Part shown: one piece after another, positions 1-64,000 of the stretch
How positions within the stretch are numbered: the stretch's first letter is position 1
How the letters are laid out: each line of letters opens with the position of its first letter
Source of the DNA: Candidatus Saccharicenans sp.
GTDB taxonomy: Bacteria > Acidobacteriota > Aminicenantia > Aminicenantales > Saccharicenantaceae
Direction: 5' to 3'
DNA length: 64,000 nucleotides
Assembly: GCA_024653215.1 (NCBI GenBank)
Contig: JANLFU010000010.1
Span: forward strand, 19,625 to 83,624
Notes under the pieces: model-generated
What the model saw: the letters and a program-made list of their open reading frames with translations, nothing else
The model's database searches: none
Told to the model about the DNA's origin: nothing
Program-made: the position numbers and the translations under genes

Positions 1-1
1 C

Positions 2-1804
2 CTGGATATTGACCTTATCCAGGAGAAATGGAAAAGGTTTTCGGGCTGGAGCAGCGATGGCCTTTTCTGTCCCCTGGTCGAAAGGCGCGGATTGCTGCAG
101 GCCGGGGAACGGGCCAGGTTGCTGCTGCTCGAAAGCCGCTGCCGGAGGACGGGAGCGGCCGAAGGCCATAACCTGGTCAGGTTCTCCACCCTGCCCGTGC
201 ATCACCAGGAAAAAACCTACCTGATGGCCACGGACGCCCTGGAAGCGGCTGACTATTTGCTCAAGACCGAATACGGGCTTAGTCTCCCCCCCTGCACCCT
301 TCTTTTTTCTTTCAGCGAAAAGAATTTCATGTACTCCGGCGAGAGTCTCAGCCTGCCCCTGGCCACCCTTTCCCTGAGCCAGAAATTGATATCCAGCCAG
401 CGCCGCTTTTACTTCGTCTATTCGCGGGAAGCGGCCTTCACCGGCAAGGTTGACTTAAATGGAGAAATCCAGCGTATTTCCCCCGACGCCCTGGAAGAAA
501 AGGTCAGGGCTGTTTTCTATTCTGGCATCCGCTACCTGGTCATTCCCGCTCAAAACCTCAAGGAAGCCAGGAGCTTCGTCTTCAACCTGCTGGCCAGACA
601 CCCCTGGAGAAGACTGGAACTCATAGGGGTAAACAACATAAGAGAAATAATCGCCGACAGCCGAATCTGCCAGAAAATAAAGATACCTCTAATCGCCCAC
701 CTGGCCCAGACCAGGGGCCCGTTGATCCGCCGGTCAATTATGGCCGTCCTCGGCCTGGCAGTTATGATCACCGCCCTGGTCATCATCAACAAGAATCCAT
801 CCTTTCACTTCTGGAAAATCAGGCACCCGGTGATAATCGAGCTTCACGACAGCCGGCTCTTCGCCCGCAACCCGGAGGAACAGCTGCTGTGGACCTTTCC
901 CCTGCGCCGGCCCTTCAGGCCTGACACCCTGCAGCAGAAATTCGTGGACCTCGACGGAGACGGGGAAGACGAAATTCTGGTCTCGGGAGACTACCTGAGC
1001 GAGGAAAAGGTCAGCGCGGAACTATTCTGTCTGAAAAAGTCAGGAAAATTGTTGTGGAGCTACCAGCCAGGGCGGAAGATAAAGACCCTGACCGATGAAT
1101 TTTCCAACCATTATACAATCAAGAAGTTCGAGGCCGCGAATTTCAGCCGCACTTCACCCGAAAAATCTGTCCTGGTAATTGGAAACCACGTCACCTGGTA
1201 TCCAACCCAGATTGCCCTGCTTGACGCCCGGGGCAAGCTCCTCGGTGAATACTGGCATGCCGGCCATCTTGGCCAGGCCGCCCTGCTGATAGAAGACCTG
1301 GATGAAGATGGCCGGAAGGAAATCATTGCCGGCGGAACAAATAACGACTTCCAGCAGGCCTGCCTCCTGGTCCTGGACCCGAGAAACATAAGCGGTTGCT
1401 CGCCGGCAAGCGGCAACCCGGATTTCAAGTTCAGGGACCTGCCGGAGGGGACCCAGGAATACTACCTGCTCCTCCCCAGGACCACGATTAATCAGGCCAT
1501 GAACCTTCGCAACTATATCGTAACCATCCAGCTCTTCCGCGAAGAAAAGATCCTGGAAGTAACCACCCATGAATTCAGTAAAGAAGTATCCTGCCGGATG
1601 ATGTACAACTTCGATTTCCGAATGAATCCGCTGTTATCCCGCCCAACCGACGTTTTGACAGAAGCCGTTAAAGAGCTGGTGGTTTCCCGGGTTCTGCCTC
1701 CGCATGCCGAAACCGAACTCAGGAGTCTTAAAGAAAGAATAAGATACTGGGACGGCCAGGCCTGGGTCAACTATCCTGACAGAAACAAAAAGCTTGATTT
1801 TTAA
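2..1804 (+). CDS. 5'-partial membrane protein with a Lon-like (S16) protease domain, then a TM helix and FG-GAP-like beta-propeller repeats. The listed ORF begins at a TTG at 92, but the frame stays open back to nt 2, so the gene probably starts outside the window.
   Basis: SGESLSLPLATLS ... FTGKVDLNGEI ... EEKVRAVFYSGIRYLVIPAQN resembles the Lon proteolytic domain (DGPSAG ... TGEITLRG ... LKEKLLAA ... IPxxN), with the Ser and Lys positions retained. A hydrophobic helix IMAVLGLAVMITALVII follows, then DLDGDGEDEILV and DLDEDGRKEIIAGG motifs typical of FG-GAP repeats. Confidence 0.5.
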   Translation: MDIDLIQEKWKRFSGWSSDGLFCPLVERRGLLQAGERARLLLLESRCRRTGAAEGHNLVRFSTLPVHHQEKTYLMATDALEAADYLLKTEYGLSLPPCTLLFSFSEKNFMYSGESLSLPLATLSLSQKLISSQRRFYFVYSREAAFTGKVDLNGEIQRISPDALEEKVRAVFYSGIRYLVIPAQNLKEARSFVFNLLARHPWRRLELIGVNNIREIIADSRICQKIKIPLIAHLAQTRGPLIRRSIMAVLGLAVMITALVIINKNPSFHFWKIRHPVIIELHDSRLFARNPEEQLLWTFPLRRPFRPDTLQQKFVDLDGDGEDEILVSGDYLSEEKVSAELFCLKKSGKLLWSYQPGRKIKTLTDEFSNHYTIKKFEAANFSRTSPEKSVLVIGNHVTWYPTQIALLDARGKLLGEYWHAGHLGQAALLIEDLDEDGRKEIIAGGTNNDFQQACLLVLDPRNISGCSPASGNPDFKFRDLPEGTQEYYLLLPRTTINQAMNLRNYIVTIQLFREEKILEVTTHEFSKEVSCRMMYNFDFRMNPLLSRPTDVLTEAVKELVVSRVLPPHAETELRSLKERIRYWDGQAWVNYPDRNKKLDF

Positions 1805-2367
1805 CCCCTCAAAAATACCCGCCCATTTTTTCTGCAAAATTAAATTTGGTAAGCCTATACTCATCTCTTGGTGGAGGCGAGGGCAAAAGGGCAAAAGGAA
1901 AGAAGGATGGGAACCTTCTTTTTTTAAAAGTGCTTAATAAACCCAAAGTTGCAGCGACCTGCCAATAAGATTTTCCCCTAACCAAGCCGGGATGCCAGCA
2001 TAACAGAACCGCTATCATTTTAAGCCTCCGCTAAGGCATTTTGGCCTGTTCTTGCTGGAATTTATCAGGGGCAGGAGCCTGGTGGTAGAAATGTTCACTC
2101 AGGGTAGCCTGGTCCTCAGGCTCATTGGCGTGTTTCTAACTGAAAATAAGAAAGATTGGCCAAATAATATGCTTGCTGCCAACCCGAGAGCCTGAAAGAC
2201 TAAGCCTTGCCTTGAAAAGTTCTCTGGTTCAGACAGCCAACTGAGGATTAAAATAAATATAAATAGAGAAATCAGGGCGGCCATATCGAGAACAAAACGC
2301 GACCAGGACCTGAATTACAGCCCCTTGAAATTGATGTATCATAGTACCAGCTGAAGGAAAAAGTTAT

Positions 2368-2763
2368 ATGAACGGCAACAGAAACAAGATTAATGAATTC
2401 CTGAATGAAAAGGAAATTGCGGTGGTCGGGGCCTCCAGGAACCCGGCCAAGTACGGGAACATAGTATTTAACAAGCTCAAATCAGCCGGATACCTGGTCT
2501 ACCCGGTCAATCCCAGAGCTGACCTGGTAGACGGTCAAAAGGCTTATCCCGACCTGTTCAGCCTGCCGGAAACGGTCAAGGCGGCCGTGGTGGTCGTCCC
2601 GCCCGAAATTTCAGAAAAAATTGCCGGACAGGCCATTGCCGCCGGCTTCCGCTACATCTGGTTTCAACCCGGAGCCGAATCGGAAACAGCTATCTCCTTA
2701 CTTGAATCGGCCGGAATCAGCGTCATCCATGGGACCTGCCTTCTGGTCCGGGTCAGTCCCTGA
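2368..2763 (+). CDS. CoA-binding domain protein (YccU-like).
   Basis: IAVVGASRNPAKYGNIVF...GY.VYPVNP is the Rossmann-like CoA-binding signature. An A-rich RBS-like stretch (ggaaaaag) precedes the ATG. Confidence 0.6.
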   Translation: MNGNRNKINEFLNEKEIAVVGASRNPAKYGNIVFNKLKSAGYLVYPVNPRADLVDGQKAYPDLFSLPETVKAAVVVVPPEISEKIAGQAIAAGFRYIWFQPGAESETAISLLESAGISVIHGTCLLVRVSP

Positions 2764-2822
2764 AAATCTGCCAGGGAAGATTTCGCCTGAAGCTGGCGGG
2801 GTCAGAGCCTGAGACCGACCAA

Positions 2823-3704
2823 TCAGGAACGGTAGATTTTTCTTACGAAGGATTCTTTTTCCTTCCACTTCTCATTAACCTTGACCCGGAGAGAAAGAAA
2901 GACCTTTTTGCCGGTCAGGAATTCCAGTTCTTCCCTGGCCAGGGTGCCAATCTTCTTGATCATTGAGCCTCCCTGGCCGATGATGATCTTCTTCTGGGAA
3001 TCCTTTTCCACGTGAATATCCGCCTCGATTTCCAGCAGGCCGCCGGGCGTTCTTTCTTCCACCCTGAGCACCTCGACCGCCACGGCATGAGGAACTTCCT
3101 GGTAGGTATTACCCAGTATTTTTTCCCTTATGATCTCCGCCGCCTGGATGCTCAGGGGGTAATCGGTCACCATATCCTCCGGATAAAGAAGGGGACCTTC
3201 CGGCAGGAGGGAGATTATCCTGTTAACCAGGTCTTCCAGCCCCTCTCCCCTGACTGCAGACAGGCTGACCACCTCCACAAAATCCAGCAATTCCCCGGCT
3301 GATTTGCGGGCCATTTCAATCTGTTCCTCGGAGCACAGGTCCTTTTTGGTCAGGACCAGGACTGCCGGCCGGCCGGTTTGTTTAACCTCAGCCGCCAATT
3401 TCCTGTCCTCGTCGCTGAGGGCCCTGGAAGCATCGACCAGGAACAGGACCAGGTCAACTTCTTTCATTGTCCCGGTCACCTGGGAATTAAGAAAAGCACC
3501 CAGGGCATCCCGGGGCTGGTGGAAGCCGGGGGTATCGACCAGGATAATCTGGGCTTCGGGCCTGGTTATGATTCCCCTCAACTTGAAGCGCGTGGTCTGA
3601 GGTTTCTCGGAGACTATGCTAATTTTCTTCCCGGTCAGGGCATTGAGCAGGGTGGATTTTCCGGTGTTGGGTTTGCCCACCACGGCTACAAAACCCGATT
3701 TCAT
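2823..3704 (-). CDS. era: GTPase Era.
   Basis: G1 motif GKPNTGKST, DTPG, TKKD, and a C-terminal KH domain (IIGQGGSMIKKIG). 293 aa is typical for Era. Confidence 0.9.
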   Translation of the reverse strand: MKSGFVAVVGKPNTGKSTLLNALTGKKISIVSEKPQTTRFKLRGIITRPEAQIILVDTPGFHQPRDALGAFLNSQVTGTMKEVDLVLFLVDASRALSDEDRKLAAEVKQTGRPAVLVLTKKDLCSEEQIEMARKSAGELLDFVEVVSLSAVRGEGLEDLVNRIISLLPEGPLLYPEDMVTDYPLSIQAAEIIREKILGNTYQEVPHAVAVEVLRVEERTPGGLLEIEADIHVEKDSQKKIIIGQGGSMIKKIGTLAREELEFLTGKKVFLSLRVKVNEKWKEKESFVRKIYRS

Positions 3705-3821
3705 GCTGGACCTCCAAGGCCGGTTTCAGAAATGAACTTAAATGACAGAATACAGAATTATTTTATCTTAAATTATTGGGAAGGCAATCCTTCAGCTACC
3801 CCCCAACCGGCGCCAGCCCGC

Positions 3822-5855
3822 TCAGTGCTTCTCGTGGCTCGAAGAAGAGGATTTCTGACCGCCGGAGCGGTCACCGCTCGAGCCCTTCGAAACCGAGGCG
3901 CTGGCAGCAGAGGCGCTATCGGAAGAGCGGCCGGAAGAGGAGCTGCCGGAATAACTTGAAGCACCGGAACCCGGCGAGTAGCCAGACGGCGGTCCTAATT
4001 GAATCAGGCCATGAGGAGTAATCCTCAGGCCAAGACCCCTGGCTTCCTGCGAGGTCAGGCCCAGCTCCGGAGAAACCACCGAATTTCTGGAACTGTCATA
4101 AACGATGCGGATTCCAAGCTGGTGAGCGGTCTTCAGGTCAGGATTCCAGTCACGGAACCGCAGGCCGGGAGCCCCTGGCTTTTCTGGCAGAGACCTGTTT
4201 TCCGCGTTTCTCCTGAGCTCCGGCCTGCCCGGAACTTCCGGTTGGGGGACCTGTTGCTTCAGGGCTTGCCGCTCCATCGGCTGGGCCTTCAAGTTTCCAG
4301 GACCGGTTAGAGAAGCTTTGACTGCTTCCGTTTCATTCCTGTCCTTCAGGAAACGGAAAACTGCCAGATTCCAGGCAGGAACAGTTCCCTGGCCTGGCTT
4401 TCTTGTTTCTCCTGTGGACTGAACCTGCTTTATTTTTTCGGCAACTTCGTTCATAGAGACTCTGCGGGCCAACACATCACGGGCCCCAAGATCATCCGGC
4501 TTAACCAGGATCGGTTCAGGCGGCCTGGCTGAAATTCTCTTCAGGACTTCCTGGTCTCCCCTGTCAATGGCTTTGGCCAAGTTGGCCACCATTTTTCTGT
4601 AGCTTTCAGGGAGGGGAACAGTCTGGGCCTGGCCCTGGTGTTTTTTCAACTGGTCCCTGGTGATTTTGCGGAGGGCCGGCTGTCCCGCTGATTCACCGGG
4701 TGGAAGGACGATGCCGCTGGGGCCATAATAATCCCAGTAGCCATATCCGTAGCCGTAATAACCCAGCCAGTCATACAGAAACCAGGGTCTCCAGCTGTAA
4801 TAACCGTAATAAAAATCCCAGACCGCCCAGGCCGGGGCAAAGGCCGAACCCGGAATCCAGACCCAGCCTTTCTTCTTATCCCACTGCCAGAGGCCCAGGT
4901 GGTAAGGTACCCAGCCCCAGGGTTCAGCTGGCACCCAGAACAGCTGCCCGTTCAGGTAGGTCCAGTTGCCATAGTAATAGGGACTCCAGTTGCCCCAGGG
5001 ATAGTAATCATTATAGAAAGGCCTCCAGACATAGCCGAAATAGTCGTCCCAGATCCATTCCCCGTACTGGTTGGAATAATACTGGGCGAAATAAAAGACG
5101 GCCGGTGGAAGTTTCTGGATGGGCTTGGGCAGGGGCGTCAGCCCTTTATGCAGTTCCAGGAAATGTTTATTCAGGTCGGCATTCCAGGCCTCAAACTCGC
5201 CGAATTCAGGGAAACTCTCTTTAATCTCTATGCTGTGGCCGGAGTCGATGAGCAGGCTGGTTCCTTTTCTGGCGGTCAGAGTCTTTAGATCCTTGCTGGA
5301 GGGTCCGTAAAGCAGGCTGGCTTTGCCTTCCTTCACCGTCAACCAGGTCTCCCCGTTCTCGGTGAAACGGGCAACCAGGACCGTCTTGTTTTTCATCTTC
5401 AGGGCGGTGTTGGCGGTCAATAGCTGGAAAACTTCCCAGGAGTTATAGGCGGTATACATCAGGTAAACCTGCCCTTTTTCCAGAAGCAGGTTGGACAACT
5501 GGTCATCAGAACTCAGGCTCTGGGCCATGATGGTTTCAATTTTCAGCCTGGTATCCGTTCCCAGCCGAACTATGGTTCCGCTATCAAACTGAATTTCACA
5601 GGGTTTATCGAATGTAACCACAACGTCCCCGGGTCCCAGCGGAAAGTTCAGGCTGACCGGCTCGGGCCTGGCCAGTCCGGGCCTGATCACTTCTGGCACC
5701 CTGGTACCGGGCTCCTCGGGAATGTAACTGATAAAGCCGTAGTAAAAATTTCCCTCGCCGTTTAACAGGGTATAATGTTTGCTGGCGGCAAAAGCCGGCT
5801 GGAGCAGCCCGACCCCTAAAACCCCTATGATTAACCAAAAGTTTATTCTTTTCAT
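3822..5855 (-). CDS. Secreted protein with an extremely Trp/Tyr-rich central region and a Ser/Gly-rich low-complexity C-terminal tail; possibly a FecR-like N-domain. The start is set at the ATG of MKRINF, which has a GGGG RBS; the listed ORF begins 4 codons upstream at a GTG.
   Basis: Signal peptide MKRINFWLIIGVLGVGLLQPAFA. A roughly 130-aa segment is dominated by W/Y/G (YYGYYSWRPWFLYDWLGYYGYGYGYWDYYG). The C-terminus reads SGSGASSYSGSSSSGRSSDSASAASAS. Confidence 0.6.
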   Translation of the reverse strand: MKRINFWLIIGVLGVGLLQPAFAASKHYTLLNGEGNFYYGFISYIPEEPGTRVPEVIRPGLARPEPVSLNFPLGPGDVVVTFDKPCEIQFDSGTIVRLGTDTRLKIETIMAQSLSSDDQLSNLLLEKGQVYLMYTAYNSWEVFQLLTANTALKMKNKTVLVARFTENGETWLTVKEGKASLLYGPSSKDLKTLTARKGTSLLIDSGHSIEIKESFPEFGEFEAWNADLNKHFLELHKGLTPLPKPIQKLPPAVFYFAQYYSNQYGEWIWDDYFGYVWRPFYNDYYPWGNWSPYYYGNWTYLNGQLFWVPAEPWGWVPYHLGLWQWDKKKGWVWIPGSAFAPAWAVWDFYYGYYSWRPWFLYDWLGYYGYGYGYWDYYGPSGIVLPPGESAGQPALRKITRDQLKKHQGQAQTVPLPESYRKMVANLAKAIDRGDQEVLKRISARPPEPILVKPDDLGARDVLARRVSMNEVAEKIKQVQSTGETRKPGQGTVPAWNLAVFRFLKDRNETEAVKASLTGPGNLKAQPMERQALKQQVPQPEVPGRPELRRNAENRSLPEKPGAPGLRFRDWNPDLKTAHQLGIRIVYDSSRNSVVSPELGLTSQEARGLGLRITPHGLIQLGPPSGYSPGSGASSYSGSSSSGRSSDSASAASASVSKGSSGDRSGGQKSSSSSHEKH

Positions 5856-6327
5856 TTTGCACCCCACGTCATGTTATACAGCATAAAACGTGCCAGCCCG
5901 GGCCAGGAGCCCTAACCCGTTATCCTGCCCCGTCAAGGACAGGGGCTGTCCTATTCATGATACTCCTGACACCTCAATAATACACCCCCGAGCCTGTAAT
6001 ATCGAATTTTCTAACAAATTTTCTCCGCGGGGCCCCTCCCCGGAACGGGTTTACCTGCTGTTCGCAGACTTTAGAAGCCCTGGGTTCTTCTGCCCGGCAG
6101 AGATACAAGAACCTGATCCCTGGCTATGATTGGCTTCCTTCACCTAGGTCCGGGCCGGCAAGCCCGGAACCATTAATTTTGGATGGCCGGGCTCAATTCT
6201 ATTCTGGTAGGCTTTCGGTAACTCCGGCCAGACCGGTGAATTCAAGTCTTAAAACTATTTTGCTTCCCCTGATTTCTTGCAAATCGGGTTGCTTCTCATC
6301 CCAGAATACGGGTAGAATAGATTCAGG

Positions 6328-6687
6328 ATGGATAAGCCGGCCAAGCTCCAGGAGCAAATTTACAAGCACCTGCCCGGGGTGATTGCCGTGCTGTTGGCCA
6401 TCTGGCTCCTTTCCCCTTTCGTTAAAATTGACCGCTCAGATTATGCCCAGGGCAAGGTCCTGGTTTACAGACTGGCTCTTGGGCTGATGATTATGATCAT
6501 CATGCTGGGCAAGCTGGGCTTTGATGTTTTCTTTCCCCAGGGAATCGCCCGGCCGGTCTCCAACCTCAAGTCCGTTATTTTCCTCGTCCTGGGAATTCTT
6601 CTCCTGGCCTTTGTGGTCTATATCATCATCCAGGCTGGCTCTCTTTTCATGACAAGCTACCCGAACACTTCAGAATTCGGCCAGTAA
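6328..6687 (+). CDS. Small integral membrane protein (3 predicted TM helices).
   Basis: ORF with three hydrophobic helices. No recognisable family. Confidence 0.35.
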   Translation: MDKPAKLQEQIYKHLPGVIAVLLAIWLLSPFVKIDRSDYAQGKVLVYRLALGLMIMIIMLGKLGFDVFFPQGIARPVSNLKSVIFLVLGILLLAFVVYIIIQAGSLFMTSYPNTSEFGQ

Positions 6688-6877
6688 AACCTATTAAACA
6701 TCGGGCCTGCACTCCGTCTGACTAACAACTGGAGCTTGTTATTCAGCAGGGATAATAGCCCCTGTTCTGTCAGCCATAGTTACAAGGCCCGGCCGGGTAA
6801 AGACAAAAATTGTTTACCATTTAGTTTTAGAGTGCTGCCGCCGAAGCAGAGGCCGGCCTCAGGACAACAAAAATCTA

Positions 6878-7528
6878 TTACTTAAATATCTCTTTATTTC
6901 TGATCGCAATGAAGATGGCCGACAGCAGGTAAAGAGCCGTCACCAGCCCCTCGGTGATGGGAGTTAATTCGAAGAGCTGGCCCGTAAAATTTATCATGAA
7001 ATGGAACAGGATGGCGGCCAGAGTGCTGCGCTGGTTCTTCAAGAAAATGTAGGTAAAGATGACCGACTTGGGAAAAAGGTCCAGAAAATAAAAGGCCATA
7101 ATCAGCGGCTGGTCGGCCTTGACCTGCAGGGGATAGCCTTTCACCATGAAAAGCGGGATATGCCACAGGGCCCAGACCGCGGCAACGAGCAGGCTGGCCC
7201 TCAACCCTGACATCCGGCTTTGCAGCTTGTCCAGCCAGTAACCTCTCCAGCCCAGTTCCTCGGGAAAGGGACCGATGAAAAACGTATAAAAAATAAAAAC
7301 GAGAATGGACGGGATGTGGGCCCGGACCTGGGGAACGAGCCGGAACTGCGACAGAGATTCTCCGAGAAGAAAAGAAACGAGAATGGCCACCACGGTGATG
7401 ACCGGAGGCAGAAAAAAGATAAGCCGGTAACTCCCGCGGCTTATCAGGGTCGGGTCAAACACCCGGCGCCAGTAATCCCAGTGATATTCAGCCTCTTCGC
7501 TTAGCAGGATAAAAGCCAGGGCCACCAC
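6878..7528 (-). CDS. CPBP-family (CAAX-type) intramembrane metalloprotease, C-terminal portion. The N-terminal TM helices appear to lie in a different frame at 7488..7684.
   Basis: EELGWRGYWLDKL (the EExxxR motif), FxxxH and FHFMINF (the HxxxN/D motif). The upstream fragment MFSKKIHIDPFLYIPFVLVLTWVPWLLAV, with GGAG before its ATG, looks like the missing N-terminus. Confidence 0.55.
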   Translation of the reverse strand: MVALAFILLSEEAEYHWDYWRRVFDPTLISRGSYRLIFFLPPVITVVAILVSFLLGESLSQFRLVPQVRAHIPSILVFIFYTFFIGPFPEELGWRGYWLDKLQSRMSGLRASLLVAAVWALWHIPLFMVKGYPLQVKADQPLIMAFYFLDLFPKSVIFTYIFLKNQRSTLAAILFHFMINFTGQLFELTPITEGLVTALYLLSAIFIAIRNKEIFK

Positions 7529-7684
7529 AGCCGGTGACCAGCAATCCGCCCAGGAGCAAAACCTTTACGGCCAGGTTCTCCAGGCCCCGGCCGGTGGATA
7601 CGGCCAGCAACCATGGTACCCAGGTCAGGACCAGCACGAAAGGTATGTATAAGAAAGGATCAATATGGATTTTCTTAGAAAACA
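7488..7684 (-). pseudogene. Probable N-terminal fragment of the CPBP protease, out of frame with 6878..7528. This is either a frameshifted gene or a sequencing error near 7490-7530.
   Basis: A hydrophobic N-terminal segment typical of CPBP proteins ends in a 41-nt overlap with the downstream ORF, which is in a different frame (7739-7528 is not a multiple of 3). Confidence 0.35.
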
Positions 7685-8031
7685 TGCTTCGCTCCTGGCT
7701 GTGTCCAGCCCTTCTTAAAATACAAAAAAAATCTTCCATGATAAAGAAAATTTTTTACCGGAGGTCCCCGGGCCGCCAAATTAGAAGAGGCAACCTTCTT
7801 GAAAGAGGCAGAACAGCAAGCCCTGAGTTAACAGGATTACGAACCGATCTGCCTGGAGCCCGAACTGCCTGAAGCTGTCAGGCCGGCCGGTACCGGGTAT
7901 CCTTATATATCCATGAAGTCTGCCTTTCTGGTGGCAAATTGTAGTATCATATTTCTTCTGATATTTCCTGTTGACGCAGCACTCAACAGAAATTATTCAT
8001 ATAAAAGAAAGGTCACTTATGGAGCAGGCCA

Positions 8032-9066
8032 ATGAAAGCAGTCCTACTAACCGGCCCAAGGCAGGCCCAACTCCAGCAAAAACCAGAACCCGAGCTGCCC
8101 GATAAAGATTGGGTTCTGCTCAGAACCAGGGTAGCCGGCATCTGCGGCAGCGACCTGCATTACTTTATCTCCGATTCGGTTGGCGGCGAAAAAGTCCCCT
8201 ACCCCTGCCTGGCCGGCCACGAATGCTCGGCTGAAGTCGTCCGGGTTGGCCCGGAAGCCAGGGATTTCAGCCCCGGCGACCTGGTAGCGGTTGAGCCATC
8301 CATCTCCTGCGGAGCCTGCGACCAGTGCCTGGCCGGTAGGTTCAACACCTGCCGGAAGATCAAATTCCTCGGTCACCCTGGAGAACTGGACGGTTGCTTC
8401 GCTGAATATTTCGTGATGCCTGCCAGAAACTTAATCAAGCTTGATTCATCCCTGACCCCGGAAGAAGCCATGCTGGCCGAACCCCTGTCCATCGCCCTGC
8501 ATGCCCTCAACCTGGCCGCGCCTGGCAGCGGGGACAGGGTGGGGGTTCTGGGCACCGGCCCCATTGGCCTGTCTTTGATATTGCTTCTCAGGCAACGGGG
8601 CTTGAGTTCAATCTTTGCCACCGACCGCTCGGAAGCCAGGGTCAAGGCCGCCCTCAGGGCCGGGGCCGCCTGGGCGGCCAGCGTCGAGCAGGAAGACATA
8701 GTCCGGGAAATTCTTTCCAGGCAGCCGTTGGGATTGGACCTGGTGTTTGAGGCGAGCGGCGACCAGGAAGCCATAGACCAGTCGGTGGCCCTGGTCAAAC
8801 CGGGTGGCCGGATAATCCAGGTCGGGATTCCGGTTCCGGAGAGGATTTCTTACCAGATAGCCCGCCTGCGCCGCAAGGAAGTCGCCATAATCAATTCCAG
8901 GCGGCAGAACCGGTGCCTGGAGCCGGCGCTCGAGTTGATTAAGAACAGGAAGGTCGAGGTGGGCTGGCTGCTTACCCATCGCTTCCGGCCGGAAGAAGCC
9001 CAGCAGGCCTTTTCCACCGCGGCCGACCGCCTGGATGGAGTCCTCAAGGCCGCTTTCATTTTTTGA
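8032..9066 (+). CDS. Zn-dependent medium-chain alcohol/polyol dehydrogenase (threonine/sorbitol dehydrogenase-like).
   Basis: CGSDLHYF and GHECSAEV (catalytic Zn), CGACDQC (structural Zn), GTGPIGL Rossmann motif. 344 aa. Confidence 0.8.
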   Translation: MKAVLLTGPRQAQLQQKPEPELPDKDWVLLRTRVAGICGSDLHYFISDSVGGEKVPYPCLAGHECSAEVVRVGPEARDFSPGDLVAVEPSISCGACDQCLAGRFNTCRKIKFLGHPGELDGCFAEYFVMPARNLIKLDSSLTPEEAMLAEPLSIALHALNLAAPGSGDRVGVLGTGPIGLSLILLLRQRGLSSIFATDRSEARVKAALRAGAAWAASVEQEDIVREILSRQPLGLDLVFEASGDQEAIDQSVALVKPGGRIIQVGIPVPERISYQIARLRRKEVAIINSRRQNRCLEPALELIKNRKVEVGWLLTHRFRPEEAQQAFSTAADRLDGVLKAAFIF

Positions 9067-9155
9067 GAGGTGATGAATACTGACAGAGGCCCTCGAAACG
9101 CAGGCCGGATTGAAGCCGCCAGGGTAAATCCCGGAAAGCTTAAGCCCGTAAGTTC

Positions 9156-9731
9156 TTAAAAAATAAAGCCCAGCACCGCCGAGGCCCGGGTCCCCCCGAT
9201 CTTGAAGTCGACCCCTTCGTAGGTATCACTGGCCGCGCAATAACTTCCGTTCAGGCCGAAGAGGACCGCCTTGAACCTGAGGTAAAGTCCCGCCTCCATC
9301 AGAAATCCCAGCTTGTTGCCGCTGACCTTAATGTCCATGGCTTCTTCTTCGTAGGTGGCCGAAGCTACTCCGGCCCCGATAAAGATTTTCAGGTTCCGGG
9401 CCACTGAGGGGAAATAGGCCAGCCCTCCGCCCATAAATTGCTGCTTGGAATGGGCGGGTTCATTCAGCTCCGGGGTGGTGCCATTTTTGCTCAGGGTGGA
9501 AAACATTCCGTAGATGTAGACATCGCTGATAACCCTGAAGCCCAGCTTGAATTCCGGCACCATGACCTTGCTTCCGTAGACTTCCTTGTAGCCGGAATCG
9601 GCCGGAAAAAGGTAACCGTAGCTGAATGACAGCATCACGGTGTCGGCCCGCAAAGCTGGAACCAGAAAAATTGAAGACAAGACCAATGAAAACAGGACTG
9701 CCAGGGCGCATTTGGTTTTGTGGTTTTTCAT
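9156..9731 (-). CDS. Small outer-membrane beta-barrel protein.
   Basis: Signal peptide, alternating amphipathic strands, and a C-terminal aromatic residue (..LGFIF). Its start at 9731 is 2 nt after the end of the upstream protease gene, suggesting an operon. Confidence 0.55.
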   Translation of the reverse strand: MKNHKTKCALAVLFSLVLSSIFLVPALRADTVMLSFSYGYLFPADSGYKEVYGSKVMVPEFKLGFRVISDVYIYGMFSTLSKNGTTPELNEPAHSKQQFMGGGLAYFPSVARNLKIFIGAGVASATYEEEAMDIKVSGNKLGFLMEAGLYLRFKAVLFGLNGSYCAASDTYEGVDFKIGGTRASAVLGFIF

Positions 9732-9732
9732 G

Positions 9733-11862
9733 CTAAACCTTCTTGTTTATGGTTTTAAGAATTCTTTCCCTGCTTAACTCCGAACCGGTCTTCTGCTGCG
9801 AGGAAGAGCTGATGACCCGTCCGTAGCAATCAAGGGCCTGAATGGTGTAGAGGTAAGTTTTATCTGCTTCCAGGTACTTGTCGATGTAGACAACCTGCCC
9901 TGCCGAAAAATCAGAATCCCTGAAGGTCTGCACAATATGGGGATTGGCCCCGCTGCCCGCTTCCTGCCGGGTGAGCTGGTAGCTATCGACGTTGAAGGGA
10001 GCCGCCTTGCTGACCTGAATGGTAATCCGGGAATAGGCCCGTCTCAAGATCCAGGCCCTCTCCACCTTGCGTTCCACCTGGATATTGATGTTTATTTCAG
10101 GAATAAAACCGGTCCCGCCCAGGCTGAGCAGGGCCTGGGGTGTGGAGGGGTCGTTAGAATTAATGGCGAAAGTGGCAGTCAGGGGACCGGTGTTGTATGC
10201 TCCAAGCCTGAAGCCGACTTCCCGGCTGCTTCCGGCATTAACCGTAAAGGGAAAGGCGGTGGCCAGGCAGGAAAAATCCGTAGCCCCGGAGAGCCGGCTG
10301 ATGCTGTTGATAATCAAGGGCCCGGCCCCGTCGTTGTAAATCGTCAGGGTCAGGTCGGAATTGGTGCAGACATTGACCTGGCCGAAGCTGAGGGTCGAGG
10401 ACGACAGGCGCAGTTCAGGGTTGGCCCCGGCATACATCCTGAAACTTATGGGGGTACCTGACCCTGTGATTTCGGTCATACCCATTCCGGTAGGGCTGCC
10501 GTCATACCGCACAGTTGCCGGGTAGGTGGAAGGACCCAGCTCCGAGCCCGGCCGGTAAAAATCAGCCGAATCGCAACCCCTGATACCAAGCTCGATCTCG
10601 TCCAGGCCGTCGGCCTGGACCAGCATCAGCAATTTATGTTCGGTGTAGGAATTGTCATAGAGGAAGTTGGTGCCGTAGGAATTAAGCCTGGCATCCACGT
10701 GCCAGACGGCCAGGCCAACGTTCCCGCCGTTGACGCTGACCAGCCTGGAGTCGTTCCTGGTGGCATACCTGTTCTGAACCAGGTAATATTCATTAAAAAT
10801 ATCCCCGCTGACCGCTCCCGGAAAGAAAATCAGGGCCTCTGGATAATCACCCGTGGCTCTCAGGCTATAAACCTGGCTGCCGGCGCTGAAGACAGACGGA
10901 GTCAGCCAGTCCAGGATGAACTTGGAAAAGGCATTGTGGTCAAAGTTGTTGGAGTCCATCATGTCAAAGCCGCCCACGCCTCCCTTGGGGCCAACCGAAC
11001 CGTCATAATCGTAATAATCAGGCAGGCCCAGGGCATGTCCCGTTTCGTGAATCGCTACCAGAGGAGTAAACTGGCCGGCAGGATAATTGTAAAGCTCCCA
11101 CTGCCAGGAGTATCTCCTGAGCCTCTTTCCGTCAAGCAGATAACTGGTATCACTGAAAGTCGTCTGGTAACCCCACCAGAAAGTAGCCCAATCGCCATGG
11201 GTCCCGGTCCAGAAAACCAGGAAATAATCAACGTACCCGTCGTTGTCGTTATCGTACTGGGAAAAATCGTGACCCTGGGCGTCGTAATAATTCAGAACCT
11301 CTTTGATGAGAGACTGTCGCCCCTGGGTGGTTTCTGCTACGGCAGAGCGGTTATAAGCGGTGGTATACCAGCCGAGGACATTACCCTGTATGTCCAGTTG
11401 GCTGTAAGAGGCCCGAGAGTAATAGGCTCTCATGGTTTCGTAGGGATAACTGGGGTCGTACATATCTTCCGACCCGAAAAGCTTCTGGGCAATGAAATCA
11501 GCACTGGTCATAGGAGCATAATCCTGGAAGGCAATCAGGATGGCCAGGACCTTAACCTGGCCCTTGGTGGGCATTCCCCGCCAGCTGGGGGGCGGGGCCA
11601 GTAGTCTATCAATCTCCTGCGGACTTAAGCCCCGGGCTTCCAGGGCCAGGCGCTTAACCCGGTAATTCAATTGGGCCACAACGTCCGGGTCCATCCGGTG
11701 ATTTCCGATTTCCCTGGCCGCGGCCACGCGGGCGGCATAGGTGCCATCCTGCTTGTATTTCTGAATCTGCTCCCTGGTGGGCGGTTCCAGGGCCCGGAGC
11801 CCTGCTGTTACCAAGAGAATAATGATTAACAATAAAAAAAAGACCCTGTTACGCGTCAGCAC
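9733..11862 (-). CDS. Secreted M6-family (immune inhibitor A-like) zinc metalloprotease with C-terminal beta-sandwich domains.
   Basis: Signal peptide. VAIHETGHALGLPDYYDYD is the HExxHxxGxxD zincin motif characteristic of M6. 709 aa. Confidence 0.7.
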   Translation of the reverse strand: MLTRNRVFFLLLIIILLVTAGLRALEPPTREQIQKYKQDGTYAARVAAAREIGNHRMDPDVVAQLNYRVKRLALEARGLSPQEIDRLLAPPPSWRGMPTKGQVKVLAILIAFQDYAPMTSADFIAQKLFGSEDMYDPSYPYETMRAYYSRASYSQLDIQGNVLGWYTTAYNRSAVAETTQGRQSLIKEVLNYYDAQGHDFSQYDNDNDGYVDYFLVFWTGTHGDWATFWWGYQTTFSDTSYLLDGKRLRRYSWQWELYNYPAGQFTPLVAIHETGHALGLPDYYDYDGSVGPKGGVGGFDMMDSNNFDHNAFSKFILDWLTPSVFSAGSQVYSLRATGDYPEALIFFPGAVSGDIFNEYYLVQNRYATRNDSRLVSVNGGNVGLAVWHVDARLNSYGTNFLYDNSYTEHKLLMLVQADGLDEIELGIRGCDSADFYRPGSELGPSTYPATVRYDGSPTGMGMTEITGSGTPISFRMYAGANPELRLSSSTLSFGQVNVCTNSDLTLTIYNDGAGPLIINSISRLSGATDFSCLATAFPFTVNAGSSREVGFRLGAYNTGPLTATFAINSNDPSTPQALLSLGGTGFIPEININIQVERKVERAWILRRAYSRITIQVSKAAPFNVDSYQLTRQEAGSGANPHIVQTFRDSDFSAGQVVYIDKYLEADKTYLYTIQALDCYGRVISSSSQQKTGSELSRERILKTINKKV

Positions 11863-12216
11863 AGGCTTCCTCCCCTCTTCACTCTTTCAGAACCTCAATT
11901 CTATTATCCTGATTGAGTCCTGGCTGTCAACCGAAAATTGGCAGCGGCAGAACCGGGCCCGGGCAACCAGCCAAAAACTCAGTTAGAGCATCCGGTTGGA
12001 AGCCGGCAATATATTAAATTGGCTTTTTAAGCTTGAGCTCAGGGACTGTCTCTTCTTAAACCAATTTTCCTTTTACCCGGTCGGTCCCCTGGCAGCCACG
12101 GGTCTATTCGCCAACGGAACGTTGTTATAAATTTTCTTTGTTTATCATCATCCTATTTGCTTATAATATCCCTGATTAATCGGGCTGGCGAAAAAGCCGG
12201 AGATGAGGAGTTAGAC

Positions 12217-13761
12217 ATGCAACTTCACTGGTTGGACCTCTCAGTCTTCATCCTCTTTTTCATCGTGGTGGTTTCGGTCAGCATGTACAAGAGCCGCAAG
12301 GAGCGGACCGGGACGGATTTCTTCCTGGCCGGGCGGGGGCTGGTCTGGCCGCTGATCGGTTTCTCGCTGATCGCGGCCAACATTTCCACCGAGCATTTTG
12401 TCGGCATGTCCGGCCAGGCCGCGGGCGTGGCCGGCATGGCCGTGGCCAGCTACGAGTGGATGGCCGCCATCACCCTGGTTTTCGTGGCCCTGTTTTTCCT
12501 GCCGAAATTCCTGCGCAGCGGTATTTATACCATTCCTGAATTCCTGGAGTACCGCTACAACCCGGCGGCCCGCGGCATCATGGCTTTCTACATGATTCTG
12601 ATGTACACCCTGGTCAGCATCGCGGCCGTGGTTTACACCGGGGCCCTGGCCCTGCACACCATATTCGACTTCGACCTGGTAAAAGCCGTCTGGCTGATCG
12701 GCATCATTGCCGCCGTTTACACCACCTGGGGCGGACTCAAGGCCGTGGCCTGGGCCGACCTCTTCCAGGGCTCAGCCCTGATCCTCGGCGGCCTGGTGAC
12801 CATGGTCCTGGGCTTCAGGGCCGTGGGCGGGATCGGGGCCTTCGTGGCCGCCAACCAGGATAAGCTCCACATGATCATGCCGGCTGACCACCCGGTCATT
12901 CCCTGGACCACCCTGGTCGTCGGGCTATGGATCCCAAATTTCTACTACTGGGGATTAAACCAGTTCATAACCCAGAGAACCCTGGCCGCCAAGAGCCTGA
13001 AGCAGGGTCAGCTGGGAATCATGTTCGCCGCTTTTCTAAAATTGCTGATACCTTTCATCATTGTCATGCCGGGCATAATCTCCTACCAGCTCTACAAAGA
13101 CCAGCTGCTGGCCCCCGGCCATACCACCGACCAGGCCTACCCGCTGCTCATCCGCAACCTGGTTGGTCCCGGAATGAGAGGCTTTATCCTGGCCGCCATT
13201 GCCGGGGCCGTGATCAGCACCCTCGGTTCACTCCTGAACTCGGTCTCCACCATCCTGACCATGGACATCTACAAACGCCACCTGAAGAAGGAAGCCAACC
13301 AGGAAACCCTGATCAAGATCGGGCGGGTGGCCACCATCGTTTTCGTGCTGCTGGTCTGCTTGCTGGCACCAAAGCTGGGAGACCCCAGGTTCAAGGGCAT
13401 CTTCAATTACATCCAGGAATTTCAGGGCTTTGTCTCGCCGGGCGTGCTGGCTGCCTTTGTTTTTGGCCTGTTCATAAAGCGGACACCGCCGGCGGCCGGG
13501 GTGACCGCCCTGGTGCTTTCCGTCCCGGTGTACGGCTTCCTGAAATGGCAGTTTGGCGACATAGCCTTCTTGAACCGCATCGCCATCAACTTTATAGTCC
13601 TGGTCCTGGCCATGGCCATAATTACCCTGGTCAGGCCGCTCAAGCAGCCAAAAGAACTTCCGGTCCAGGAAAATTTCGACATGCGTTCCACCCCGGTTCT
13701 CAAGTACCTGTGCGCCGCCATCGTTATCCTGACTGTCGCCCTTTATATAATTTTCTGGTAA
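12217..13761 (+). CDS. Sodium:solute symporter (SSF family). The start is set at the ATG of MQLHWLDL, which has a GGAG-rich RBS; the ORF track extends 20 codons upstream.
   Basis: About 13 TM helices, and SSF-type motifs (GR.L....GFSLIAANISTEHFVG, YTIPEFLEYRY). Adjacent to the fucosidase gene. Confidence 0.75.
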   Translation: MQLHWLDLSVFILFFIVVVSVSMYKSRKERTGTDFFLAGRGLVWPLIGFSLIAANISTEHFVGMSGQAAGVAGMAVASYEWMAAITLVFVALFFLPKFLRSGIYTIPEFLEYRYNPAARGIMAFYMILMYTLVSIAAVVYTGALALHTIFDFDLVKAVWLIGIIAAVYTTWGGLKAVAWADLFQGSALILGGLVTMVLGFRAVGGIGAFVAANQDKLHMIMPADHPVIPWTTLVVGLWIPNFYYWGLNQFITQRTLAAKSLKQGQLGIMFAAFLKLLIPFIIVMPGIISYQLYKDQLLAPGHTTDQAYPLLIRNLVGPGMRGFILAAIAGAVISTLGSLLNSVSTILTMDIYKRHLKKEANQETLIKIGRVATIVFVLLVCLLAPKLGDPRFKGIFNYIQEFQGFVSPGVLAAFVFGLFIKRTPPAAGVTALVLSVPVYGFLKWQFGDIAFLNRIAINFIVLVLAMAIITLVRPLKQPKELPVQENFDMRSTPVLKYLCAAIVILTVALYIIFW

Positions 13762-13788
13762 TCCCGAAAAAGCGAGGAATGTTATAAG

Positions 13789-15396
13789 ATGCCAGCGGGC
13801 CGAACTTCGAGATTGCCCCCGGCCAAAAATATCCTGCCTGTCCTGCTCCTGGCCGCGGTCATCGCTCTATCCAGCCTGGTCGTTTCCAGAGGCCAACCGA
13901 CTGAAATTCCTTTCAGAAATGTCCAGATAATTGAACCCGGCGACTCGCCCGATATCATAATCCAGAAAGCGGCCAGGGTTGTCCCGGCCAGGCGACAGAT
14001 AAAGTGGCAGGAAAAGGAAATGGCCGCCTTTGTCCATTTCGGGCTTAACACCTTCACCGGCAAGGAACACAGCGACGGGACCGATAGCCCCTCTCTTTTT
14101 CAACCATCGAGCTTCAACTCAAGACAGTGGGCCCGGGTATTCAAGGAGGCCGGCTTCCGGATGATAATCCTGACTGCCAAGCATCATGACGGTTTCTGCC
14201 TCTGGCCAACCCGGACCACCGATTACTCGGTTAAATCAAGCCCCTGGCGGAAGGGACGGGGCGACGTGGTCAAGGAAGTGGCCATGGCCTGCCGGGAAGA
14301 AGGCCTGGATTTCGGCCTTTACCTCTCTCCCTGGGACCGGCACGAAAAGAGTTATGGCAGCCCGCAGTACAACGAGTTTTTCCGTCACCAGTTGAGAGAA
14401 TTGCTCACCAATTATGGCCCGGTGGCCGAAGTCTGGTTCGACGGGTATTGCGGAGAAGGACCGAACGGCCGGAAGCAGGATTATGACTGGATCTCATACT
14501 ACCAGTTGATAAGAAAACTACAGCCGGAAGCCGTCATCGCCATAATGGGCCCGGATGTTCGCTGGGTTGGCAACGAAAGCGGCCTGGCCAGGGAGAGCGA
14601 GTGGAGCGTTCTGCCCCTTAACATTTCTGAAGCTTCCCTGAACCTGTTAAAGGCCGGGCGCACACCGCTGGAAAGAATATTCCAGCCGGCCAATGTCATG
14701 GGAGAAGACCTCGGGAGCCGGGCGGTGATCGGCGGAGCCCGGGCGCTGTTCTGGTACCCGGCCGAGGTCGACGTCTCCATCAGGCCAGGCTGGTTTTACC
14801 ACCAGGACCAGGACCGGCAGGTTAAATCGCCCCGGGAGCTTTTTGAAATATATCTTAAATCAGTTGGAAGAAACTCTGTCCTGCTGCTTAATGTTCCGCC
14901 GGACAGGAGAGGCCTGGTCAACGAAAACGACATGAGGGCTCTGCTGGGCTGGCGGCAGTTGCTGGACCAGACCTTCAGGGAAGGTTACATCAGAAAAATC
15001 GCGGCCAGAGCCTCCGGCCAGTCGCCCGGGACAGAGGCCAGCTACCTGCTCAGGAAAAATCCGGATGGAGTCTGGAGCCCTTCACCCGGCCAGTTACCGG
15101 CCTGGCTGGAGTTCACGCTGGAAAGAATGGGCCGCTTCGACTGCCTGGAAATAAGGGAAGACATCGCCCGGGGTCAGAGAATCGAAGCCTTCTCCGTCGA
15201 AGCCTGGCTGGGGGGAAAATGGACTGAAATTGCCAGGGGAACGACGGTGGGTTATAAGAGGCTGGTAACCTTTTCCCCCGTTTCGACTGACCGGGTGAGG
15301 CTGGTAATAAGACAATCCCGGGATGTCCCCCGGGTGAAGAGTTTCAACCTTTACAGGCTGGCCCGCCAGGCTGCGCGGCCGGCCAGCATTGGTTGA
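13789..15396 (+). CDS. Alpha-L-fucosidase (GH29) with an N-terminal signal.
   Basis: GH29 core motifs KHHDGFCLWPT, VWFDGY and SPWD. 535 aa. Confidence 0.75.
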   Translation: MPAGRTSRLPPAKNILPVLLLAAVIALSSLVVSRGQPTEIPFRNVQIIEPGDSPDIIIQKAARVVPARRQIKWQEKEMAAFVHFGLNTFTGKEHSDGTDSPSLFQPSSFNSRQWARVFKEAGFRMIILTAKHHDGFCLWPTRTTDYSVKSSPWRKGRGDVVKEVAMACREEGLDFGLYLSPWDRHEKSYGSPQYNEFFRHQLRELLTNYGPVAEVWFDGYCGEGPNGRKQDYDWISYYQLIRKLQPEAVIAIMGPDVRWVGNESGLARESEWSVLPLNISEASLNLLKAGRTPLERIFQPANVMGEDLGSRAVIGGARALFWYPAEVDVSIRPGWFYHQDQDRQVKSPRELFEIYLKSVGRNSVLLLNVPPDRRGLVNENDMRALLGWRQLLDQTFREGYIRKIAARASGQSPGTEASYLLRKNPDGVWSPSPGQLPAWLEFTLERMGRFDCLEIREDIARGQRIEAFSVEAWLGGKWTEIARGTTVGYKRLVTFSPVSTDRVRLVIRQSRDVPRVKSFNLYRLARQAARPASIG

Positions 15397-15589
15397 ATGG
15401 CATTCACTCGGTTCTGACTCTTATGGCCCAGTCAACTCGGTCAGGAGCTGGCCCGGGCACGCTTAACCAAGTCCTGTTCGCGAAATGCCTGTTTTTATCC
15501 CTCCCTTCACCGATAGCAGTCAGAATTCTCCACCTGATTGACAGCGCCCGTGAACTGATTTAATTATTTAATACGGGGAGGGAAAGGCG

Positions 15590-16312
15590 ATGAAAAAGGC
15601 AGCGGTCTTCCTGGTGCTGATCCTTTTTTACTGGAGCTGTCTGCCAACGGAGAAGGCAGGTTCGGAAGCGTCCTTCGAACGGCATCTCAACGCCGGCCTT
15701 GCTCACATGCGCAACAGGGACTATGCCCTGGCCAGGCAGGAATTTTCCCGGGCCTTAAACCTCAACCCGAAATCGACGCGGGTTCACAACCTCCTGGGCC
15801 TGACCTACTTTCACGAGCAGAATTACGATATGGCCGAAATGTACTTCCAGCGGGCCGTAAGACTTGACCCGCAATTCAGCCTGGGTTATCTCAACCTCGG
15901 CGGTGTCTATGCCATGAAACAACTCTATCCCCGGGCCAGGGAATACTACGAAAAGACCATCAGCCTGGCCCCTGGCCTGGTCGCCGCCTACTACAGCCTG
16001 GGCGCGGTCTGTTTCCAGCTGGGTGATGAGGAAGCTGCCCTCAATTATCTTTCCAAGGGCTTTGAGCTTGAGCCAGATTTCCTGGAAAAACACCCGGACA
16101 GCCTGGTCGGTTTGCCCATGAAAGGAGCCTCCCTGGCCGAGCTTTATTTTTCCTTCGCCCGCCTGTATGCCGGCCGCCAGGACCTGGACAGGACGGTAGA
16201 TTACCTGAAGCGGGCCAGGCAGGCCGGCTTCAGGGACTGGAAGCGGATAGAGCAGGAACCGGAATTTGAAAAAATCAGGGACAATCCGGTCATCAGGGAA
16301 TTTCTGAAGTAA
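15590..16312 (+). CDS. TPR-repeat lipoprotein.
   Basis: Signal plus cysteine (LFYWSC). Multiple 34-aa TPR units (AxxxxxAL.L.P....A...LG). Confidence 0.6.
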   Translation: MKKAAVFLVLILFYWSCLPTEKAGSEASFERHLNAGLAHMRNRDYALARQEFSRALNLNPKSTRVHNLLGLTYFHEQNYDMAEMYFQRAVRLDPQFSLGYLNLGGVYAMKQLYPRAREYYEKTISLAPGLVAAYYSLGAVCFQLGDEEAALNYLSKGFELEPDFLEKHPDSLVGLPMKGASLAELYFSFARLYAGRQDLDRTVDYLKRARQAGFRDWKRIEQEPEFEKIRDNPVIREFLK

Positions 16313-16474
16313 GACCTGCAACCTTTTATCCCGGACCTGGTTTTTCATGAAGGAGAGTACTTACATTTCCCGGGGCAGGCAGGATTTCTTGACAGTCACC
16401 GCCCCTTGGTTTAGCATTTAGTTGACTTTCGGGCAAACCAGAGTGAAACGACCTAATTTTAACAGGGAAAAAAA

Positions 16475-18556
16475 ATGATAAAAAGAATCGGATGGGTCCT
16501 TGCTATCCTGATTGTAATTACTGCCGCCGTTTCAGCCGGTCAGAAACAATCGGATATCATCAAAGGCCTGAATCCCAAGTACCAGGACTGGCTGAAGCTG
16601 GTCAATTACATCATCCTGCCCCAGGAAAAAGACGTTTTCCTGAAACTCAATAACGACCGGGAAAGGGACCTGTTCATCGAAACCTTCTGGAAGATGAGGG
16701 ACCCGACTCCGGGTACCCCCGAAAACGAGTACAAGGAAGAAATAATCAAGAGATTTAATTACGTGAACAAGACCTTCAGGCGGGGCTCAACCCGCGAAGG
16801 CTGGCAGACGGACATGGGCAAGATCTACATGATTCTCGGTGCCCCGGAGAGCATAGAGAGGTTTGAGGGTGTTAACGGCATAGTCCCCTGCCAGGCCTGG
16901 ACCTACCACGGCGACCCTGAAAAGGGACTGCCCCCGGTCTTCATATTCATCTTTTTCCAGAGGCATGGCAGCATCGAATACAAGCTCTACGACCCGTTGA
17001 TAGACGGCCCGGCCAGCCTCCTCCAGGATAAGCGCGGCCTGGATGGCCTCACCTATGAAGAACTTTACGAGAAAATCCTGGAAATTGCTCCCACCCTGGC
17101 CAACACCGCCATTTCCCTGATTCCAGGAGAATTTTCTTACGATTATTCTCCTTCTCCCCGCTACAACCTCATCCTGGCCGATATCCTGGATTCACCCAAA
17201 AAAGACGTCAACCCGTCCTATGCCACCCACTTCCTTAATTACAAAGGGGTGGTTTCAACCGAGTACCTGACCAATTTCGTCGATTCCGAATCAATGGCCG
17301 AGGTTATCCTTGACCCGGTCACCGGCCTGAACTTTGTTCATTTTACGGTGGCCCCAAAGAGCGTTTCGGTGGATTATTACGAGCCGAGAAGCCAGTACTA
17401 CGTCCCCTTCCAGATGGATGTCAGCCTCAGGTCCAAGGATAAAATAGTCTTCCAGTACAACCGCAACATGTCCTACTACTTTTCCGAAAACGACCTGCCC
17501 CGAATCCAGGGTAACGGGCTGGCCCTTGAAGATTCTTTCCCGGTGGCCGAAGGTTCATACCAGTTAACGGTCCTGCTGAGGAACCCGGTCTCCAAGGAAT
17601 TCACCATCCTGGAAAAGCAGATTGAAGTGGCTGAAGCCGGGAACCAGCCCCGGCTGGCCAACCCGCTCATCGGCTACCGGACGGAAAAATTCGCCCGGAG
17701 CCAGCATCTGCCTTTCAAGGTGGATGAAACCAAGGTCCTGGTGGACCCGAAGAATACCATCTCCGCCTCCGATGTCCTGGCCGTCAGCATCAGTGTTCTC
17801 AACCTGACCGAAAGCCTGCGCCAGAACGGCAAGATCAGGCTGGACCTCAGGAGTCTGGGCCAGAACAACCAGTTGACCAGGACCATAGAAATAAACCTGA
17901 ACGAAAAGGAATTCAGCCGGGTCAGCAATTACCTGAGAGAGATCCAGGTGCGGGACATGATACCTGACTATTACGAGCTCAACCTCAGCCTGCTGGACGG
18001 AGCCGGAAGCCTGGTTGACCAGAAAAAGGGCACTTTCATCATCTCGCCGGAGAAGACCATTGGTCATCCCATAGTCCAGGCCAAGAGCTTTAACCTGGGT
18101 AACCTCTTCTACTATCATTACATGCTGGCCAGCCAGTACGACAAGCTGGACCAGACGGACAGGGCCGCCTACTATTACGAGCAGGCTTTCCGGCAGAATC
18201 CACAATTCAAAGAGGGTCTAAAAGAATACTGCCAGTTCCTCATCAAGGTCGGCCAGTTTGACCGGGTCATGGAAATGGCCGAAGGACTGAAAGCTGACGA
18301 CAGCCAGGCCTTTGACTATCACCTGTTCCGGGGACTGGCCCTGATGGGCAAACAGGACATGGCCGGAGCACTGGACGAACTGTTGAAAGCCATTACCATC
18401 TATGACAGCGATACCCGGGCCCTGAACGCCCTGGGCCGCGTCTATATCCAGACCGGCCAGAAAGAGAAGGCCAGGCAGCCGCTGGAGGCCTCCCTGCGGC
18501 TGAACCCGGACCAGCCCGAGATCAGGAAGCTGCTATCCGAACTGGACAAGAGGTAA
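16475..18556 (+). CDS. GWxTD-domain protein with C-terminal TPR repeats.
   Basis: Signal peptide. TREGWQTDMGKIYMILGAPESIERF matches the GWxTD domain signature. A C-terminal TPR block follows. 693 aa. Confidence 0.6.
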   Translation: MIKRIGWVLAILIVITAAVSAGQKQSDIIKGLNPKYQDWLKLVNYIILPQEKDVFLKLNNDRERDLFIETFWKMRDPTPGTPENEYKEEIIKRFNYVNKTFRRGSTREGWQTDMGKIYMILGAPESIERFEGVNGIVPCQAWTYHGDPEKGLPPVFIFIFFQRHGSIEYKLYDPLIDGPASLLQDKRGLDGLTYEELYEKILEIAPTLANTAISLIPGEFSYDYSPSPRYNLILADILDSPKKDVNPSYATHFLNYKGVVSTEYLTNFVDSESMAEVILDPVTGLNFVHFTVAPKSVSVDYYEPRSQYYVPFQMDVSLRSKDKIVFQYNRNMSYYFSENDLPRIQGNGLALEDSFPVAEGSYQLTVLLRNPVSKEFTILEKQIEVAEAGNQPRLANPLIGYRTEKFARSQHLPFKVDETKVLVDPKNTISASDVLAVSISVLNLTESLRQNGKIRLDLRSLGQNNQLTRTIEINLNEKEFSRVSNYLREIQVRDMIPDYYELNLSLLDGAGSLVDQKKGTFIISPEKTIGHPIVQAKSFNLGNLFYYHYMLASQYDKLDQTDRAAYYYEQAFRQNPQFKEGLKEYCQFLIKVGQFDRVMEMAEGLKADDSQAFDYHLFRGLALMGKQDMAGALDELLKAITIYDSDTRALNALGRVYIQTGQKEKARQPLEASLRLNPDQPEIRKLLSELDKR

Positions 18557-18875
18557 GGAAACTGAACGTGGCTTGGCCCGGTGCGGTATCAAGAAAGTGC
18601 AACCCTGCCAGAAAAATAATGGGTAAAATCCCATAAAACTGAAGAAGAGGTATTCTTCTATCGGCCAGGACAAGCCGTTAACTAAATCCCCCTGGATTCT
18701 AACTGCTCTGAACGAGATAAACCGGCAACATTTCCGGCCACCGCGGGGGAAGTTAAAGTCCATTACACGGAGTGGGGGGTATCCGGCCGTTTTCCAGCGC
18801 GACTTCGCAATGCCATCCTCTGAATTCCACTGGCTCTTGATAACATGAAACAGAGCCGGTCCCGGCCACCAACTA

Positions 18876-20252
18876 TCAGCGAATGGAAAGAATCCAGCCG
18901 GCCAGGTCATTGATCACTTCTTCCGAGACGTTTCCCGGCCGGTACATGTACTCGTCTGGTGTGATCAACCCCTTGCCTTCCATGAACAGATGGTTGCAGA
19001 AGGGATAGAGCTTAAAGGCAACGTTTTTCTTCCCTTCCAGCGCTTTTTTCCAGGCGTTGAAATCCACCTCGGTCACCTGGTAGTCTCTCTTGCCCTGAAG
19101 AATGAGTAGCGGCTTTTCAATTTTCCTGGCCTCTTCGGTTGGGCGATAATCTCTGAGATCAAGCCAGTAAGAAGGAGCGGCCCCGATCAGGATCTCAGGA
19201 GAGTTCTTATCAGCCTCGGTCAGTGCTTTAATCTTTCCCACTGTCGTTTCCAGTTCCTGGAGCTTTTTCTTGGTTTCTTCCGTGGCCGGCCCCTGCAGGG
19301 CCAGCAGGTACCTGGTCTGCTCCAGGATGGTGTCCTCCATGGGCCTGGTCAGCCCGGCCAGGATGATGAACCCGGCGGCCCCTGTGGCCTTCCGGGCAAT
19401 CCTGGGCACAAGCATTCCTCCCAGGCTGTGCCCCAGGACAAAGACTCTGTCCGGGTCAATCCCTTTAGTTTGACGCAGCAGGTTCACGGCCGAAACCGCA
19501 TCGTCCACGGTTTCCTCGTTGACTGTAAAGGAACTCAAAATCTTTTTATCAGTGCCCAGCTTCTGACCGTAGACTCGGGTCCGCTTTTCGTACCTTAATA
19601 CTGCAATGCCTTTTGAAGCCAGCCCCCAGGCAATATCACGGAAGGGCTTGTTGGGACCGACCGTCTCATCGCGGTCGTTGGGACCCGAGCCATGAACCAG
19701 GACCACTGCCGGAAAGGGGCCGGGCCCAACAGGCCTGGCTAAGGTACCGGGCAGAATCCAGTCACCGGTTCTGACCTGGACTTCCTCCTCCCGGAAAGAA
19801 TCAGGTCGGGCATAGGGCGGGGGTGGGCTTTCCCTGACTTCAAGATGGGGCACAAAGCTGAACCCGGCAATTTCCGCCTGTTTGTTGAAAACCACCCTCA
19901 GGTCCAGGGCCTGCTTTTCGAAAAAGCAGGCCAGGTAGACGAAATCATACGGCCCCTGGGATTCAAACCTTGACCCTTTGATCTCCTTCAGGGCTCCGAG
20001 TTGAGCCTGGAGTCTTTCCCAGATCATCTTGAGCGTGGCCGGGGTGGCCTGGGTTTTCATGGTCTGGTCAAAATGTTCGCCAGCCGTTTCATAGTTCCCC
20101 TGGCGGAGATTTTCGACCAGGGTCCAGGCCCTTGTTTCTAGCTTACTCAGGTCGGGCTTTTCCTGGCCAAAGACCTGGCTGCCGCAGGCCAGCAGGCCAG
20201 CTAAAATGACCATTATAAGGATGTGTTCCCTGTTTGTTGTGATGATTTTCAT
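18876..20252 (-). CDS. Secreted alpha/beta-hydrolase (lipoprotein) with an N-terminal DUF3887-like domain.
   Basis: Lipobox LLAC. Nucleophile elbow GHSLGG. HGSGPNDRDE oxyanion region. Confidence 0.7.
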   Translation of the reverse strand: MKIITTNREHILIMVILAGLLACGSQVFGQEKPDLSKLETRAWTLVENLRQGNYETAGEHFDQTMKTQATPATLKMIWERLQAQLGALKEIKGSRFESQGPYDFVYLACFFEKQALDLRVVFNKQAEIAGFSFVPHLEVRESPPPPYARPDSFREEEVQVRTGDWILPGTLARPVGPGPFPAVVLVHGSGPNDRDETVGPNKPFRDIAWGLASKGIAVLRYEKRTRVYGQKLGTDKKILSSFTVNEETVDDAVSAVNLLRQTKGIDPDRVFVLGHSLGGMLVPRIARKATGAAGFIILAGLTRPMEDTILEQTRYLLALQGPATEETKKKLQELETTVGKIKALTEADKNSPEILIGAAPSYWLDLRDYRPTEEARKIEKPLLILQGKRDYQVTEVDFNAWKKALEGKKNVAFKLYPFCNHLFMEGKGLITPDEYMYRPGNVSEEVINDLAGWILSIR

Positions 20253-20613
20253 GTGGCTACTTAAACTCCCTTTATGTCAGTCAGAGCCCCAGAAAGGGTT
20301 CTATAATCTCTTCTTTATCTGACCTATTTTCTCAGTAAATTGCTTCCTGCCGGGGCCTTAAGCAAAGAGTCCGGCTACTGAGATTTAATGCCAGTACAGA
20401 TCACCTCTATTTTATAAGGCTAAGTGCTCATTTTTTCAAATGAAGAAAATAAAATGGCCCTGGCCTTGATGCCAGAAGTGTTCTCTAAAAAAGGATTTGC
20501 CCCTGGCCTGCCCCTGAAAATAAAAATCCCTGCCCCCGGTTATTATTCCCGGAGGCAGGGACTTGACTCTGCTTCAACAATAACAGCCGATGAAGTTCTG
20601 ATCCAGTTCCACC

Positions 20614-21933
20614 TCAGAAACGGTAGTTTATGCCGACAGCCGCATCCCAGGTGCTCCTGTTATAGGTCACCGGGTAAGCGGGGAAGGGATATACCGAATC
20701 CTGCTTCTGGTATTTCTTGTAGAAAACGTAAATGGCCCCGAGTTCCAGGCTGAGCCGGTTAGTCAGGTTCAATTTCAGGCCGCCGCCAATGGTGTCGCTG
20801 CTGAGTTCATGGTTGATATCATCCTGGTATTCGGGAGCCAGGTCAAACTGGGTTCGGAGATAACCGGCACTCAGGGTAACCAGGCGGCTCAGGTCATATT
20901 CCAGCCCGGCTCCCAGCTCGTAGCTATTCTTATTTACCAGCGCTTCAGCCCCTTCCCAGTTGGCACTCCTGTCGAAATAGTAGCTGAAAGACAGGTAGCT
21001 GCGGAAAGCGGGAGTGAAGGCATAGCGCAGACCGGCTGACAGGATGGCCGGAATGTCATTCCGGAATTTCTCGCCGTCCGGGAACATTCCGGTGTCGTCG
21101 ACGGTCGTCTTATTGGTCAGTTCCAGCTTGGTGTTGAACTCATACTTCAGGCTGAAGGCCAGAGACTCGCTGGGCGTGAAGTTCAGGCTCAGGATGGGTG
21201 TAAAGCCGGTGCCGGTCTGCTTGACGTCGACTTGCTTGTCAGCCACCATGGCGGCATAACCCGTCTGGCCTACGGACATGAAGAAAGCATAGGCACTGAC
21301 CCAGGTGCCATTGGGGTTGATCATGACGTTGGTGATAGACCCCTCGTACTTGTTGGTGGCGGTGATAAGGCGAGCCCCGACGCCCAGGGCCAGGCTGGGG
21401 CTCAGGGCATAGGAGAAATTGAGCTGGTAGCCCATGAAGACCGATTCCCCCTTGAAGGCGATGTCCACGTCGTAGCCCGTGGTCGGCACCCCCATGTTGG
21501 AAATTAGCACGGGCAGGGTGGAAAAAGGAATCTCGAACGACGGCAGCCCGGTCTTGAAGTCGGCTGTTCCACCACCGGCATTGGGTCCCACCCCGAAGGA
21601 AATGGCCAGGTTACCCTTCTTATAAACCGCGTACAGGTTGGGGAAAAAGGGCACCCGGACTTCTCCCAGGTAATTGGGGTCGTTGAGCAGCGGGAAACCG
21701 TTAAGGATCTTCTTGTCCTGGGTGATTATCTGGTTGTGCAGCGAGAGGTGAAAGCCGTCTGATAGCTTGACCAGGCCGGCCGGGTTGTAGTAGACGGCAT
21801 CGACGTCGAGGGAAGCGTTTCGGGACAGGAGCCGGATGAAGGTAGCACTCTGGTTGTTGTTGGTCAGGATACCGGCCGTGGCACTTGAGGCCAGGAGGGC
21901 CAGAATCCCCAGAAGACACACCGTTTTCCTCAT
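20614..21933 (-). CDS. FadL/TodX-family outer-membrane transporter for hydrophobic compounds.
   Basis: Signal peptide. N-terminal NPAGL motif. 439 aa of beta-strand periodicity, ending INYRF. Confidence 0.6.
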   Translation of the reverse strand: MRKTVCLLGILALLASSATAGILTNNNQSATFIRLLSRNASLDVDAVYYNPAGLVKLSDGFHLSLHNQIITQDKKILNGFPLLNDPNYLGEVRVPFFPNLYAVYKKGNLAISFGVGPNAGGGTADFKTGLPSFEIPFSTLPVLISNMGVPTTGYDVDIAFKGESVFMGYQLNFSYALSPSLALGVGARLITATNKYEGSITNVMINPNGTWVSAYAFFMSVGQTGYAAMVADKQVDVKQTGTGFTPILSLNFTPSESLAFSLKYEFNTKLELTNKTTVDDTGMFPDGEKFRNDIPAILSAGLRYAFTPAFRSYLSFSYYFDRSANWEGAEALVNKNSYELGAGLEYDLSRLVTLSAGYLRTQFDLAPEYQDDINHELSSDTIGGGLKLNLTNRLSLELGAIYVFYKKYQKQDSVYPFPAYPVTYNRSTWDAAVGINYRF

Positions 21934-22573
21934 TCTTAACCTCCTTTGAGATGTGCTGAATATTATTCGAATTTTTGAATTAATTGCAACTGGTTTTTTT
22001 AGCCCGGCAGGCCGGGTTCAGATACGGAAAACTTCAGGTGTTTAAAGCAGACAGGCGGGGTATTCCTGGCCCGTACAGAGGCCGGGCTGGATGACAGGAC
22101 ATGATTGTTCCTTTATTAGGATAATCCAGGCGAAACCCGAGAGAGTGCCCTTACAGGCCAGAGGCACGATTCAAATCCCACTCCAACCATCCGGAAACGA
22201 TCTCCTGCCCCGGCCAGTTCTTTAATTCTTAATTTTTTCTATTAAGTTTTCTTGTAAGCCTGCTCGTCTTTTACTTGACAGGGATAGACCAAAAGTTTAA
22301 TTTAGAAGCATAGCGGGAGGCCAATACAGAGAAACCGGGGATGGGTAAGTATTGCTTTTTGAAGCCGTGTCCTGTCCTGCACGGGAAGAATTCCGCATCC
22401 AATGGCCCGAATCCATGCATCCCGGCAATCCCTTGTATTTTTATCGGAATAGTAGGATAATGGAAGAGTCATGACAGCCGACAGGATTGACCGGCGACCT
22501 GAGATAAACACCAGGCCCGGTTTTCATAACCGGATTAGACCTGACTCAATAGTAACCAAAAAGGAGGCTTGAT

Positions 22574-22813
22574 ATGTCCGAACTTACACCAGATGTCACC
22601 CTCGATAACAGCGGGCTGGCCTGTCCCATGCCAATCATCAAGACCAAGAAGGCCATCGACGGGATGCAAGTCGGCCAGGTGCTGAAGATGATCGCCACCG
22701 ACCCCGGTTCCATCCCCGATGTCCAGGCCTGGGTCAGCAAGACCGGTCATGAACTTCTGAAGCATGAAACCGAGGGCAACAGGTTCATCTTCTACATCCG
22801 CAAGACAAAATAA
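22574..22813 (+). CDS. tusA: TusA-family sulfur carrier protein.
   Basis: LDNSGLACPMPIIKTKKAI contains the CPxP active-site cysteine motif of TusA/SirA. 79 aa. GGAGG RBS. Confidence 0.85.
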   Translation: MSELTPDVTLDNSGLACPMPIIKTKKAIDGMQVGQVLKMIATDPGSIPDVQAWVSKTGHELLKHETEGNRFIFYIRKTK

Positions 22814-23056
22814 CAGCCGTCAGGGAAGACCTGTCTTCCCCGGCCCTTAGCATAAAAGCCCCGGGCTGAAGGAGAGCTAAGAGTGGTGGGACTCAAGCGG
22901 GAGGCTTTTTTCGGAAAGCCGGTTAATCCCTCTCTGCCGGGAATATTTTTCAATCCGAACTATCCCACACGATACTTACCCCTTACCACCACAAACCATT
23001 TCAGCCACCCGTCTCGGAATTTAAGTCAAGCTAACTTCAAAAAAGGAGGATAAATA

Positions 23057-23530
23057 ATGCCTGAAGGAAAAAAGAGACTGGCCATCATCTGCCTGCACGG
23101 CAGTCTTGACGTGGCCTTTGCCACCTTCGTCCTGGCCACGGCCGGGGCCGCCATGGAAATGGAGACCGCCGTTTATTTTGCCTTCTACGGGCTGGAAGTC
23201 CTCAAGAAGGGGAAAATCAACAAGCTCAAGGTTTCACCGCTGGCCAACCCGGCCATGCCGGTGAAAATTCCCAACATCATTGCCATGCTGCCCGGGATGA
23301 CCGCCGCGGCCACGGCCATGATGAAATCCTGGATGAAAAAATCCAAGGTGGCCACCCTGGGCGAACTGCTGGACACGGCCCGGGAACTGGGCGTCAGGCT
23401 TATTGCCTGCCAGATGAGCATGGACGTCATGGGGATCAAGAAGGAAGACCTCATAGACCGGGTTGAAATCGGCGGGGCGGCTACCTTCCTGGAATTTGCC
23501 AGCCAGGATGCCATCACCCTGACCTTTTAG
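23057..23530 (+). CDS. DsrE/DsrF-family sulfur-transfer protein (DsrE-like 1).
   Basis: DsrE/DsrF fold signature (LAIICLHGSLD..., conserved Cys in IACQMS). AGGAGG RBS. Confidence 0.7.
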   Translation: MPEGKKRLAIICLHGSLDVAFATFVLATAGAAMEMETAVYFAFYGLEVLKKGKINKLKVSPLANPAMPVKIPNIIAMLPGMTAAATAMMKSWMKKSKVATLGELLDTARELGVRLIACQMSMDVMGIKKEDLIDRVEIGGAATFLEFASQDAITLTF

Positions 23531-23539
23531 GAGGAAGCC

Positions 23540-23908
23540 ATGGCCGACGATAAAATCCTGATCATCATGACCAGTGGCCCGGACACACCCCGGCGCTGTG
23601 CCACACCCTTTTTCTTTGCCACTCTGGCCACCGCTATGGATTATGATGTCACCATGTTCTTCACCATTGACGGAACCCTGCTGCTCAAGAAAGGTCTGGC
23701 CGATACAGTTTTCCCCAAGGAAGGAGGCAAATCGGTCGGCGAATTCCTGAAAGAGGCCATGGACTCCGGGGTCAAGATGACCGCCTGCACCGCTTCCCTC
23801 GAACTTCACGGCCTGAGCCCGGAAGACCTGATTCCCGAGGTCAAGATGGTCGGTGGAGCTTCCATGTGGCAGATGGCCGAGGAAAGTAAGACTGTCTTAA
23901 CTTTCTGA
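23540..23908 (+). CDS. DsrE/DsrF-family sulfur-transfer protein (DsrE-like 2).
   Basis: ILIIMTSGPDTPRRCATPFFFA with a conserved cysteine. The 9-nt spacing from the previous gene indicates translational coupling. Confidence 0.7.
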   Translation: MADDKILIIMTSGPDTPRRCATPFFFATLATAMDYDVTMFFTIDGTLLLKKGLADTVFPKEGGKSVGEFLKEAMDSGVKMTACTASLELHGLSPEDLIPEVKMVGGASMWQMAEESKTVLTF

Positions 23909-23930
23909 GCGAATCAAAAAGGAGGAAACC

Positions 23931-24377
23931 ATGGCCATAATTCGCGGCTGTAACCTTCCCGAAGACCTCTACTATTACCCGGAAAAGCACCTGTGGCTAA
24001 AGCCGCTCGGTGGAAACCTCTTCCGTATCGGACTGACCCCCATCGCCGGAAAACTGGCCGGCGGTAAACTTAACGCAGTAACCATCAGGTCCAAGAACAT
24101 CGGCCAGGAAGTCCAGCATGGGAAAAGCCTGGCCACCCTGGAGAGCAGCAAGTACGTGGGTCCGGTGCCGGCTCCCATTACCGGCATCGTCAAGTCTGGA
24201 AACGACAGGCTGGCCGCCGACCCCAACCTGGTCATCAGCGACCCTTACGGCGAAGGCTGGGTGGCCGAGATCGAAGCCACGAAGTGGGACCAGGAAAAAG
24301 CTGCCCTGCTGACCGGGGCTGAAGGCCTGGCCGAATACGAAAAGAAACTGGCAGCGGCCGGGATCTCCTGCGGGTGA
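23931..24377 (+). CDS. GcvH-like lipoate-binding protein (LbpA-type) that is not part of a glycine cleavage operon.
   Basis: YYYPEKHLWLK matches the GcvH EHEWV motif, and TLESSKYVGPVPAPITGIV matches the lipoyl-lysine motif ESVKAxxDxYxPxxGxV. No gcvT/P is nearby. Confidence 0.75.
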   Translation: MAIIRGCNLPEDLYYYPEKHLWLKPLGGNLFRIGLTPIAGKLAGGKLNAVTIRSKNIGQEVQHGKSLATLESSKYVGPVPAPITGIVKSGNDRLAADPNLVISDPYGEGWVAEIEATKWDQEKAALLTGAEGLAEYEKKLAAAGISCG

Positions 24378-24456
24378 TATTTTTTGGGTGCGCTGGAAGA
24401 TTAAAAATTAAAGTTTATAAATCGCGAAAAAATAATTCCTTCGCCAAGGAGGGCAA

Positions 24457-25608
24457 ATGAAGGAAAAAACGATTTATGAGCACTTGAGGGAAAAGGGGCT
24501 CTCCCGGCGGGACTTCATGAAACTCTGCGGCACCATTGCCGGTATGATGGGCCTGGAGTTCGTACCGCCGGTCAAAGCCCTGGGCAAAACACTCGGACCG
24601 AGCCCGGAAGAAGTGGTGGCTCAGGCCCTTAAGACCAAGCCGAAAGTTCCCATCATCTGGCTGGAGTTCCAGGACTGCGCCGGGTGCAGCGAAGCCATCT
24701 CCCGCTCCAGCTCTCCCCTTCTCAGCAACCTGGTCCTAAATGACATTGCCATCGAGTACCACGAAACCCTGATGGCTGCGGCCGGCTTCCAGGCCGAGAA
24801 GGCCAAGGAAGAATGCATGAAGAAATACTTCGGGAAATACGTGCTGGTGGTTGAGGGCAGCCCTACCCTGGCCGATGACGGCATCTACTGCACCGTGGCC
24901 GGAAAAAGTAACCTGGACCTGCTAAAGGAAGCTGCAGCCGGGGCTGCTGCCGTCATCGCCACCGGAAACTGCGCCTGCTTTGGCGGAATCCCGGCAGCCC
25001 ATCCCAACCCGACCAGGGCCGTCGGCGTGGCCGACCTCATCAAAGACAAACCCGTGGTCAACATACCGGGCTGCCCGGCCATTCCTGAAGTTACCACCGG
25101 AACCATACTCCATTTCCTCATCCTGGGCCAGTTGCCTGAGACTGACCAGCTGAAAAGGCCTTTGCCCTTCTATGGCCACACGGTTCACGACCACTGCCTG
25201 CGCCGGCCATTCTACGAAGCCGGAAAATTCGCCGGAAGCTTCGACGACGAAGGAGCCAGGAAAGGCTATTGTCTTTACCGACTCGGTTGCAAGGGCCCGA
25301 CCACTTACAATGCTTGCGCCGGCCTGAAGTGGGAACGCGGCCTTTCCTATCCCGTTCAATCCGGCCACCCCTGCCTCGGCTGTTCCGAGCCTCATTTCTG
25401 GGATGGCGGCGGCTTCTACCAGGGTCAGTCGGCTCCAATCGTACGGCTTGATAAAAGTTCCACGGCCACCCTGGTCGGAGTCGGCGTGGCGGCCGGGGCC
25501 GCCCTGGCTGGCCTCAACGCTGTCAAGAAGAGCCGGGCCAAAAAGGATCTGAAAAAAGATCAGTCTCAGGCCGCCGGGTCTGATCCCGGGTCAAAGAAGG
25601 AGGGCTGA
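24457..25608 (+). CDS. hynS: [NiFe] hydrogenase small subunit, TAT-exported, with a C-terminal membrane anchor.
   Basis: Twin-arginine signal SRRDFMKLCG. Fe-S cysteine clusters (CAGCSEA, GNCAC, CPAIPE, GCKGPTTYNACA, CLGCSEP). A C-terminal hydrophobic helix. Confidence 0.9.
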   Translation: MKEKTIYEHLREKGLSRRDFMKLCGTIAGMMGLEFVPPVKALGKTLGPSPEEVVAQALKTKPKVPIIWLEFQDCAGCSEAISRSSSPLLSNLVLNDIAIEYHETLMAAAGFQAEKAKEECMKKYFGKYVLVVEGSPTLADDGIYCTVAGKSNLDLLKEAAAGAAAVIATGNCACFGGIPAAHPNPTRAVGVADLIKDKPVVNIPGCPAIPEVTTGTILHFLILGQLPETDQLKRPLPFYGHTVHDHCLRRPFYEAGKFAGSFDDEGARKGYCLYRLGCKGPTTYNACAGLKWERGLSYPVQSGHPCLGCSEPHFWDGGGFYQGQSAPIVRLDKSSTATLVGVGVAAGAALAGLNAVKKSRAKKDLKKDQSQAAGSDPGSKKEG

Positions 25609-25609
25609 G

Positions 25610-26287
25610 ATGAACTGGACGAATATCTTGAATTTCAGCCGCGGGCCACTGCTTCATGTGGCCATGATAATTTTCGTGGCCGGCCTGAGCTACCGGCTGG
25701 TCCGGGTTCTTTTGCTCGGCTGGGCGAGAGACAGGGCTAAGAACAAGGGCAGCAAGCTCTGGGGGGTAATCGTCAATTACCTGAAGGGCCTTTTCGTCCT
25801 GCCGTTTATTCCCTGGGTCAGGCGCACCTTCCGCCACAACGAGCTGACCTTTATCGCCGGCGGGCTGTTCCACCTCAGCCTGTTCCTGGTCCTGGTTTTC
25901 GGCACGGCCCATATTTTAGTCTGGAAGAGCCTCTGGGGTTTCGGCTGGAAGGGCCTGCCAACGCCCATCCTGGCTTTCTTCTCGGCCGCGGGCATAATTT
26001 CCATGATTGTCCTGCTGATAAACCGGCTCACCCACCCGGTGTTAAAAATGCTGACCAGGTTCCCGGTCTGGATAAACTGGCTGGTGGTTTTCCTGCCGAT
26101 GATAACCGGCTTCATCATGGCCAGGCACCTGTGGTTCAGGTACGAGGTGATTTTCAGCCTGCACCTGATTTCGGTCAGCCTGCTTCTAATCTGGGTTCCC
26201 TTCGGCCGCATCTCCCACTTCCTGTTTTACTTCTTTTCCAAGACCATCCACGGAGCCCAGGCTGGTAAGCGCGCGGTAACGCCCTGA
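25610..26287 (+). CDS. isp1: Isp1-like di-haem cytochrome b membrane subunit (NarI/DsrM-like).
   Basis: 225 aa with 5-6 TM helices and conserved His in the helices. Its position between hynS and an HdrD-like gene matches the Isp-type hydrogenase architecture. Confidence 0.65.
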   Translation: MNWTNILNFSRGPLLHVAMIIFVAGLSYRLVRVLLLGWARDRAKNKGSKLWGVIVNYLKGLFVLPFIPWVRRTFRHNELTFIAGGLFHLSLFLVLVFGTAHILVWKSLWGFGWKGLPTPILAFFSAAGIISMIVLLINRLTHPVLKMLTRFPVWINWLVVFLPMITGFIMARHLWFRYEVIFSLHLISVSLLLIWVPFGRISHFLFYFFSKTIHGAQAGKRAVTP

Positions 26288-26301
26288 AAAGGAGGCAAGC
26301 C

Positions 26302-27567
26302 ATGAAAAGCCAGAAAACGCAATCAGCCATAAACACCTACCTTAAGGAGACAGGTGGCTGGGTGGCCAGTCAGCTTGAGGCCTGTACCCGCTGCGGCATC
26401 TGCGCCGAAGCCTGCCATTTCTACCAGGCCCTGGGCAATCCAGAATATGCTCCCATCTGGAAGCTGGAGCCGCTGCGCCGGGCCTATGAGCAGCGCTTCA
26501 CGGTGGCCGGCAAGCTGAAATTAGCCCTTGGCCTGGAGAAAAAGCTCGCCGACTCCGACCTGGAACACTGGAGCAAAATCGTCTACGAGGCCTGCACCGT
26601 CTGCAACAAGTGCGCCCATGTCTGCCCGATGGGCATCCAACTCGGGCCACTGATTCACGGGGTCAGAGCCGGGATGGCTGCGGCCGGAGTGGTGCCCGCG
26701 GACCTGGCCGAAGCCACGGAGAAGCAGAAAACCGTCGGCAGCCCGCTGGGGGTTACCGACGAAATGTGGCGGGAAAGAATCGACTGGATCACCGACGAAT
26801 GGGAAGCTCAAATACCAGTTGATAAGGCCGGGGCCGAGAGCCTGGTAGTTTTCACCTCAATTGAGCTTATGAAATTTCCGGATAACCTGGCCGCGGTGGC
26901 CAGGATTCTCAACAGGGCCGGAGAAAACTGGACGGTGAGCTCAACCGGCCGGGAAGTGGTTAACTTCGGCTACTTTGAAGCCGACGAGGAGCTGACCAGG
27001 CTTTTCATGTACCGGGTCTTCAAGGCGGCCGAGGAGCTGGGCGTCAAGCGGATCATCATCAGCGAATGCGGTCACGCCTACGACGCTTTTCGCTGGGCAG
27101 CACCCAACATGATGAAAGTTCCAAAGGGAGTGGAAATCGCCCACATCAGCGAGTACATCCACCAGCTCTGGAAGACCGGCCGGATCAAGCTCAAAGAAGG
27201 AGCCTTTGACGGGGAGACCATCACCTTCCACGACTCCTGCAAAATTCAGCGCCGCGGTGGCATCATCAAGCAGCCGCGGGAGCTGCTCAGGGTACTGGCT
27301 CCCAGGAGTTTCAAAGAAATGACGCCCAACAAGGAGCAGTCCCTGTGCTGCGGCGGCGGGGGCGGTGTCATCTCCATCAAGGAAGCCGACGCCAACCGCT
27401 ATGCCGTCTTCGAGATGAAAATTGAGCAGCTCCAGGAAGTCCAGGCCAGGGCCGTCTGCATGGTCTGCAGCAACTGCCGTTTGCAGTTCGTGGACAGCGT
27501 GGGGCATTTCAACCTGCCGGTAAAAGTCCACGGCCTGGCCGAGCTGGTTTCCAAGGCCCTGGTTTAA
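26302..27567 (+). CDS. isp2: Isp2-like HdrD/DsrK/GlpC-family Fe-S protein with a CCG domain.
   Basis: Two ferredoxin-like CxxCxxCxxxCP motifs (CTRCGICAEACHF; CTVCNKCAHVCPMG), plus CCG-domain cysteines (SCKIQ...CCGGGGG; CMVCSNC). Confidence 0.75.
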   Translation: MKSQKTQSAINTYLKETGGWVASQLEACTRCGICAEACHFYQALGNPEYAPIWKLEPLRRAYEQRFTVAGKLKLALGLEKKLADSDLEHWSKIVYEACTVCNKCAHVCPMGIQLGPLIHGVRAGMAAAGVVPADLAEATEKQKTVGSPLGVTDEMWRERIDWITDEWEAQIPVDKAGAESLVVFTSIELMKFPDNLAAVARILNRAGENWTVSSTGREVVNFGYFEADEELTRLFMYRVFKAAEELGVKRIIISECGHAYDAFRWAAPNMMKVPKGVEIAHISEYIHQLWKTGRIKLKEGAFDGETITFHDSCKIQRRGGIIKQPRELLRVLAPRSFKEMTPNKEQSLCCGGGGGVISIKEADANRYAVFEMKIEQLQEVQARAVCMVCSNCRLQFVDSVGHFNLPVKVHGLAELVSKALV

Positions 27568-27582
27568 GGAAAGGAGGGGAAA

Positions 27583-27903
27583 ATGGCATCCTTTAATCTT
27601 ACCCCGGTGGAAAAAGGAATCCTCAGGTGCCGTCACACCGGCCCCTTTACCCCTGAGGACATTCAATCCCTGACGGTTTTCTTCAGGGAATACCACGGCA
27701 AGCTGCTGATAGACCTCAGCGGAACTGACCCGTCCGAATGCCTGCGGCACATCAGGCACATGAGGCCGATCATGCCAACCGCGGCCATTTTCGGGGCCGA
27801 AATAGACCCCAAAATTCTGGAGATAGACCGCAGTTACTACGCCAACGAGGTGCGCTGGTTCCGGACCGAAAAAGAAGCCCTGGAATGGCTTCGCAACCAG
27901 TAA
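27583..27903 (+). CDS. Hypothetical 106-aa protein inserted between isp2 and hynL.
   Basis: Strong RBS (GGAGGGG) and tight spacing in the operon. No recognisable family. Confidence 0.5.
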   Translation: MASFNLTPVEKGILRCRHTGPFTPEDIQSLTVFFREYHGKLLIDLSGTDPSECLRHIRHMRPIMPTAAIFGAEIDPKILEIDRSYYANEVRWFRTEKEALEWLRNQ

Positions 27904-27918
27904 TGGGAGGAGGACAAA

Positions 27919-29658
27919 ATGGCTAATCGAATCGTCATCGATCCTATAACCAGGATAGAAGGTCACTTAAGGATTGAAGCCGCGATCGATGGGAACAACA
28001 CCATCACCGAGGCCTACTCGGCTGGAACCATGGTTCGCGGCATCGAAAACATCCTGAAGAAGCGCGACCCGCGCGATGCCTGGGCCTTTGCCCAGAGAAT
28101 CTGCGGGGTTTGCACCACGGTCCATGCCATTGCCTCCATCCGGGCGGTAGAAGACGCGCTAGGCATAAACATTCCTAAAGCAGCCAACCTGATGCGAAAC
28201 ATGATCATCGCCCAGCAGTACATCCATGACCACGTGATGCATTTCTACATCCTGCACGCCCTGGATTTCGTGGACGTGGTCAGTGCCCTGAAAGCTGACC
28301 CGAAGAAAACCTCGGACATCCAGCAGAGCATCTCCGGCTGGCCCAAATCCTCCCCGGCCTACTTTGCCGAGGTCCAGAAAAAGGTTCAGGCCATCGTCGA
28401 TAGCGGCCAGCTATCGCTTTTCAGCAATGGCTACTGGGGGCACCCGGCCTACAAGCTCCCGCCGGAAATCAACCTGCTGGGCGTGGCTCACTACCTGGAG
28501 TGCCTGGACTGGCAGTCACAGGTGACCAAGATCCACACCATCTTCGGCGGCAAGAACCCGCATCCCAACTTCGTGGTGGGAGGGGTGCCGCTACCCATTG
28601 ACATGAACTCGGACCAGGCCCTGAACGCCGAGAAGCTGGCGGTGATAGCCGATTCCATCAAGAGGATGAACGACTTCGTTGACCAGGTTTACCTGCCGGA
28701 CCTGCTGGCCGTGGCTCCCTATTACCTGGAATATGCGGCGGTCGGCGAAGGGTTGGGTAATTTCCTGGCCTGGGGGGAATTTCCTGAAGGGCAGCTCAAC
28801 GAAATTGATAAGCTGATTTTCCCCAGGGGTGTCATCGTCAACCGTGACCTGAAGAACGTTATCGTGCCCGACCCGAGAGATGCGGCCAGGATGAAAGAAT
28901 TCATCACCCATAGCTGGTATAAGTACAGCCAGGGCGACGAAACGGGCCTGTTTCCCTGGGAAGGCGAAACAGTCTTTAATTACACGGGTCCAAGACCGCC
29001 TTACGAATACCTCAACGTCGAGGGCAAGTATTCCTGGTTGAAATCACCCCGCTGGAACGAGCTGCCGATGGAAGTCGGCCCCCTGGCCCGGGTGCTGATT
29101 CTTTATGCCACGGGGCACAAGGAGACGGTTGCCCTGGTCAACGCCGTTCTGGAAAAGCTCAGGGCTCCGGTCAGCGCCGTGTTTTCGACGCTCGGACGGA
29201 CGGCGGCCAGGGCCATTGAGACCAAGGTCATCGCCGGGCTGCTTCAGAAGTTCTATGACGAGCTGGTGGCCGAGATTAAAGCCGGAAACACCGACACCTT
29301 CAACGACGAAAAATGGGAGCCCCGGACCTGGCCGAAGAAGGCGCTCGGTTTCGGCTATACCGAGGCGCCGCGCGGAGCCCTGGGGCACTGGGTGGTGATA
29401 GAGAACAGGAAAATCAAGAATTACCAGATAGTGGTGCCGACCACCTGGAATGCTTCGCCCCGCGACCACAGGAACCAGGCCGGCGCCTATGAGGCTTCGC
29501 TGGTCGGAACTAGGCTGGCCAACCCCGAACAGCCGCTGGAGATTCTACGGACGCTTCATTCCTTCGACCCGTGCCTGGCCTGCGCCGTGCACCTGGTCGA
29601 CACCAGCGGGAAGAAGGTCGGAGAAGCGGCCACCGGCTTTAACCTGGTTGTCCGCTGA
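27919..29658 (+). CDS. hynL: [NiFe] hydrogenase large subunit.
   Basis: N-terminal RIEGH and RICGVC (CxxC) motifs. C-terminal DPCLACAVH (DPCxxCxxH), followed by a 21-aa extension that is the expected substrate of the maturation endopeptidase. Confidence 0.92.
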   Translation: MANRIVIDPITRIEGHLRIEAAIDGNNTITEAYSAGTMVRGIENILKKRDPRDAWAFAQRICGVCTTVHAIASIRAVEDALGINIPKAANLMRNMIIAQQYIHDHVMHFYILHALDFVDVVSALKADPKKTSDIQQSISGWPKSSPAYFAEVQKKVQAIVDSGQLSLFSNGYWGHPAYKLPPEINLLGVAHYLECLDWQSQVTKIHTIFGGKNPHPNFVVGGVPLPIDMNSDQALNAEKLAVIADSIKRMNDFVDQVYLPDLLAVAPYYLEYAAVGEGLGNFLAWGEFPEGQLNEIDKLIFPRGVIVNRDLKNVIVPDPRDAARMKEFITHSWYKYSQGDETGLFPWEGETVFNYTGPRPPYEYLNVEGKYSWLKSPRWNELPMEVGPLARVLILYATGHKETVALVNAVLEKLRAPVSAVFSTLGRTAARAIETKVIAGLLQKFYDELVAEIKAGNTDTFNDEKWEPRTWPKKALGFGYTEAPRGALGHWVVIENRKIKNYQIVVPTTWNASPRDHRNQAGAYEASLVGTRLANPEQPLEILRTLHSFDPCLACAVHLVDTSGKKVGEAATGFNLVVR

Positions 29659-30020
29659 AGCTGCACACAATCTAGGTTTAAGAAGTGATTGGACGGCCAA
29701 GAGCTTGAAACGCCGGGACTGGCCCGTTAACCAGGTGAATCATAATTCCGGAGGAGTAAGAGCACAGACCGGGCACTGGCAACGGCAGATGATAGAAACG
29801 TTTGAAAAATTGAAGATATCTAACCGAAAAAGAACAAACGGCCCGGTTGGGGTTCCAGCCCTTCAGGGACAAGACGCTGTTCAGAAAACCGCCTTATTCC
29901 AGGACGGCCACAAATGGCAGGTAGCTGCTAACCTGGGTAAAACTGGCGTGCGGTCAGCTGTCCGGACCAGAAAGAAGCGGCAGTCACAACGTGTCGTCAT
30001 GGGGACGAAACCTATTAGAT

Positions 30021-30040
30021 ATATGAATGGTTATTCATAT
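30021..30040. promoter_or_regulatory. Perfect palindrome ATATGAA-N6-TTCATAT in the hynL-hynD intergenic gap; candidate transcription-factor operator.
   Basis: 7-bp inverted repeat with a 6-bp spacer, 38 nt upstream of the hynD start. The same half-sites and spacing recur at 58481..58500. Confidence 0.45.
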
Positions 30041-30077
30041 GTCCTGAAACTGGCCGAATCTGAGGGCAGAAACTGAA

Positions 30078-30569
30078 ATGACCAAGAGAATTGTGGTGCT
30101 TGGAGTGGGAAACATCCTGAACCGGGATGAAGGAGCGGGAGTGCAGGCCCTAAAAGAACTGGAAAAAATTCTACCCGCTGGCCTGAAGCCGAAGGTTGAG
30201 CTGGTAGATGGCGGGGTGCTGGGGATGGACCTTCTCCCCTACGTGGAACGGGCCACTCACCTGCTCGTCCTGGATGCGGCGGATTTCCAGGGCCGGCCGG
30301 GAGAAATCCGGGAGTTTCCGGGAGGGGCGCTAAAAACATTTTTCTCAGGCAAGATTTCCTGGCACCAGCTCGGCTTCCAGGAGGTGCTGGAAGTAGCCCG
30401 GGTCAGAGGGCACTATCCGGGACAGGTTCACCTGATCGGCGTTCAGCCGGGGGACATGGAAGTCGGACTGGGCTTAAGCGAAGCTCTGGAGCTTTCCGTG
30501 AAGGACATGGCCAGAAGGGCCCTGGATATACTGAAAAACTGGCTCGAAGATACTGACCATGCAGGATAA
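30078..30569 (+). CDS. hynD: Hydrogenase maturation endopeptidase (HyaD/HybD/HynD family).
   Basis: IVVLGVGNILNRDEGAG ... LLVLDA is typical of the family. 163 aa. Confidence 0.8.
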   Translation: MTKRIVVLGVGNILNRDEGAGVQALKELEKILPAGLKPKVELVDGGVLGMDLLPYVERATHLLVLDAADFQGRPGEIREFPGGALKTFFSGKISWHQLGFQEVLEVARVRGHYPGQVHLIGVQPGDMEVGLGLSEALELSVKDMARRALDILKNWLEDTDHAG

Positions 30570-30906
30570 ATTCCGGAGGATTACCCCTCAAATAAAAATG
30601 TTAACTTGCACCATCTACAGGTCCAGGACCAAGTACAGGAAACAGAAGAGTCACCATGCGCTTCAGGTTCAAGTGGCAGCAAGAATCCTGCCTGTGCGAA
30701 GTCTTAATCAAAGGCTTCTGGCCTTTACCAGATATTCAGCTCCAGAAACCCGAACTCTGAAGCCTGGATTGAGGCATTAATAAAACAAATTTCCGAGGGA
30801 TTGATTTATAAAACTAAATAAGGCAAAAAAGGCATTAATTACCAAAATGGGGCTAATCAAAAAACAAACGATAAATCATCTTAAGGACCTGGAAAGGAAA
30901 TAAAGG

Positions 30907-32007
30907 ATGGACGGGAATCATAGGAAAAGAATAAGGGGCATCGACCTGGGGGAAGTGCCGGCCGTTAGGTCGCAGACTTGCTACCATGCTGTCGGCTACG
31001 CCTTTGGACCCAAAACTCCTGATACCATCATCCTGGTCAGCCCCGCGAGTCCCTATGTCTGTGTCGGCTTCCACCAGGAAGCGGAGAGGGAAGTTGACCT
31101 GGAATACTGCCGGCAGGCCGGGCTGCCCGTCTACCGGCGCGAAGTCGGAGGCGGCGCTGTCTATCTCGACCGGAACCAGCTTTTCGTGCAGTGGATTTTC
31201 CACCCGGAAAGCCTGCCCCTCGAGCTTGAGGATAAATTCAGGTTCTACGTTGAGCCAATTATCCTCACCTACCGGGAGCTGGGAATTGAGGCCTCTTACC
31301 GCCCGGTTAATGACATCCACGTAGCCGGAAAGAAAATCGGAGGCACGGGCGCGGCCAGGATCGGCCAGGCGGACATCCTGGTCGGAAGTTTCATGTTTGA
31401 TTTTGATAAGAAAACGATGGCCAGGGTGCTCCGGGTTTCCTCAGAAAAGATGCGTGACAAGGTCTTCCAGAGCCTGGAGCAGTATATGACCACGATGAAA
31501 GAACTGTTGCCGGAACTTCCCGCCAGAGAGATTGTTAAGAGAATTTATCTGAATAAGGTGGCAGAACTGCTGGAAGCCGAAGTAGAGGCAGGCGGAATGT
31601 GCGAGGCAGAACTTCAAGAGGCGGAAAGGCTGGACCGCCTTTTCCAGAGCGAGGACTGGATTTTCCAGAAGGGACCGCTGCGCCGGCCTTCCGTCAAGAT
31701 CCACGAAGATGTCCACGTGCGCGAGGTGGATTATAAAGCTCCGGGCGGATTGATCAGGTTGACAGCCAGGATCAGGACGGAGGGCGGAAAACCGATCCTG
31801 GATTCGGTCTGGATTTCCGGCGACTTCACCGCCATTCCCAAGGAAGGTATATTCATCCTGGAAGATAGGCTGCGGGGTATTGCCATCGAGGAAAAAAGCA
31901 TCGGTGAAGCGGTCTGCCGGGCTCTTGGAGAATCGGGGCTGCAGTGTCCCGGACTGACAGAACAGAGCTGGATTTCTGCCCTGCTCAGGCTGACCGATTC
32001 CGGGTAA
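30907..32007 (+). CDS. lplA: Lipoate-protein ligase A family protein.
   Basis: HVAGKKIGGTGAARIG matches the LplA lysine-loop motif (GRKISGSAQ). 366 aa with a C-terminal accessory domain. Confidence 0.7.
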   Translation: MDGNHRKRIRGIDLGEVPAVRSQTCYHAVGYAFGPKTPDTIILVSPASPYVCVGFHQEAEREVDLEYCRQAGLPVYRREVGGGAVYLDRNQLFVQWIFHPESLPLELEDKFRFYVEPIILTYRELGIEASYRPVNDIHVAGKKIGGTGAARIGQADILVGSFMFDFDKKTMARVLRVSSEKMRDKVFQSLEQYMTTMKELLPELPAREIVKRIYLNKVAELLEAEVEAGGMCEAELQEAERLDRLFQSEDWIFQKGPLRRPSVKIHEDVHVREVDYKAPGGLIRLTARIRTEGGKPILDSVWISGDFTAIPKEGIFILEDRLRGIAIEEKSIGEAVCRALGESGLQCPGLTEQSWISALLRLTDSG

Positions 32008-32368
32008 ATTGCGGTTGGCCCCTGCCCCCGAAGCAGATAATATGCATCAAGGCGGAGCAAAAAATTATAAAGGCTCTTGGTCGCCGGATTTATTGATTAT
32101 CGAGTGGGGTTTATAGGTTTTCTTTCAGCCAAAGTATATAAAATGAATTTTTCACCGGGGAAGCCGGCAAATGACCTTCTCAAAGTCTGTATCAAAGACT
32201 TAACCGTGTTTCGTTGTATATCCGTCTGCCTGGCCGGCTCTCAACTTCCTCATAATAATAACGATACAGGAAAAAATACCCCAGGCTGCCAGGTAAATAA
32301 ATTCGGGTTTTTAAGTTGCCTATTATCAGGTAGCCGTCTATAATAGAAAATAAGGCAGGAGGTAAAAC

Positions 32369-32863
32369 ATGATCAGCAAAAAGATGGAAGAAGCCATCAA
32401 CAAACAGATCAACGAGGAGATGTATTCGGCCTATCTTTATCTGTCGATGGCCGGGTACTTTGCCGAGCAGAACCTGATGGGTTTCCACAACTGGCTGTAT
32501 GTTCAGTACCACGAAGAGCTGGAGCATGCCGAGAAATTCTACAAGTATCTGGTGGAACGCGGCGGGCAGGTCAGGCTGGCCGCTATCAAGGAACCCGAGC
32601 ACACCTGGAAAAACGCCAGGGATGCCTTCGAGGCGGTCCTCAAGCACGAACGGCACATTACCGGCAGGATTAACGAGCTGGTGGACATAGCCGAAGCAGA
32701 AAAGGACCGGGCTTCTTTCGCCATGCTGCAGTGGTTCGTCAACGAGCAGGTCGAAGAAGAAGCTAACGCCCAGGACATCCTGTCCAAGCTGGAGATGGTG
32801 GGCGACCACAAGCAGGGCCTGCTGATGATCGACCGGGCCCTGGCCGAACGGAAAAAAGGCTGA
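32369..32863 (+). CDS. ftn: Non-haem ferritin.
   Basis: EEMYSAYLYLSMAGYF ... EELEHAEKF ... LQWFVNEQVEEE are ferroxidase-centre ligand motifs. 164 aa. Confidence 0.85.
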   Translation: MISKKMEEAINKQINEEMYSAYLYLSMAGYFAEQNLMGFHNWLYVQYHEELEHAEKFYKYLVERGGQVRLAAIKEPEHTWKNARDAFEAVLKHERHITGRINELVDIAEAEKDRASFAMLQWFVNEQVEEEANAQDILSKLEMVGDHKQGLLMIDRALAERKKG

Positions 32864-32869
32864 CAAAAA

Positions 32870-32907
32870 AGGGGGACACAATATCGTGTCCCCCGTTCTA
32901 TTTTTTC
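32870..32907. terminator. Bidirectional rho-independent terminator shared by ftn (+) and the transglutaminase-like gene (-).
   Basis: GGGGGACAC-aatatc-GTGTCCCCC is a perfect 9-bp stem. It is preceded by an A-run and followed by TTCTATTTTTT. Confidence 0.75.
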
Positions 32908-34979
32908 CTGAGGACTATCTGCTGACTGTCACGAGCCAGGACAAAGTCAAAAAACTCTTTCAGGTGAATATACTCGTTGACCGGAAATAGATTTTTCTTG
33001 ATGGCCAGCCGCCTTTCCACGCGCAACTGACCCGGCTCATCCTGGCTACAGGCCAGGTTAAAACCGGCCCGTTCCGAATCCCTGGTCTTAGCTTCGGGAA
33101 GCGCCTCCACCTCGTAGCCATCGGGTAATTCGATTATGATTTCGTCAATCTCAGCGTACGGGTAATTGAAATAAACCGGGTATTTCCTGAAAGCGGAGCG
33201 GAAAGGATAGCGGCCCGGATTGGTCAGGGCATAGACCGGAAGCAACAGCTTGTCACCGGCTTCATGTATCACCCCGGAAACCGTGGCCTCAAACTCAGCA
33301 GCCAGTTCGGCTGATCTTTCTTTAAGCCCCGTAAGATCCTTTAGCTTAACCTTACTGCCGGCTGGTAGTTTCTTGAGCAGCTCTTCTTCCAGGATTTCCT
33401 TAAACTTCATTGCATCCTTTTCCCTGTTACCAAACTTCCTTGATAGGGCTTCCTGTCCCCTGTATTCTACCCGGATTGTGCCGGTCAGATTGCCCTGGCC
33501 ATCAGGTCGCAATTTCGCTATTTGCCTGCAGCTTGAGTCATCAGCCGAAGTCGAGGGGCTGGTGAAAAAGCTCATCCGGTCATTCTCGAAGGTCAGGGCC
33601 GTGGTCCCGGTCCTCGGCCAGTAAACCATCTCGTATGGGCAACCGGGCAACCCGGGGTCAAACGCCTGGAACCTATTTCCAATTTTTACCATGACAATTT
33701 CCGAATCTAACTGCTCCTTGAACAAGGGGATATCAGCCTTGAAAATCTTTTCGTCTCGACTGGCCACCCTGACCAGGTAGGTCTCGAAGCCCGCCGCCCG
33801 GGCCAGGGCGGCAAAGGTCCTGGCAATCTGGTTCTTATACCCATAATTCCTTTTTAGAACGTCCCTGACATCATTGTTTGGCTTGATCTTTTTCCATTCT
33901 TTTTCTGACATTGACGGGACATAATCCAGGTTCTTTATGTCCTGGACACGCTCATATAGTTTCCTCAATTTAACTTCGGGGTCAGTTGCCCCTTCGACCA
34001 GGGCCAGAACCTCTTTTTGCAGACCTTTCCCGCCAGTCATAAATTCCTCATAAATTTGTTTCCAGGAGCCGGCCGCTTTCTCCCAGTATTCATCGTTACT
34101 TCTGATGTCTGGAGGGAGATAATAAATCTTAAAAGAAATCTTTTCGGCATTTTCCGGCGGCATAAATTCTTCTCGTAAAAAGGGCGGGATATCATTTACT
34201 TCCAGTTCCAAACCTTTTTCAATCCTTTTCGGGAGGACGTTCCGAAGGTTATTGGTTACCCAGGCCATGTTGTATTTGCCGCCACTGCTAACCCCGGTAA
34301 CCGGGTCAGCTAAAAAAGTATATTTTGCTTTTTTTATATAGATGGAATCCTGTAATTCCCAGTTGACGGCAGACTGAGAGTAGAAATCATCCATCATGAT
34401 AAAAACCGCGTTAATACTGATCGACAGAACTCCATCGGTGATTATCCATAAAGGGCCCGGTTTCTCACCCGGTGACATCTCGTATTCATAATCAATTATC
34501 TGTCCAGCCGAAACACCGGGAATGGCCAGGGTCTTGATTCGGTTTTCAAACATTCCCTGCCTGGAAGCAATCTTATCCATTGTTTCCGGCACGACTTCAC
34601 GACGGCGCCCGTCAGTTTCATAAACGACAACCTTGATGTTTTTTACATCATTCAGCAGGGGAACATATGGAATTTCAAGGTTGGCATAATCTCTGCCGGC
34701 CGGGCTCAGGATTTTAATTCTCTTGAAGACCGATTTCACCTTTTTTTGATTATCATCTATTCTTTCATAATACAGGCAGACGGCCGGAGCCCCGGGGAGT
34801 TCCGGCAGGTCGCTCATGGCCAGGTCTTCAGGAGTTATTGGAGGCCTGGGCCGGGCCGGTTCCTTGGTCTGAGCGGAAAGTCCGAAATCAAGGACGGCAA
34901 TCACCAAAATCAGCAGAAGGATCATCTGGCCTAAATGATAACCCGATTTATGCTGTCGGAATGAACAGCGAATTTTCAT
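32898..34979 (-). CDS. Secreted DUF3857/transglutaminase-like protein. It is a paralog of the upstream gene but lacks the catalytic Cys.
   Basis: Signal anchor. Global similarity to 34991..37072. Where the paralog has YGDCKDKATLLAAL, this protein has YGYKNQIARTFAAL (Cys to Lys). Confidence 0.55.
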   Translation of the reverse strand: MKIRCSFRQHKSGYHLGQMILLLILVIAVLDFGLSAQTKEPARPRPPITPEDLAMSDLPELPGAPAVCLYYERIDDNQKKVKSVFKRIKILSPAGRDYANLEIPYVPLLNDVKNIKVVVYETDGRRREVVPETMDKIASRQGMFENRIKTLAIPGVSAGQIIDYEYEMSPGEKPGPLWIITDGVLSISINAVFIMMDDFYSQSAVNWELQDSIYIKKAKYTFLADPVTGVSSGGKYNMAWVTNNLRNVLPKRIEKGLELEVNDIPPFLREEFMPPENAEKISFKIYYLPPDIRSNDEYWEKAAGSWKQIYEEFMTGGKGLQKEVLALVEGATDPEVKLRKLYERVQDIKNLDYVPSMSEKEWKKIKPNNDVRDVLKRNYGYKNQIARTFAALARAAGFETYLVRVASRDEKIFKADIPLFKEQLDSEIVMVKIGNRFQAFDPGLPGCPYEMVYWPRTGTTALTFENDRMSFFTSPSTSADDSSCRQIAKLRPDGQGNLTGTIRVEYRGQEALSRKFGNREKDAMKFKEILEEELLKKLPAGSKVKLKDLTGLKERSAELAAEFEATVSGVIHEAGDKLLLPVYALTNPGRYPFRSAFRKYPVYFNYPYAEIDEIIIELPDGYEVEALPEAKTRDSERAGFNLACSQDEPGQLRVERRLAIKKNLFPVNEYIHLKEFFDFVLARDSQQIVLRKK

Positions 34980-34990
34980 TCGTGCCTCCT

Positions 34991-37072
34991 TCAGTCCGGA
35001 TTGTTGACCTTCTTGAGGAGCAACCGGCGCCGTTCTTCGCCGGAGAGCAACCTGAACATCTCCAGGATTTCATGGAATCGGTCGGGTGGCAGATAATCCT
35101 GCTTGATTTTGAATAACCGCTTCAGCCGCAGCGTCCCCCCATCGAGTTCCAGACGGCTGTAATAATCGGCAAATCCGTTACTGAGTTCAACCGGCCCCGG
35201 GAGGACTTCCACGGCGTAACCTGCCGGGAGCTTGATTTCAAACTCGTCCTGGCTGGTGCCAACCATAGATAACAGGACAGGATATTTCCGGTCGTCTTTC
35301 TGTTTTAAGATCTCATAGTCGTCAACCATGGCCAGGATATTAGGCCTGAAGCTGAAAACGTCGCCGGTCTTACTTAGGTAAGAGGCAGCCCGGAAGCTGT
35401 ACTGAAGCACAACTTCCCTGTCCGGTTCGTTAAGGTTAAGGTATTGATAATTTTCGAGGGTGAAGGACCCGACGCTCCGTGCCAGGAAATCTTCCATATC
35501 CTTCCGTCTCTCCTGCTCGTGGACATCCCGGAGCCTCAACCGGACCACTTCCGCCTGGAAGCCAGCCAGGGTTTCGGTCACATCTCCTTTAAGCGTGCCA
35601 TCAGCCGAAAGCACAAATTGTCCCCGGCGATTTAACTCCAAGCTGTCCGGGGATGAGCCAGGAAAGTGGATCAACCGGCTGTGCTCCCCGGCCACCAGCA
35701 GTCCGTTGTTTTTCTGCAGGTAGAATGGTAGCCGCCCGGGCGGGCTGTGGGGCATGGTCGGGTCGAAGATCAACAGCCGGCCCAGGCCCGGGATTGAGAC
35801 CACGGCCTCAGAACTTTCGTACAGCTTATCATCAGGCAACTTTATCCCGAGGATAACATGATTAAACCAGAACAGCGAAACCGGGGAATTCTCTTTGACC
35901 ACCTGGGGCTCAATATTGACAATGAAATAATACGAATCGATATTTAGGGAACTCAGCAGGGCGGCCAGCAGGGTGGCCTTATCCTTGCAGTCCCCGTAGC
36001 GGTTGGCCAGGATTTCCGAAGCCCGGTGAGGTTGATACCCGCCAATACCTATCTGGATGGAAACGTACCTGATTTCCTGCTGGACGAAGGCCGCCAGTTT
36101 CTCTATCCGGGCTCTATGGTCCGTCAACCCGGAAACCAGCTCGCTGGCTTTTACCCTGACACTCTCATCCGGCTGGCGCCGCTCCCTTGAGAGCTGCTCA
36201 TACCATAGTCCCATATCTTTCCAGTCGGAGAAAAAATAGCCGAACCTTGGGGCGTTTTTAGTCTTGAAACGAACCAGCAGGCGCCCAGCGATGGCTTCAT
36301 CCGGGGGTTTGAGCGGTTCATCTTTTATGGCCGGGACATCCGACAGCTTCACTGAAAATGACTTTGGTCCAATGGTCACCGAGGATTCAGGCCAGTTTAT
36401 CCAGTCCAGCCGGGGCTGGCAACCTGAAGGATACTCGGCCTGGTAGATGGCCTGAAGGACTGGAAAGCGAAGCTGAAAAATGAAGAGGTCTTCCAGCGAA
36501 AGGGGCTTGACTTCCTCTTCCCATTCATAACCGATCAGGCTGCCTCTGGTTACTTCCGACATGACCAGGAACAGTGTCTTGACATCCCAGTAAAGCGTAT
36601 CCGGCGCCAGCGAGGTGGAAATAGCCGATTTTAGGTTGTAATCCTGCTTGCTTCCGTCCGGGTTGATAACCCAGGCGTTCATCTTGCGGACCCGGGTATT
36701 AAAGGTGTTGGCCCTGACCAGAAATTTCAGTCGTTCTATGCCTTCCGACCTCAGGATCTTGATAGCCTGCCTGCCGTAGCGAACCAGGTTCCCGGAGGAG
36801 CTGTAGGTTAACTTCTGCTCATGAAGAAGGTAAATTCCCTCTGTTTCGGGCGCCAATTCAGGCAGCGGTGTTTCTGCCATCTCGGTCAGCCAGCGTGGCG
36901 GTTTGGACCCTCCGGGAGCCGCCTGGGCCTGAATACCTAAAAGTGTCACAATTAAGATAATCCCTAATAATATCTGCTGACATCCGTGGCATAAGAAACG
37001 CTTGCGAGATAATTTGGCCCGGCTTTTAAGAAGGAAATTAAGAGGGTTTATTTGACCTGGGTGTCCTTTCAT
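34991..37072 (-). CDS. Secreted DUF3857/transglutaminase-like cysteine protease-fold protein with the catalytic Cys present.
   Basis: ANRYGDCKDKATLLAALL is the transglutaminase-core Cys motif. Signal anchor. 693 aa. The 11-nt gap to the downstream paralog suggests an operon. Confidence 0.6.
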   Translation of the reverse strand: MKGHPGQINPLNFLLKSRAKLSRKRFLCHGCQQILLGIILIVTLLGIQAQAAPGGSKPPRWLTEMAETPLPELAPETEGIYLLHEQKLTYSSSGNLVRYGRQAIKILRSEGIERLKFLVRANTFNTRVRKMNAWVINPDGSKQDYNLKSAISTSLAPDTLYWDVKTLFLVMSEVTRGSLIGYEWEEEVKPLSLEDLFIFQLRFPVLQAIYQAEYPSGCQPRLDWINWPESSVTIGPKSFSVKLSDVPAIKDEPLKPPDEAIAGRLLVRFKTKNAPRFGYFFSDWKDMGLWYEQLSRERRQPDESVRVKASELVSGLTDHRARIEKLAAFVQQEIRYVSIQIGIGGYQPHRASEILANRYGDCKDKATLLAALLSSLNIDSYYFIVNIEPQVVKENSPVSLFWFNHVILGIKLPDDKLYESSEAVVSIPGLGRLLIFDPTMPHSPPGRLPFYLQKNNGLLVAGEHSRLIHFPGSSPDSLELNRRGQFVLSADGTLKGDVTETLAGFQAEVVRLRLRDVHEQERRKDMEDFLARSVGSFTLENYQYLNLNEPDREVVLQYSFRAASYLSKTGDVFSFRPNILAMVDDYEILKQKDDRKYPVLLSMVGTSQDEFEIKLPAGYAVEVLPGPVELSNGFADYYSRLELDGGTLRLKRLFKIKQDYLPPDRFHEILEMFRLLSGEERRRLLLKKVNNPD

Positions 37073-37196
37073 TACTTAATACCCCGAGCTTCTGATGCAT
37101 GACATTTTTATCTTAAAAACGCGTGGTAATTGAGTCAAGAAAATTCTTTCCGAAAAGGGTAGCCAACCATGGGCACCCGGTGTCAAGAAGATTTTA

Positions 37197-37583
37197 TTAG
37201 ACTTTCACTACATTGCGCCCTGTCTTATTTTTTTTCCTGAGGGTGACTTCGGTAGCGCCCCACCCCCCGGCGGTCAGGTCGGCCTCTCTGAAGCTAAGCA
37301 CGGCCGGGTGCTTCTTTAAGACGCTGTGGACAATGGCCCTTAAGGTTCCAGTCCCCTTGCCATGTATTATCCGCAGGTCATAGATGCCCCGGTTGAGACA
37401 TTCCTCGATGTAATCACCTACCAGCTCTTTAACTTCCTTCGGTCGAAAGGTATGTAAATCCAGCACGCCGTCTATGGGCATTTCTACCGGTTCTTCCACT
37501 CCCCCGGCTCCCGGCAACTCCGCCATTTCGGCAGCCTTTCTCTTTTCTGTCTCATCTGTCTTTTCGGTCTGATATTTTTTCAC
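37197..37583 (-). CDS. Smr-domain protein (small MutS-related nuclease domain).
   Basis: [11 protein letters not shown]...[20 protein letters not shown] is the Smr signature. 128 aa. Confidence 0.65.
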
Positions 37584-37910
37584 GGCATTTCACCATTCAA
37601 CTTATTATTTATCCTTTCCACCCTTGATTTCAAATCTGAAATCTTGACCTCTCTGCTGTAGATAGAGGGCGAGCGGACTGTACGCAGTCCTCTAAGAACT
37701 ATTTACTAACCGGATTCCAATTTCAACCAAGGGAACCATGGCCGGAACCCGGGCCATCCCGACCGGACCTTTATCATAACTTCCAGGTTATTCGAACCAA
37801 ATTAAAAAAACAGGGCCGAGGCACTAATACAATTACCGATTTGACTTTTCATACCCGGCTACCTAAATTTTATCTTGAAGGTAAGGCCGGGCAGGTAAAG
37901 AGATTATAGG

Positions 37911-38438
37911 ATGAGGCACTGTAATCAATTGAGGGCAAGATATGGTCTTGTCTGCTTTTTGTTCATTTCTCTTCTTCTGGGAATGAGCTGTTCATCCCCT
38001 TCCGGGACGCCTTACGGACAATTGGTAAGGCACTCCGGTTGCAAGAGCTTCCTGGCCGTCCAGGGCAGCACTCTAACCCCGAGCCATTCCTCCAGCGAAG
38101 AATGCCTGGAATATACCTATGACGGCCAGGGACACCTGACCCTGCGGCATATCAATGCCGGCTTCAACTGCTGCCCGGGAACCATTTCCGCCGCCATCGT
38201 TATCCTGGCCGGAGAAATCATCATTAAAGAAAAAGAAGAGTCTTCATTGTGCGATTGTAATTGCCTTTTTGATGTCGATTATGAGTTCATGAACATCAAA
38301 CCCGGCCTCTACCGGATTTCAGTTAAAGGACCATATCAACCTCCGGACGAGCCTCCGCTGGAATTTGTGGTTGCCCTGAAAGGTCCGGTCTCAGGGACGT
38401 TCTGCGTCCCCCGGAAAAAGTACCCCTGGGGATCGTAA
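37911..38438 (+). CDS. Cys-rich lipoprotein, hypothetical.
   Basis: Signal plus lipobox (LLLGMSC). 10 Cys. No family assigned. Confidence 0.4.
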   Translation: MRHCNQLRARYGLVCFLFISLLLGMSCSSPSGTPYGQLVRHSGCKSFLAVQGSTLTPSHSSSEECLEYTYDGQGHLTLRHINAGFNCCPGTISAAIVILAGEIIIKEKEESSLCDCNCLFDVDYEFMNIKPGLYRISVKGPYQPPDEPPLEFVVALKGPVSGTFCVPRKKYPWGS

Positions 38439-38507
38439 AAAATTTAAGCCTGTCCCTCAACCGAGTCTTAGTCTTAAAGCGAAATTGAAGATTCTCTTCA
38501 AGACTTA

Positions 38508-39296
38508 TCAGCCGGAGGCCCGGCGCAGCATCTCGGCATATTCCACGGGCAGCCCGCTCTGTTCCACGGCCCGGGCCATGGCTTCTACCTCGTAAGGCAC
38601 CCGCATGATTTCATATTTTATGCCCTCGTCCTGAAAATCTAACAGGGCATATCCAGCCCGCGGGTCTCCGTCCTTGGGCTTGCCCACGCTTCCGGTGTTC
38701 ACCAGAATATAGCGGCCGCCTGGCTTTCTTCTGGTGACCTGCCGGCCGTCAGTGTCGGCGACTGTCTCCAGGCCCTCCTCGACCATCAGGTCATGAACAT
38801 AAGGCAGATGGGTATGGCCGCAGGTGATGATGTCCACCTTCTCCGCTTCAAACATTCTGATTATGGAAGCGGTCGGGCGGTCCTCGAACAGATACTCATT
38901 GATCCTGCGTGGACTTCCGTGAACCATTAAAATCTTTTTTCCATCTATGGTCAGGCTGATTCTCTCGGGAAGATGCCGCAGGTAAGACTTGTTTTCGGAG
39001 GTGACCCTGTCTCTGGTCCAGGCTATCGAACGCTTGCCCAGCGCCCTGGATAACTCGTCCCGGTAGGCGCAGCCGCAGTCGTCCGAGTCATTTCCGATAC
39101 CCTGGTCGTAATTGCCCATGATGGTGGGAATATGATTTTCCCTGATTAGAGAAATTACCTCGTTGGGAAAGGCCCCGTAGCCGACCAGGTCTCCCCCGCA
39201 AAAGACCATGTCCACCCCGCGACTCTGGATATCGGCCAGCACTGCCCGCAGGGCCAGAAGGTTCCCATGGATGTCTGAAAATATGGCTATTTTCAT
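38508..39296 (-). CDS. Calcineurin-like metallophosphoesterase (YfcE/MJ0936-like).
   Basis: MKIAIFSDIHGN, GGDLVGYG, GNYD, GHTH and VNTGSVG motifs. Confidence 0.75.
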   Translation of the reverse strand: MKIAIFSDIHGNLLALRAVLADIQSRGVDMVFCGGDLVGYGAFPNEVISLIRENHIPTIMGNYDQGIGNDSDDCGCAYRDELSRALGKRSIAWTRDRVTSENKSYLRHLPERISLTIDGKKILMVHGSPRRINEYLFEDRPTASIIRMFEAEKVDIITCGHTHLPYVHDLMVEEGLETVADTDGRQVTRRKPGGRYILVNTGSVGKPKDGDPRAGYALLDFQDEGIKYEIMRVPYEVEAMARAVEQSGLPVEYAEMLRRASG

Positions 39297-39580
39297 TTAT
39301 TTCCCTCCAGCCTGACCAAAATCATCATACCAGGAATAAAGCCCAAATCTAAAAACTCTGATAAATTTTTCCTGAAAGACAATGGTTAATAATCAGGAGA
39401 ACCATAATTCTGGCTGAATTAAATAAACAACTGCCAGGCCATCTGCATTCGGGTTCCCGAAAAAGAAATTCATCGTGATTCATCATCACTTTATATTTTA
39501 CCCCCTGATTAAAGCGGACGCTTTCGCTTAACAGAAATTTAACTTAAAAAATGATCCGGGGAAGCCCTGAACCTGAAATC

Positions 39581-39838
39581 CTAACCTTGCTCCTCGGGCG
39601 GCAGGTCGCCGGCTTCCTGCTGGTCGCGGCGTTCATCCTTCTTAATCTGAACCACATATTTTTTGGATGGCTCCAGCAACTGCTGGACCTCCAGGCAGGC
39701 ATTGCTCAGGGCGCTGGAACTCGGTTTCTTCCGCCGGTAATAAATCCAGCCCCTTCCCTCCATATAAAGCAGAAGCCGGTCCAGTCCAAGAAGCAATCCG
39801 GCCACCAGCCCGATCCAGAGCAGGGTTTTCAAGTTCAT
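39581..39838 (-). CDS. Small membrane protein, hypothetical.
   Basis: N-terminal TM helix followed by a charged tail. Weak evidence. Confidence 0.3.
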   Translation of the reverse strand: MNLKTLLWIGLVAGLLLGLDRLLLYMEGRGWIYYRRKKPSSSALSNACLEVQQLLEPSKKYVVQIKKDERRDQQEAGDLPPEEQG

Positions 39839-40043
39839 CCTGACCTTTCTCCGGAGATTTTACAATATTTTCTCCCCACCCAACAACATTCTCTGCCGAG
39901 CCCGGTGGACTGTCCAGGACCATCCCTGAACTGAAGTCCCCTGGTTGCAAATTTTTATCCGTTGTTATCTTAGGTCACCTCTCCCCAATTTCAGGTCTTG
40001 AAGTCTGAAAATACCCGTCCTAAAATTATGGTGCAGGAGGTAT

Positions 40044-40553
40044 TTGCCGATGGGGAGGGTTAAACGCGATCTTCCTGCCTCTATCCTTCCGGCCCTGGTT
40101 ATTTTACTTGCGTTGGCTGGAGCGACTGGCTGCAGGAGTCCCTTCTCTCCGATCGACGACCTGGAAAATATCCCGGAAGCTGTTGTGATCGAAGGGACAA
40201 AAATCACCATGAAGGCTTTCCTTTACCGGGATTTCATGCCGGGCGGTGAGCCGGGCGGCTCACCTCTCATGGCTGGAATCGAACTCACCGCTGAAGGGGC
40301 ATCTCGCTTCCCCGATAACGTCGCGGCCGACAGGCTCTGGGTAACCAACAGGACCGATACCTGGGAAACCGGGTTCGAGTCAGAAATAAGGCCCAAGAGT
40401 CCGGGCGAGCCAAACAAGATTGAGGTTGTGGCCCGCGGCGGCCCGAAATGGGAAATCGGCACGAAAGCCGACGTGGTGGTCAGGCTCAGGGTTAACGGGA
40501 AGCTTTCCCTGTTCATCAAGTCGCTTAACAATGAGGTCGGGGCAGTCTATTAG
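40044..40553 (+). CDS. Lipoprotein, hypothetical.
   Basis: Lipobox LALAGATGC. GGAGG RBS. Confidence 0.45.
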   Translation: MPMGRVKRDLPASILPALVILLALAGATGCRSPFSPIDDLENIPEAVVIEGTKITMKAFLYRDFMPGGEPGGSPLMAGIELTAEGASRFPDNVAADRLWVTNRTDTWETGFESEIRPKSPGEPNKIEVVARGGPKWEIGTKADVVVRLRVNGKLSLFIKSLNNEVGAVY

Positions 40554-40692
40554 CTTTAGCCGGGCAGAATAAACAGAAGCCTGGTCGGCGTCGTTATGAT
40601 AGAGGTGAAAAAATTCAACTAAAAAACCTCGCAGCTCAAAGCTAATTTAATTTGGCGATGTTGCCTCATATCATATAAAGGGGGTAAAAGGC

Positions 40693-41730
40693 ATGGCCCA
40701 TAAATTTATATCCAGGAGCTGCTCTTCTGTTGATAAGGGCAGGTTATCCAGCCGGTTTCCGGGCTGGCCCGGTCTCATAACGACTCTAATGTTTCTTTTA
40801 TTCCTCCTGACCCTGACCGCGGGCCCGACTCCTCCCGCCGCCGCTGGCCAGAATGTTCGGTTGAAATTCATACCGGAGCTGACCATCGGCCAGGAAAGCG
40901 GCGACGAAAACTTTATGTTTGGCCACATAAGCTACATTGATGTCGATCCAGATGGAAACATTTACGTCACTGACAGCAAGAACCGCCAGGTGAGGATATT
41001 CGACCGTGACGGCCGCTTCATAAGAAAGATTATCGTCCCCGAGGGGCAGGGGCCTCAAGAACTTAACCAGATAAGCGGTATTGCCGTCACCCCGTCTGGC
41101 CTTCTTTTCATCAACGGCGACCGCAAAATGATAGTCTACGACGGGCAGGGAAATTACCTGCGCACCTTCAAGGTCGATTTCCATGTAAGCTGCATCAGGT
41201 CAGCCGGCTCGGAAGAGGTCATCGGCATCGGGCCGCATGAGGAAAAGATATTACATGTCTTTGACTCCGAAGGCCGGCTGCTTTCCTCCTTCGGGGAAGT
41301 CTTCGAGGTGCCAAAGGATTTCGAGCCGATGAAGATGATGCCCATGTTCGGGGCACCGCTCCTGTTCTCAGCTTCCAAGGACGGCCGGGTTTTCGTCCTG
41401 AATCCTCACCGTTACCAGGTTCTGGTTTTCAGGAACAAGAAGCTTGAAGCCACCGTGGCCGGTTCCAGTGAACTCTACGAGCCACTTGCCAGGATGGGCC
41501 GGGGATTTGTCTCCACCGCGGCCATTATACTTCCGGCCGGGAAGTCCCTGCTCGTTTACTTTGAATACTTTAAGAACCAGGAGCGTGTGGCTGACCTCTT
41601 TCTTGGGGAGAAACAGGTCGGCAGCCTTAAACTTCCGGGAGAGCTTAAAGCCATCGATTACCAGGGCAAGCTGTATATGGTTATCCCGGGTGAATTTCCC
41701 AGGGTAACCCGTTATTCTGTCAGCGAATAA
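40693..41730 (+). CDS. NHL-repeat / six-bladed beta-propeller secreted protein.
   Basis: Signal. Repeated YVTDSKNRQVRIFDRDGRF-type NHL units. Confidence 0.55.
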   Translation: MAHKFISRSCSSVDKGRLSSRFPGWPGLITTLMFLLFLLTLTAGPTPPAAAGQNVRLKFIPELTIGQESGDENFMFGHISYIDVDPDGNIYVTDSKNRQVRIFDRDGRFIRKIIVPEGQGPQELNQISGIAVTPSGLLFINGDRKMIVYDGQGNYLRTFKVDFHVSCIRSAGSEEVIGIGPHEEKILHVFDSEGRLLSSFGEVFEVPKDFEPMKMMPMFGAPLLFSASKDGRVFVLNPHRYQVLVFRNKKLEATVAGSSELYEPLARMGRGFVSTAAIILPAGKSLLVYFEYFKNQERVADLFLGEKQVGSLKLPGELKAIDYQGKLYMVIPGEFPRVTRYSVSE

Positions 41731-41871
41731 CGGGGAAAATTTGCCTGGGTGGAATACAATGAGCCGGCCGGCCAGTACGAACTTCATGTTTATTGATAGC
41801 AATGATTCTCTTGAAGATATAATTTGATTCACAGGTAGAAAATTGGGGAATGAGTATTGTGTCCCCCGTTC

Positions 41872-44800
41872 TCACTGCTTATAAATGATTATGGGGCCGA
41901 GAAGGCCGGAAGGAAGCAGCGGGTCGCCCTGCCTGTAAAAACGGTGGGTGGTAAAAGTATAGCGCCTGGTCGGGCGGGGTTCACCTTTTAACAGCCACTC
42001 GGGCCATTTGCCGTCGGCCACTCCATCCCAGGGTTCATTCTCATCGCCGATAAGTCGGTTAACCCAGAGGTTGGCCACTTCAATTTCCAGGAGATTATTT
42101 TTCTTTTTAAGCCCGCCTTTAAGGAGAACCCGGGGCGGGGCCGTCCAGACTATACCCAGCTCTTTTCCATTCAGTTTCACGCGCGCCAGGCAGCGCACTT
42201 CACCCAGGTCAAGGTAAAGCCGGTCCTTCCGGGAAATTTCCGCACCTGCCGGCAAATCGAAGTCTATGCTATATACCGCGGTCCCCGAATAATACCTGAT
42301 ACCCTCGGTCGGGTGTTTCGTCCAGTCAAGCAATTTTTCAAAAATTACTTCCCTTGGGCCTCCCCATTTCGGGTCAAACCAGACTTTCCAGGGACCTGCG
42401 ATTTCCATCAGAGTCCGCGTTTCAGGAAAATTTCTGGATAAGGATTCCAAATTTTTGATGCCCGCTACTTTTCCTTCTAATTTTTTATATTCAAAATTTT
42501 TCTTTACTGGCTCATCCGGTTCACGTTCATTTCTTAATCCGATTTTATTTTCTAACCTGGATTTATTGTCTGATTCAGGGTTAACTCGAGGTTCAACCCC
42601 CTGCTTCCCTTTCTCAAAAACCACAAAGAAGCTCTGGTACGGTTCAAGCCTCACTCCGAGTTCAACGCCGGCCGGCCCGGCTTTCACTCCCTCAAGCTTC
42701 CGGATTTCTCCGGTCGCCGGGTCCCAGAGCTCGGCCCGCAAGGAACCATCTCTGAACCGGCAGACATCTTCCACCCGTTCGCCAGCGCGGTTCGAAATAA
42801 AATAGATTTCGCGCCCATCTTCAGTTAGAGACCGGTGAGTGTAGCGAATTTTCCCGGTGCTGCAGGTAAAATCGGGCTCGACACCCATCTTTTCGAGCAC
42901 CGCCACCGTGTCTTCATAATCAGGATAAAGCCGGGCCTCAAGCGGGCTGGAATCACTTCTCACCGGCGCCGGACTCAGGTTACCGCCCCAGAATATTTTT
43001 CCCTTTCCATAATCGCGCCCGGTGGAATCTTTCGGCCGCTCCAGGCTTCCCCAGACCTTTTCGGCTGCTTCCTTAACCAGCCGGTCGCAGTCGGGATAAT
43101 TTTCCAGGGAAGGCGACCTCCAGGGTGGACTGCCGATGACCACCGCTCCCTCCCTTACCAGCTCTTCAATCCTAGCCAGGAGCTCGGGCGTCATGGTTTC
43201 CAGGGCAGGAAGAATCAGAAGCCGGTAGGAAGCTCCTCCCGGAAAAACTATTCTCCCATCTTTGACCTTAGCCAGCTTCATCAGCGCCGTCGGAGAACAA
43301 CCATCAAAAGCGTAACCGCGCTTGTCAGGAAGGAATTCTGTACCGTCAGTGGCCCCGCCTGCCGGCCTGAAAACCTGCGGCGCCCCTTCAGGCGTCAGGT
43401 ACAAAATATCAGCCACCGGCTTCCCCTGGCTCAGGAGAAACTGGCACCTGGCAATGTATTCATGATACGGCCTGACCATCGACCACCAGGTCTGGCCGCG
43501 GTCCCAGTGCACACCGTAGGGCCCCATGGTCATTCCCGGCTTAAGCTCATCGTCGAGTGGATTATGGACAAAGGTATGAAAAATCAGCCGGTTCAATCCC
43601 TGGCAGAAAGCCCAGTCAGTCTGGTTTTTCATGTTAACGGGGTATTTCTTCCAGGCTTCCTGGGGCATAGCCGTAAATGATTCGGCCGCAATCACCGGCC
43701 GTCCCATCACATGTCCGATGGAAGTGGCTTCAATAACGCTGAAGGCCGAATTAAAACCGTAGCCGTCGCTCCAGAACTCACCCATGGGCACATCGGCCAC
43801 GGCTCCCAGGTCGAAATCAGCCGCCGGGTTCATATCGTAGGGCTCGATTGAAAGGGTAAACCCGTATCTCCGACCGAGCTCCTTGAATTTCTCGGCATGA
43901 TTTTCCACAATGAGTTCGCTCGAGGTACGTCTCAGGTCCCAGAGAAAACGCTCGCTTTCTTCCAGGCTGCCAACAATTCGGCCAGCATAAACTGGATAAA
44001 AGGGCAAAGGATCATAGCCACGACGGCGCTTGAATTCTTCCCGGAAATTCTGCGAGAAGTTCTGGGCCCCCATTTCCCAGCTGTCGATGTGGATCATGAC
44101 CCAGCCACCGCCGGCTGGTGTCTTCTGCGGCCTGGCCCGGTTGATGAGCTTTCCCGCGTAGGCTTCAAAATGGGCCTCAAAGGCTTCACGGCTGAACTTG
44201 TCGCACTCAAATCCCAGCCCCGGCACCGGAGCCGGCCTGGTCACCGCACCGTTATTCCTGGCGACAAACCGCATTACCGTCCAGCGCCCGGGCGGCACTT
44301 CCCAGGCCAGGCTGCCGTCGGGCTGCAGGCGCTCGGTCAGGTTCACAATACGGTCAGGAGATATGGCGGCTTTCATCAGTTCCCGTTTCTTGTTCCCGCA
44401 GTTATCAATTGCTTCCACACCAAACGGCGGCGGAAGATAAGGCCAGACACCTGGTTGCGAGGTATAAGGCGCGCGGTAATAGAGAGCCTTCTCATCTATC
44501 AACGAAATTCTTGCCTCAGCTTCAGGCGCCGGAAAAGCCAGCACGGCCACATCCCGGTACCATTCATCGCGGAGTTTTTCCAGTTCCGGGGTCAGGCTTC
44601 CCTCGCCGAAAAAGGGTTTTTTAGGTTCGGGCAGGGGCAGCTTCAAATTCTTGGCGCCCGGGCCACTGACTGTAACTTCGGAAGCTACCAGGTGCTGCAT
44701 CGATTGTTCTGGCCGGACCCAGGGCCCGCCGCTTCCGGCCCAGCCCGGACCGGAACCGAGGATGAGCCTTATTCCCAGCCTCTCCGCTTCCCTGACCGCG

Positions 44801-45174
44801 TGGGTGAAAAGCTCCTGCCACTCCTTGCTCAGGAAATCAACCTTTCCCCTCGGCACACCCACGTTGACTTCCAGGAAAAGGGCCCACCTGATACCGGCTC
44901 TTTTCATGGCCTCGAGATCCGCCGTCATTTTCTCCTGGCTCAGATTGCCATCCATGAAGTACCAGTAAACGCCCGGCCAGAAGTCATCGGGTGGCGAGGT
45001 GAACCCCTTTTTCAGGGCAGATTCTTTTGAAGGCAGGCAGCCCTGGTGGAACAGAGAAAGAGCCGCTATTACAATGATAAATAAAGAGAACGATACCGAC
45101 CCGGCCACACTTAGAGCAGGCCTGGTAGCTTTTGTGTTTTTATCAAGCATATTAAACCTTGAACCCTCAGACAA
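41872..45174 (-). CDS. Large secreted glycoside hydrolase, possibly GH106-like alpha-L-rhamnosidase, with a C-terminal carbohydrate-binding/beta-sandwich region.
   Basis: Signal. N-terminal FWPGVYWYFMDGN...LEAMKRAGI block and a TIM-barrel-like HIDSWEMG segment. The 1100-aa size and N-terminal pattern recall GH106. The family call is tentative. Confidence 0.5.
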   Translation of the reverse strand: MSEGSRFNMLDKNTKATRPALSVAGSVSFSLFIIVIAALSLFHQGCLPSKESALKKGFTSPPDDFWPGVYWYFMDGNLSQEKMTADLEAMKRAGIRWALFLEVNVGVPRGKVDFLSKEWQELFTHAVREAERLGIRLILGSGPGWAGSGGPWVRPEQSMQHLVASEVTVSGPGAKNLKLPLPEPKKPFFGEGSLTPELEKLRDEWYRDVAVLAFPAPEAEARISLIDEKALYYRAPYTSQPGVWPYLPPPFGVEAIDNCGNKKRELMKAAISPDRIVNLTERLQPDGSLAWEVPPGRWTVMRFVARNNGAVTRPAPVPGLGFECDKFSREAFEAHFEAYAGKLINRARPQKTPAGGGWVMIHIDSWEMGAQNFSQNFREEFKRRRGYDPLPFYPVYAGRIVGSLEESERFLWDLRRTSSELIVENHAEKFKELGRRYGFTLSIEPYDMNPAADFDLGAVADVPMGEFWSDGYGFNSAFSVIEATSIGHVMGRPVIAAESFTAMPQEAWKKYPVNMKNQTDWAFCQGLNRLIFHTFVHNPLDDELKPGMTMGPYGVHWDRGQTWWSMVRPYHEYIARCQFLLSQGKPVADILYLTPEGAPQVFRPAGGATDGTEFLPDKRGYAFDGCSPTALMKLAKVKDGRIVFPGGASYRLLILPALETMTPELLARIEELVREGAVVIGSPPWRSPSLENYPDCDRLVKEAAEKVWGSLERPKDSTGRDYGKGKIFWGGNLSPAPVRSDSSPLEARLYPDYEDTVAVLEKMGVEPDFTCSTGKIRYTHRSLTEDGREIYFISNRAGERVEDVCRFRDGSLRAELWDPATGEIRKLEGVKAGPAGVELGVRLEPYQSFFVVFEKGKQGVEPRVNPESDNKSRLENKIGLRNEREPDEPVKKNFEYKKLEGKVAGIKNLESLSRNFPETRTLMEIAGPWKVWFDPKWGGPREVIFEKLLDWTKHPTEGIRYYSGTAVYSIDFDLPAGAEISRKDRLYLDLGEVRCLARVKLNGKELGIVWTAPPRVLLKGGLKKKNNLLEIEVANLWVNRLIGDENEPWDGVADGKWPEWLLKGEPRPTRRYTFTTHRFYRQGDPLLPSGLLGPIIIYKQ

Positions 45175-45557
45175 AATTTAAGAACCCGACCCGACCAGAA
45201 TAAAACTCCGGCAGAAATGGTGTCAAGAAATTCCTCACTGAGAAACCAACTTAAAAGAGTTCCCTGGTTTGACAGCCGCGGAAGGCAAAACTTATAATCC
45301 GGCCGTAAGGCCTGAGGACCAGAGGAAAATGCGCTCCAGGTACGCCCCTGTTCTGTTCCTTAACCTGAAATGTTCAAAAAGGTGCCAGCCACATACTCCT
45401 GGTTTCCGGCTGGAACACCTGGACTCAATTTACAGCCTGTCTGAAAACATTGCGCAAATAAAAAGCGATGACTTATGGGCCGGAAAACGTTAATTTATTT
45501 AACTTGCGGGCGACAGGAAAAGCCCGGCGCTGAAAATGGCAGTAAAGGGAGGCAAGA

Positions 45558-47120
45558 ATGACGTCCAGAACCAAAATCCATAGTGGGTTCTTATCATCAT
45601 TAATTTTAACGTCCACATTCATTTTTCTGATTTCAGGTCTGGCCCTGGCTGGCAACACGGGAGCGCCGAATGTTCAGGCCGCCAAAGGCGAACTCAATCC
45701 AGCGTCGGTGAAAATTGGCCTGTTCGGCATCGGGCTTAACACCTACTGGGGACAGTTTGCCGGCCTGCGCGACCGGCTGGAGGGCTATCTCAAGACCATA
45801 GAAACCAGGCTGTCTTCGGGCCAGGGTTGCCAGGTCATCTCCGCCGGCCTGGTGGACTCCGTGGATAAGGCCAGGGAAGCAGCCAGCCTGTTCAAGGCTC
45901 GTGAGGTGCGAATCATTTTTCTCTATGTCTCCACCTATGCCCTGTCCTCAACCGTTCTGCCGGTCGTTCAGGAAGTTAAGGTTCCGGTCATCGTCCTCAA
46001 CCTGCAGCCCGCACCTGCCATCGATTACAGGTGGTTTAACTCCCTCGGCGACCGGGGCAAGATGACCGGCGAATGGCTGGCCTTCTGCCAGGCCTGCTCG
46101 GTCCCGGAAATAGCCAACGTCTTCAGCCGGGCCGGAATTGACTTTCACCTGGTAACCGGAACTCTCGATGATCCCGAAGCCTGGAAAGAAATCGGGGAAT
46201 GGGTGGAAGCCGCCCGCGTGGCTGAAATCCTGGGCCGAACCACCCTCGGCATTCTCGGGCATTATTACAGCGGTATGCTCGACGTCTATTCTGACCCGAC
46301 CCAGCTGGCAGCCAGCCTTGGACTTCATATCGAATTCCTGGAAATGGCTGAACTAAAAGTCCTCAGGCAGAAAGTAACCAGGAAAGAAATCGAGGCCAAA
46401 ATCAAGGAAATGCAGGCCACCTTCAAAATTCTGCCGGAATGTTCCCCGGCAGAAATTGAACGGGCGGCCAGGACCGCCTGCGCCCTGGATCGCCTGGTAG
46501 CCGAAAAGAACCTGGGCTGCGTGGCTTACTATTATGAAGGAACTCCCGGAAGCGAAGAAGAAGACATCGTTACTTCCATGATTGCCGGGAACTCCCTTCT
46601 GACCGCCCGGCACGTGCCCATGGCCGGGGAAGGCGAGCTCAAGAATGCCGTGGCCATGAAAATTATGGATGCCTTCGGCGCCGGCGGCTCCTTCACCGAG
46701 TTCTACGCCATGGACTTTAACGAGGGCGTGGTGCTCATGGGCCACGATGGCCCGGGCCACGTTGGCATAGCCGAAGGCCAGCCGCTGCTCAAGCCGCTCG
46801 GCGTTTTCCACGGCAAGCCGGGTCGAGGCCTGAGCATTGAAATGAAGGTAAAAAACGGGCCGGTGACCCTGCTGTCGGTGGTGCAGACCAGGAACGGGGA
46901 ACTCAAGCTGCTGGTGGCCGAAGGCGAATCGGTTCCCGGACCCATCCTGGAAATCGGCAATACCAACAGCCGCTACAAGTTCCCGCTGGGCGTAAAGGGT
47001 TTCATAGAAGCCTGGAGCAAAGAAGGCCCGGCCCATCACTGCGCTGTTGGCCTCGGCCATATTGCCTCAAAGATTCAGAAACTGGCCGCCATAATGGGCC
47101 TGAAATTCGTCAGGGTCTGA
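45558..47120 (+). CDS. L-arabinose/L-fucose isomerase-family sugar isomerase. The start is uncertain; the annotated N-terminus is signal-peptide-like.
   Basis: C-terminal domain motifs of the AraA/FucI family (MGHDGPGHVG..., HHCAVGLGH). 520 aa. Confidence 0.5.
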   Translation: MTSRTKIHSGFLSSLILTSTFIFLISGLALAGNTGAPNVQAAKGELNPASVKIGLFGIGLNTYWGQFAGLRDRLEGYLKTIETRLSSGQGCQVISAGLVDSVDKAREAASLFKAREVRIIFLYVSTYALSSTVLPVVQEVKVPVIVLNLQPAPAIDYRWFNSLGDRGKMTGEWLAFCQACSVPEIANVFSRAGIDFHLVTGTLDDPEAWKEIGEWVEAARVAEILGRTTLGILGHYYSGMLDVYSDPTQLAASLGLHIEFLEMAELKVLRQKVTRKEIEAKIKEMQATFKILPECSPAEIERAARTACALDRLVAEKNLGCVAYYYEGTPGSEEEDIVTSMIAGNSLLTARHVPMAGEGELKNAVAMKIMDAFGAGGSFTEFYAMDFNEGVVLMGHDGPGHVGIAEGQPLLKPLGVFHGKPGRGLSIEMKVKNGPVTLLSVVQTRNGELKLLVAEGESVPGPILEIGNTNSRYKFPLGVKGFIEAWSKEGPAHHCAVGLGHIASKIQKLAAIMGLKFVRV

Positions 47121-47364
47121 ACGGGGAGCGGTAATTACAGCCTGTTGATTATCTACAACTCATTCAGGAAAAGACGGCTAATTTTTTAACATTCTGAACC
47201 AATAAGGGCTGAAATCGACGAGGCTATTTCTAACCCTGCAATGGACTTGACTTTTGCCATTTAAGAAGTTGATAAAGAATAAATTAAACCCATCCCCGAA
47301 CATATAAAAATCTACTTGACACCCCCGTCGGAAATCATAATCATATTAATCAAGGAGGGCCAAA

Positions 47365-48996
47365 ATGTTTACCAGGGTTAAAGGGAGTATTCTTTTCTTT
47401 TTTCTGGCGGGGCTGGCTGTTTCGCTGCTGGTTTTCTTCGCGCCGGCAGCCGGCCAGGAGCGCCTGGTAGCAAAAAAATCCACGCTCCGGACCAATTCCC
47501 TGCTATTTGTCCCGAAAACGACACTGCTGGCCGTGGGCGACAGCCTGACCCAGGGTACCAGGGACGCCACTAACAACCAGTACCATCTGCAGAATGCTTA
47601 CCTGCAGAAGGTGGCCAATAAGCTGAGCCTGGTTCTGCCGTTGAAATTCAGCCAGGCTTGGCTCGATGTCAACGGCACCCGGCTTAACCCCCTGACCGTT
47701 CCCAGCAACCTCGGCGTCGACGGAGAGGACATCTTTTCGGTGGAAGGCTACGAATACTACAAGCGGGCCGGTACCAGTTCAAATTATATCTCATCAGATT
47801 ACCTCTGCGACCGGCTTCAGCCCTACCTTTTCACCGACATGCACGACAGGGTGCTCTACCCGATTAACATCCTGGCCGGAAAGCCGGTCAGCCAGATCGA
47901 TGCCCTGATCTGGCACCTGAACAATCGGACCGGACCAGCCATTGTCATTTTCTGGGTGGGAAACAACGATGCCGCTCTGTCGACGCTGGGCCTCGGGGGG
48001 CAGAACCCGCAGTACCTGCCCATTCCGTTTGACCAGATCAAGGACAGGCTGAAACCGGTAGTAAGTTACCTTCTGAACTACGGGCTAAGCCAGGGAGCCA
48101 TTGCTTTTGAGCCATACACCCCGGCCCAGATCGGCCACAACCTGACCGATATTGCCGATTTCCAGGCCCAGCTCAGCCGGCTGGTCACCAGGATTAACCT
48201 CAACCGCTCCGGGGTCAAGTATTTCTTCCTGACCTATCCTTACTACCCAGAAATCGGCTACCTCATGGGCAAAGAGGACCTGGAATTCTATTTGACCAAC
48301 AAGCTGGGCTATGCTGTCCCCGACGGCTTTACAGGCCGGATTCCGCTTCTAACCTTCCTCTGCCTCTATGAGCTAGCCAGGGAAGGCGAGTTTGGCCGGA
48401 TTGGTACCGTTCTGGCCAACGACCGGCTGGTCATGAGCCCGGATGAAGCCTTGATTATCAAAAACCGCATTGACCTGTTCAACGCCGCCGTCAAGTCGCT
48501 GAGCGGCCGGCCAAATTCTTACATTGTGGATATTGGTGACAGGCTCAACCAGACCTTCTCCACCGGCCTGCCGGTTGGCAGCTATACTCTGACCCGGAAC
48601 TGGGGGCGCGGTGGCTCTTTTTCCCTGGACGGCGTGCACGCCGGGCATACTGTCCATGCTCATATTGCCAATATTGTTCTTGAGGCCATAAACAATGCCA
48701 CCGGCCTGAACGCTCCGCTCTGGGACCTGGCCTCGGTCCTGCCTTCTGACCCCTATTTTGATTTCGACGGCGACGGCTGGGTGCCCGGGCCGAACCTGGC
48801 GGCTTCGGGCCGGACCAAAATCCTCTACCTGTTCAAGGACTACCAGGAAGGCGTTTACGGCCCGGCAGTAATTGACACCATGACCCCTGCTGACGTCTGG
48901 TCGCTTATCTCCGATGCCCTGCTGGAAGAGATTCTCGGTATTTCCTTGATCAGGGCTGAAGCTGAAAGAATTGGCGTGGTTCAGCTTAAAAAATAA
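47365..48996 (+). CDS. Secreted SGNH/GDSL-family hydrolase (esterase).
   Basis: Signal. LLAVGDSLTQG is the GDSL block I. FWVGNND is block III. DGVHAGH is block V. Confidence 0.65.
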   Translation: MFTRVKGSILFFFLAGLAVSLLVFFAPAAGQERLVAKKSTLRTNSLLFVPKTTLLAVGDSLTQGTRDATNNQYHLQNAYLQKVANKLSLVLPLKFSQAWLDVNGTRLNPLTVPSNLGVDGEDIFSVEGYEYYKRAGTSSNYISSDYLCDRLQPYLFTDMHDRVLYPINILAGKPVSQIDALIWHLNNRTGPAIVIFWVGNNDAALSTLGLGGQNPQYLPIPFDQIKDRLKPVVSYLLNYGLSQGAIAFEPYTPAQIGHNLTDIADFQAQLSRLVTRINLNRSGVKYFFLTYPYYPEIGYLMGKEDLEFYLTNKLGYAVPDGFTGRIPLLTFLCLYELAREGEFGRIGTVLANDRLVMSPDEALIIKNRIDLFNAAVKSLSGRPNSYIVDIGDRLNQTFSTGLPVGSYTLTRNWGRGGSFSLDGVHAGHTVHAHIANIVLEAINNATGLNAPLWDLASVLPSDPYFDFDGDGWVPGPNLAASGRTKILYLFKDYQEGVYGPAVIDTMTPADVWSLISDALLEEILGISLIRAEAERIGVVQLKK

Positions 48997-49414
48997 TTGC
49001 CGGTATCGAGAACGGAATTTCCTGTAAAACGGAGCCATCTCAATTGTCCAGAGAGGACCTTCTCATTGCCGGCTGAAGAGCTTGCAGGGAAAACACTTAT
49101 AATCAAAGGAGTGATTTCTTTTGCCTTGAAAGGGAAAACATCGATAACTTCTTGGTCATGATGAGAATCACCCTGCGGGATAAAAGGCGATCAAGTTACC
49201 TAAGGTTGGAGATATTTGTGGCAGGATAGCCAGGAAGGGACAGAATTTCATTCGCAAATAAAGCCTGGAAAATAAGCGGGAAAACCGGAGCAGAGTTCTT
49301 CTGGTGCCTGATGTCCGGATTTGCCGGTCGCCGGCTCGACGCTGGAATAAGAACTGGAAATAAATAAAATAGTTATAAAAACCCTGATATTTCCTGGCAG
49401 GAAGGGAGAAACAA

Positions 49415-50254
49415 ATGGAAGAAAATCAGGCCTTTCTCAGGGGGCAAAGACCCGAAATCAGGAAGCGAACAGCCGGCAACTGGCTGGCCTGGCTCAACCT
49501 GGTCGGCTTCCTGGGCATGATTGTGGTCAACTACCTGGCCAATGCCCTGCCCATCAACAACCTGAACACCGGACAGCTTTCCGATAAGTACCCCAACCTT
49601 TTCGTCCCGGCCGGCTTTACCTTTTCCATCTGGGGAGTTATCTACCTGCTCCTAGCTGTCTTTGTCTTCTTCTCGCTTAAGCAGGCCATAACGGGGCGCG
49701 AGGTTTTCCCGGCTTTTAAGGCCATCGGGCTGCTATTTTTCCTGACCTGCCTGGCCAACGCCGGCTGGATTTTCGCCTGGCACTATGAACAGCTTCTTCT
49801 TTCGCTCCTGGTAATGTTGACCCTGCTGGTGCTGCTGGTAATAATTTACCAGCGACTGAGCCGTCGCCCCTACGAAGAAAAGCAGCACGACCGCTTCCCG
49901 GCCCGGCTGCCCTTCAGCATCTACCTGGCCTGGATATCAGTTGCCACCGTGGCCAACACCACCGCCGTCCTGGTTGGCTTCAAATGGAACCGTTTTGGCC
50001 TCAGCGAGCAGTTCTGGACCATCGTCGTCCTGGCTCTGATCACGGTCCTGACCCTGGTTTTCATGCTCAAGAAAAAAGACCTCCTGTTCGGGCTGACGGC
50101 CATCTGGGCCCTTTCCGGGATTCTCTACAAGAGGGTCCAGGATACCGCGGCCGCCGACCGGGCCGTAGAAACGGCAATTGTCGCCGCCCTGTTCATCATC
50201 CTGCTGGCCCTGATCCTTATGGTTGTTGTCCGTCCGGCCGGAAAAGCTGCTTAG
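49415..50254 (+). CDS. Integral membrane protein (about 7 TM helices), hypothetical.
   Basis: Hydrophobicity pattern only. Trp-rich helices. No confident family. Confidence 0.4.
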   Translation: MEENQAFLRGQRPEIRKRTAGNWLAWLNLVGFLGMIVVNYLANALPINNLNTGQLSDKYPNLFVPAGFTFSIWGVIYLLLAVFVFFSLKQAITGREVFPAFKAIGLLFFLTCLANAGWIFAWHYEQLLLSLLVMLTLLVLLVIIYQRLSRRPYEEKQHDRFPARLPFSIYLAWISVATVANTTAVLVGFKWNRFGLSEQFWTIVVLALITVLTLVFMLKKKDLLFGLTAIWALSGILYKRVQDTAAADRAVETAIVAALFIILLALILMVVVRPAGKAA

Positions 50255-50583
50255 TGCTGCAGGGAGTCTTTTCCCGGTTTAATTTGCAGGAGGGAACCCC
50301 AAATACGAACAAGATTCTATGAGCTTGATAAAGCCCTCCCGGTGGCTGCGCAGATTCAGACATTAAGGAGAGAACTTTAATTTCCGAACAAGATAACCAT
50401 GGGAAGGCTAAAGAACTTTCCTGAAATAAAAAAAGAAGGGAACCCACTTAACACCCGAGCCTTGGCTGGACTGCTCACAACCCATCCCATGCCCTGGTCA
50501 TATGACTCTTTTCAGGAATAAATATTTACTTGACTTTATTAGCCCGGCTGGAATAAAGAAAAAGTATAAAGGAGGGAAGCGCC

Positions 50584-51486
50584 ATGAAAAAGCTAGCTAT
50601 CCTGTTCTTTCTCTTTATTTTTCTTGCCACCTTCCCCGGCCTGGCTGATAAGACGGTCCGGGACCCGGAAGAGGCCACCCACATCCTGGTGGGAGAAGTG
50701 GCCGAGGTGGAAGGGTACTACGATTACAATGAATACGGCGACTACCTGATCTTCAGCCGGGTGACGGTCCGGGTGGACAAAGAGCTTAAGGGCCGGGCCG
50801 AGAAATTCGTTGCCTTCTCGGTCGAGGGCGGCGAGGTTGGGGACCTGGGGCTGAGGGTTTCCAACACACCAGCATTCAAGAAAGGCCAGGTCCACAAGTT
50901 CTACTTAAAAAAGCTGAATGCCGTCTATAAATTAATCAAGCAGGAAAAACTCCAGCCCGAGGCCAAAGCCCAGACCGTATGCTGTCTCACCTTTGCTAAA
51001 TGGCCCTCAAAAACGGCCACCTTTTACCTTAATCCAAACTGCAATGACATGACCTCAAGCTGCACTTATTCAGAGATCGACCTGGGCTCGGGGAGCTGGC
51101 AGCCAGTTTTCAATTTGGTCATCGGCGGCACAACTTCCCTGACCAAGGTCAAGCAGGACTACCAGAACATAGTCTTCTTCAGAAAAGTCAAAGGCGGGAG
51201 CACCATCGCCGTTACCTATACCTGGTACAACCGGACCACCGGAGAAATCATCGAGTTCGACATGATGTTCTACGATGGCTGGAAGTATTTCAGCTTTAAC
51301 AATGCCTGCACCGCAACCTGCAACGGCGGTTTCTACCTGAGCGTTATCGCCGCCCACGAGTTCGGGCATGCCATAGGAATTGACCACAACGACTGCACCA
51401 CTTCCATCATGTACCCATACGCCGATTACTGCGAAACCGGCCTGGTGCAGAGCGATGATAGGGCCTGCGCCGCCACGATTTATTGA
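50584..51486 (+). CDS. Secreted matrixin-like (M10 metzincin) zinc metalloprotease.
   Basis: Signal. AAHEFGHAIGIDHNDCTTSIMYP is the HExxHxxGxxH motif followed by a Met-turn. Confidence 0.7.
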   Translation: MKKLAILFFLFIFLATFPGLADKTVRDPEEATHILVGEVAEVEGYYDYNEYGDYLIFSRVTVRVDKELKGRAEKFVAFSVEGGEVGDLGLRVSNTPAFKKGQVHKFYLKKLNAVYKLIKQEKLQPEAKAQTVCCLTFAKWPSKTATFYLNPNCNDMTSSCTYSEIDLGSGSWQPVFNLVIGGTTSLTKVKQDYQNIVFFRKVKGGSTIAVTYTWYNRTTGEIIEFDMMFYDGWKYFSFNNACTATCNGGFYLSVIAAHEFGHAIGIDHNDCTTSIMYPYADYCETGLVQSDDRACAATIY

Positions 51487-51696
51487 TGGGATAGAAGATC
51501 GCAAATAATAAGACGGCAGGCGCGCTGGACCCGGCATCCAGTTCAGGATAAAAGAAATATGATTTCCAGGCCGGATAATTAGCGGGGATAACCCTGGGGT
51601 TTCTTAGGTTTTTCCTGAACCAGGCTATTCTTACTCTAACTAAACTCTAACTAAAACAGATTAATATTCAAAATATTCTGCCGAGATCTTTTACCT

Positions 51697-51740
51697 AAAG
51701 GAGAGAGCAAAAATCATCTGGCTTATCTCTCCTTTTTGTT
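51697..51740. terminator. Rho-independent terminator-like hairpin.
   Basis: AAAGGAGAGA-19 nt loop-TCTCTCCTTT is a 10-bp stem followed by TTGTT. It lies between the M10 protease gene and hrpA. Confidence 0.45.
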
Positions 51741-51947
51741 GAGCTAAATCCATATCCATTTTCTATTAATATGAACTACTTTTGCTCTGACCACCGCCAT
51801 TATTTTTTCTTGTTCTCAAACTGAACAGGTCTCAATTTCAGTCGACTCCAATTATCCAATTTATTGTCCTCACTATCTCCGCTCTCCTGGTCAGCTGTTT
51901 CTTCCTGCCTTTCTTCTATATCAGTCCGGGCGAAAATAGGATAAAAT

Positions 51948-54900
51948 TTGAATGCTGAAAGAAGTATTAAAATGGGCAGAGAGCCAACCAGGGAGACCCG
52001 GAAGGAGCCTGCCGGCCCCGAACGAACCCGGCTGCAGGACCTGAGGAACGAAATCTCCCGGCTTCTGCCCGAAGCCATGCTCCGGGATTCTTACCAGGCG
52101 CGGGAGAGACTGGTTCAGCTTCTTACTTCCAGCCTGCCCCGAAAAAACCCGGCCAGGGCAGTCGAGGTCTTGGTCCGCCTGAAACAGAGACTTCAAGAAT
52201 CGGCCGAGGAAAAAAGGGCCCGCCACCGTAAAAAACCCCGCCTGTCCTATCCCCGCGAGCTGCCCATAACCCGGCACCGCCAGGAAATAGTCCGGGCCAT
52301 AAGGGACAACCGGGTCATCATCGTCAGTGGCGAGACCGGCTGTGGCAAGAGCACCCAGCTGCCCAAGATGTGCCTGGAGGCCGGTCGGGGGCTGGCCGGG
52401 AAAATCGCCTGTACCCAGCCCCGGCGGATTGCGGCCATGACCATCGCCCAGCGAATTTCCGAGGAGCTGGGCCAGCCCCTGGGAAAAGCCGTCGGCTACA
52501 AGATTCGCTTCCAGGACCGCACCTCTCCCGGCTCCTACATCAAGGTCCTGACCGACGGTATGCTGCTGGCTGAAACCCAGGGCGACCGCCTGCTGACCGA
52601 GTACGACACCATCATCATCGACGAAGCCCACGAGCGCAGCCTGAACATTGACTTTCTTATCGGTCTCTGCCGGCGCCTTCTGGAAAAACGCCCCGAACTC
52701 AAACTTATCATCACCTCGGCCACCCTGGAAGTGGAAAAATTCGTTGAGGCTTTCAACCATCCCCCGCTCTTCAAGGTCAGCGGGCGGATGTACCCGGTGG
52801 AGGTGATTTATTACGAGCCGGAGTCTGCCCGCCAGAAAAAAGAAGAGCCCGACTACGTTGACCTGGCCGTGGAGGCAGTCAACTTCATCAAGCGGGAAAA
52901 GCCGCCTGGCGACATCCTGATTTTCATGCCCACCGAGCAGGACATCCTGGAAACCTGCCAGCGCCTGCAGGGCAAGCATTACCCGGACTCGGTCATCCTG
53001 CCGCTGTTTGCCCGGATGCCGGCTCACCAGCAGAAGCAGATATATCATGTAAAAGAAGGAAAAATCGTGGTGGCCACCAACGTGGCCGAAACTTCGCTGA
53101 CCATTCCCGGAATCCGTTACGTGGTGGACACCGGCCTGGCCCGCATCTCGCAGTACCAGACCTCATCCGGAATCCACAGCCTGCCGATTCTGCCCATCTC
53201 CCGGGCCAGCTCCGAGCAGCGCAAGGGTCGCTGCGGCCGGGTGAGCGCCGGCCTGTGCCTCCGTCTTTACTCGGAAGAAGATTACCGGTCCCGGCCCGAG
53301 CACACCCCGCCAGAAATCCTGCGCAGCAACCTGGCCGAGGTCATCCTGCGGATGCTCGACCTGGAACTGGGCGACCCGCTCAAGTTTCCCTTCCTGGACC
53401 CGCCGGCCGCCCGGGCAGTGCGCGACGGCTACCGGACCCTAGTGGAGCTGGGTGCCCTGGAGAGCTCTGAATCCGGCTATGAACTGACCGACCTGGGCCG
53501 GAAGATGGCCCGCCTGCCACTCGACCCAAGGCTGGCGCGGATGCTGCTTGAAGCCGAGCGGCGAGGTTGCCTGGATGAGGTGGCTGTCATCGCCGCCGCC
53601 CTGAGCATCCAGGACCCGCGCCTGCGGCCCCTGGAAAAGGCGGCCGACGCTGACCGCGTCCAGTCCGTCTTCCAGCACCCGGAATCGGATTTCCTGACCT
53701 TCTTCAACCTGTGGCAGGCCCTCCAGACCGCCAGCCAGGGGCAACCTTCAGGCCCCGGACTTAAGAAATTTGCCCGCGATTACTTTCTTTCCTACAACCG
53801 GCTGCGGGAATGGATTTTTGTCCACAACCAGATTTTAGAAATTCTCGAAGAACAGAAAATCCGGGTCAGCCGACCGGCCCGGCCGCGGGAGGCTGAAACA
53901 GACCGTTACTCGGCCATCCATAAGTCCATCCTGGGCGGTTTCATCTCTCACCTGGCTGCCCACAAGGAAAAGAATATCTACGAAGCGGCCCGTGGCCAGG
54001 AAGCCATGCTCTGGCCGGGCTCGGCCCTTTTCCGGAAGCCGCCGGCCTGGGTGGTGGCGGCCGAGCTCATCAAGACCAACCGGTTATACCTGAGGACCGT
54101 GGCCCGCATCTCGCCAGCCTGGGTGGAAGAGCTGGCCCCGCATCTCTGCCGCTATTCCTACGAAGACCCTTACTGGGACCGGAACCGGGGCCAGGTTCGG
54201 GCCAAGGAGAGAGTTACCATCTTTAACCTGTCGATAATCAGCGGTCGGGACGTGCCCTTCGGCCGCCAGGACCCGGCGCTGGCCCACGAAATCTTCGTGG
54301 ACGAAGCCCTGGTCAAAAACCAGGTTAACCGCCAGCTTCCCTTCCTCGAACACAACCACCGGCTGGTCAGCCGGGTGCGCCTGCTGGAAGACAAGCTCCG
54401 CCAGCGGAATATCATGATTCCCGGGCAATATCTTTTTGATTTTTATTCCGGACGCCTGCAGGGGGTTTACAGCCTGGAAGGACTGGAGCAGAGGATTAAA
54501 AACGCCGGCGGCGACGACTTCCTCAGGCTCCAGGAAGAAAACCTCTACCTGACCAGGCCGAAAGAAGAGCTGGTGGAAAAGTATCCCGACAGCCTGAAGA
54601 TTCTCGGGCACACTTACCAGCTAAAGTACCGCTTCGCACCGGGCGAGGACGATGACGGGGTGACGATTGTGGTCCCGCGGAAGCTCATCGACCAGGTCCC
54701 CGAAGCGCTGCTGACCTGGCCGGTTCCGGGCCTGCTCCAGGAAAAGGTCGAAGCCTGCCTGAAAGCCCTGCCCAAGGAATACCGACGGCTCCTGCAGCCA
54801 CTGGGAGAAAGGGCCGAGCAGATCGCCCGGGAGCTGAAGCCAGCCCCCGTGTCCTTTTTTACGGCCCTGGCCGCGCTCCTCAGGGACCGCTACAAGATGG

Positions 54901-55988
54901 ATATTCCCAGGGACGTCTGGGAAAAACTGGAAATCCCGCGCTACCTCAAAATGAGAATCTCGATCGTTAACGAAGCCGGCCAGGAAGTCCTCAGCGGTCG
55001 CGACCTCGATTTCCTTAAGAAGATGCTCAGCAGCCAGGCCCGGCAGCCGGCAGCCGAAGAGTCGCCGGGCTGGCGGGAAGCCAGAGCCAGGTGGGAAAAG
55101 AGCGGCCTGGCCGGCTGGGAAGAAACCATTCCGGAAATTCCCGAAGAAGTGGCCATAGACGATTTCCTGAAAGGTTACCCGGCCCTCACTGCCAGCGGTG
55201 AAAAATTTGAAGTCCGGCTTTTCAAGAGCCAGGACGAGGCCAGGCAGGCCCATCTCCGGGCGGTGGAAGAAATCCTGAGCCGGCAATTCCAGAAGGACCT
55301 GAACTTCATCCAGCGAAGTTATGTCTTTCCGGAAGACTTGCGACCGGTGATGCTGTTTTTCGGGGGCGAGGCAGCCCTCAAGAGCCGCATTTTGCAGAGG
55401 ATTAAGGCGGAAGTTTTCCAGAAGAACTTCCGAAGGCGGGAAGAACTCCAGGCCTTTATCAGGGACAGCGCCCTGAAACAACTTTTTGAGACCGGGCACC
55501 GGGTTTTTTCCGCCGTCCAGGAAATTCTCCAGGAATACCGGAAAACCAGGGCCCTCATCCAGGAGATGGAAGAAGCCAGGAGAAAGCTCGGGGTGAGTTC
55601 AACCCTGCCCGAATTGCTGAAAGAGGAGCTTACCCGTTTGGTGCCGCCGGACTTCCTGGCAGTCTATCCTTCAGACTTCCTGGCCCGGCTGCCGCGTATG
55701 GTCCAGGCCCTGGGCCTTCGGGCTGAAAGGGCCAGGCTGTCGGCCGAAAAAGACCGGGCCAAGGCCACCCAGGTCGAGCCTTTCCTGGCCGAGTACGAGC
55801 GCCTGAGCCGGCTGGCCCGAAAGAAACCTGGCCCGGAAAAAGAGAAATTGCTCTTTGAGCTGCGCTGGATGATCGAAGAGTTCAAGGTCTCGCTCTTTGC
55901 CCCGGAAATCAAGACGGCTTTCCCGGTCAGCGCCAAGCGCCTGGCCGCGCGGGTCAAAGAAATTGAAGCACTCCTGGAACAGGGTTAA
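51948..55988 (+). CDS. hrpA: ATP-dependent RNA helicase HrpA (DEAH-box). The start may instead be the ATG at 51972.
   Basis: GETGCGKST (Walker A), IIIDEAHERSL (DEAH), SATL, TNVAETSLTIPG, a HA2 domain, and the long HrpA-specific C-terminal region. 1346 aa. Confidence 0.9.
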   Translation: MNAERSIKMGREPTRETRKEPAGPERTRLQDLRNEISRLLPEAMLRDSYQARERLVQLLTSSLPRKNPARAVEVLVRLKQRLQESAEEKRARHRKKPRLSYPRELPITRHRQEIVRAIRDNRVIIVSGETGCGKSTQLPKMCLEAGRGLAGKIACTQPRRIAAMTIAQRISEELGQPLGKAVGYKIRFQDRTSPGSYIKVLTDGMLLAETQGDRLLTEYDTIIIDEAHERSLNIDFLIGLCRRLLEKRPELKLIITSATLEVEKFVEAFNHPPLFKVSGRMYPVEVIYYEPESARQKKEEPDYVDLAVEAVNFIKREKPPGDILIFMPTEQDILETCQRLQGKHYPDSVILPLFARMPAHQQKQIYHVKEGKIVVATNVAETSLTIPGIRYVVDTGLARISQYQTSSGIHSLPILPISRASSEQRKGRCGRVSAGLCLRLYSEEDYRSRPEHTPPEILRSNLAEVILRMLDLELGDPLKFPFLDPPAARAVRDGYRTLVELGALESSESGYELTDLGRKMARLPLDPRLARMLLEAERRGCLDEVAVIAAALSIQDPRLRPLEKAADADRVQSVFQHPESDFLTFFNLWQALQTASQGQPSGPGLKKFARDYFLSYNRLREWIFVHNQILEILEEQKIRVSRPARPREAETDRYSAIHKSILGGFISHLAAHKEKNIYEAARGQEAMLWPGSALFRKPPAWVVAAELIKTNRLYLRTVARISPAWVEELAPHLCRYSYEDPYWDRNRGQVRAKERVTIFNLSIISGRDVPFGRQDPALAHEIFVDEALVKNQVNRQLPFLEHNHRLVSRVRLLEDKLRQRNIMIPGQYLFDFYSGRLQGVYSLEGLEQRIKNAGGDDFLRLQEENLYLTRPKEELVEKYPDSLKILGHTYQLKYRFAPGEDDDGVTIVVPRKLIDQVPEALLTWPVPGLLQEKVEACLKALPKEYRRLLQPLGERAEQIARELKPAPVSFFTALAALLRDRYKMDIPRDVWEKLEIPRYLKMRISIVNEAGQEVLSGRDLDFLKKMLSSQARQPAAEESPGWREARARWEKSGLAGWEETIPEIPEEVAIDDFLKGYPALTASGEKFEVRLFKSQDEARQAHLRAVEEILSRQFQKDLNFIQRSYVFPEDLRPVMLFFGGEAALKSRILQRIKAEVFQKNFRRREELQAFIRDSALKQLFETGHRVFSAVQEILQEYRKTRALIQEMEEARRKLGVSSTLPELLKEELTRLVPPDFLAVYPSDFLARLPRMVQALGLRAERARLSAEKDRAKATQVEPFLAEYERLSRLARKKPGPEKEKLLFELRWMIEEFKVSLFAPEIKTAFPVSAKRLAARVKEIEALLEQG

Positions 55989-56510
55989 GGGAATTTTCCC
56001 ATCTGCGGTAATAATCGGACAGCTTCCTACTTATCGGTGTGCGGGGTCAGATAAATTATCGAAACATCAGGGCAAGAAGGACAGGTGTTATTACACATTC
56101 GGCCCGGCTCTACAGTTGCATCATTCCGGGCTCCGGATTTATAAGGTCTCTGCCTGGCCAGGGGACCGCATCAAAGAGCGCGGTCAACAAGCTGAAGCGA
56201 TTTGACTATTATGCCGCCTGCGGCAATGTCGGCAGGACTTGTTCTACCAGCTCCTCTGCCTGCTCTCTGAATTGGGCCCTTCCGATTTTAGCCTGTATTT
56301 TCATGCGCTTAGGATAGAGCCATATATGAATGAAGTTTCATATAATAAAAAGGGTTGAAGTGAAGCTTAAAATTAAATAGATATATAATGCCCTTAAAAC
56401 AAGTCGGCTGCTTCAAGAAGGTGGCCGGGGATGAATGGTCAGATGGTCCGGGCAAACCCGCGGTCAGCCTGACCGGGTCGGGCCGGAACCAGGGCCGGTG
56501 GAGGTTCAAA

Positions 56511-57010
56511 TGAGTGATGAGAAGATAAGCGGGAACAGCGTACAGGGAATGGACGAAAAAAAGATAAAGCCCCGCCTGCTTAAAAAAATGCTCGGCCAGG
56601 AATTCTGCCTCTCCGACTGGCTGACCATGACCCAGGACCGAATTAACGCCTTTGCCGATTGCACCGAGGACCACCAGTGGATTCACGTCGACCTGGAGAG
56701 GGCCAGCCGGAGCCCGCTCAAGAGCACCATCGCCCACGGCTTTCTTCTGCTGTCGCTTCTGCCCCATTTCCTGGCCCAGTCGCCCCTGGCCAGGATCAAG
56801 GTCCGGATGATTTTCAACTACGGCCTGGACCGGATCAGGTTCATCCAGCCGGTCAGGCCGGGAGACCGCATCAGGAACCGGGCCGTGCTAAAAGAAATTA
56901 AAAGGAAAGGTTTCCGCCGCTGGCTGGTGAAAATTGAAAACACCCTGGAAATAGACGGCAACCCCAAGCCGGCCCTGGTGGCCGAGCTCCTGGTCTTCGT
57001 GATTTTCTGA
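56511..57010 (+). CDS. MaoC-like (R)-hydratase/dehydratase hot-dog fold protein. The start is set at the ATG with a GGAGG RBS.
   Basis: DWLTMTQDRINAFADCTEDHQWIHVD is the MaoC hot-dog motif. Confidence 0.65.
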
Positions 57011-57031
57011 GGCCGGAAACCGCGGCTTCAA

Positions 57032-58213
57032 TCAGCGACCGGCGGCCAGGTCTTTCAGGATGTCCACGGTCCGGTCTATTTCTTCGAAGGAATTGTAGAT
57101 ATGGGTGGACTGGCGCACTCCGTAGACCTCGCCCATTGACCGGGGCCGAAGTCGGGCCCTCTTCCAGAGCTCATCCTGGATAAAATTCCCGGTCAGGCCT
57201 TCAATGTTGTAAACGGTAATCCCGGCGGCCATTTCGGGGTGAAGCGGGGTAAATAGCTGAATTCCCGGAACTTCCTGCAACCTGGTCCTCAGGTAATCAC
57301 CGAGGGCCTTGATCCGGGCATAGACCCGCTCCGGGCCAAGTTCAAAATGAAAATCAAGGGCCTCGTCCAGTCCGAAAAGAAGCGACAGGTTGCCGGTGCC
57401 CCGCTGGCCCAGGCGGAAGCCGTGGTCTTCCTGGTTATCCCACTGGGTGCTGGCCAGGGTGGTCCAGACTTTCCCGGCCATGTCGCGCCGGAGATATAAG
57501 AAGCCGTTACCGGCCGGGGCGCAGAGCCACTTGTGAAAGCTGCCGTAGTAAGCGTCGCAGCCGAGTTCTTTCAGGTCAACCCGGATCTGGCCGACGGTCT
57601 GGGCCCCGTCTATGACCGTGAAAATTCCCCGCTGCCGGGCTTCGGCGCAGAGCTCTTTAACCGGCAGGATGGCCCCGCTGCCGGTGATGATATGGGGAAT
57701 GGCCAGGACCCTGGTTCTTGGGCCCATGGCCTGAACGAAGGTGTCGATAACTTCCCGCGGCGATTTGATCGGTTTTCCGAGCGGCAACTGGCGGTAGACA
57801 ACACCGCAGCGTTTGGCCTTGAGCTTCCAGCCGGACTCGCCGCCGGGATGTTCCTGGTCGGTTCCCAGGACCTCATCCCCTTCTTTGAGGTCAAGCCCGT
57901 TCGAGATGTAGTTCATTCCGGCCGTGGCATTTTCGGTCAGGGCAATTTCCCCGGCCTGGCAGTTCAGCAACCGGGCGATTTTCTCCCTGATTTCAGTCCA
58001 GGGCTGGTAGCCTGAAATCCAGTCGGCCCCGTAATAATCCCACTCGGCAATCTTTTCGGCCGTGAGCCGAAGGTGGTTGACAACCCGGTCCAGGACCCGT
58101 CGGGGCATGGCCCCCAGGGTGCCGGTGTTGAAAAAGACCTGGCCAGGGTCGAGCAGGAATTCCGCCCTCACTTTCTTCCAGAATTCTTTTTCTTCGGCTT
58201 CCCGCTCCAGCAT
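57032..58213 (-). CDS. Class V aminotransferase-fold PLP enzyme (cysteine desulfurase / isopenicillin-N epimerase-like).
   Basis: SFHKWLCAPAG contains the PLP-lysine. 393 aa. Fold-type I motifs. Confidence 0.65.
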   Translation of the reverse strand: MLEREAEEKEFWKKVRAEFLLDPGQVFFNTGTLGAMPRRVLDRVVNHLRLTAEKIAEWDYYGADWISGYQPWTEIREKIARLLNCQAGEIALTENATAGMNYISNGLDLKEGDEVLGTDQEHPGGESGWKLKAKRCGVVYRQLPLGKPIKSPREVIDTFVQAMGPRTRVLAIPHIITGSGAILPVKELCAEARQRGIFTVIDGAQTVGQIRVDLKELGCDAYYGSFHKWLCAPAGNGFLYLRRDMAGKVWTTLASTQWDNQEDHGFRLGQRGTGNLSLLFGLDEALDFHFELGPERVYARIKALGDYLRTRLQEVPGIQLFTPLHPEMAAGITVYNIEGLTGNFIQDELWKRARLRPRSMGEVYGVRQSTHIYNSFEEIDRTVDILKDLAAGR

Positions 58214-58480
58214 TTTCTCCTCCCGGACTGAAATTTCCCAGAAATTTTCCCGGCCCGAAACCGCTGAGCAGACCGGGACAGGTTCAGGAATCTTCGACTA
58301 CGGCTGTAAGCCACTTCCTGGATTCAAGGCTTCCAGTCACCTGATTCCTGCCTGAGCCAATAAGTTTAGCCGATTCTTACCCATTGATAAAGTGAGCTAC
58401 AGCTTATAAGAAATAAATTCTGTGGACCGGTTATTCTTCTGCCAGGACACGGTCTCAAAGGCTCAGGAAAAATACTCAAT

Positions 58481-58500
58481 ATATGAACATCCATTCATAT
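58481..58500. promoter_or_regulatory. Second copy of the ATATGAA-N6-TTCATAT palindrome; candidate operator upstream of the class V aminotransferase gene.
   Basis: ATATATGAA-catcca-TTCATATAT (58479..58502) lies about 270 nt upstream of the minus-strand start at 58213. Half-site and spacing are identical to 30021..30040. Confidence 0.45.
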
Positions 58501-58639
58501 ATTGTTCTCAGGACACAGAGATATTTGTAATTATTCTTCGAATGCATAAAAAATCTCTGCGCCAGGGAACTTATCCCCTCGATGACCATCAGCTCATTTA
58601 ATCAGAATGTTACGGTCCTTTATTAAATCCCGTCCCGGC

Positions 58640-60037
58640 TCAGTTTCCTTTCAGCGAATAAGACTTTTCTATAGCCTGGTAGACCATGGTCCGGAACTTG
58701 TTCTGCAGGTCGCCGAGTCCGGCCGGAACGGGCAGGACCTGGATCATGAACACCGCTACCAGCTTCTCCACCGGGTCAACCCAGTAGCTGGTAAAATAGG
58801 CCCCGCCCCAGCCGTAGGAACCAACGGTGCCCGGGAGTCCGGAAGTACCCAGGCTCTTGGTGACCCAGAAACCCAAACCAAAGCCGGTGGCTCCGCCAGA
58901 ATAGAGCTGGCCCACGTGGTCGGCGGTCATCAGCTCAACCGACTTCGGGCTCAGAAGCCGCGAGCCGCCCAGCTCGCCGCCATTCTGGAGCATGAGCAGA
59001 AAGCGGGCATAATCCTCGGCCGTTGCGACTAACCCGGCCCCGCCCGAATAGCACTTCTTCGGTCCATAGACATAAGGACTCCTGGCCGGGTCTTCGGTCA
59101 TTTTTAGCTCGCCTTTTTCATCGGCACCGTAGGACGGGGTGAACCTGGACACCTTGCTTTCCGGCAGGAAGAAGTGGGTATCTTTCATTCCCAGCGGTCC
59201 GGTTATCCGCTTCTCCACGAACTCGGCCAGGGTCATCCCGGAGACAACTTCCACCAGGTAGCCCAGGATGTCGGTGTTGTAGCCATAGACGAACTTTTCT
59301 CCGGGCTGGGCATCAAAAGGCAGCCTGGCCAGTTTTTTGACCAGCTCGCCGATGGTCATATCTTTGTCTGTTAAAAACCAGCCATGAATTCCAGCTTTCA
59401 GGTACTCTTCCTTGGCCGGGCCTTCTCCATAGGATATGCCGGCCGTATGGGTCAGCAGGTCGCGGATGGTAATCTGGCGCCTGGCCGGCACCAGGCTGTA
59501 TCCCCTGGCCTCCTTGTTTTCGGCCCTGACGGCCACAAAGGTTTCCTTGAATTCGGGAATATACCTGGACACCGGGTCGTCCAGAAGCAACTTCCCTTCT
59601 TCCATCAACATCATGACCGCCACCGAAGTTACGGCCTTGGACTGGGAAGCGATGCGGAAGATGGCATCCGGAGGCATCGGCTCGGGCCGGTCGAGCCTGA
59701 ATTTTCCAAAAGCCCGGTGGTAGGCAACCCGTCCATTCCTGGCTACCAGAACCACCATTCCCGGCGCTCCCTTCTGGTCGCAGTAGCTCTGCAAGACCTG
59801 TCCCAGTCGTTCCAGGCGGCTGGCCGAAAGCCCGACCTCGCCCGGGCGGGCAGCCGGCAGACTGGTCGACCAGGCAGAGAGGCTTAATGTCAGGACCAGC
59901 AGTGCCAGGCCGAGAAGGCGGATAAAAGCCCGGGAACTTATTCCCGAATTTTTATCCTTTGCTTTAACTTTTTTGCCGGAAGATCTTTCTCTTCCGTATG
60001 CTTCACCCAGATAACCCGAAAATACTTTCAAGTTCAT
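58640..60037 (-). CDS. Serine beta-lactamase/transpeptidase-fold hydrolase (class C / esterase EstB-like), membrane-anchored or secreted.
   Basis: SxxK motif in IASQSKAVT. N-terminal signal anchor. 465 aa. Confidence 0.7.
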   Translation of the reverse strand: MNLKVFSGYLGEAYGRERSSGKKVKAKDKNSGISSRAFIRLLGLALLVLTLSLSAWSTSLPAARPGEVGLSASRLERLGQVLQSYCDQKGAPGMVVLVARNGRVAYHRAFGKFRLDRPEPMPPDAIFRIASQSKAVTSVAVMMLMEEGKLLLDDPVSRYIPEFKETFVAVRAENKEARGYSLVPARRQITIRDLLTHTAGISYGEGPAKEEYLKAGIHGWFLTDKDMTIGELVKKLARLPFDAQPGEKFVYGYNTDILGYLVEVVSGMTLAEFVEKRITGPLGMKDTHFFLPESKVSRFTPSYGADEKGELKMTEDPARSPYVYGPKKCYSGGAGLVATAEDYARFLLMLQNGGELGGSRLLSPKSVELMTADHVGQLYSGGATGFGLGFWVTKSLGTSGLPGTVGSYGWGGAYFTSYWVDPVEKLVAVFMIQVLPVPAGLGDLQNKFRTMVYQAIEKSYSLKGN

Positions 60038-60686
60038 TTTCCCTCCTGTTTCCCGTTTAATTTTATAGTCTCTTTCAGAACTGCCATCATTTTTCCGGTG
60101 AGATAGAGAAATGCCCCTGCTTTTCTTTTATAAATACCCGGAAGGCAAGCAATCAATGACATTCTCGGTTTTATTACCTGACTATATCCCATCCAGCCGA
60201 CGGCTGTCAAAATGGAGGCCGTACCCGGCTGAAGTAGGGCCCGCAGATGGTCCCTGACCGAATGACCGCACCGCCACCTGCTTAATTAAAGTCTTATTAA
60301 TACCTTCTTCCCGATTACCTCCAGACCACCTGCCCCGTGCCTTGTAAATTGATTAATTCCAGCCTGAAACCCTCTATTCTCACTGTGGCAGGTCAAATCT
60401 TTTCTGAGTGCTTATTAATCAAGAAGCCCCTACCACATTCCTCTTTTTTCATCACCCCTTTGTATGAAGAACCCTTCTCGTCCCGGTTGCCCCATGAGAG
60501 AATCTATATGAAGACCTGATCACTGGCTTGCCTAAGAATTCATACCAAAATTTGCGCGGTTACTGCTCACTCTCGGCGACAATCACAGCCTGTTCCTGGG
60601 TCTGCTTATCTCTGCTTTTAGTTTCAACTATGAGCTCCTGGTAGGTGTCTTGACTGAACTGAAGTGGCCATAATATACTCACGGGC

Positions 60687-61415
60687 GTGACCAAAGACTC
60701 TCCGGCCCGCATCTGGGAAATAGACTTTCTGCGGGGGCTGGCCATCATCCTGATGGTCGGCTACCACCTGCTCTATGACCTCGGCGATTTTGCCGGCCTG
60801 GAAAAATTCCTGGGTTTCACCACCGACCTGACCACCCCGGCCTGGCTCCTGGCCCAGCATTTCTTTGCCGGCCTGTTTGTCATACTGTCCGGGATGAGCT
60901 CCAATTTCAGCCAGAACAATTTCCGGCGCAGCCTGAAATACCTGGCCGTGGCCCTGCTGATCACCGCGGCCAGCTATGTTTTTGACCCGGAGTCGGTCAT
61001 CCTGTTCGGTATCATTCATTGCCTGGGAGTTTCGGCCCTCTTATATGGCCTGTTATTTAAAAACTCCACGGCCACGACCTGCCTGATTTCCGGAATTATC
61101 ATCGCCGGCCTGAGCGCCTTGCTGCCCTCAGCTCATAGAATTCTGGCCATAAACACCAACTGGCTCCTGCCCCTTGGCCTTCACCGCCCGGACTTTGCTT
61201 CCTTCGATTACTTCCCGCTCATCCCGTGGCTGGGGATCTTTTTAATCGGGGCCGCTCTTGGCCGCTGGCTGTATCCGTCCCGAAAAAGTCTCCTGGGCCG
61301 AGAACTGTCTCCGAATCTCTTCAACTGGTGCGGACGCCACTCTCTCTGGATTTATCTCCTCCACCAGCCGATAATTCTCGGGATTCTCTATATCCTCGGA
61401 TACGTCACCCTGTAA
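60687..61415 (+). CDS. DUF1624 / heparan-alpha-glucosaminide N-acetyltransferase-like membrane protein. Starts at a GTG.
   Basis: IDFLRGLAIILMVGYHL is the DUF1624 N-terminal signature. Multiple TM helices. Confidence 0.55.
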   Translation: MTKDSPARIWEIDFLRGLAIILMVGYHLLYDLGDFAGLEKFLGFTTDLTTPAWLLAQHFFAGLFVILSGMSSNFSQNNFRRSLKYLAVALLITAASYVFDPESVILFGIIHCLGVSALLYGLLFKNSTATTCLISGIIIAGLSALLPSAHRILAINTNWLLPLGLHRPDFASFDYFPLIPWLGIFLIGAALGRWLYPSRKSLLGRELSPNLFNWCGRHSLWIYLLHQPIILGILYILGYVTL

Positions 61416-61462
61416 GAAATAATAAGGTAGAATAAAGAAGATGCCCTGGATGGGACCAGGTT

Positions 61463-62782
61463 TCAGATATTTTTCATCAGCTTCTGGAAATCGCTCTTTT
61501 TCAGCAACTTTTCCATCTCGAAGAACTGCTTTAAGAGCTGGTTAACTTCCTGGATGGGGCGACCGCTGCCCCGGGCGATCCTGGCCCGTCTCCGGCCGTC
61601 GATGATCCGCGGATTTTCCCGCTCGGCCGGGGTCATGGAGTTGATGATGGCTTCGAAATAAACAAGCTTCTTATCGTCAACGTCCAGGTTACCCATCTTC
61701 TTGAAGGGCCCGGCCTTGGGCAAAAGGTCCAGCAGTCCCGACAGGCTGCCCATCTTTTTTAGCTGCTGGAGCTGCTTGCGGAAATCTTCCAGGGTGAACT
61801 GCTGCTTTTTTATCTTCCTGGCAATTTCCTCGGCCTCCTTCAGGTCCGCTTCCTGCTCTGCCTTTTCAATCAGGCTGAGAATATCACCCATGCCCAGGAT
61901 CCTCGAGGCCATGCGGTCGGGGTGAAAGACTTCCAGCTTGTCGAATTTTTCGCCCACGCCGATGAACTTTATAGGCTTATGGGTTACATAGACAATGGAC
62001 AGGGCGGCTCCGCCCCGGGCGTCGCCGTCCAGCTTGGTCAGGATGATAGAGGTCAGGCCTATCTTTTCCTCGAAGGCCTGGGCGCTGCGGACCGCATCCT
62101 GGCCGGTCATGGCATCGCCCACATAGATGACCTCGGTTGGCTCCAGGATTTCCCGGACCAGCCTCAGCTCCTCCATCAGCTCTTCATCAATGTGGAGACG
62201 CCCGGCCGTATCCACGATGAGCGGGTCGTAGCCGCGGTTCCTGGTGAAGGTCATCAGCTCCTTAAGGGCTTCGGCCGGGTTCTTCATCTTCTCGGCCGTC
62301 ATTTCGTAAAAAGGCAGGCTGAGCGACCTGGAAATGATCCGCAACTGGTCCTGGGCGGCCAGCCTCTTAAGGTCAAAGGACACCAGCAACGGGTTTCGCC
62401 CGAGCCCTTTAACATACCTGGCCAGCTTGCCCGAGGTGGTGGTCTTGCCGCTGCCCTGCAACCCGACCAGCATGAACACCGAAGGCGGGTGGCTGGCAAA
62501 GGTCAGGGGTTTGGCTTCCCCGCCCAAGATCTCGGTCAGTTCATCTCTTACTATCTTTATGAAATGCTGGGCGGGGGTCAGGCTCATCATGACTTCCTGG
62601 TCAAGGGCCCTGGCCTTGACCCGGGCTTCAAACTCCTTGACCACCTTGTAATTGACATCGGCCTCAAGGAAGGCCAGGCGTAGCATCTTCAGGGCTTCGG
62701 CAATATTCTTCTCGGTTATTTTGCCTTCGCCCCGGATATACTTGAGGGTTCTCTGGATTTTTTCGGCAAGCTGTTCAAACAT
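61463..62782 (-). CDS. ffh: Signal recognition particle protein Ffh (SRP54).
   Basis: N domain, G domain (GLQGSGKTTTSGKLA; DTAGRL; TKLD) and a Met-rich M domain. 439 aa. Confidence 0.92.
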   Translation of the reverse strand: MFEQLAEKIQRTLKYIRGEGKITEKNIAEALKMLRLAFLEADVNYKVVKEFEARVKARALDQEVMMSLTPAQHFIKIVRDELTEILGGEAKPLTFASHPPSVFMLVGLQGSGKTTTSGKLARYVKGLGRNPLLVSFDLKRLAAQDQLRIISRSLSLPFYEMTAEKMKNPAEALKELMTFTRNRGYDPLIVDTAGRLHIDEELMEELRLVREILEPTEVIYVGDAMTGQDAVRSAQAFEEKIGLTSIILTKLDGDARGGAALSIVYVTHKPIKFIGVGEKFDKLEVFHPDRMASRILGMGDILSLIEKAEQEADLKEAEEIARKIKKQQFTLEDFRKQLQQLKKMGSLSGLLDLLPKAGPFKKMGNLDVDDKKLVYFEAIINSMTPAERENPRIIDGRRRARIARGSGRPIQEVNQLLKQFFEMEKLLKKSDFQKLMKNI

Positions 62783-63280
62783 TCAGGCCACCTGACTGCC
62801 TTAAATCTTACGCCAGGCCGCCCCCGAGGTCAATCAAGCGGAAGCCCCTGCGGCGCCTGGTCTTCCGGAAGATGACTCCGGAACGGGCTATTTACCCGGA
62901 AACTACCTTTCTTATCTCAAACAGCAAAAAAATGAAGTAACCCCTCAGGCTGGAACCTGGCTCATGCCTCCAGAAGAATCGGGCTTCAGGCATTAAAGCC
63001 TGAATGCCTCCCCGGCGCAGTTTACCCGCCAGGCTGGATTATTGATGATCAGACCATAATAGCCCTGAATACCCCTATCCAGCACCAGCTTCCCCCGATT
63101 CCAAGCCAGGACCCGCCCCGAGAAGCCAGGCCCAGACAGACGGGTGGCGTCGCCGAACTCAGGCCGGGCCCGATAGGTTAACTTATTGATTATAAATTAT
63201 ATATATCCAGGCCCCGGCTTCCGGCTTGACAATCCGGGCCGTTCTGGGTAAAGTTTTACTAACTTTCAGGAAGGTGAATA

Positions 63281-63808
63281 ATGACCCAAAAGAACGGTAA
63301 GCCTGTTGATTCAGGCCAGGCGAGTCCCTTCAGCTCGAAAATTGACTATGAAGAACTCCGAAAGCTGATCTCACTCCTTGAAGAGAAAAACCTCACCCAG
63401 TTCGAGCTGGAAGTGGAAGGTTTCAAGATAAAACTGAGCCGCAGCCTGGGCAATTCGTCAGGCCCGGCCCAGGTGATGTTTACCCCGGCCATGCCGGAAG
63501 CCGCGGCCAAGATTATGGCCACCAACGGCGACATTCCCGCCCCGACCCCGGCTGAAGACAAGAACATACATTACGTGACTTCGCCCATGGTCGGAACCTT
63601 TTACCGGGCGCCTTCTCCCACCTCTCCCCCCTTCGTGGACATAGGCGATCCAGTCAAGAAGGGCCAGACCCTGTGCATCGTGGAAGCCATGAAGTTGATG
63701 AATGAGATCGAGTGCGACGTCAACGGCCTGGTAGTCGATATCCTGGTGGAAAACGGGAAACCGGTTGAATACGGGCAGAAACTCTTTGCCATCAAAGTGA
63801 GCGCCTGA
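63281..63808 (+). CDS. accB: Acetyl-CoA carboxylase biotin carboxyl carrier protein.
   Basis: [10 protein letters not shown] is the biotinyl-lysine motif. A Pro/Ala-rich linker. 175 aa. Confidence 0.88.
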
Positions 63809-63813
63809 GAAAC

Positions 63814-64000
63814 ATGTTCTCCAAGATTCTGGTGGCCAACCGGGGCGAAATCGCCTTAAGAATCATCAGGTCCTGCAAAGAGCTGGGCATCAAGACCGTA
63901 GCAGTCTTCTCCGAAGCCGACCGCAATTCTCTCCACGCCATGCTGGCCGACGAGAGTATCTGCATCGGGCCGGCCAAGGCTTCAGACAGCTACCTCAACA
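63814..64000 (+). CDS. accC: Biotin carboxylase, 5' fragment. It runs off the window end and is absent from the ORF track because it has no stop.
   Basis: [41 protein letters not shown] matches the AccC N-terminus. It begins 6 nt after accB. Confidence 0.8.

Follow-up and report, generated by a model that had tools for sequence, protein, structure and literature searches.

A putative operator of the SmtB/ArsR class in the spacer ahead of the hydrogenase maturation protease gene hynD of a Candidatus Saccharicenans genome

Gene arrangement at the hydrogenase locus

The window analysed here is a stretch of 64,000 nucleotides from a Candidatus Saccharicenans contig. The closest public loci are found in MAGs named Candidatus Aminicenantes or Ca. 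Saccharicenans subterraneus, with identities of 94% in hynD and 97% in hynL. The hosts are uncultured, widespread bacteria of the subsurface and of sediments, and we know of no cultured representative of the phylum.

The cluster contains a dsrE2-like gene (23057-23530), dsrE (23540-23908), a gene for a GcvH-like lipoate-binding protein (lbpA, 23931-24377), hynS (24457-25608), isp1 (TmcC/HmcE-like, 25610-26287), isp2 (DsrK/HmcF-like, 26302-27567), a 106-aa ORF (p106, 27583-27903) and hynL (27919-29658, + strand). The last of these encodes the [NiFe]-hydrogenase large subunit (PF00374, E 2.6e-227), and its translation has a DPCLACAVH motif at the C-terminus as well as an extension. It is also the final gene of a tight hynS-isp1-isp2-p106-hynL block. 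It is followed by a spacer of 419 nt (29659..30077, no strand) in which neither a conserved gene nor a conserved RNA structure was detected, and then by hynD (30078-30569, + strand), which encodes a hydrogenase maturation endopeptidase of the HyaD/HybD family (PF01750; TIGR00072 with 134.9 bits vs a cutoff of 47.45). A longer N-terminus of HynD is impossible because there is an in-frame TGA at 30045-30047. The likely ribosome-binding site of hynD is GAGGG (30062..30066, + strand), 12-16 nt before the ATG, and in the relatives this position keeps GAAGG, GAGGG or AAAGG. Further downstream are the lipoate-protein ligase gene lplA (30907-32007) and a ferritin gene (32369-32863).

The first-pass annotation had described the region between hynL and hynD as an unusual gap of about 420 nt in an otherwise tightly spaced operon. 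The gap itself is confirmed (419 nt, 29659-30077), and so are the tight upstream junctions, i.e. 1, 14, 15 and 15 nt, with 79 nt ahead of hynS. The gap is unusual in comparison to these upstream junctions only, since the hynD-lplA and lplA-ferritin spacers measure 337 and 361 nt, respectively. The spacers after hynD and lplA are about equally long, so the tight packing just stops with hynL.

Coding potential of the spacer

The sole long ORF in the gap is 29450-30076, which overlaps the 3' end of hynL out of frame, in agreement with the earlier description. A 95-codon ORF at 29789..30076 (+ strand) was examined by homology, Pfam, codon counts and frame comparison, and it was judged not to be a conserved protein gene. 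It has no match in Pfam, and a search against 5.8 billion proteins retrieved nothing but the identical sequence itself (P0001), so that homology gave no sign of a conserved protein in the gap. Counted from the conserved ATG, the ORF has 95 aa in the window and in L002 and 65 aa in L001; in L159, L161 and L162 it has 88 aa and ends in another frame, and in L165 it is broken by 3 stops.

As a coding explanation for the gap, one could suppose a small protein of 65-95 aa that is specific to the lineage and begins at 29789. No other block of the distal spacer is as well conserved as the ATG and the next ~30 nt, and the 88-aa ORF of L162 was called by a gene caller. Moreover, the first 62 codons at least are open in 7 of the 8 sequences, with 0-7 stops in each of the other five frames, and this leaves a slightly odd residue of doubt. 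Random substitution would have left the frame open with a modest probability only (0.34, 0.21, 0.18 and 0.09 in the four comparisons made). The substitutions in these 62 codons are distributed over codon positions 1, 2 and 3 as 146:195:208, i.e. the second positions change as often as the third, which is a non-coding-like pattern. The variable frame and length of the 3' end, the disruption in L165, the lone self match and the lack of a Pfam family also speak against a protein, as does a reading of the sequence ahead of the ORF, where no Shine-Dalgarno sequence is seen; the spacers of other lineages hold no counterpart. We therefore consider such a protein very improbable. For the purposes of annotation the gap should stay non-coding, and the 88-95-aa ORFs that gene finders call there are probably spurious.

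RNA structure in the spacer

It had also been proposed that the gap might hold a structured or non-coding RNA. This alternative is not supported by Rfam, by consensus folds or by covariation. At the gathering score Rfam gave no match in the whole window, and at E values up to 10 the region 29400-30300 gave a single chance match to mir-302 (E 6.4). The whole gap had a folding z-score of -1.79 for the + strand and of 0.07 for the - strand. No conserved structure emerged when consensus folds were computed for 3, 7 and 8 relatives: with 3 sequences the covariation term was a penalty (+2.7), and with 7 sequences the consensus energy was a weak -6.8 kcal/mol over 158 columns. There is no intrinsic terminator after hynL; within 29300-30400 a single site resembles a terminator, and this one is inside hynL on the - strand. 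A 32-nt hairpin can be drawn from the palindrome described below (-10.5 kcal/mol, z = -4.1 at the hynD site), although any palindrome would give such a z-score; the hairpins at the other palindrome sites range from -6.3 to -11.4 kcal/mol.

Variability of the spacer among relatives

The hynL-hynD spacer is freely variable. Among 22 related loci it measures between 6 and 518 nt, with a GC content of 23% to 73%, and in blastn comparisons the spacer families are mutually dissimilar except for ~20-60 nt at the palindrome. Beyond its 3' end, the spacer of the window is homologous just among the closest relatives, where an alignment of 8 gaps runs over the full length with indels of 1, 2, 5, 9-10 and 12 nt. 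One locus, L008, is 90-95% identical to the family with 500-nt spacers at the 3' end of hynL and 85-87% identical in hynD (nucleotide level), and yet its spacer has only 57 nt and no palindrome, which means that the whole segment is gained or lost as a unit. An origin of the gap from a repeat or a mobile element was considered and rejected, as blastn against the window and all loci matches the palindrome alone; a repeat search of the gap gave nothing convincing. In our best reading, which we hold with moderate confidence jointly with the operator model developed below, the 419-nt gap is a fast-evolving, mostly non-coding spacer, and the palindrome is the one functional element found in it.

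Sequence and conservation of the palindrome

The palindrome ATATGAATGGTTATTCATAT is exactly where the first-pass annotation had placed it, i.e. at 30021-30040, with arms of 7+7 nt, a 6-bp spacer and hynD starting 38 nt past its end. The core ATATGAA-N6-TTCATAT (30021..30040, no strand) is conserved in 16 loci, and the symmetry extends to ATATATGAA/TTCATATGT. When viewed over 26 bp, the sequence is a 12-2-12 inverted repeat, GATATATGAATG-GT-TATTCATATGTC (30018..30043, no strand), which we propose, based on its layout and half-site profile, as a putative operator of the SmtB/ArsR type.

A comparative alignment across relatives showed that the palindrome is kept at a fixed distance to hynD in all 16 loci, which belong to Aminicenantes/Saccharicenans and whose spacers are otherwise unalignable (121 to 518 nt, 32-53% GC). 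The ATG inside the palindrome is found at -55 from the hynD start wherever this start is the aligned ATG or GTG, and in L010 and L015 the palindrome has an equivalent offset from hynD. Averaged over the 14 positions of the arms, the majority base has a frequency of 0.99; the corresponding means are 0.73 for the 6-bp spacer and 0.53 for the 30 nt before the palindrome. The hynD sites show less symmetry at their inner positions than the canonical operator does, in that TG before TTCA is common and CA after TGAA is rare. The palindrome is missing altogether in several close relatives, namely L007, L008, L012, L013, L016-18 and L167, so that any control exerted through it is dispensable.

Conservation of a hairpin should be visible as covariation of its paired positions, and this was not found. 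Among 26 sites, 6 of the 11 pairs are invariant and the variable ones show no covariation: they score 0.070 vs 0.091 in shuffles (465 of the 500 shuffles scored as high or higher), and 85.7% of the cells are paired vs 87.5% in shuffles. Departures in one arm break the symmetry instead of being compensated. Given that the arms are 99% conserved, that the spacer is variable and that there is no covariation, selection acts on the sequence of both arms and not on base pairing. This conservation is the signature of a protein recognising two-fold-symmetric DNA and not that of an RNA helix.

Two explanations that do without such a protein can be weighed at this point. In one of them the control is exerted at the RNA level: the left arm contains the ATG of a possible 17-codon uORF (MNGYSYVLKLAESEGRN followed by a stop; 30023..30076, + strand), which stops 1 nt before the ATG of hynD, so the hairpin would hold the uORF start, and its opening together with uORF translation would gate hynD by termination-reinitiation coupling. 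The stability of the hairpin at the hynD site fits with this, as do the lack of a terminator after hynL and the presence of the 17-codon frame in 14 of 16 loci, with the stop at -4..-2 (TGA in 12, TAA in 2) and an invariant distance to hynD. The missing covariation and the arm changes that break pairs argue against it, and a Shine-Dalgarno sequence is absent according to our reading of the sequence. Moreover, the TCA and TAT codons are never changed synonymously and the conservation reaches upstream of the ATG, which indicates a symmetric constraint on the nucleotides, while the C-terminal half of the peptide changes mostly non-synonymously. At other loci the palindrome is accompanied by 'uORFs' of different length that lack the coupling geometry. 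Taken together, we regard the gating of hynD by a uORF as distinctly improbable. The other explanation is that palindrome and gap are neutral leftovers without function, as several relatives manage without both. The 99% identity of the arms over 16 loci amid unalignable sequence is difficult to reconcile with neutrality, and so is the recurrence of the pattern in the window, where 0.10 copies are expected by chance and where an unlinked site at 58481 (see below) is kept in four species. The neutral reading is effectively refuted by the conservation data.

The operator class

The consensus layout of the SmtB/ArsR 12-2-12 operators is AATAxxTGAAxx-xx-xxTTCAxxTATT, and AATACCTGAACA-GA-TGTTCAAGTATT is an example of such an operator (PMC8790569). 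The sequence at 30018-30043 fits this layout: it has TGAA and TTCA as its cores, with N6 between them, and the outer ATA/TAT. Public metagenome contigs were scanned for ATATATGAA-N6-TTCATAT, which gave at least 119 loci. Flanking ORFs were counted if they started within 300 nt of a site (n=126 among the matches listed), and 27 of these 126 encode ArsR proteins (HTH_5), 13 encode P-type (E1-E2) ATPases and 7 encode proteins with HMA domains. Many of the matches listed are in DNA of 50-65% GC, a composition in which chance would not be expected to yield so AT-rich a 22-mer. Once symmetrised, the half-site profile of those sites that neighbour arsR or ATPase genes, among the matches listed, agrees with that of the Aminicenantes sites, the unconstrained positions included. 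In one arsR-adjacent site (L089) even the 6-bp spacer is identical to that of the hynD site of L002.

It has been reported that CzrA, SmtB and NmtR share one common operator type and cross-react, in contrast to members of the other ArsR clusters; SqrR and similar persulfide sensors recognise an ATTC-N8-GAAT core and show no cross-reaction with the metal-sensor cluster (bioRxiv 10.64898/2026.05.15.721447). Given this specificity and the TGAA-N6-TTCA core, the hynD site falls with the metal-sensor and not with the sulfur-sensor cluster, despite its dsrE, lbpA and lplA neighbours, and an operator of the SqrR type was rejected on account of the different core. The ARG box and the sites of Rex, CRP/FNR, LacI/cre and NikR were also considered and rejected, either because of their spacing or because the inner positions are not conserved here. 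A literature search for the literal motif string gave no match, and the sHdrR/SoxR paper contains no binding motif for comparison. We conclude from the sequence, with the same moderate confidence that we give to the repressor model for hynD, that the palindrome, which is conserved, is probably an operator of the known SmtB/ArsR class in a new place.

Further copies in the window and in Aminicenantes-like DNA

When up to 2 mismatches are allowed, the pattern occurs 3 times in the 64-kb window vs 0.10 expected, and none of 100 shuffles reaches 3. All three copies are perfect, i.e. there are no imperfect copies (<=2 mismatches) in the window. The second copy, ATATGAATGAAGTTTCATAT (56324..56343, no strand), is upstream of a gene for a MaoC-like dehydratase, and the third, ATATGAACATCCATTCATAT (58481..58500, no strand), is in the spacer that precedes a gene for a class-V aminotransferase (SufS/PvdN-like, - strand). 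Orthologous loci for these two copies were obtained via MaoC homologues. The copy at 56324 is kept only in the closest species, in the 89%-identical relatives L168 and L169, and is absent from L170-L172. The copy at 58481 is kept within a diverged spacer in four other species (L168, L170, L171 and L172).

Five metagenome loci with the site have an Aminicenantes-like tetranucleotide composition (r = 0.83-0.96 vs <=0.77 for non-Aminicenantes controls). The neighbours of the sites in Aminicenantes-like loci include a ROK gene, a fucose-isomerase-like gene that has the site 26 nt ahead of it, and others, and one site is near tRNA-Ser(tga), downstream of serS. If the hynD, MaoC and class-V aminotransferase loci are included, none of the 8 distinct Aminicenantes loci has arsR or a metal transporter/exporter beside the site. 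With such diverse metabolic neighbours the set does not resemble a metal-resistance regulon; it looks broad and not metal-defensive.

The regulator itself was searched for with a custom ArsR HMM, which was built from 27 palindrome-adjacent ArsR proteins and run against six-frame translations. The 64-kb window gave no match, and neither did 39 hyn loci or 14 further loci, including the Aminicenantes-like ones; Pfam scans of the small ORFs of the window did not reveal a transcription factor.

These data bear on the question of whether the site is read by a different factor, e.g. a global regulator or a nucleoid-associated protein of Aminicenantes that recognises the same 9-6-9 sequence, in which case the likeness to SmtB/ArsR would be convergent. 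The functional diversity of the neighbours in Aminicenantes-like DNA, with no arsR or metal-efflux gene among them, would be in accordance with a different factor, and so would the lack of an arsR homologue near any Aminicenantes-like site, be it in the window, in the hyn loci or in the other loci. It is also unusual for the regulon of a small repressor that all three copies in the window are perfect and that there are no degenerate sites. On the other hand, the sequence agrees with the arsR-adjacent sites at forced and unforced positions alike, the same 22-mer shows a strong association with arsR genes of many organisms among the matches listed, and operator specificity of the ArsR clusters has been reported (bioRxiv 10.64898/2026.05.15.721447). 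The difference in arsR adjacency, 0 of 8 vs ~30 of 111 among the matches listed, is by our estimate not statistically decisive. We consider recognition by a different factor unlikely but not negligible.

Proposed control of hynD

As the palindrome is a conserved site of the ArsR/SmtB kind, hynD is probably regulated apart from the structural genes. In the model that we favour with moderate confidence, a dimeric repressor of the CzrA/SmtB/NmtR type acts at the putative operator and controls hynD separately from hynS-isp1-isp2-hynL. The repressor, whose gene would be encoded elsewhere in the genome, is predicted to be a homodimeric winged-helix protein that binds 30018-30043 with one recognition helix per arm. 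When bound, it would sit 19 nt upstream of the ribosome-binding site of hynD (30062-30066), where it may either occlude a weak internal promoter, the -10 element of which would abut the left arm, or block the read-through from hynL. Binding of an effector would then take the repressor off the DNA, and the maturation protease could be made. By analogy, the effector might be a divalent metal, e.g. Zn, Co or Ni. In this model hynD would be controlled independently of the structural genes, and it would belong to a small regulon together with the sites at 56324 and 58481.

The first-pass annotation had suggested an internal promoter or operator for the maturation protease and lplA. The operator part of this suggestion is supported, given the conservation at a fixed distance in 16 loci and the match to a known class, while the promoter part is only suggestive, with hexamers in two relatives and none in the window. 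A simple scan of the gap in the window found no sigma-70-like promoter, and the hexamers are poor; a roadblock on the read-through from hynL is therefore equally possible. In L162 a promoter-like pair, TTGAGG-17-AATAAT, ends exactly at the start of the palindrome, in L006 a sigma-70-like pair, TTAATA-16-TATATT, spans the palindrome, and in L004, L159 and L165 TTGAAA or TTGAGG is found at the same offset. The placement of the hexamers in L162 and L006 is suggestive of the classical operator-over-TSS geometry. With regard to the target genes, hynD is the presumed target of the putative operator, whereas co-regulation of lplA is doubtful since there is a further spacer of 337 nt between hynD and lplA.

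If the model is true, a metal-sensor-type repressor would switch hydrogenase maturation in these bacteria on and off, independently of the structural genes. A more specific version is that a metal-sensor operator has been recruited outside efflux, and gates the [NiFe]-hydrogenase maturation protease as well as a set of genes of sulfur and carbon metabolism according to whether a divalent metal, e.g. nickel or cobalt, is available. Hydrogenase maturation would then have a metal checkpoint of its own, apart from the expression of the structural subunits, but we advance this version tentatively and think that it is rather doubtful. In either case, what is new is the location of the cis-element, the class of which is known, in a spacer that otherwise carries no meaning. 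To our knowledge, there is no description of anything comparable for Isp-type (group 1e) hydrogenases, nor for a maturation protease gene on its own. The 26-bp site and its three target loci on one contig may also serve as a handle on a new regulon.

Comparison with known systems

The 12-2-12 relatives of the hynD site are smt O/P (Synechococcus SmtB), zia O/P (ZiaR), czr (S. aureus CzrA), nmt O/P (M. tuberculosis NmtR) and the AzuR/AztR sites of Anabaena. Like the operators of these alpha3N/alpha5 sensors, the hynD site forms an imperfect inverted repeat of 26 bp in which positions 7-10 of each 12-mer are TGAA and the outer positions are ATA/TAT, it is located a few tens of nt ahead of a start codon, and in metagenomes the same sequence directly precedes genes of the arsR family or of heavy-metal ATPases. 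Unlike them, it is in the middle of a hydrogenase cluster with no arsR or metal exporter nearby, and its sister sites precede metabolic genes.

There is a precedent for an ArsR/SmtB protein at a hydrogenase-related locus, as Rv0081 of Mycobacterium tuberculosis controls the formate hydrogenlyase locus rv0081-rv0088; this protein has many targets, no metal-binding residues and binds an inverted repeat (bioRxiv 10.1101/465575). The two cases have in common an inverted repeat, a repressor of the ArsR/SmtB type (predicted in ours) and a [NiFe]-hydrogenase-related cluster. Rv0081 is, however, the first gene of its own repressed operon and binds upstream of the whole locus, whereas the hynD site is internal, concerns the protease gene only and has no linked regulator. 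The half-sites also differ, i.e. TATCT and TCTTC for Rv0081 vs TGAA/TTCA here.

Persulfide-sensing ArsR repressors, i.e. SqrR, BigR and sHdrR/SoxR of Hyphomicrobium, control sulfur-oxidation genes, including shdr-lbpA clusters. The cluster in the window resembles the targets of these sensors in holding dsrE, lbpA and lplA.

Finally, hydrogenase operons can contain intercistronic stem-loops or internal promoters by which the maturation genes are expressed at a level apart from the structural genes. Such stem-loops are conserved as structures, whereas at the hynD site the sequences of both arms are conserved without covariation.

Conservation of the hydrogenase gene cluster

The serial order of the genes dsrE2-dsrE-lbpA(GcvH-like)-hynS-isp1-isp2-(106-aa ORF)-hynL-hynD-lplA (23057-32007 in the window) is conserved among the hyn loci compared (L001-L039), which include members of Aminicenantes, Calditrichia, Chloroflexota (Anaerolineae, Oscillochloris) and Acidimicrobiia. 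The Isp-type [NiFe] hydrogenase is thereby tied to sulfur-carrier proteins as well as to a lipoate-binding protein with its dedicated ligase for lipoate. The 106-aa ORF that lies between isp2 and hynL (27583-27903) is 80-99% conserved across most of the Aminicenantes loci, and counterparts at 48-76% identity are present in several Chloroflexota and other loci. Its sole Pfam match is a weak, SpoIIAA/STAS-like one, and no match was found in NCBIfam.

Downstream of the ferritin gene, two tandem paralogues of 693 aa, both with DUF3857 and transglutaminase-core domains, are encoded on the minus strand (32898-34979 and 34991-37072), and the pair is kept beside the hyn cluster in several relatives. 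In one of the loci, L015, two overlapping hynL matches were seen in different frames (4147-5876), which points to either a frameshift or a misassembly of this MAG.

Variability of the intergenic spacers

The spacer between hynL and hynD is variable even between close relatives, i.e. the entire segment of ~450-500 nt, palindrome included, is present in L005, L006 and L014 and absent from L008 (3948-4006). The segment that L008 lacks is AT-rich (32-35% GC). We also note a 15-nt direct repeat in the window, with one copy, AATTCCGGAGGAGTA (29744-29758), 86 nt past the hynL stop and the other, AATTCCGGAGGATTA (30569-30583), at the stop of hynD. Close relatives partially conserve the former copy; the repeat may be due to chance.

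Two further long spacers follow in the same cluster, one of 337 nt between hynD and lplA (30570-30906) and one of 361 nt 3' of lplA (32008-32368). The distance from hynD to lplA is about 70 to 600 nt in the relatives. In the window this spacer contains a 73-aa ORF (30559-30780) that encodes a basic, low-complexity sequence and has no family match.

Surroundings of the other palindrome copies

The orthologues of the MaoC-like protein (56435-57010) are 166 aa long in nearly all cases, so the true start of the gene is probably the ATG at 56510 and not 56435. With this start, the palindrome at 56324 would be situated ~167 nt 5' of the gene.

A second conserved block, CAATAAGTTTAGCCGATTCTT (58358-58378), was observed in the spacer 5' of the class-V aminotransferase gene, both in the window and in the relatives L168 and L170-L172. 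It is ~110 nt away from the palindrome at 58481, and its minus strand carries a -10-like hexamer, TAAACT. A second instance of the palindrome near a class-V aminotransferase gene is seen in L127, an Aminicenantes-like metagenome contig (4872-9285), where serS and tRNA-Ser(tga) flank the palindrome and the aminotransferase gene and tRNA-Ser(gct) come next.

Follow-up and report, generated by a model that had tools for sequence, protein, structure and literature searches.

An Isp-type [NiFe] hydrogenase locus in Candidatus Saccharicenans sp. ends in a gene for a ligase of the LplA family, which raises the question of what this enzyme loads: a carrier protein encoded with the hydrogenase, or the lipoyl proteins of ordinary metabolism. 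We analyzed a stretch of 64,000 nucleotides around this gene (the window) together with the genome that holds it (2.6 Mb, 92% complete) and its relatives. The most likely answer is that the ligase loads the operon's own carrier and does not serve ordinary metabolism.

The ligase and the genes around it

Positions 30907-32007 of the plus strand hold an intact open frame of 366 codons, on the same strand as hynD, which bears out the preliminary description of an LplA-family ligase with a lysine loop. The 366-residue product scores over the curated cut-off for the LplA/LipB/LipM superfamily (PF21948/PF03099), with the catalytic domain PF21948 (LplA-B_cat) matching residues 36-213 at 132.5 bits against a cut-off of 27. 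The TIGR00545 LplA equivalog model aligns over positions 29-306 of its 328, at 126.9 bits, far below its cut-off of 280. The lysine loop, HVAGKKIGGTGAARIG, occupies residues 138-153; K143 aligns with K133 of E. coli LplA, and the RRxxGGGAV motif (R77-V85) likewise aligns to E. coli residues. Both are invariant in 20 homologues down to 55% identity; the invariant motifs, RREVGGGAVYLD and GKKIGGTGAA, include the lysine equivalent to K133. Behind the catalytic domain the protein carries a fused C-terminal accessory domain of the LplB kind, as Lpl(AB) enzymes do; the accessory-domain model NF053749 covers residues 275-353 with 30.9 bits, below its cut-off of 65, and PF10437 is recorded for many homologues. 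In a comparison with the PDB, 1vqz aligned to residues 37-334, the best match was a pneumococcal ligase at 89 bits, and E. coli LplA was absent among the matches. Homologues with a named source belong to Candidatus Saccharicenans and other Aminicenantes. In-frame TAA codons flagged in the ligase of two relatives were natural stop codons past which the aligner had read. Judged by its family, the protein is a real lipoate/octanoate-protein ligase.

The ligase gene closes a conserved block in the order tusA-dsrE2-dsrE-lbpA-hynS-isp1-isp2-orf106-hynL-hynD-lpl:

22574..22813, plus strand: tusA-like sulfur carrier gene, first of the conserved block (NF001423 TusA, 60.9 bits, below the cut-off of 78)
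23057..23530, plus strand: DsrE2-like sulfur transferase (PF13686, 156 bits; NF047629, 158 bits, below the cut-off of 210)
23540..23908, plus strand: DsrE-family sulfur transferase (PF02635, 75 bits)
23931..24377, plus strand: LbpA-type lipoate-binding protein, proposed substrate of the ligase (PF01597, 89.6 bits)
24457..25608, plus strand: [NiFe] hydrogenase small subunit HynS (PF01058, PF14720)
25610..26287, plus strand: Isp1 membrane anchor, TmcC/HmcE-like (NF045723, 110 bits, below cut-off)
26302..27567, plus strand: Isp2, an HdrD/DsrK-like Fe-S protein with CCG domains (PF02754 CCG and a 4Fe-4S dicluster)
27583..27903, plus strand: conserved 106-aa ORF between isp2 and hynL (weak SpoIIAA-like match)
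27919..29658, plus strand: [NiFe] hydrogenase large subunit HynL (PF00374, 756 bits)
30078..30569, plus strand: hydrogenase maturation protease HynD (PF01750 HycI, 91 bits)
30570..30906, no strand: AT-rich spacer of 337 nt between hynD and the ligase gene (GC 0.40)
30907..32007, plus strand: Lpl(AB)-type lipoate/octanoate:protein ligase, last conserved gene of the block

The tusA-like gene is syntenic in all full-length loci, and the 106-aa ORF is kept at 54-99% identity in most Hyn-type loci. Isp2 reaches 225 bits against the DsrK model NF045796, below its cut-off.

The spacer is AT-rich as first described (40% GC, against about 0.53-0.58 in the flanking genes), but it measures 337 nt and not 340. 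We found no terminator-like hairpin and no sigma-70-like site within it, and the sole plus-strand terminator-like site lies at 32871-32894, 3' of a ferritin gene. In distant relatives roughly 1-80 nt separate hynD from the ligase gene, in four loci of three other Aminicenantia genera about 1-45 nt, and inside the genus 70-600 nt; with a spacer of 337 nt, the ligase gene may or may not be co-transcribed with the hydrogenase genes in Saccharicenans. Throughout this genus, but not in other genera, an 88-codon ORF (32077-32343) and the ferritin gene (32369-32863) follow downstream in the same orientation, and the ligase gene may be transcribed with ferritin there.

The carrier and its co-occurrence with the ligase

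The proposed substrate, the LbpA-type protein, is encoded 6.5 kb upstream of the ligase gene. It scores 64.6 bits against the TIGR00527 gcvH model, below the cut-off of 115.85, has cysteines at positions 7 and 147 and a pI of 6.73, and its lipoyl lysine is Lys74 by alignment. The single true GcvH of the genome passes the same equivalog (161.6 bits against 115.85), contains no cysteine and has a pI of 4.69. GcvH proteins are described as acidic and LbpAs as not, with two near-terminal cysteines in the latter (Kumpel et al. 2026, preprint 10.64898/2026.10.01.755906). GcvH and LbpA are the only two proteins of this fold found in the genome, and no further lipoyl domain scores above cut-off there besides AccB. 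The gene for AccB (TIGR00531, 171 bits) lies with the start of accC at the end of the window, 63281-64000; AccB is the only strong Biotin_lipoyl match in the genome and carries biotin, not lipoate.

The preliminary description had set its proposal against the picture of a housekeeping enzyme that is the sole lipoate ligase of its genome, with 2-oxoacid dehydrogenase E2 genes nearby. The genome presents a different one. It encodes two PF21948 proteins, the ligase, which is its only ligase-type enzyme with an accessory domain, and on a different contig a 270-aa LipM-like transferase, a second lipoate-attachment enzyme that is accompanied by one LipA (359 bits). A search for E2 (PF00198) gave no match in any of 26 genomes of the genus, this one and 25 others; E2 is present in many other genera that lack the ligase. 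A published table scores most Saccharicenans genomes as having 'E2' (Tanabe et al. 2023, S2 Table, PMC10332631), which disagrees with the absence of a match in our 26 (G000-G025). The published E2 model may match something else.

The parallel with the sHdr systems that the preliminary description took as its paradigm is partial. The pairing of a ligase with LbpA holds here, but the suggested genome search for the radical-SAM partners lipS1 and lipS2 found neither: the best scores were 20 bits for LipS1 (NF053742, cut-off 230) and 26 bits for LipS2 (NF053743, cut-off 270), and a BioB-family search for LipS candidates returned only LipA, MoaA and unrelated radical SAM proteins. LipS1 is also absent from five other genomes with a ligase of the window type, and LipA is found in all six. 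With LipS1 missing from all six carriers, LipS2 missing from this genome and LipA present in all six, this is a ligase-plus-LipA variant of the sHdr paradigm.

The distribution of the ligase follows that of the carrier. Among 61 Aminicenantia genomes, 23 contain the ligase and exactly those 23 contain the GcvH-like carrier; both are missing from the other 38, a split that overstates the number of independent events because these genomes are kin. The LipM-like transferase, by comparison, occurs in 59 of the 61 and is kept by 36 of the 38 without ligase. In all 14 loci that we fetched, from 14 Aminicenantia genomes, the eleven genes keep their order, with the ligase gene immediately 3' of hynD; three other genera contribute four of these loci, at 55-58% identity and with different flanking genes. 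A published tally agrees independently with the co-occurrence: of 11 Saccharicenans genomes, 9 are scored for LplA, and 8 of these 9 also for LbpA1 (Tanabe et al. 2023, S2 Table, PMC10332631). The same table scores LipS1, LipS2, LipT and sHdr as 0 in all 11 Saccharicenans rows, and LipA, LipM and GcvH as present in nearly all listed Aminicenantia, with or without the ligase.

Relatives of the ligase across phyla

We built trees of the ligase and its relatives with LplA proteins of E. coli, Enterococcus and Listeria, the PDH-linked LplA of Desulfotalea, haloarchaeal and Thermomicrobium LplA, two Lpl(BA), the LipM-like protein of the genome and six ligases from LipS1/S2 cassettes. In these trees, 82 members of the ligase clade form one group on a long branch, split from the E. 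coli, Enterococcus, Listeria and Desulfotalea LplA with an SH-aLRT of 96-97 and a concordant FastTree topology; the supports come from quick IQ-TREE SH-aLRT and FastTree runs only, with the deep nodes on long branches. The phylogenetic check proposed at the outset, together with the TIGR00545 score, thus separates the ligase from housekeeping LplA. The clade is joined to 326-335 aa paralogues from LipS1/S2 cassettes with a support of 100 (IQ-TREE quick). FastTree adds the 366-383 aa Lpl(AB) encoded next to lipS1 (support 1.0), a node that IQ-TREE quick leaves open. In a search for characterized sLpl(AB) anchors of the kind of TK90_0642, a plasmid collection offered only Lpl(BA), Firmicute and haloarchaeal ligases, none of them sHdr-linked, and the matches of a protein search with a LipS-linked ligase of Chloroflexota were all unnamed or from Chloroflexota MAGs.

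A scan with one genome per species recovered 80 loci of the clade at 52-96% identity, from MAGs labeled Acidobacteriota, Calditrichia, Ignavibacteriota, Bacteroidetes, Chloroflexota, Actinomycetota and Syntrophales, and we mapped the window's proteins onto them to read the gene context. This ligase clade (52-59% identity) recurs in two settings. One is the Hyn-Isp hydrogenase block. The other consists of genes for HdrB-like, short HdrA-like, HdrC/B-fusion, EtfB, EtfA and 699-aa CCG proteins, followed by two lbpA genes and the ligase gene, and fits the published type II sHdr layout, shdrC1B1AHB3-etfAB-emo (PMC11094781). The nearest relatives of the Hyn-block ligases outside Hyn blocks adjoin two lbpA genes in such type II sHdr clusters. 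Ligases linked to Hyn and to sHdr intermingle within the clade, and the labels need at least 8 and at least 10 changes on the tree. LbpA or the Hyn block lies beside the ligase in 69 of 72 informative loci.

Several loci depart from these arrangements. The ligase stands without an LbpA, Hyn or sHdr gene within 10 kb on each side in L108 and L127, labeled as Chloroflexota classes, and in L128, labeled Actinomycetota; a carrier for these three, if there is one, lies elsewhere. An Anaerolineae MAG (L074:10001-21058) has the ligase gene at the front of the block, before tusA, with the linkage kept and the order changed. The Hyn block of L068 matches as numerous short fragments with frameshifts, a pattern that suggests a long-read assembly rich in errors, not decaying genes.

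The residues through which E. coli LplA contacts GcvH also distinguish this clade. At the positions of R47, R140, K143, K175 and K272 the window ligase has F, A, G, K and K. Throughout the clade the first three are F/Y, A and G, so that three of the five contacts are uncharged, and the fourth (K175) is kept as Lys. The sLpl(AB) of Roseovarius mucosus has Leu, Phe, Gly, His and Gly at these positions (preprint 10.64898/2026.10.01.755906), and the first three residues of the clade mirror its Leu, Phe and Gly.

These data bear on the possibility that the protein is a general salvage ligase, which scavenges free lipoate for GcvH and stands beside the hydrogenase by chance or through a rearrangement specific to the genus. 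As the only Lpl(AB)-type ligase of its genome, it may indeed salvage lipoate for GcvH too; the 337-nt spacer sets its gene apart from hynD, and a ferritin gene conserved in the genus comes next. However, the ligase gene retains its place behind hynD in other genera and phyla with different flanking genes, and the ligase is absent from all 38 relatives that lack LbpA, though 36 of those keep the LipM-like transferase. LipA and GcvH, moreover, occur in nearly all Aminicenantia whether or not the ligase does (Tanabe 2023, S2 Table, PMC10332631). With a score far under the LplA equivalog cut-off and three of the five basic GcvH-contact residues missing, we regard a salvage enzyme as unlikely.

Chloroflexota provide a second version of the same arrangement. 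LipS1 occurs in 7-10 of 301 genomes of this phylum. In one of them (G177) a complete tusA-dsrE2-dsrE-lbpA-hynS-isp1-isp2-hynL-hynD block is followed, 3' of hynD, by hypB, a second lbpA-like gene, a 383-aa Lpl(AB), LipS1, LipS2 and a 326-aa ligase paralogue; in another (G173), dsrE-lbpA-hynS-isp1-isp2-hynL-hynD is followed by an lbpA-like gene, a 366-aa Lpl(AB), LipS1 and a 326-aa paralogue. LipA is present in both genomes as well. The slot behind hynD thus holds either a single ligase gene or a whole set of genes for lipoate assembly. The 326-335 aa paralogues lie at the far end of Chloroflexota lbpA-Lpl(AB)-lipS1-lipS2 cassettes (L152:3805-4785, minus strand; L151:8107-9114, plus strand; L150:8226-9206, plus strand) and form the nearest outgroup to the window's ligase clade. 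Where the catalytic Lys aligns they carry Arg (KR versus KK), and so may not be ordinary ligases.

This substitution invites a second alternative, in which the window protein is an acyl- or amidotransferase like LipL or LipM that moves octanoyl or lipoyl groups from GcvH or acyl-ACP to LbpA. Its closest out-paralogues, at 326-335 aa, have Arg in place of the catalytic Lys, and the chemistry of the lineage may have changed; GcvH is, besides, an obligate relay in pathways of the B. subtilis type. The ligase itself, however, retains both the catalytic Lys and the C-terminal accessory domain, the two elements that adenylation requires in known LplA/LplAB enzymes. Its only cysteines are at positions 25, 52, 68, 232, 337 and 347, and none lies between residues 69 and 231, the region in which the acyl-thioester Cys of LipB, LipM and LipL lies. 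The absence of this Cys from the catalytic core agrees with an Lpl(AB)-type enzyme as opposed to LipM/LipL/LipB, and a transferase seems very improbable to us. Least probable, with hardly any weight in our view, is that the ligase serves another, unrecognized lipoyl acceptor or handles a cofactor besides lipoate or octanoate: the clade is divergent (at most 89 bits to any solved ligase) and the role of LbpA beside the hydrogenase is itself putative, but the genome has just two GcvH-fold proteins and, AccB excepted, no lipoyl domain over cut-off, and the lipoate-binding motifs of the ligase are conserved.

Among known enzymes, the closest counterpart of the window ligase is sLpl(AB), the LbpA-specific lipoate:protein ligase of sHdr sulfur oxidizers (PMC6067878; PMC10332631; preprint 10.64898/2026.10.01.755906). 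Like sLpl(AB), it has fused catalytic and accessory domains, uncharged residues at three basic GcvH-contact positions of E. coli LplA, and a gene that clusters with lbpA, tusA and dsrE; the linked carrier is of the LbpA type, with two terminal cysteines and a pI above 4.5. It also coexists with a canonical LipM/LipA/GcvH pathway, and its closest relatives are found in type II sHdr clusters. Unlike sLpl(AB), it occurs in a genome without LipS1 and LipS2, where LipA is the only lipoyl synthase; its block contains no sHdr genes (sHdr is 0 for the genus in Tanabe's S2 Table, PMC10332631), and its partner is an Isp-type [NiFe] hydrogenase. Its closer neighbor in the trees is the 326-335 aa paralogue, and the 366-383 aa Lpl(AB) encoded beside lipS1 stands farther off. 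With the housekeeping type, E. coli LplA and B. subtilis LplJ (TIGR00545; clade 2 of Tanabe et al. 2023), the ligase shares its superfamily, two-domain layout, catalytic Lys and RRxxGGGAV motif, as well as occurrence in a bacterium with LipA and without LipS. It differs from that type in its score (127 bits against a cut-off of 280) and separate place in the trees, in having no linkage to E2 or GcvH genes, and in a distribution that tracks LbpA and not central metabolism.

A ligase proposed for the carrier of a hydrogenase

Because it travels as the last gene of an LbpA-encoding hydrogenase operon in several phyla, we consider it probable that the enzyme is an ATP-dependent lipoate/octanoate:protein ligase dedicated to loading the LbpA encoded in the same block. 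Its substrate specificity and acyl donor are inferred, as are the LipA step and what lipoyl-LbpA does. The ligase would activate free lipoate or octanoate to an acyl-AMP and pass the acyl group on to LbpA, at the lysine that alignment marks as the lipoyl site (Lys74); the housekeeping LipM-like transferase presumably does not recognize LbpA. If octanoate were used, the genome's single LipA would insert the two sulfurs, since LipS1/LipS2 are missing. Lipoyl-LbpA would then work with the TusA and DsrE carriers and with the HdrD-like Isp2 of the hydrogenase.

This agrees with the original proposal that a locus-specific enzyme lipoylates the GcvH-like protein. The co-occurrence in 23 of 61 genomes and the linkage across phyla support it, with lipoylation as a prediction, and they likewise support a putative role for lipoate as a working cofactor of the hydrogenase-linked system. 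In the literature that we searched, we found no paper that connects an Isp-type hydrogenase with LbpA or with a lipoate ligase. The nearest precedent for LbpA beside a redox enzyme other than sHdr is R. mucosus, in which an LbpA1-like protein is encoded beside formate dehydrogenase genes with sLpl-LipS1/S2 and without sHdr (preprint 10.64898/2026.10.01.755906). There, too, an LbpA-type carrier with its own ligase accompanies a redox enzyme besides sHdr, but that enzyme is a formate dehydrogenase and not a hydrogenase, and LipS1/S2 are present.

That a carrier-specific ligase closes the operon in several phyla argues strongly, on genomic grounds, that the operon's GcvH-like protein needs lipoylation to function, and the exchange of the single gene for a complete ligase-LipS1-LipS2 cassette in some Chloroflexota points the same way. 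The finding extends LbpA-type lipoate biology beyond sulfur oxidation. It also suggests LbpA proteins as possible clients of LipA, a point of relevance for the sHdr bacteria, roughly 26%, in which LipS1/S2 are reported missing (PMC10332631). More tentatively, and at somewhat less than even chances, the clade may be an LbpA-specific branch of ligases that does without LipS1/LipS2 and hands octanoyl-LbpA to the ordinary LipA, a cassette that moves with LbpA between two redox machines of the HdrB/HdrD type, the type II sHdr complex and the Isp-type hydrogenase. Isp2 of Isp-type (group 1e) [NiFe] hydrogenases has, to our knowledge, no known cytoplasmic partner. If such a branch exists, protein-bound lipoate would be the physiological dithiol/disulfide or sulfane-sulfur substrate of Isp2, and H2-driven reduction of carrier-bound sulfur would be the function of this widespread class of hydrogenases.

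What the first reader, a model, noticed from the sequence alone, without database searches (positions are those of the whole stretch)
58479..58502. Same ATATGAA-N6-TTCATAT operator-like palindrome recurs upstream of a cysteine-desulfurase-like aminotransferase
ATATATGAAcatccaTTCATATAT has half-sites and spacing identical to the palindrome at 30021..30040. A 14-position-specified motif occurring twice in 64 kb of GC-rich DNA is very unlikely by chance. The second copy is in the intergenic region upstream of a class V PLP enzyme, a fold used by cysteine desulfurases that generate persulfide sulfur. A common regulator might therefore co-control sulfur mobilisation and the hydrogenase/sulfur-carrier locus.
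Basis: seen in the sequence. Interest (0 to 1): 0.6.

Follow-up and report, generated by a model that had tools for sequence, protein, structure and literature searches.

The report
Conserved repressor-type palindrome, dispersed regulon
The repeated palindrome is real and looks like the docking site of a paired DNA-binding regulator of a well-known kind (ArsR/SmtB type), but in this uncultured bacterium it sits next to many unrelated genes, so it does not specifically link sulfur mobilisation to the hydrogenase.

Summary
ATATATGAA-N6-TTCATAT occurs three times in the window (30019, 56322, 58479), not twice. All copies are intergenic, and about 1e-4 exact matches are expected by chance. The organism is Candidatus Saccharicenans (Aminicenantes). 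In related species the 7-nt arms are 99% invariant across 24 sites while spacers and flanks diverge. Site 1 stays exactly 37 nt from the hybD start codon. Site 2 stays 11 nt from a footprinted maoC promoter. This is the signature of a dimeric DNA-binding protein, not a repeat element, terminator or RNA hairpin. The sequence matches the 12-2-12 (TGAA-N6-TTCA) operators of ArsR/SmtB metal-sensing repressors. In other phyla the same 22-mer lies directly upstream of arsR-like genes and heavy-metal pumps. No such regulator gene was found in any Saccharicenans DNA I could reach. There the palindrome also precedes sugar and fermentation genes, and it occurs in two convergent gene gaps, which implies dozens of copies per genome. 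The "cysteine-desulfurase-like" enzyme lacks the catalytic cysteine and descends from an exported PvdN-like enzyme. A shared regulator is plausible, but the sulfur-specific reading is not supported. This is a new member of a known kind, of modest interest.

The parts
30019..30040 (.). Palindrome copy 1: ATATATGAA-tggtta-TTCATAT. It lies 37 nt upstream of the hybD start codon and 361 nt after the hynL stop codon.
   Evidence: It is conserved with different spacers in L315, L316, L317 and L319. The spacing to the ATG is exactly 37 nt in the window, L316, L317 and L319, while the distance from hynL varies from 203 to 437 nt.
56322..56346 (.). Palindrome copy 2: ATATATGAA-tgaagt-TTCATATAAT, upstream of maoC.
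   Evidence: It is present in 8 of the 23 Saccharicenans species representatives (plus the window itself). Only a decayed remnant (10/14) is left in L149.
58479..58502 (.). Palindrome copy 3 (the finding): ATATATGAA-catcca-TTCATATAT. It lies 266 nt upstream of the class-V PLP enzyme gene and 138 nt downstream of the beta-lactamase-family gene.
   Evidence: It is present in 11 of the 23 Saccharicenans species representatives (plus the window itself) with invariant arms and variable spacers.
30078..30569 (+). hybD/hyaD-type [NiFe]-hydrogenase maturation endopeptidase, the gene downstream of copy 1.
   Evidence: Pfam HycI and NCBIfam hydrog_prot/hupD. In L319 it overlaps the lplA-like gene by 4 nt, so the two are probably co-transcribed there.
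56510..57010 (+). MaoC-like dehydratase gene, downstream of copy 2. The likely start is 56510 (GGAGG ribosome-binding site, 166 aa).
   Evidence: Pfam MaoC_dehydratas. The 166-aa gene call in L002/L324 agrees, as does the sequence.
56355..56383 (+). Footprinted maoC core promoter: TTGAAG (56355-56360), 17-nt spacer, TAGATA (56378-56383). The palindrome core ends 11 nt before the -35 element.
   Evidence: The pattern TTGACA/TTGAAG-17-TAGGAT/TAGATA is conserved across species with and without copy 2. No transcription start site was mapped.
57032..58213 (-). Class-V-fold PLP enzyme (PvdN/C-DES-like, no catalytic-loop cysteine), the gene downstream of copy 3.
58356..58391 (-). Second conserved block in the PLP-enzyme leader: TTTATC-17-TAAACTTATTGGC on the minus strand. 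It is promoter-like, and it aligns with the start region of the Tat-signal-bearing form of the gene in other species.
   Evidence: Alignments. The function is inferred only.

Best explanation
The three palindromes are binding sites (operators) for one dimeric winged-helix DNA-binding regulator encoded outside this window. That regulator is most likely a member of the ArsR/SmtB family, of the CzrA/SmtB/NmtR type that recognises 12-2-12 inverted repeats with a TGAA-N6-TTCA core.

Proposed mechanism: the free dimer occupies the site and hinders transcription of the adjacent gene. Binding of its inducer lowers DNA affinity and releases expression. For this operator class the inducer is typically a divalent metal such as Zn, Ni or Co.

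In Saccharicenans the sites form a dispersed set, probably dozens per genome. The set includes hybD(-lplA), maoC and the PLP enzyme in this window. Elsewhere it includes a fucose-isomerase-like gene, a ROK glucokinase and a Gfo/Idh/MocA oxidoreductase; Saccharicenans-like contigs add an Fe-type alcohol dehydrogenase.

Shown: the sites exist, are non-random, are under strong sequence-specific selection on both arms, are anchored to downstream starts or promoters, and are identical to arsR-adjacent operators in other phyla.

Inferred: the family of the regulator in this organism, the direction of regulation, and the inducer.
For: - Three exact 14/14 sites against 1e-4 expected, with none at 12-13/14.
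- Across 24 orthologous or paralogous sites, 333 of 336 arm positions are identical, while the 6-nt spacer and the flanks vary.
- Copy 1 lies exactly 37 nt from the hybD ATG in four genomes, down to 61% protein identity, in otherwise unalignable DNA.
- Copy 2 lies 11 nt from the -35 of a footprinted promoter in five species.
- The fucose-isomerase-like gene has the site 23-25 nt before its ATG, just ahead of the ribosome-binding site.
- The ROK site is conserved between two species with different spacers.
- The metagenome scan with the 22-mer found about 17 loci where an ArsR-like ORF touches the motif, plus 11 P1B heavy-metal ATPases and a CDF transporter. HTH_5 (ArsR) is the only DNA-binding family that recurs among the flanking genes (ROK, seen twice, is the other recurrent family; the Saccharicenans copy is named a glucokinase by its source). 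The named members are 'metalloregulator ArsR/SmtB' proteins of Eubacterium, Clostridia and Bacilli.
- An annotated B. thuringiensis plasmid arsR/P-type-ATPase operon carries two copies. One sits between TTGACA and TATAAT; the other sits 24 nt before the ATG.
- The literature confirms 12-2-12 repeats such as AATACCTGAACA-GA-TGTTCAAGTATT for SmtB/ArsR repressors, and shows that the regulator can be remote from its target (PMC8790569).
- CzrA, SmtB and NmtR share an operator type (10.64898/2026.05.15.721447).
- There is a precedent for an ArsR-family repressor of a hydrogenase-type operon: Rv0081 (10.1101/465575).
Against: - No ArsR-like ORF was found in the window, in about 17 kb of extra contig, or in any of about 35 Saccharicenans loci.
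- None of the roughly 23 Aminicenantes-like motif loci has an adjacent ArsR gene. All arsR adjacency comes from other phyla.
- The neighbouring genes show no metal-efflux theme.
- At least two sites lie in convergent gene gaps with real genes on both sides: PBP1A against DUF6600, and a metallophosphoesterase against DUF1848.
- Copies 2 and 3 lie upstream of their putative core promoters, about 11 nt and about 100 nt before the -35 respectively. That position is atypical for simple steric repression.
- Near-perfect identity of dozens of sites is unusual for a large regulon.
Confidence: 0.5

Rival explanations
1. The site is the operator of a global regulator from a different family. For example, this could be a redox or fermentation regulator that happens to use the same TGAA-N6-TTCA geometry. 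It could be Rex-like with a wider spacing, ArgR-like, or LacI/ROK-like.
For: The neighbouring genes in Saccharicenans and Saccharicenans-like contigs are sugar, fermentation and hydrogen-related: a fucose-isomerase-like gene, glucokinase, Fe-ADH, Gfo/Idh/MocA, the hydrogenase protease and MaoC. No arsR gene is nearby. The half-site TATGAA resembles the Rex half-site TGTGAA, and the ARG box wnTGAATwwwwATTCAnw has the same geometry (both from established knowledge).
Against: The Rex operator has GAA-N4-TTC spacing, not N6, and no canonical Rex site is present in the window. There are no arg genes or tandem ARG boxes. The spacer lacks the central CG of LacI-type sites. ArsR (HTH_5) is the only DNA-binding family that recurs next to the exact motif.
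Confidence: 0.2
2. The palindrome is a dispersed extragenic element with a structural or chromosomal role. It could be the binding site of a nucleoid-associated or transcription-roadblock protein, or a low-copy REP-like element. On this reading it is not a gene-specific operator.
For: About 23 distinct Aminicenantes-like loci appeared in a truncated scan that had roughly 50% sensitivity. All copies are intergenic. In 12 of about 18 cases the site lies 140 nt or less downstream of a stop codon. Two cases are robustly convergent. Only one divergent case was seen. The copies are unusually uniform.
Against: The estimated density is only about one site per 50-90 kb, so dozens rather than hundreds per genome. 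The flanks are not conserved, there is no GTAG-type REP head, and no paired REPIN arrangement. Positions are anchored to downstream start codons or promoters, at 37 nt and 11 nt. Six of about 18 sites lie 50 nt or less upstream of a start codon. Lone half-sites occur only at chance frequency.
Confidence: 0.2
3. A sulfur- or persulfide-responsive regulator co-controls a cysteine desulfurase and the hydrogenase/sulfur-carrier locus through these sites.
For: One copy lies inside a cluster encoding TusA, DsrE, DsrE, a GcvH-like protein, an Isp-type hydrogenase, HybD and LplA. ArsR-type sulfane-sulfur sensors (sHdrR, SoxR) control similar TusA/DsrE/LbpA clusters in Hyphomicrobium (PMC12423496).
Against: The PLP enzyme lacks a catalytic cysteine and derives from Tat-exported PvdN-like enzymes. 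No site lies upstream of tusA, dsrE, gcvH or hynS. Most other targets are unrelated to sulfur. The persulfide sensor SqrR uses an ATTC half-site and shows no crosstalk with the CzrA/SmtB operator class (10.64898/2026.05.15.721447).
Confidence: 0.05
4. The palindrome acts at the RNA level, as a hairpin that terminates transcription or stabilises or processes the mRNA.
For: As RNA the palindrome folds at -6 to -11.5 kcal/mol, with z-scores of -2.8 to -4.1. Many copies lie shortly after stop codons.
Against: The stems are AU-rich and have no U-tract, and no terminator-like sites were scored at any copy. The stem never shows a compensatory or G-U change in 24 sites, although the loop varies freely. 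There is no Rfam match. Several copies lie upstream of promoters.
Confidence: 0.04

Closest known systems
12-2-12 operators of ArsR/SmtB metalloregulators (CzrA/SmtB/NmtR 'metal 1' cluster; AztR and AzuR in Anabaena)
   Same: It is an inverted repeat with a TGAA-N6-TTCA core and AT-rich outer arms. The same 22-mer (four spacer positions left free) occurs directly upstream of arsR-like genes, P1B ATPases and a CDF transporter in other phyla. Several Saccharicenans copies sit between a promoter and a start codon, as in smt, zia and nmtA (PMC8790569).
   Different: No cognate arsR gene was found nearby. The targets are not efflux or sequestration genes. There are probably dozens of near-identical copies per genome. 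Some copies lie upstream of the -35 or in convergent gaps.
Rv0081 of Mycobacterium tuberculosis (an ArsR/SmtB-family hub regulator heading the formate-hydrogenlyase-like operon)
   Same: It is an ArsR-family repressor that binds an inverted repeat and controls hydrogenase-type genes (10.1101/465575). That it has many targets is from my own recollection.
   Different: Rv0081 is encoded at the head of the operon it represses. Here the regulator is not at the locus, and only the maturation protease hybD is preceded by the site. No comparison of operator sequences was possible.
sHdrR/SoxR and SqrR/BigR (sulfane-sulfur-sensing ArsR-type repressors)
   Same: They belong to the same protein superfamily. 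sHdrR controls clusters containing TusA, DsrE, LbpA (GcvH-like) and lipoate ligase, much like the cluster around copy 1 (PMC12423496).
   Different: The SqrR operator has an ATTC half-site (ATTC-N8-GAAT in full, from my memory), and different ArsR clusters do not cross-react (10.64898/2026.05.15.721447). The sHdrR/SoxR consensus is not defined in the papers I read.
CIRCE/HrcA-type elements (perfect 9-bp arms with a fixed-length variable spacer)
   Same: The architecture and the pattern of conservation are the same: invariant arms and a free spacer of fixed length.
   Different: The sequence, the spacer length (9 against 6) and the gene set differ, and CIRCE has only a few copies per genome. 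This comparison is from established knowledge and was not tested here.

Membership tests
ArsR/SmtB 12-2-12 operator | Imperfect 12-2-12 inverted repeat with a TGAA...TTCA core separated by 6 bp | tested here: met
   All three copies, and 24 sites in relatives, read AT-ATATGAA-N6-TTCATAT-A(A/T)T. For comparison, the literature gives AATACCTGAACA-GA-TGTTCAAGTATT (PMC8790569).
ArsR/SmtB 12-2-12 operator | The same sequence is found at promoters of arsR/smtB genes and metal-efflux genes | tested here: met
   About 17 of 116 metagenome loci have an ArsR-like ORF touching the motif, along with P1B ATPases and a CDF transporter. The B. thuringiensis plasmid operon carries it too. All of these are outside Aminicenantes.
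ArsR/SmtB 12-2-12 operator | The site overlaps the promoter or lies between the -10 and the start codon of the regulated gene | tested here: inconclusive
   Consistent for hybD (37 nt before the ATG) and the fucose-isomerase-like gene (23-25 nt). Copy 2 lies upstream of the -35, and copy 3 lies 266 nt from the ATG. No transcription start sites are known.
ArsR/SmtB 12-2-12 operator | A cognate ArsR/SmtB repressor is encoded in the genome, often adjacent and autoregulated | tested here: not met
   A custom ArsR HMM found nothing in the window or in any Saccharicenans locus. No HTH_5/HTH_20 gene appears in the annotated loci. Only about 150 kb of distinct (non-orthologous) Saccharicenans DNA was inspected, so absence from the genome was not tested. 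Remote regulators are known, for example AzuR (PMC8790569).
ArsR/SmtB 12-2-12 operator | Bound by the apo-repressor dimer and released by the inducer | not testable with these tools
   This needs EMSA, DAP-seq or reporter assays.
Persulfide-sensor (SqrR/BigR-type) operator | ATTC-N8-GAAT type half-sites | tested here: not met
   The half-sites here are ATATGAA/TTCATAT in the TGAA...TTCA orientation. The ATTC half-site and the lack of cross-reaction come from 10.64898/2026.05.15.721447; the N8 spacing and GAAT arm are from my memory.
Rex operator | TTGTGAA-N4-TTCACAA (GAA-N4-TTC spacing) | tested here: not met
   The spacing here is N6 in all 24 sites. The window has no canonical Rex site, even allowing 3 mismatches.
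REP / REPIN elements | High copy number, imperfect palindromes with a conserved head, conserved flanks or pairs, association with a RAYT transposase | tested here: inconclusive
   The flanks are not conserved, there is no paired arrangement apart from one tandem in L243, and the estimated density is one site per 50-90 kb. Whole-genome copy number and RAYT presence could not be tested.
Intrinsic terminator | G+C-rich stem followed by a U-tract | tested here: not met
   The stem is AU-rich with no U-tract, and no terminator-like hit falls on any copy.
Cysteine desulfurase (the downstream PLP enzyme, as read by the first stage) | Class-V fold plus a catalytic cysteine on the active-site loop, and scores above the family cut-offs | tested here: not met
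   The fold criterion is met (Pfam Aminotran_5). No cysteine occurs after residue 231. All NCBIfam desulfurase models score far below their cut-offs, for example sufS at 130 bits against 475. The best solved relatives are PvdN and C-DES. Homologues carry Tat signals.

The most novel reading that the evidence does not exclude
Saccharicenans (Aminicenantes) may have turned an ArsR/SmtB-type sensor into a genome-wide hub regulator. Dozens of almost invariant operators would couple a single signal to sugar catabolism, fermentation and [NiFe]-hydrogenase maturation. The signal could be a metal such as Ni or Zn. On this reading the sites would include positions outside classical promoters, such as convergent gaps, where the protein would act as a roadblock or domain boundary.
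Probability: 0.2. Interest if true: 0.55.

Novelty: new member of a known kind. Interest (0 to 1): 0.35.

Why it matters
This gives the first concrete cis-regulatory element for an uncultured phylum (Aminicenantes/OP8) that is abundant in digesters and subsurface aquifers. The site is exact and easy to scan for. It can be used to define a regulon across MAGs and to fish out its regulator. If the regulator proves to be an ArsR/SmtB protein, it would show this 'metal-efflux' family controlling central fermentative and hydrogenase-maturation genes. For the scan itself, the practical result is a correction. The palindrome does not tie a cysteine desulfurase to the hydrogenase/sulfur-carrier locus, and the enzyme is not a desulfurase.

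Tried and rejected
- **Chance:** rejected.
- **Longer repeat or MITE:** the flanks do not align.
- **Known RNA families:** no Rfam hit at the gathering threshold or at the E-value threshold. No tRNA genes were found.
- **Terminator:** none scored.
- **Viral collection scan with the 14-base motif:** It also showed that large scans need at least 18 specified bases.
- **Small divergent ORFs next to copies 2 and 3:** these are a 31-aa ORF at 56208-56303 on the minus strand and a 19-aa ORF at 58544-58603. Neither is conserved in S. subterraneus, judged by eye.
- **Small TF-like ORFs next to sites in Aminicenantes-like loci:** none found.
- **Walking along the source contig for the regulator:** no transcription factor found.
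- **ArsR HMM search of all fetched loci:** the only Acidobacteriota hit is an ArsR-methyltransferase fusion next to ahcY in a Terriglobia MAG, which is unrelated.
- **pI258-type cadC operator as the match:** it is a different sequence, TCAAATAAATATTTGA. The 2026 preprint agrees that cadO is divergent.
- **Canonical Rex site:** absent.
- **A palindrome-borne promoter:** the right arm plus AAT gives TATAAT in many copies, but there is no -35 or TG extension. I kept this only as a possibility.
- **sHdrR and SoxR papers:** they give no usable consensus.
- **Third homologue search:** I ran no further search on a generic ArsR query, because the 120 best hits would not be restricted to this taxon.
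Full report
**1. Observation**

The reported sequence is present at the stated coordinates. Positions 58479-58502 read ATATATGAAcatccaTTCATATAT, and 30019-30040 read ATATATGAAtggttaTTCATAT.

The 14 specified positions (ATATGAA-N6-TTCATAT) are expected about 1e-4 times in 64 kb of this composition. First-order Markov simulations gave no perfect site, 0.01 sites at 13/14 and 0.085 at 12/14. The window has three sites at 14/14 and none at 12 or 13. Lone half-sites occur only at chance frequency. The DNA around the three copies does not align, so this is a dyad-specific element and not part of a longer repeat.

**2. Context in the window**

Homologues, and an exact match to a 131-kb metagenome contig, identify the organism as Candidatus Saccharicenans (Aminicenantes/OP8, Acidobacteriota).

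| Copy | Position relative to neighbouring genes |
|---|---|
| 1 | 361 nt after the [NiFe]-hydrogenase large subunit gene (27919-29658); 37 nt before the maturation protease hybD (30078-30569) |
| 2 | 334 nt after hrpA; upstream of a MaoC-like dehydratase gene whose likely start is 56510 |
| 3 | 138 nt after a beta-lactamase-family gene; 266 nt before a class-V PLP enzyme gene (57032-58213, minus strand) |

maoC and the PLP gene are convergent, with one palindrome on each outer side.

**3. Conservation**

A genome-collection search with the PLP enzyme returned 23 Saccharicenans species representatives. The gene order bla-amt-maoC-hrpA is conserved in all loci long enough to show it.

- Copy 3 is present in 11 of them and copy 2 in 8. 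The arms are perfect and the spacers differ.
- L149 retains only a decayed 10/14 remnant of copy 2.
- Loci around hybD homologues show copy 1 in S. subterraneus, SKW99, MAG-74 and one further metagenome contig. It is absent from MAG-75 and from one other contig.
- MAG-75 also lacks copy 3 at its amt locus (L137), and that locus ends before maoC. Three genomes carry two or three copies each. Presence therefore tracks by genome.

Over 24 sites, 333 of 336 arm positions are identical. The spacer is variable but biased, reading T-G-R-W-T-N. The flanks extend the dyad to AT-ATATGAA...TTCATAT-A(A/T)T.

Two anchoring facts argue for a promoter-linked function:

- Copy 1 ends exactly 37 nt before the hybD ATG in four genomes. 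Its distance from the hynL stop codon ranges from 203 to 437 nt, and the surrounding DNA is otherwise unalignable.
- Copy 2 ends exactly 11 nt before the -35 hexamer of a maoC promoter in five species. That promoter (TTGACA/TTGAAG-17-TAGGAT/TAGATA) is itself conserved in species that lack the palindrome.

Invariant arms, a free spacer of fixed length and no compensatory changes are what a sequence-specific dimeric DNA-binding protein produces. An RNA stem would not give this pattern. The hairpin is weak and AU-rich and lacks a U-tract. No Rfam family matches.

**4. What kind of site**

The core geometry TGAA-N6-TTCA inside AT-rich outer arms is that of the 12-2-12 operators of ArsR/SmtB repressors. 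One published example is AATACCTGAACA-GA-TGTTCAAGTATT (PMC8790569).

I tested this lead directly by scanning public metagenome contigs for ATATATGAATG-N4-TTCATAT.

- About 100 of the 118 sites lie outside long ORFs.
- The flanking ORFs form clusters of P1B heavy-metal ATPases (11 loci) and ArsR/SmtB proteins.
- An HMM built from those proteins finds an ArsR-like ORF touching the motif in about 17 loci.
- In a Pfam tally of 85 flanking ORFs, the recurrent families are HMA, E1-E2 ATPase, HAD-like Hydrolase (part of the same ATPases), HTH_5 (ArsR), ROK, GFO/IDH/MocA and Fe-ADH_2. HTH_5 is the only DNA-binding family among them.
- Exact look-ups name several of these proteins as 'metalloregulator ArsR/SmtB' of Eubacterium, Clostridia or Bacilli, or (without an organism name) as lead/cadmium/zinc/bismuth-responsive ArsR-family regulators.

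An annotated Bacillus thuringiensis plasmid shows the classical layout. The sequence reads TTGACA-C-ATATGAAtaggcgCTCATAT-AAT, so one operator fills the promoter spacer and overlaps the -10. A second, perfect copy lies 24 nt before the arsR ATG, and a heavy-metal P-type ATPase gene follows.

The pI258-type cadC operator is different. A 2026 preprint reports that cadO is divergent. It also reports that CzrA, SmtB and NmtR share an operator type and cross-react. The persulfide sensor SqrR, by contrast, uses an ATTC half-site and shows no crosstalk (10.64898/2026.05.15.721447).

**5. The twist inside Saccharicenans**

None of the arsR-adjacent loci is from this phylum. By tetranucleotide signature, about 23 of the 116 loci are Saccharicenans/Aminicenantes-like (r of 0.78 or higher; Saccharicenans controls give 0.86-0.98). 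None of these has an ArsR-like ORF. Exact protein look-ups confirm that two of them are Saccharicenans loci, and place a third in a protein cluster that includes Saccharicenans/Aminicenantes MAGs.

In these genomes and contigs the palindrome occupies several kinds of position:

| Position | Examples |
|---|---|
| 23-25 nt before the ATG, just ahead of the ribosome-binding site | fucose-isomerase-like gene in L206 and in S. subterraneus (L327) |
| 111 nt before the gene | ROK glucokinase in two species, with different spacers |
| 21-48 nt before the gene | Fe-type alcohol dehydrogenase, a CBM9 protein, a secreted protein, a DUF1295 membrane protein |
| 130-350 nt before the gene | a formamidase and two Gfo/Idh/MocA genes |
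| Convergent gap with real genes on both sides | PBP1A against DUF6600/FecR (two species); metallophosphoesterase against DUF1848 |

No further copies occur in the roughly 20-kb neighbourhoods inspected. That gives a rough density of one site per 50-90 kb, or dozens per genome.

No regulator gene was found in the window, in about 17 kb of extra contig, or in any Saccharicenans locus.

**6. Interpretation**

The best-supported reading is an operator for a dimeric winged-helix regulator. That regulator is most likely of the ArsR/SmtB CzrA/SmtB/NmtR type, is encoded elsewhere, and has a dispersed target set. This is shown:

- the sites are real and under selection;
- they are anchored to downstream starts or promoters;
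- the sequence is identical to arsR-adjacent operators elsewhere.

This is inferred:

- the family of the regulator in this organism;
- that it represses;
- its inducer.

The position of copy 2 (about -47 to -66 relative to the inferred start) does not fit simple steric repression. Nor does copy 3, which lies about 100 nt upstream of a promoter-like conserved block. In many copies the right arm plus AAT forms TATAAT. A second, operator-borne promoter is therefore possible, but no -35 supports it. The convergent-gap copies and the uniformity of the copies keep a structural or roadblock reading alive. The fermentation-flavoured gene set keeps a non-ArsR global regulator alive. I give these 0.2 each, and 0.5 to the ArsR/SmtB-type operator.

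**7.

A common regulator is plausible. The sulfur link is not supported, for four reasons.

- The PLP enzyme has no cysteine after residue 231. It scores far below every cysteine-desulfurase cut-off. It is closest to PvdN and to the cysteine-less cystine lyase C-DES.
- Its homologues in other Acidobacteriota and in the low-GC Saccharicenans clade begin with twin-arginine export signals. The window's clade has lost that signal. The second conserved block in the leader (58356-58391) aligns with the former start region.
- Copy 1 precedes hybD, not the TusA/DsrE/GcvH-like or hydrogenase structural genes. No copy lies upstream of those.
- The operator class is the metal-sensor one, not the persulfide-sensor one.

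**8. Novelty and score**

This is a new member of a known kind of element in an uncultured phylum, with an unusual and still unexplained target set. Interest is 0.35. The most novel reading not excluded is an ArsR/SmtB-type hub regulator with dozens of invariant sites. It would couple one signal to sugar catabolism, fermentation and hydrogenase maturation, and some of its sites would act outside promoters. I give this a probability of 0.2 and an interest of 0.55 if true.

Noticed in passing
window 22574-32863: This is an Isp-type (hynS-isp1-isp2-hynL) [NiFe]-hydrogenase operon. It is preceded by TusA, two DsrE-like genes (23058-23531 and 23541-23909) and a GcvH-like lipoyl-carrier gene, and followed by hybD, an LplA-like lipoate ligase and a ferritin. 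The order is conserved in six relatives. The accessory genes resemble those of sHdr sulfur-oxidation clusters, but with a hydrogenase in place of sHdr.
   Followed up: partly
window 58214-58400 (minus strand); L133, L136-L139, P0052, L154: The PLP enzyme's homologues carry an N-terminal Tat signal (for example MSRRDFLK). The window's clade has lost it (393 aa). It keeps a strongly conserved non-coding block, GCTAAACTTATTGGC, that aligns with the old start region.
   Followed up: partly
window 29659-30018: The spacer between hynL and hybD is unusually long (about 360-440 nt) in genomes that carry copy 1, against 42 nt in MAG-75, which lacks it. The short block CCAGAAAGnAGCnGCAGT, about 45 nt upstream of the palindrome, is conserved in three genomes.
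   Followed up: no
L209 67-2523: In an unrelated organism (not Aminicenantes-like, r=0.24) the same palindrome lies 11 nt upstream of hypC in a hypC-hypD-hypE operon. This is a second case where this operator type precedes hydrogenase maturation genes.
   Followed up: partly
L203, L207, L214, L224, L235 and 12 more loci: A family of gut-metagenome loci (about 38% G+C) carries the palindrome 80 nt upstream of a MATE efflux transporter gene, with no adjacent ArsR gene.
   Followed up: no
L243 292-355; L232 8417-8468: One Aminicenantes-like locus has two copies in tandem, with starts 44 nt apart. Another has the dyad extended to 16-nt perfect arms (CTCATCAATATATGAA...TTCATATATTGATGAG).
   Followed up: no
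L286 11241 and L284 5406: The palindrome is present in the same convergent gap (PBP1A against a DUF6600/FecR protein) in two species. It sits at different distances from the PBP1A stop codon (36 and 104 nt), and the rest of the gap is unalignable.
   Followed up: partly
window 62783-63280 (L001 5033-5342): A 500-nt gap separates the divergent ffh (SRP54) and accB genes. One gene caller placed an odd 22-residue product spanning 310 nt there. No Rfam family matched.
   Followed up: no
window 2366-2372: A lone ATATGAA half-site overlaps the start codon of a small CoA-binding-domain protein gene (2368-2763). It has no partner arm, so it counts as chance.
   Followed up: yes
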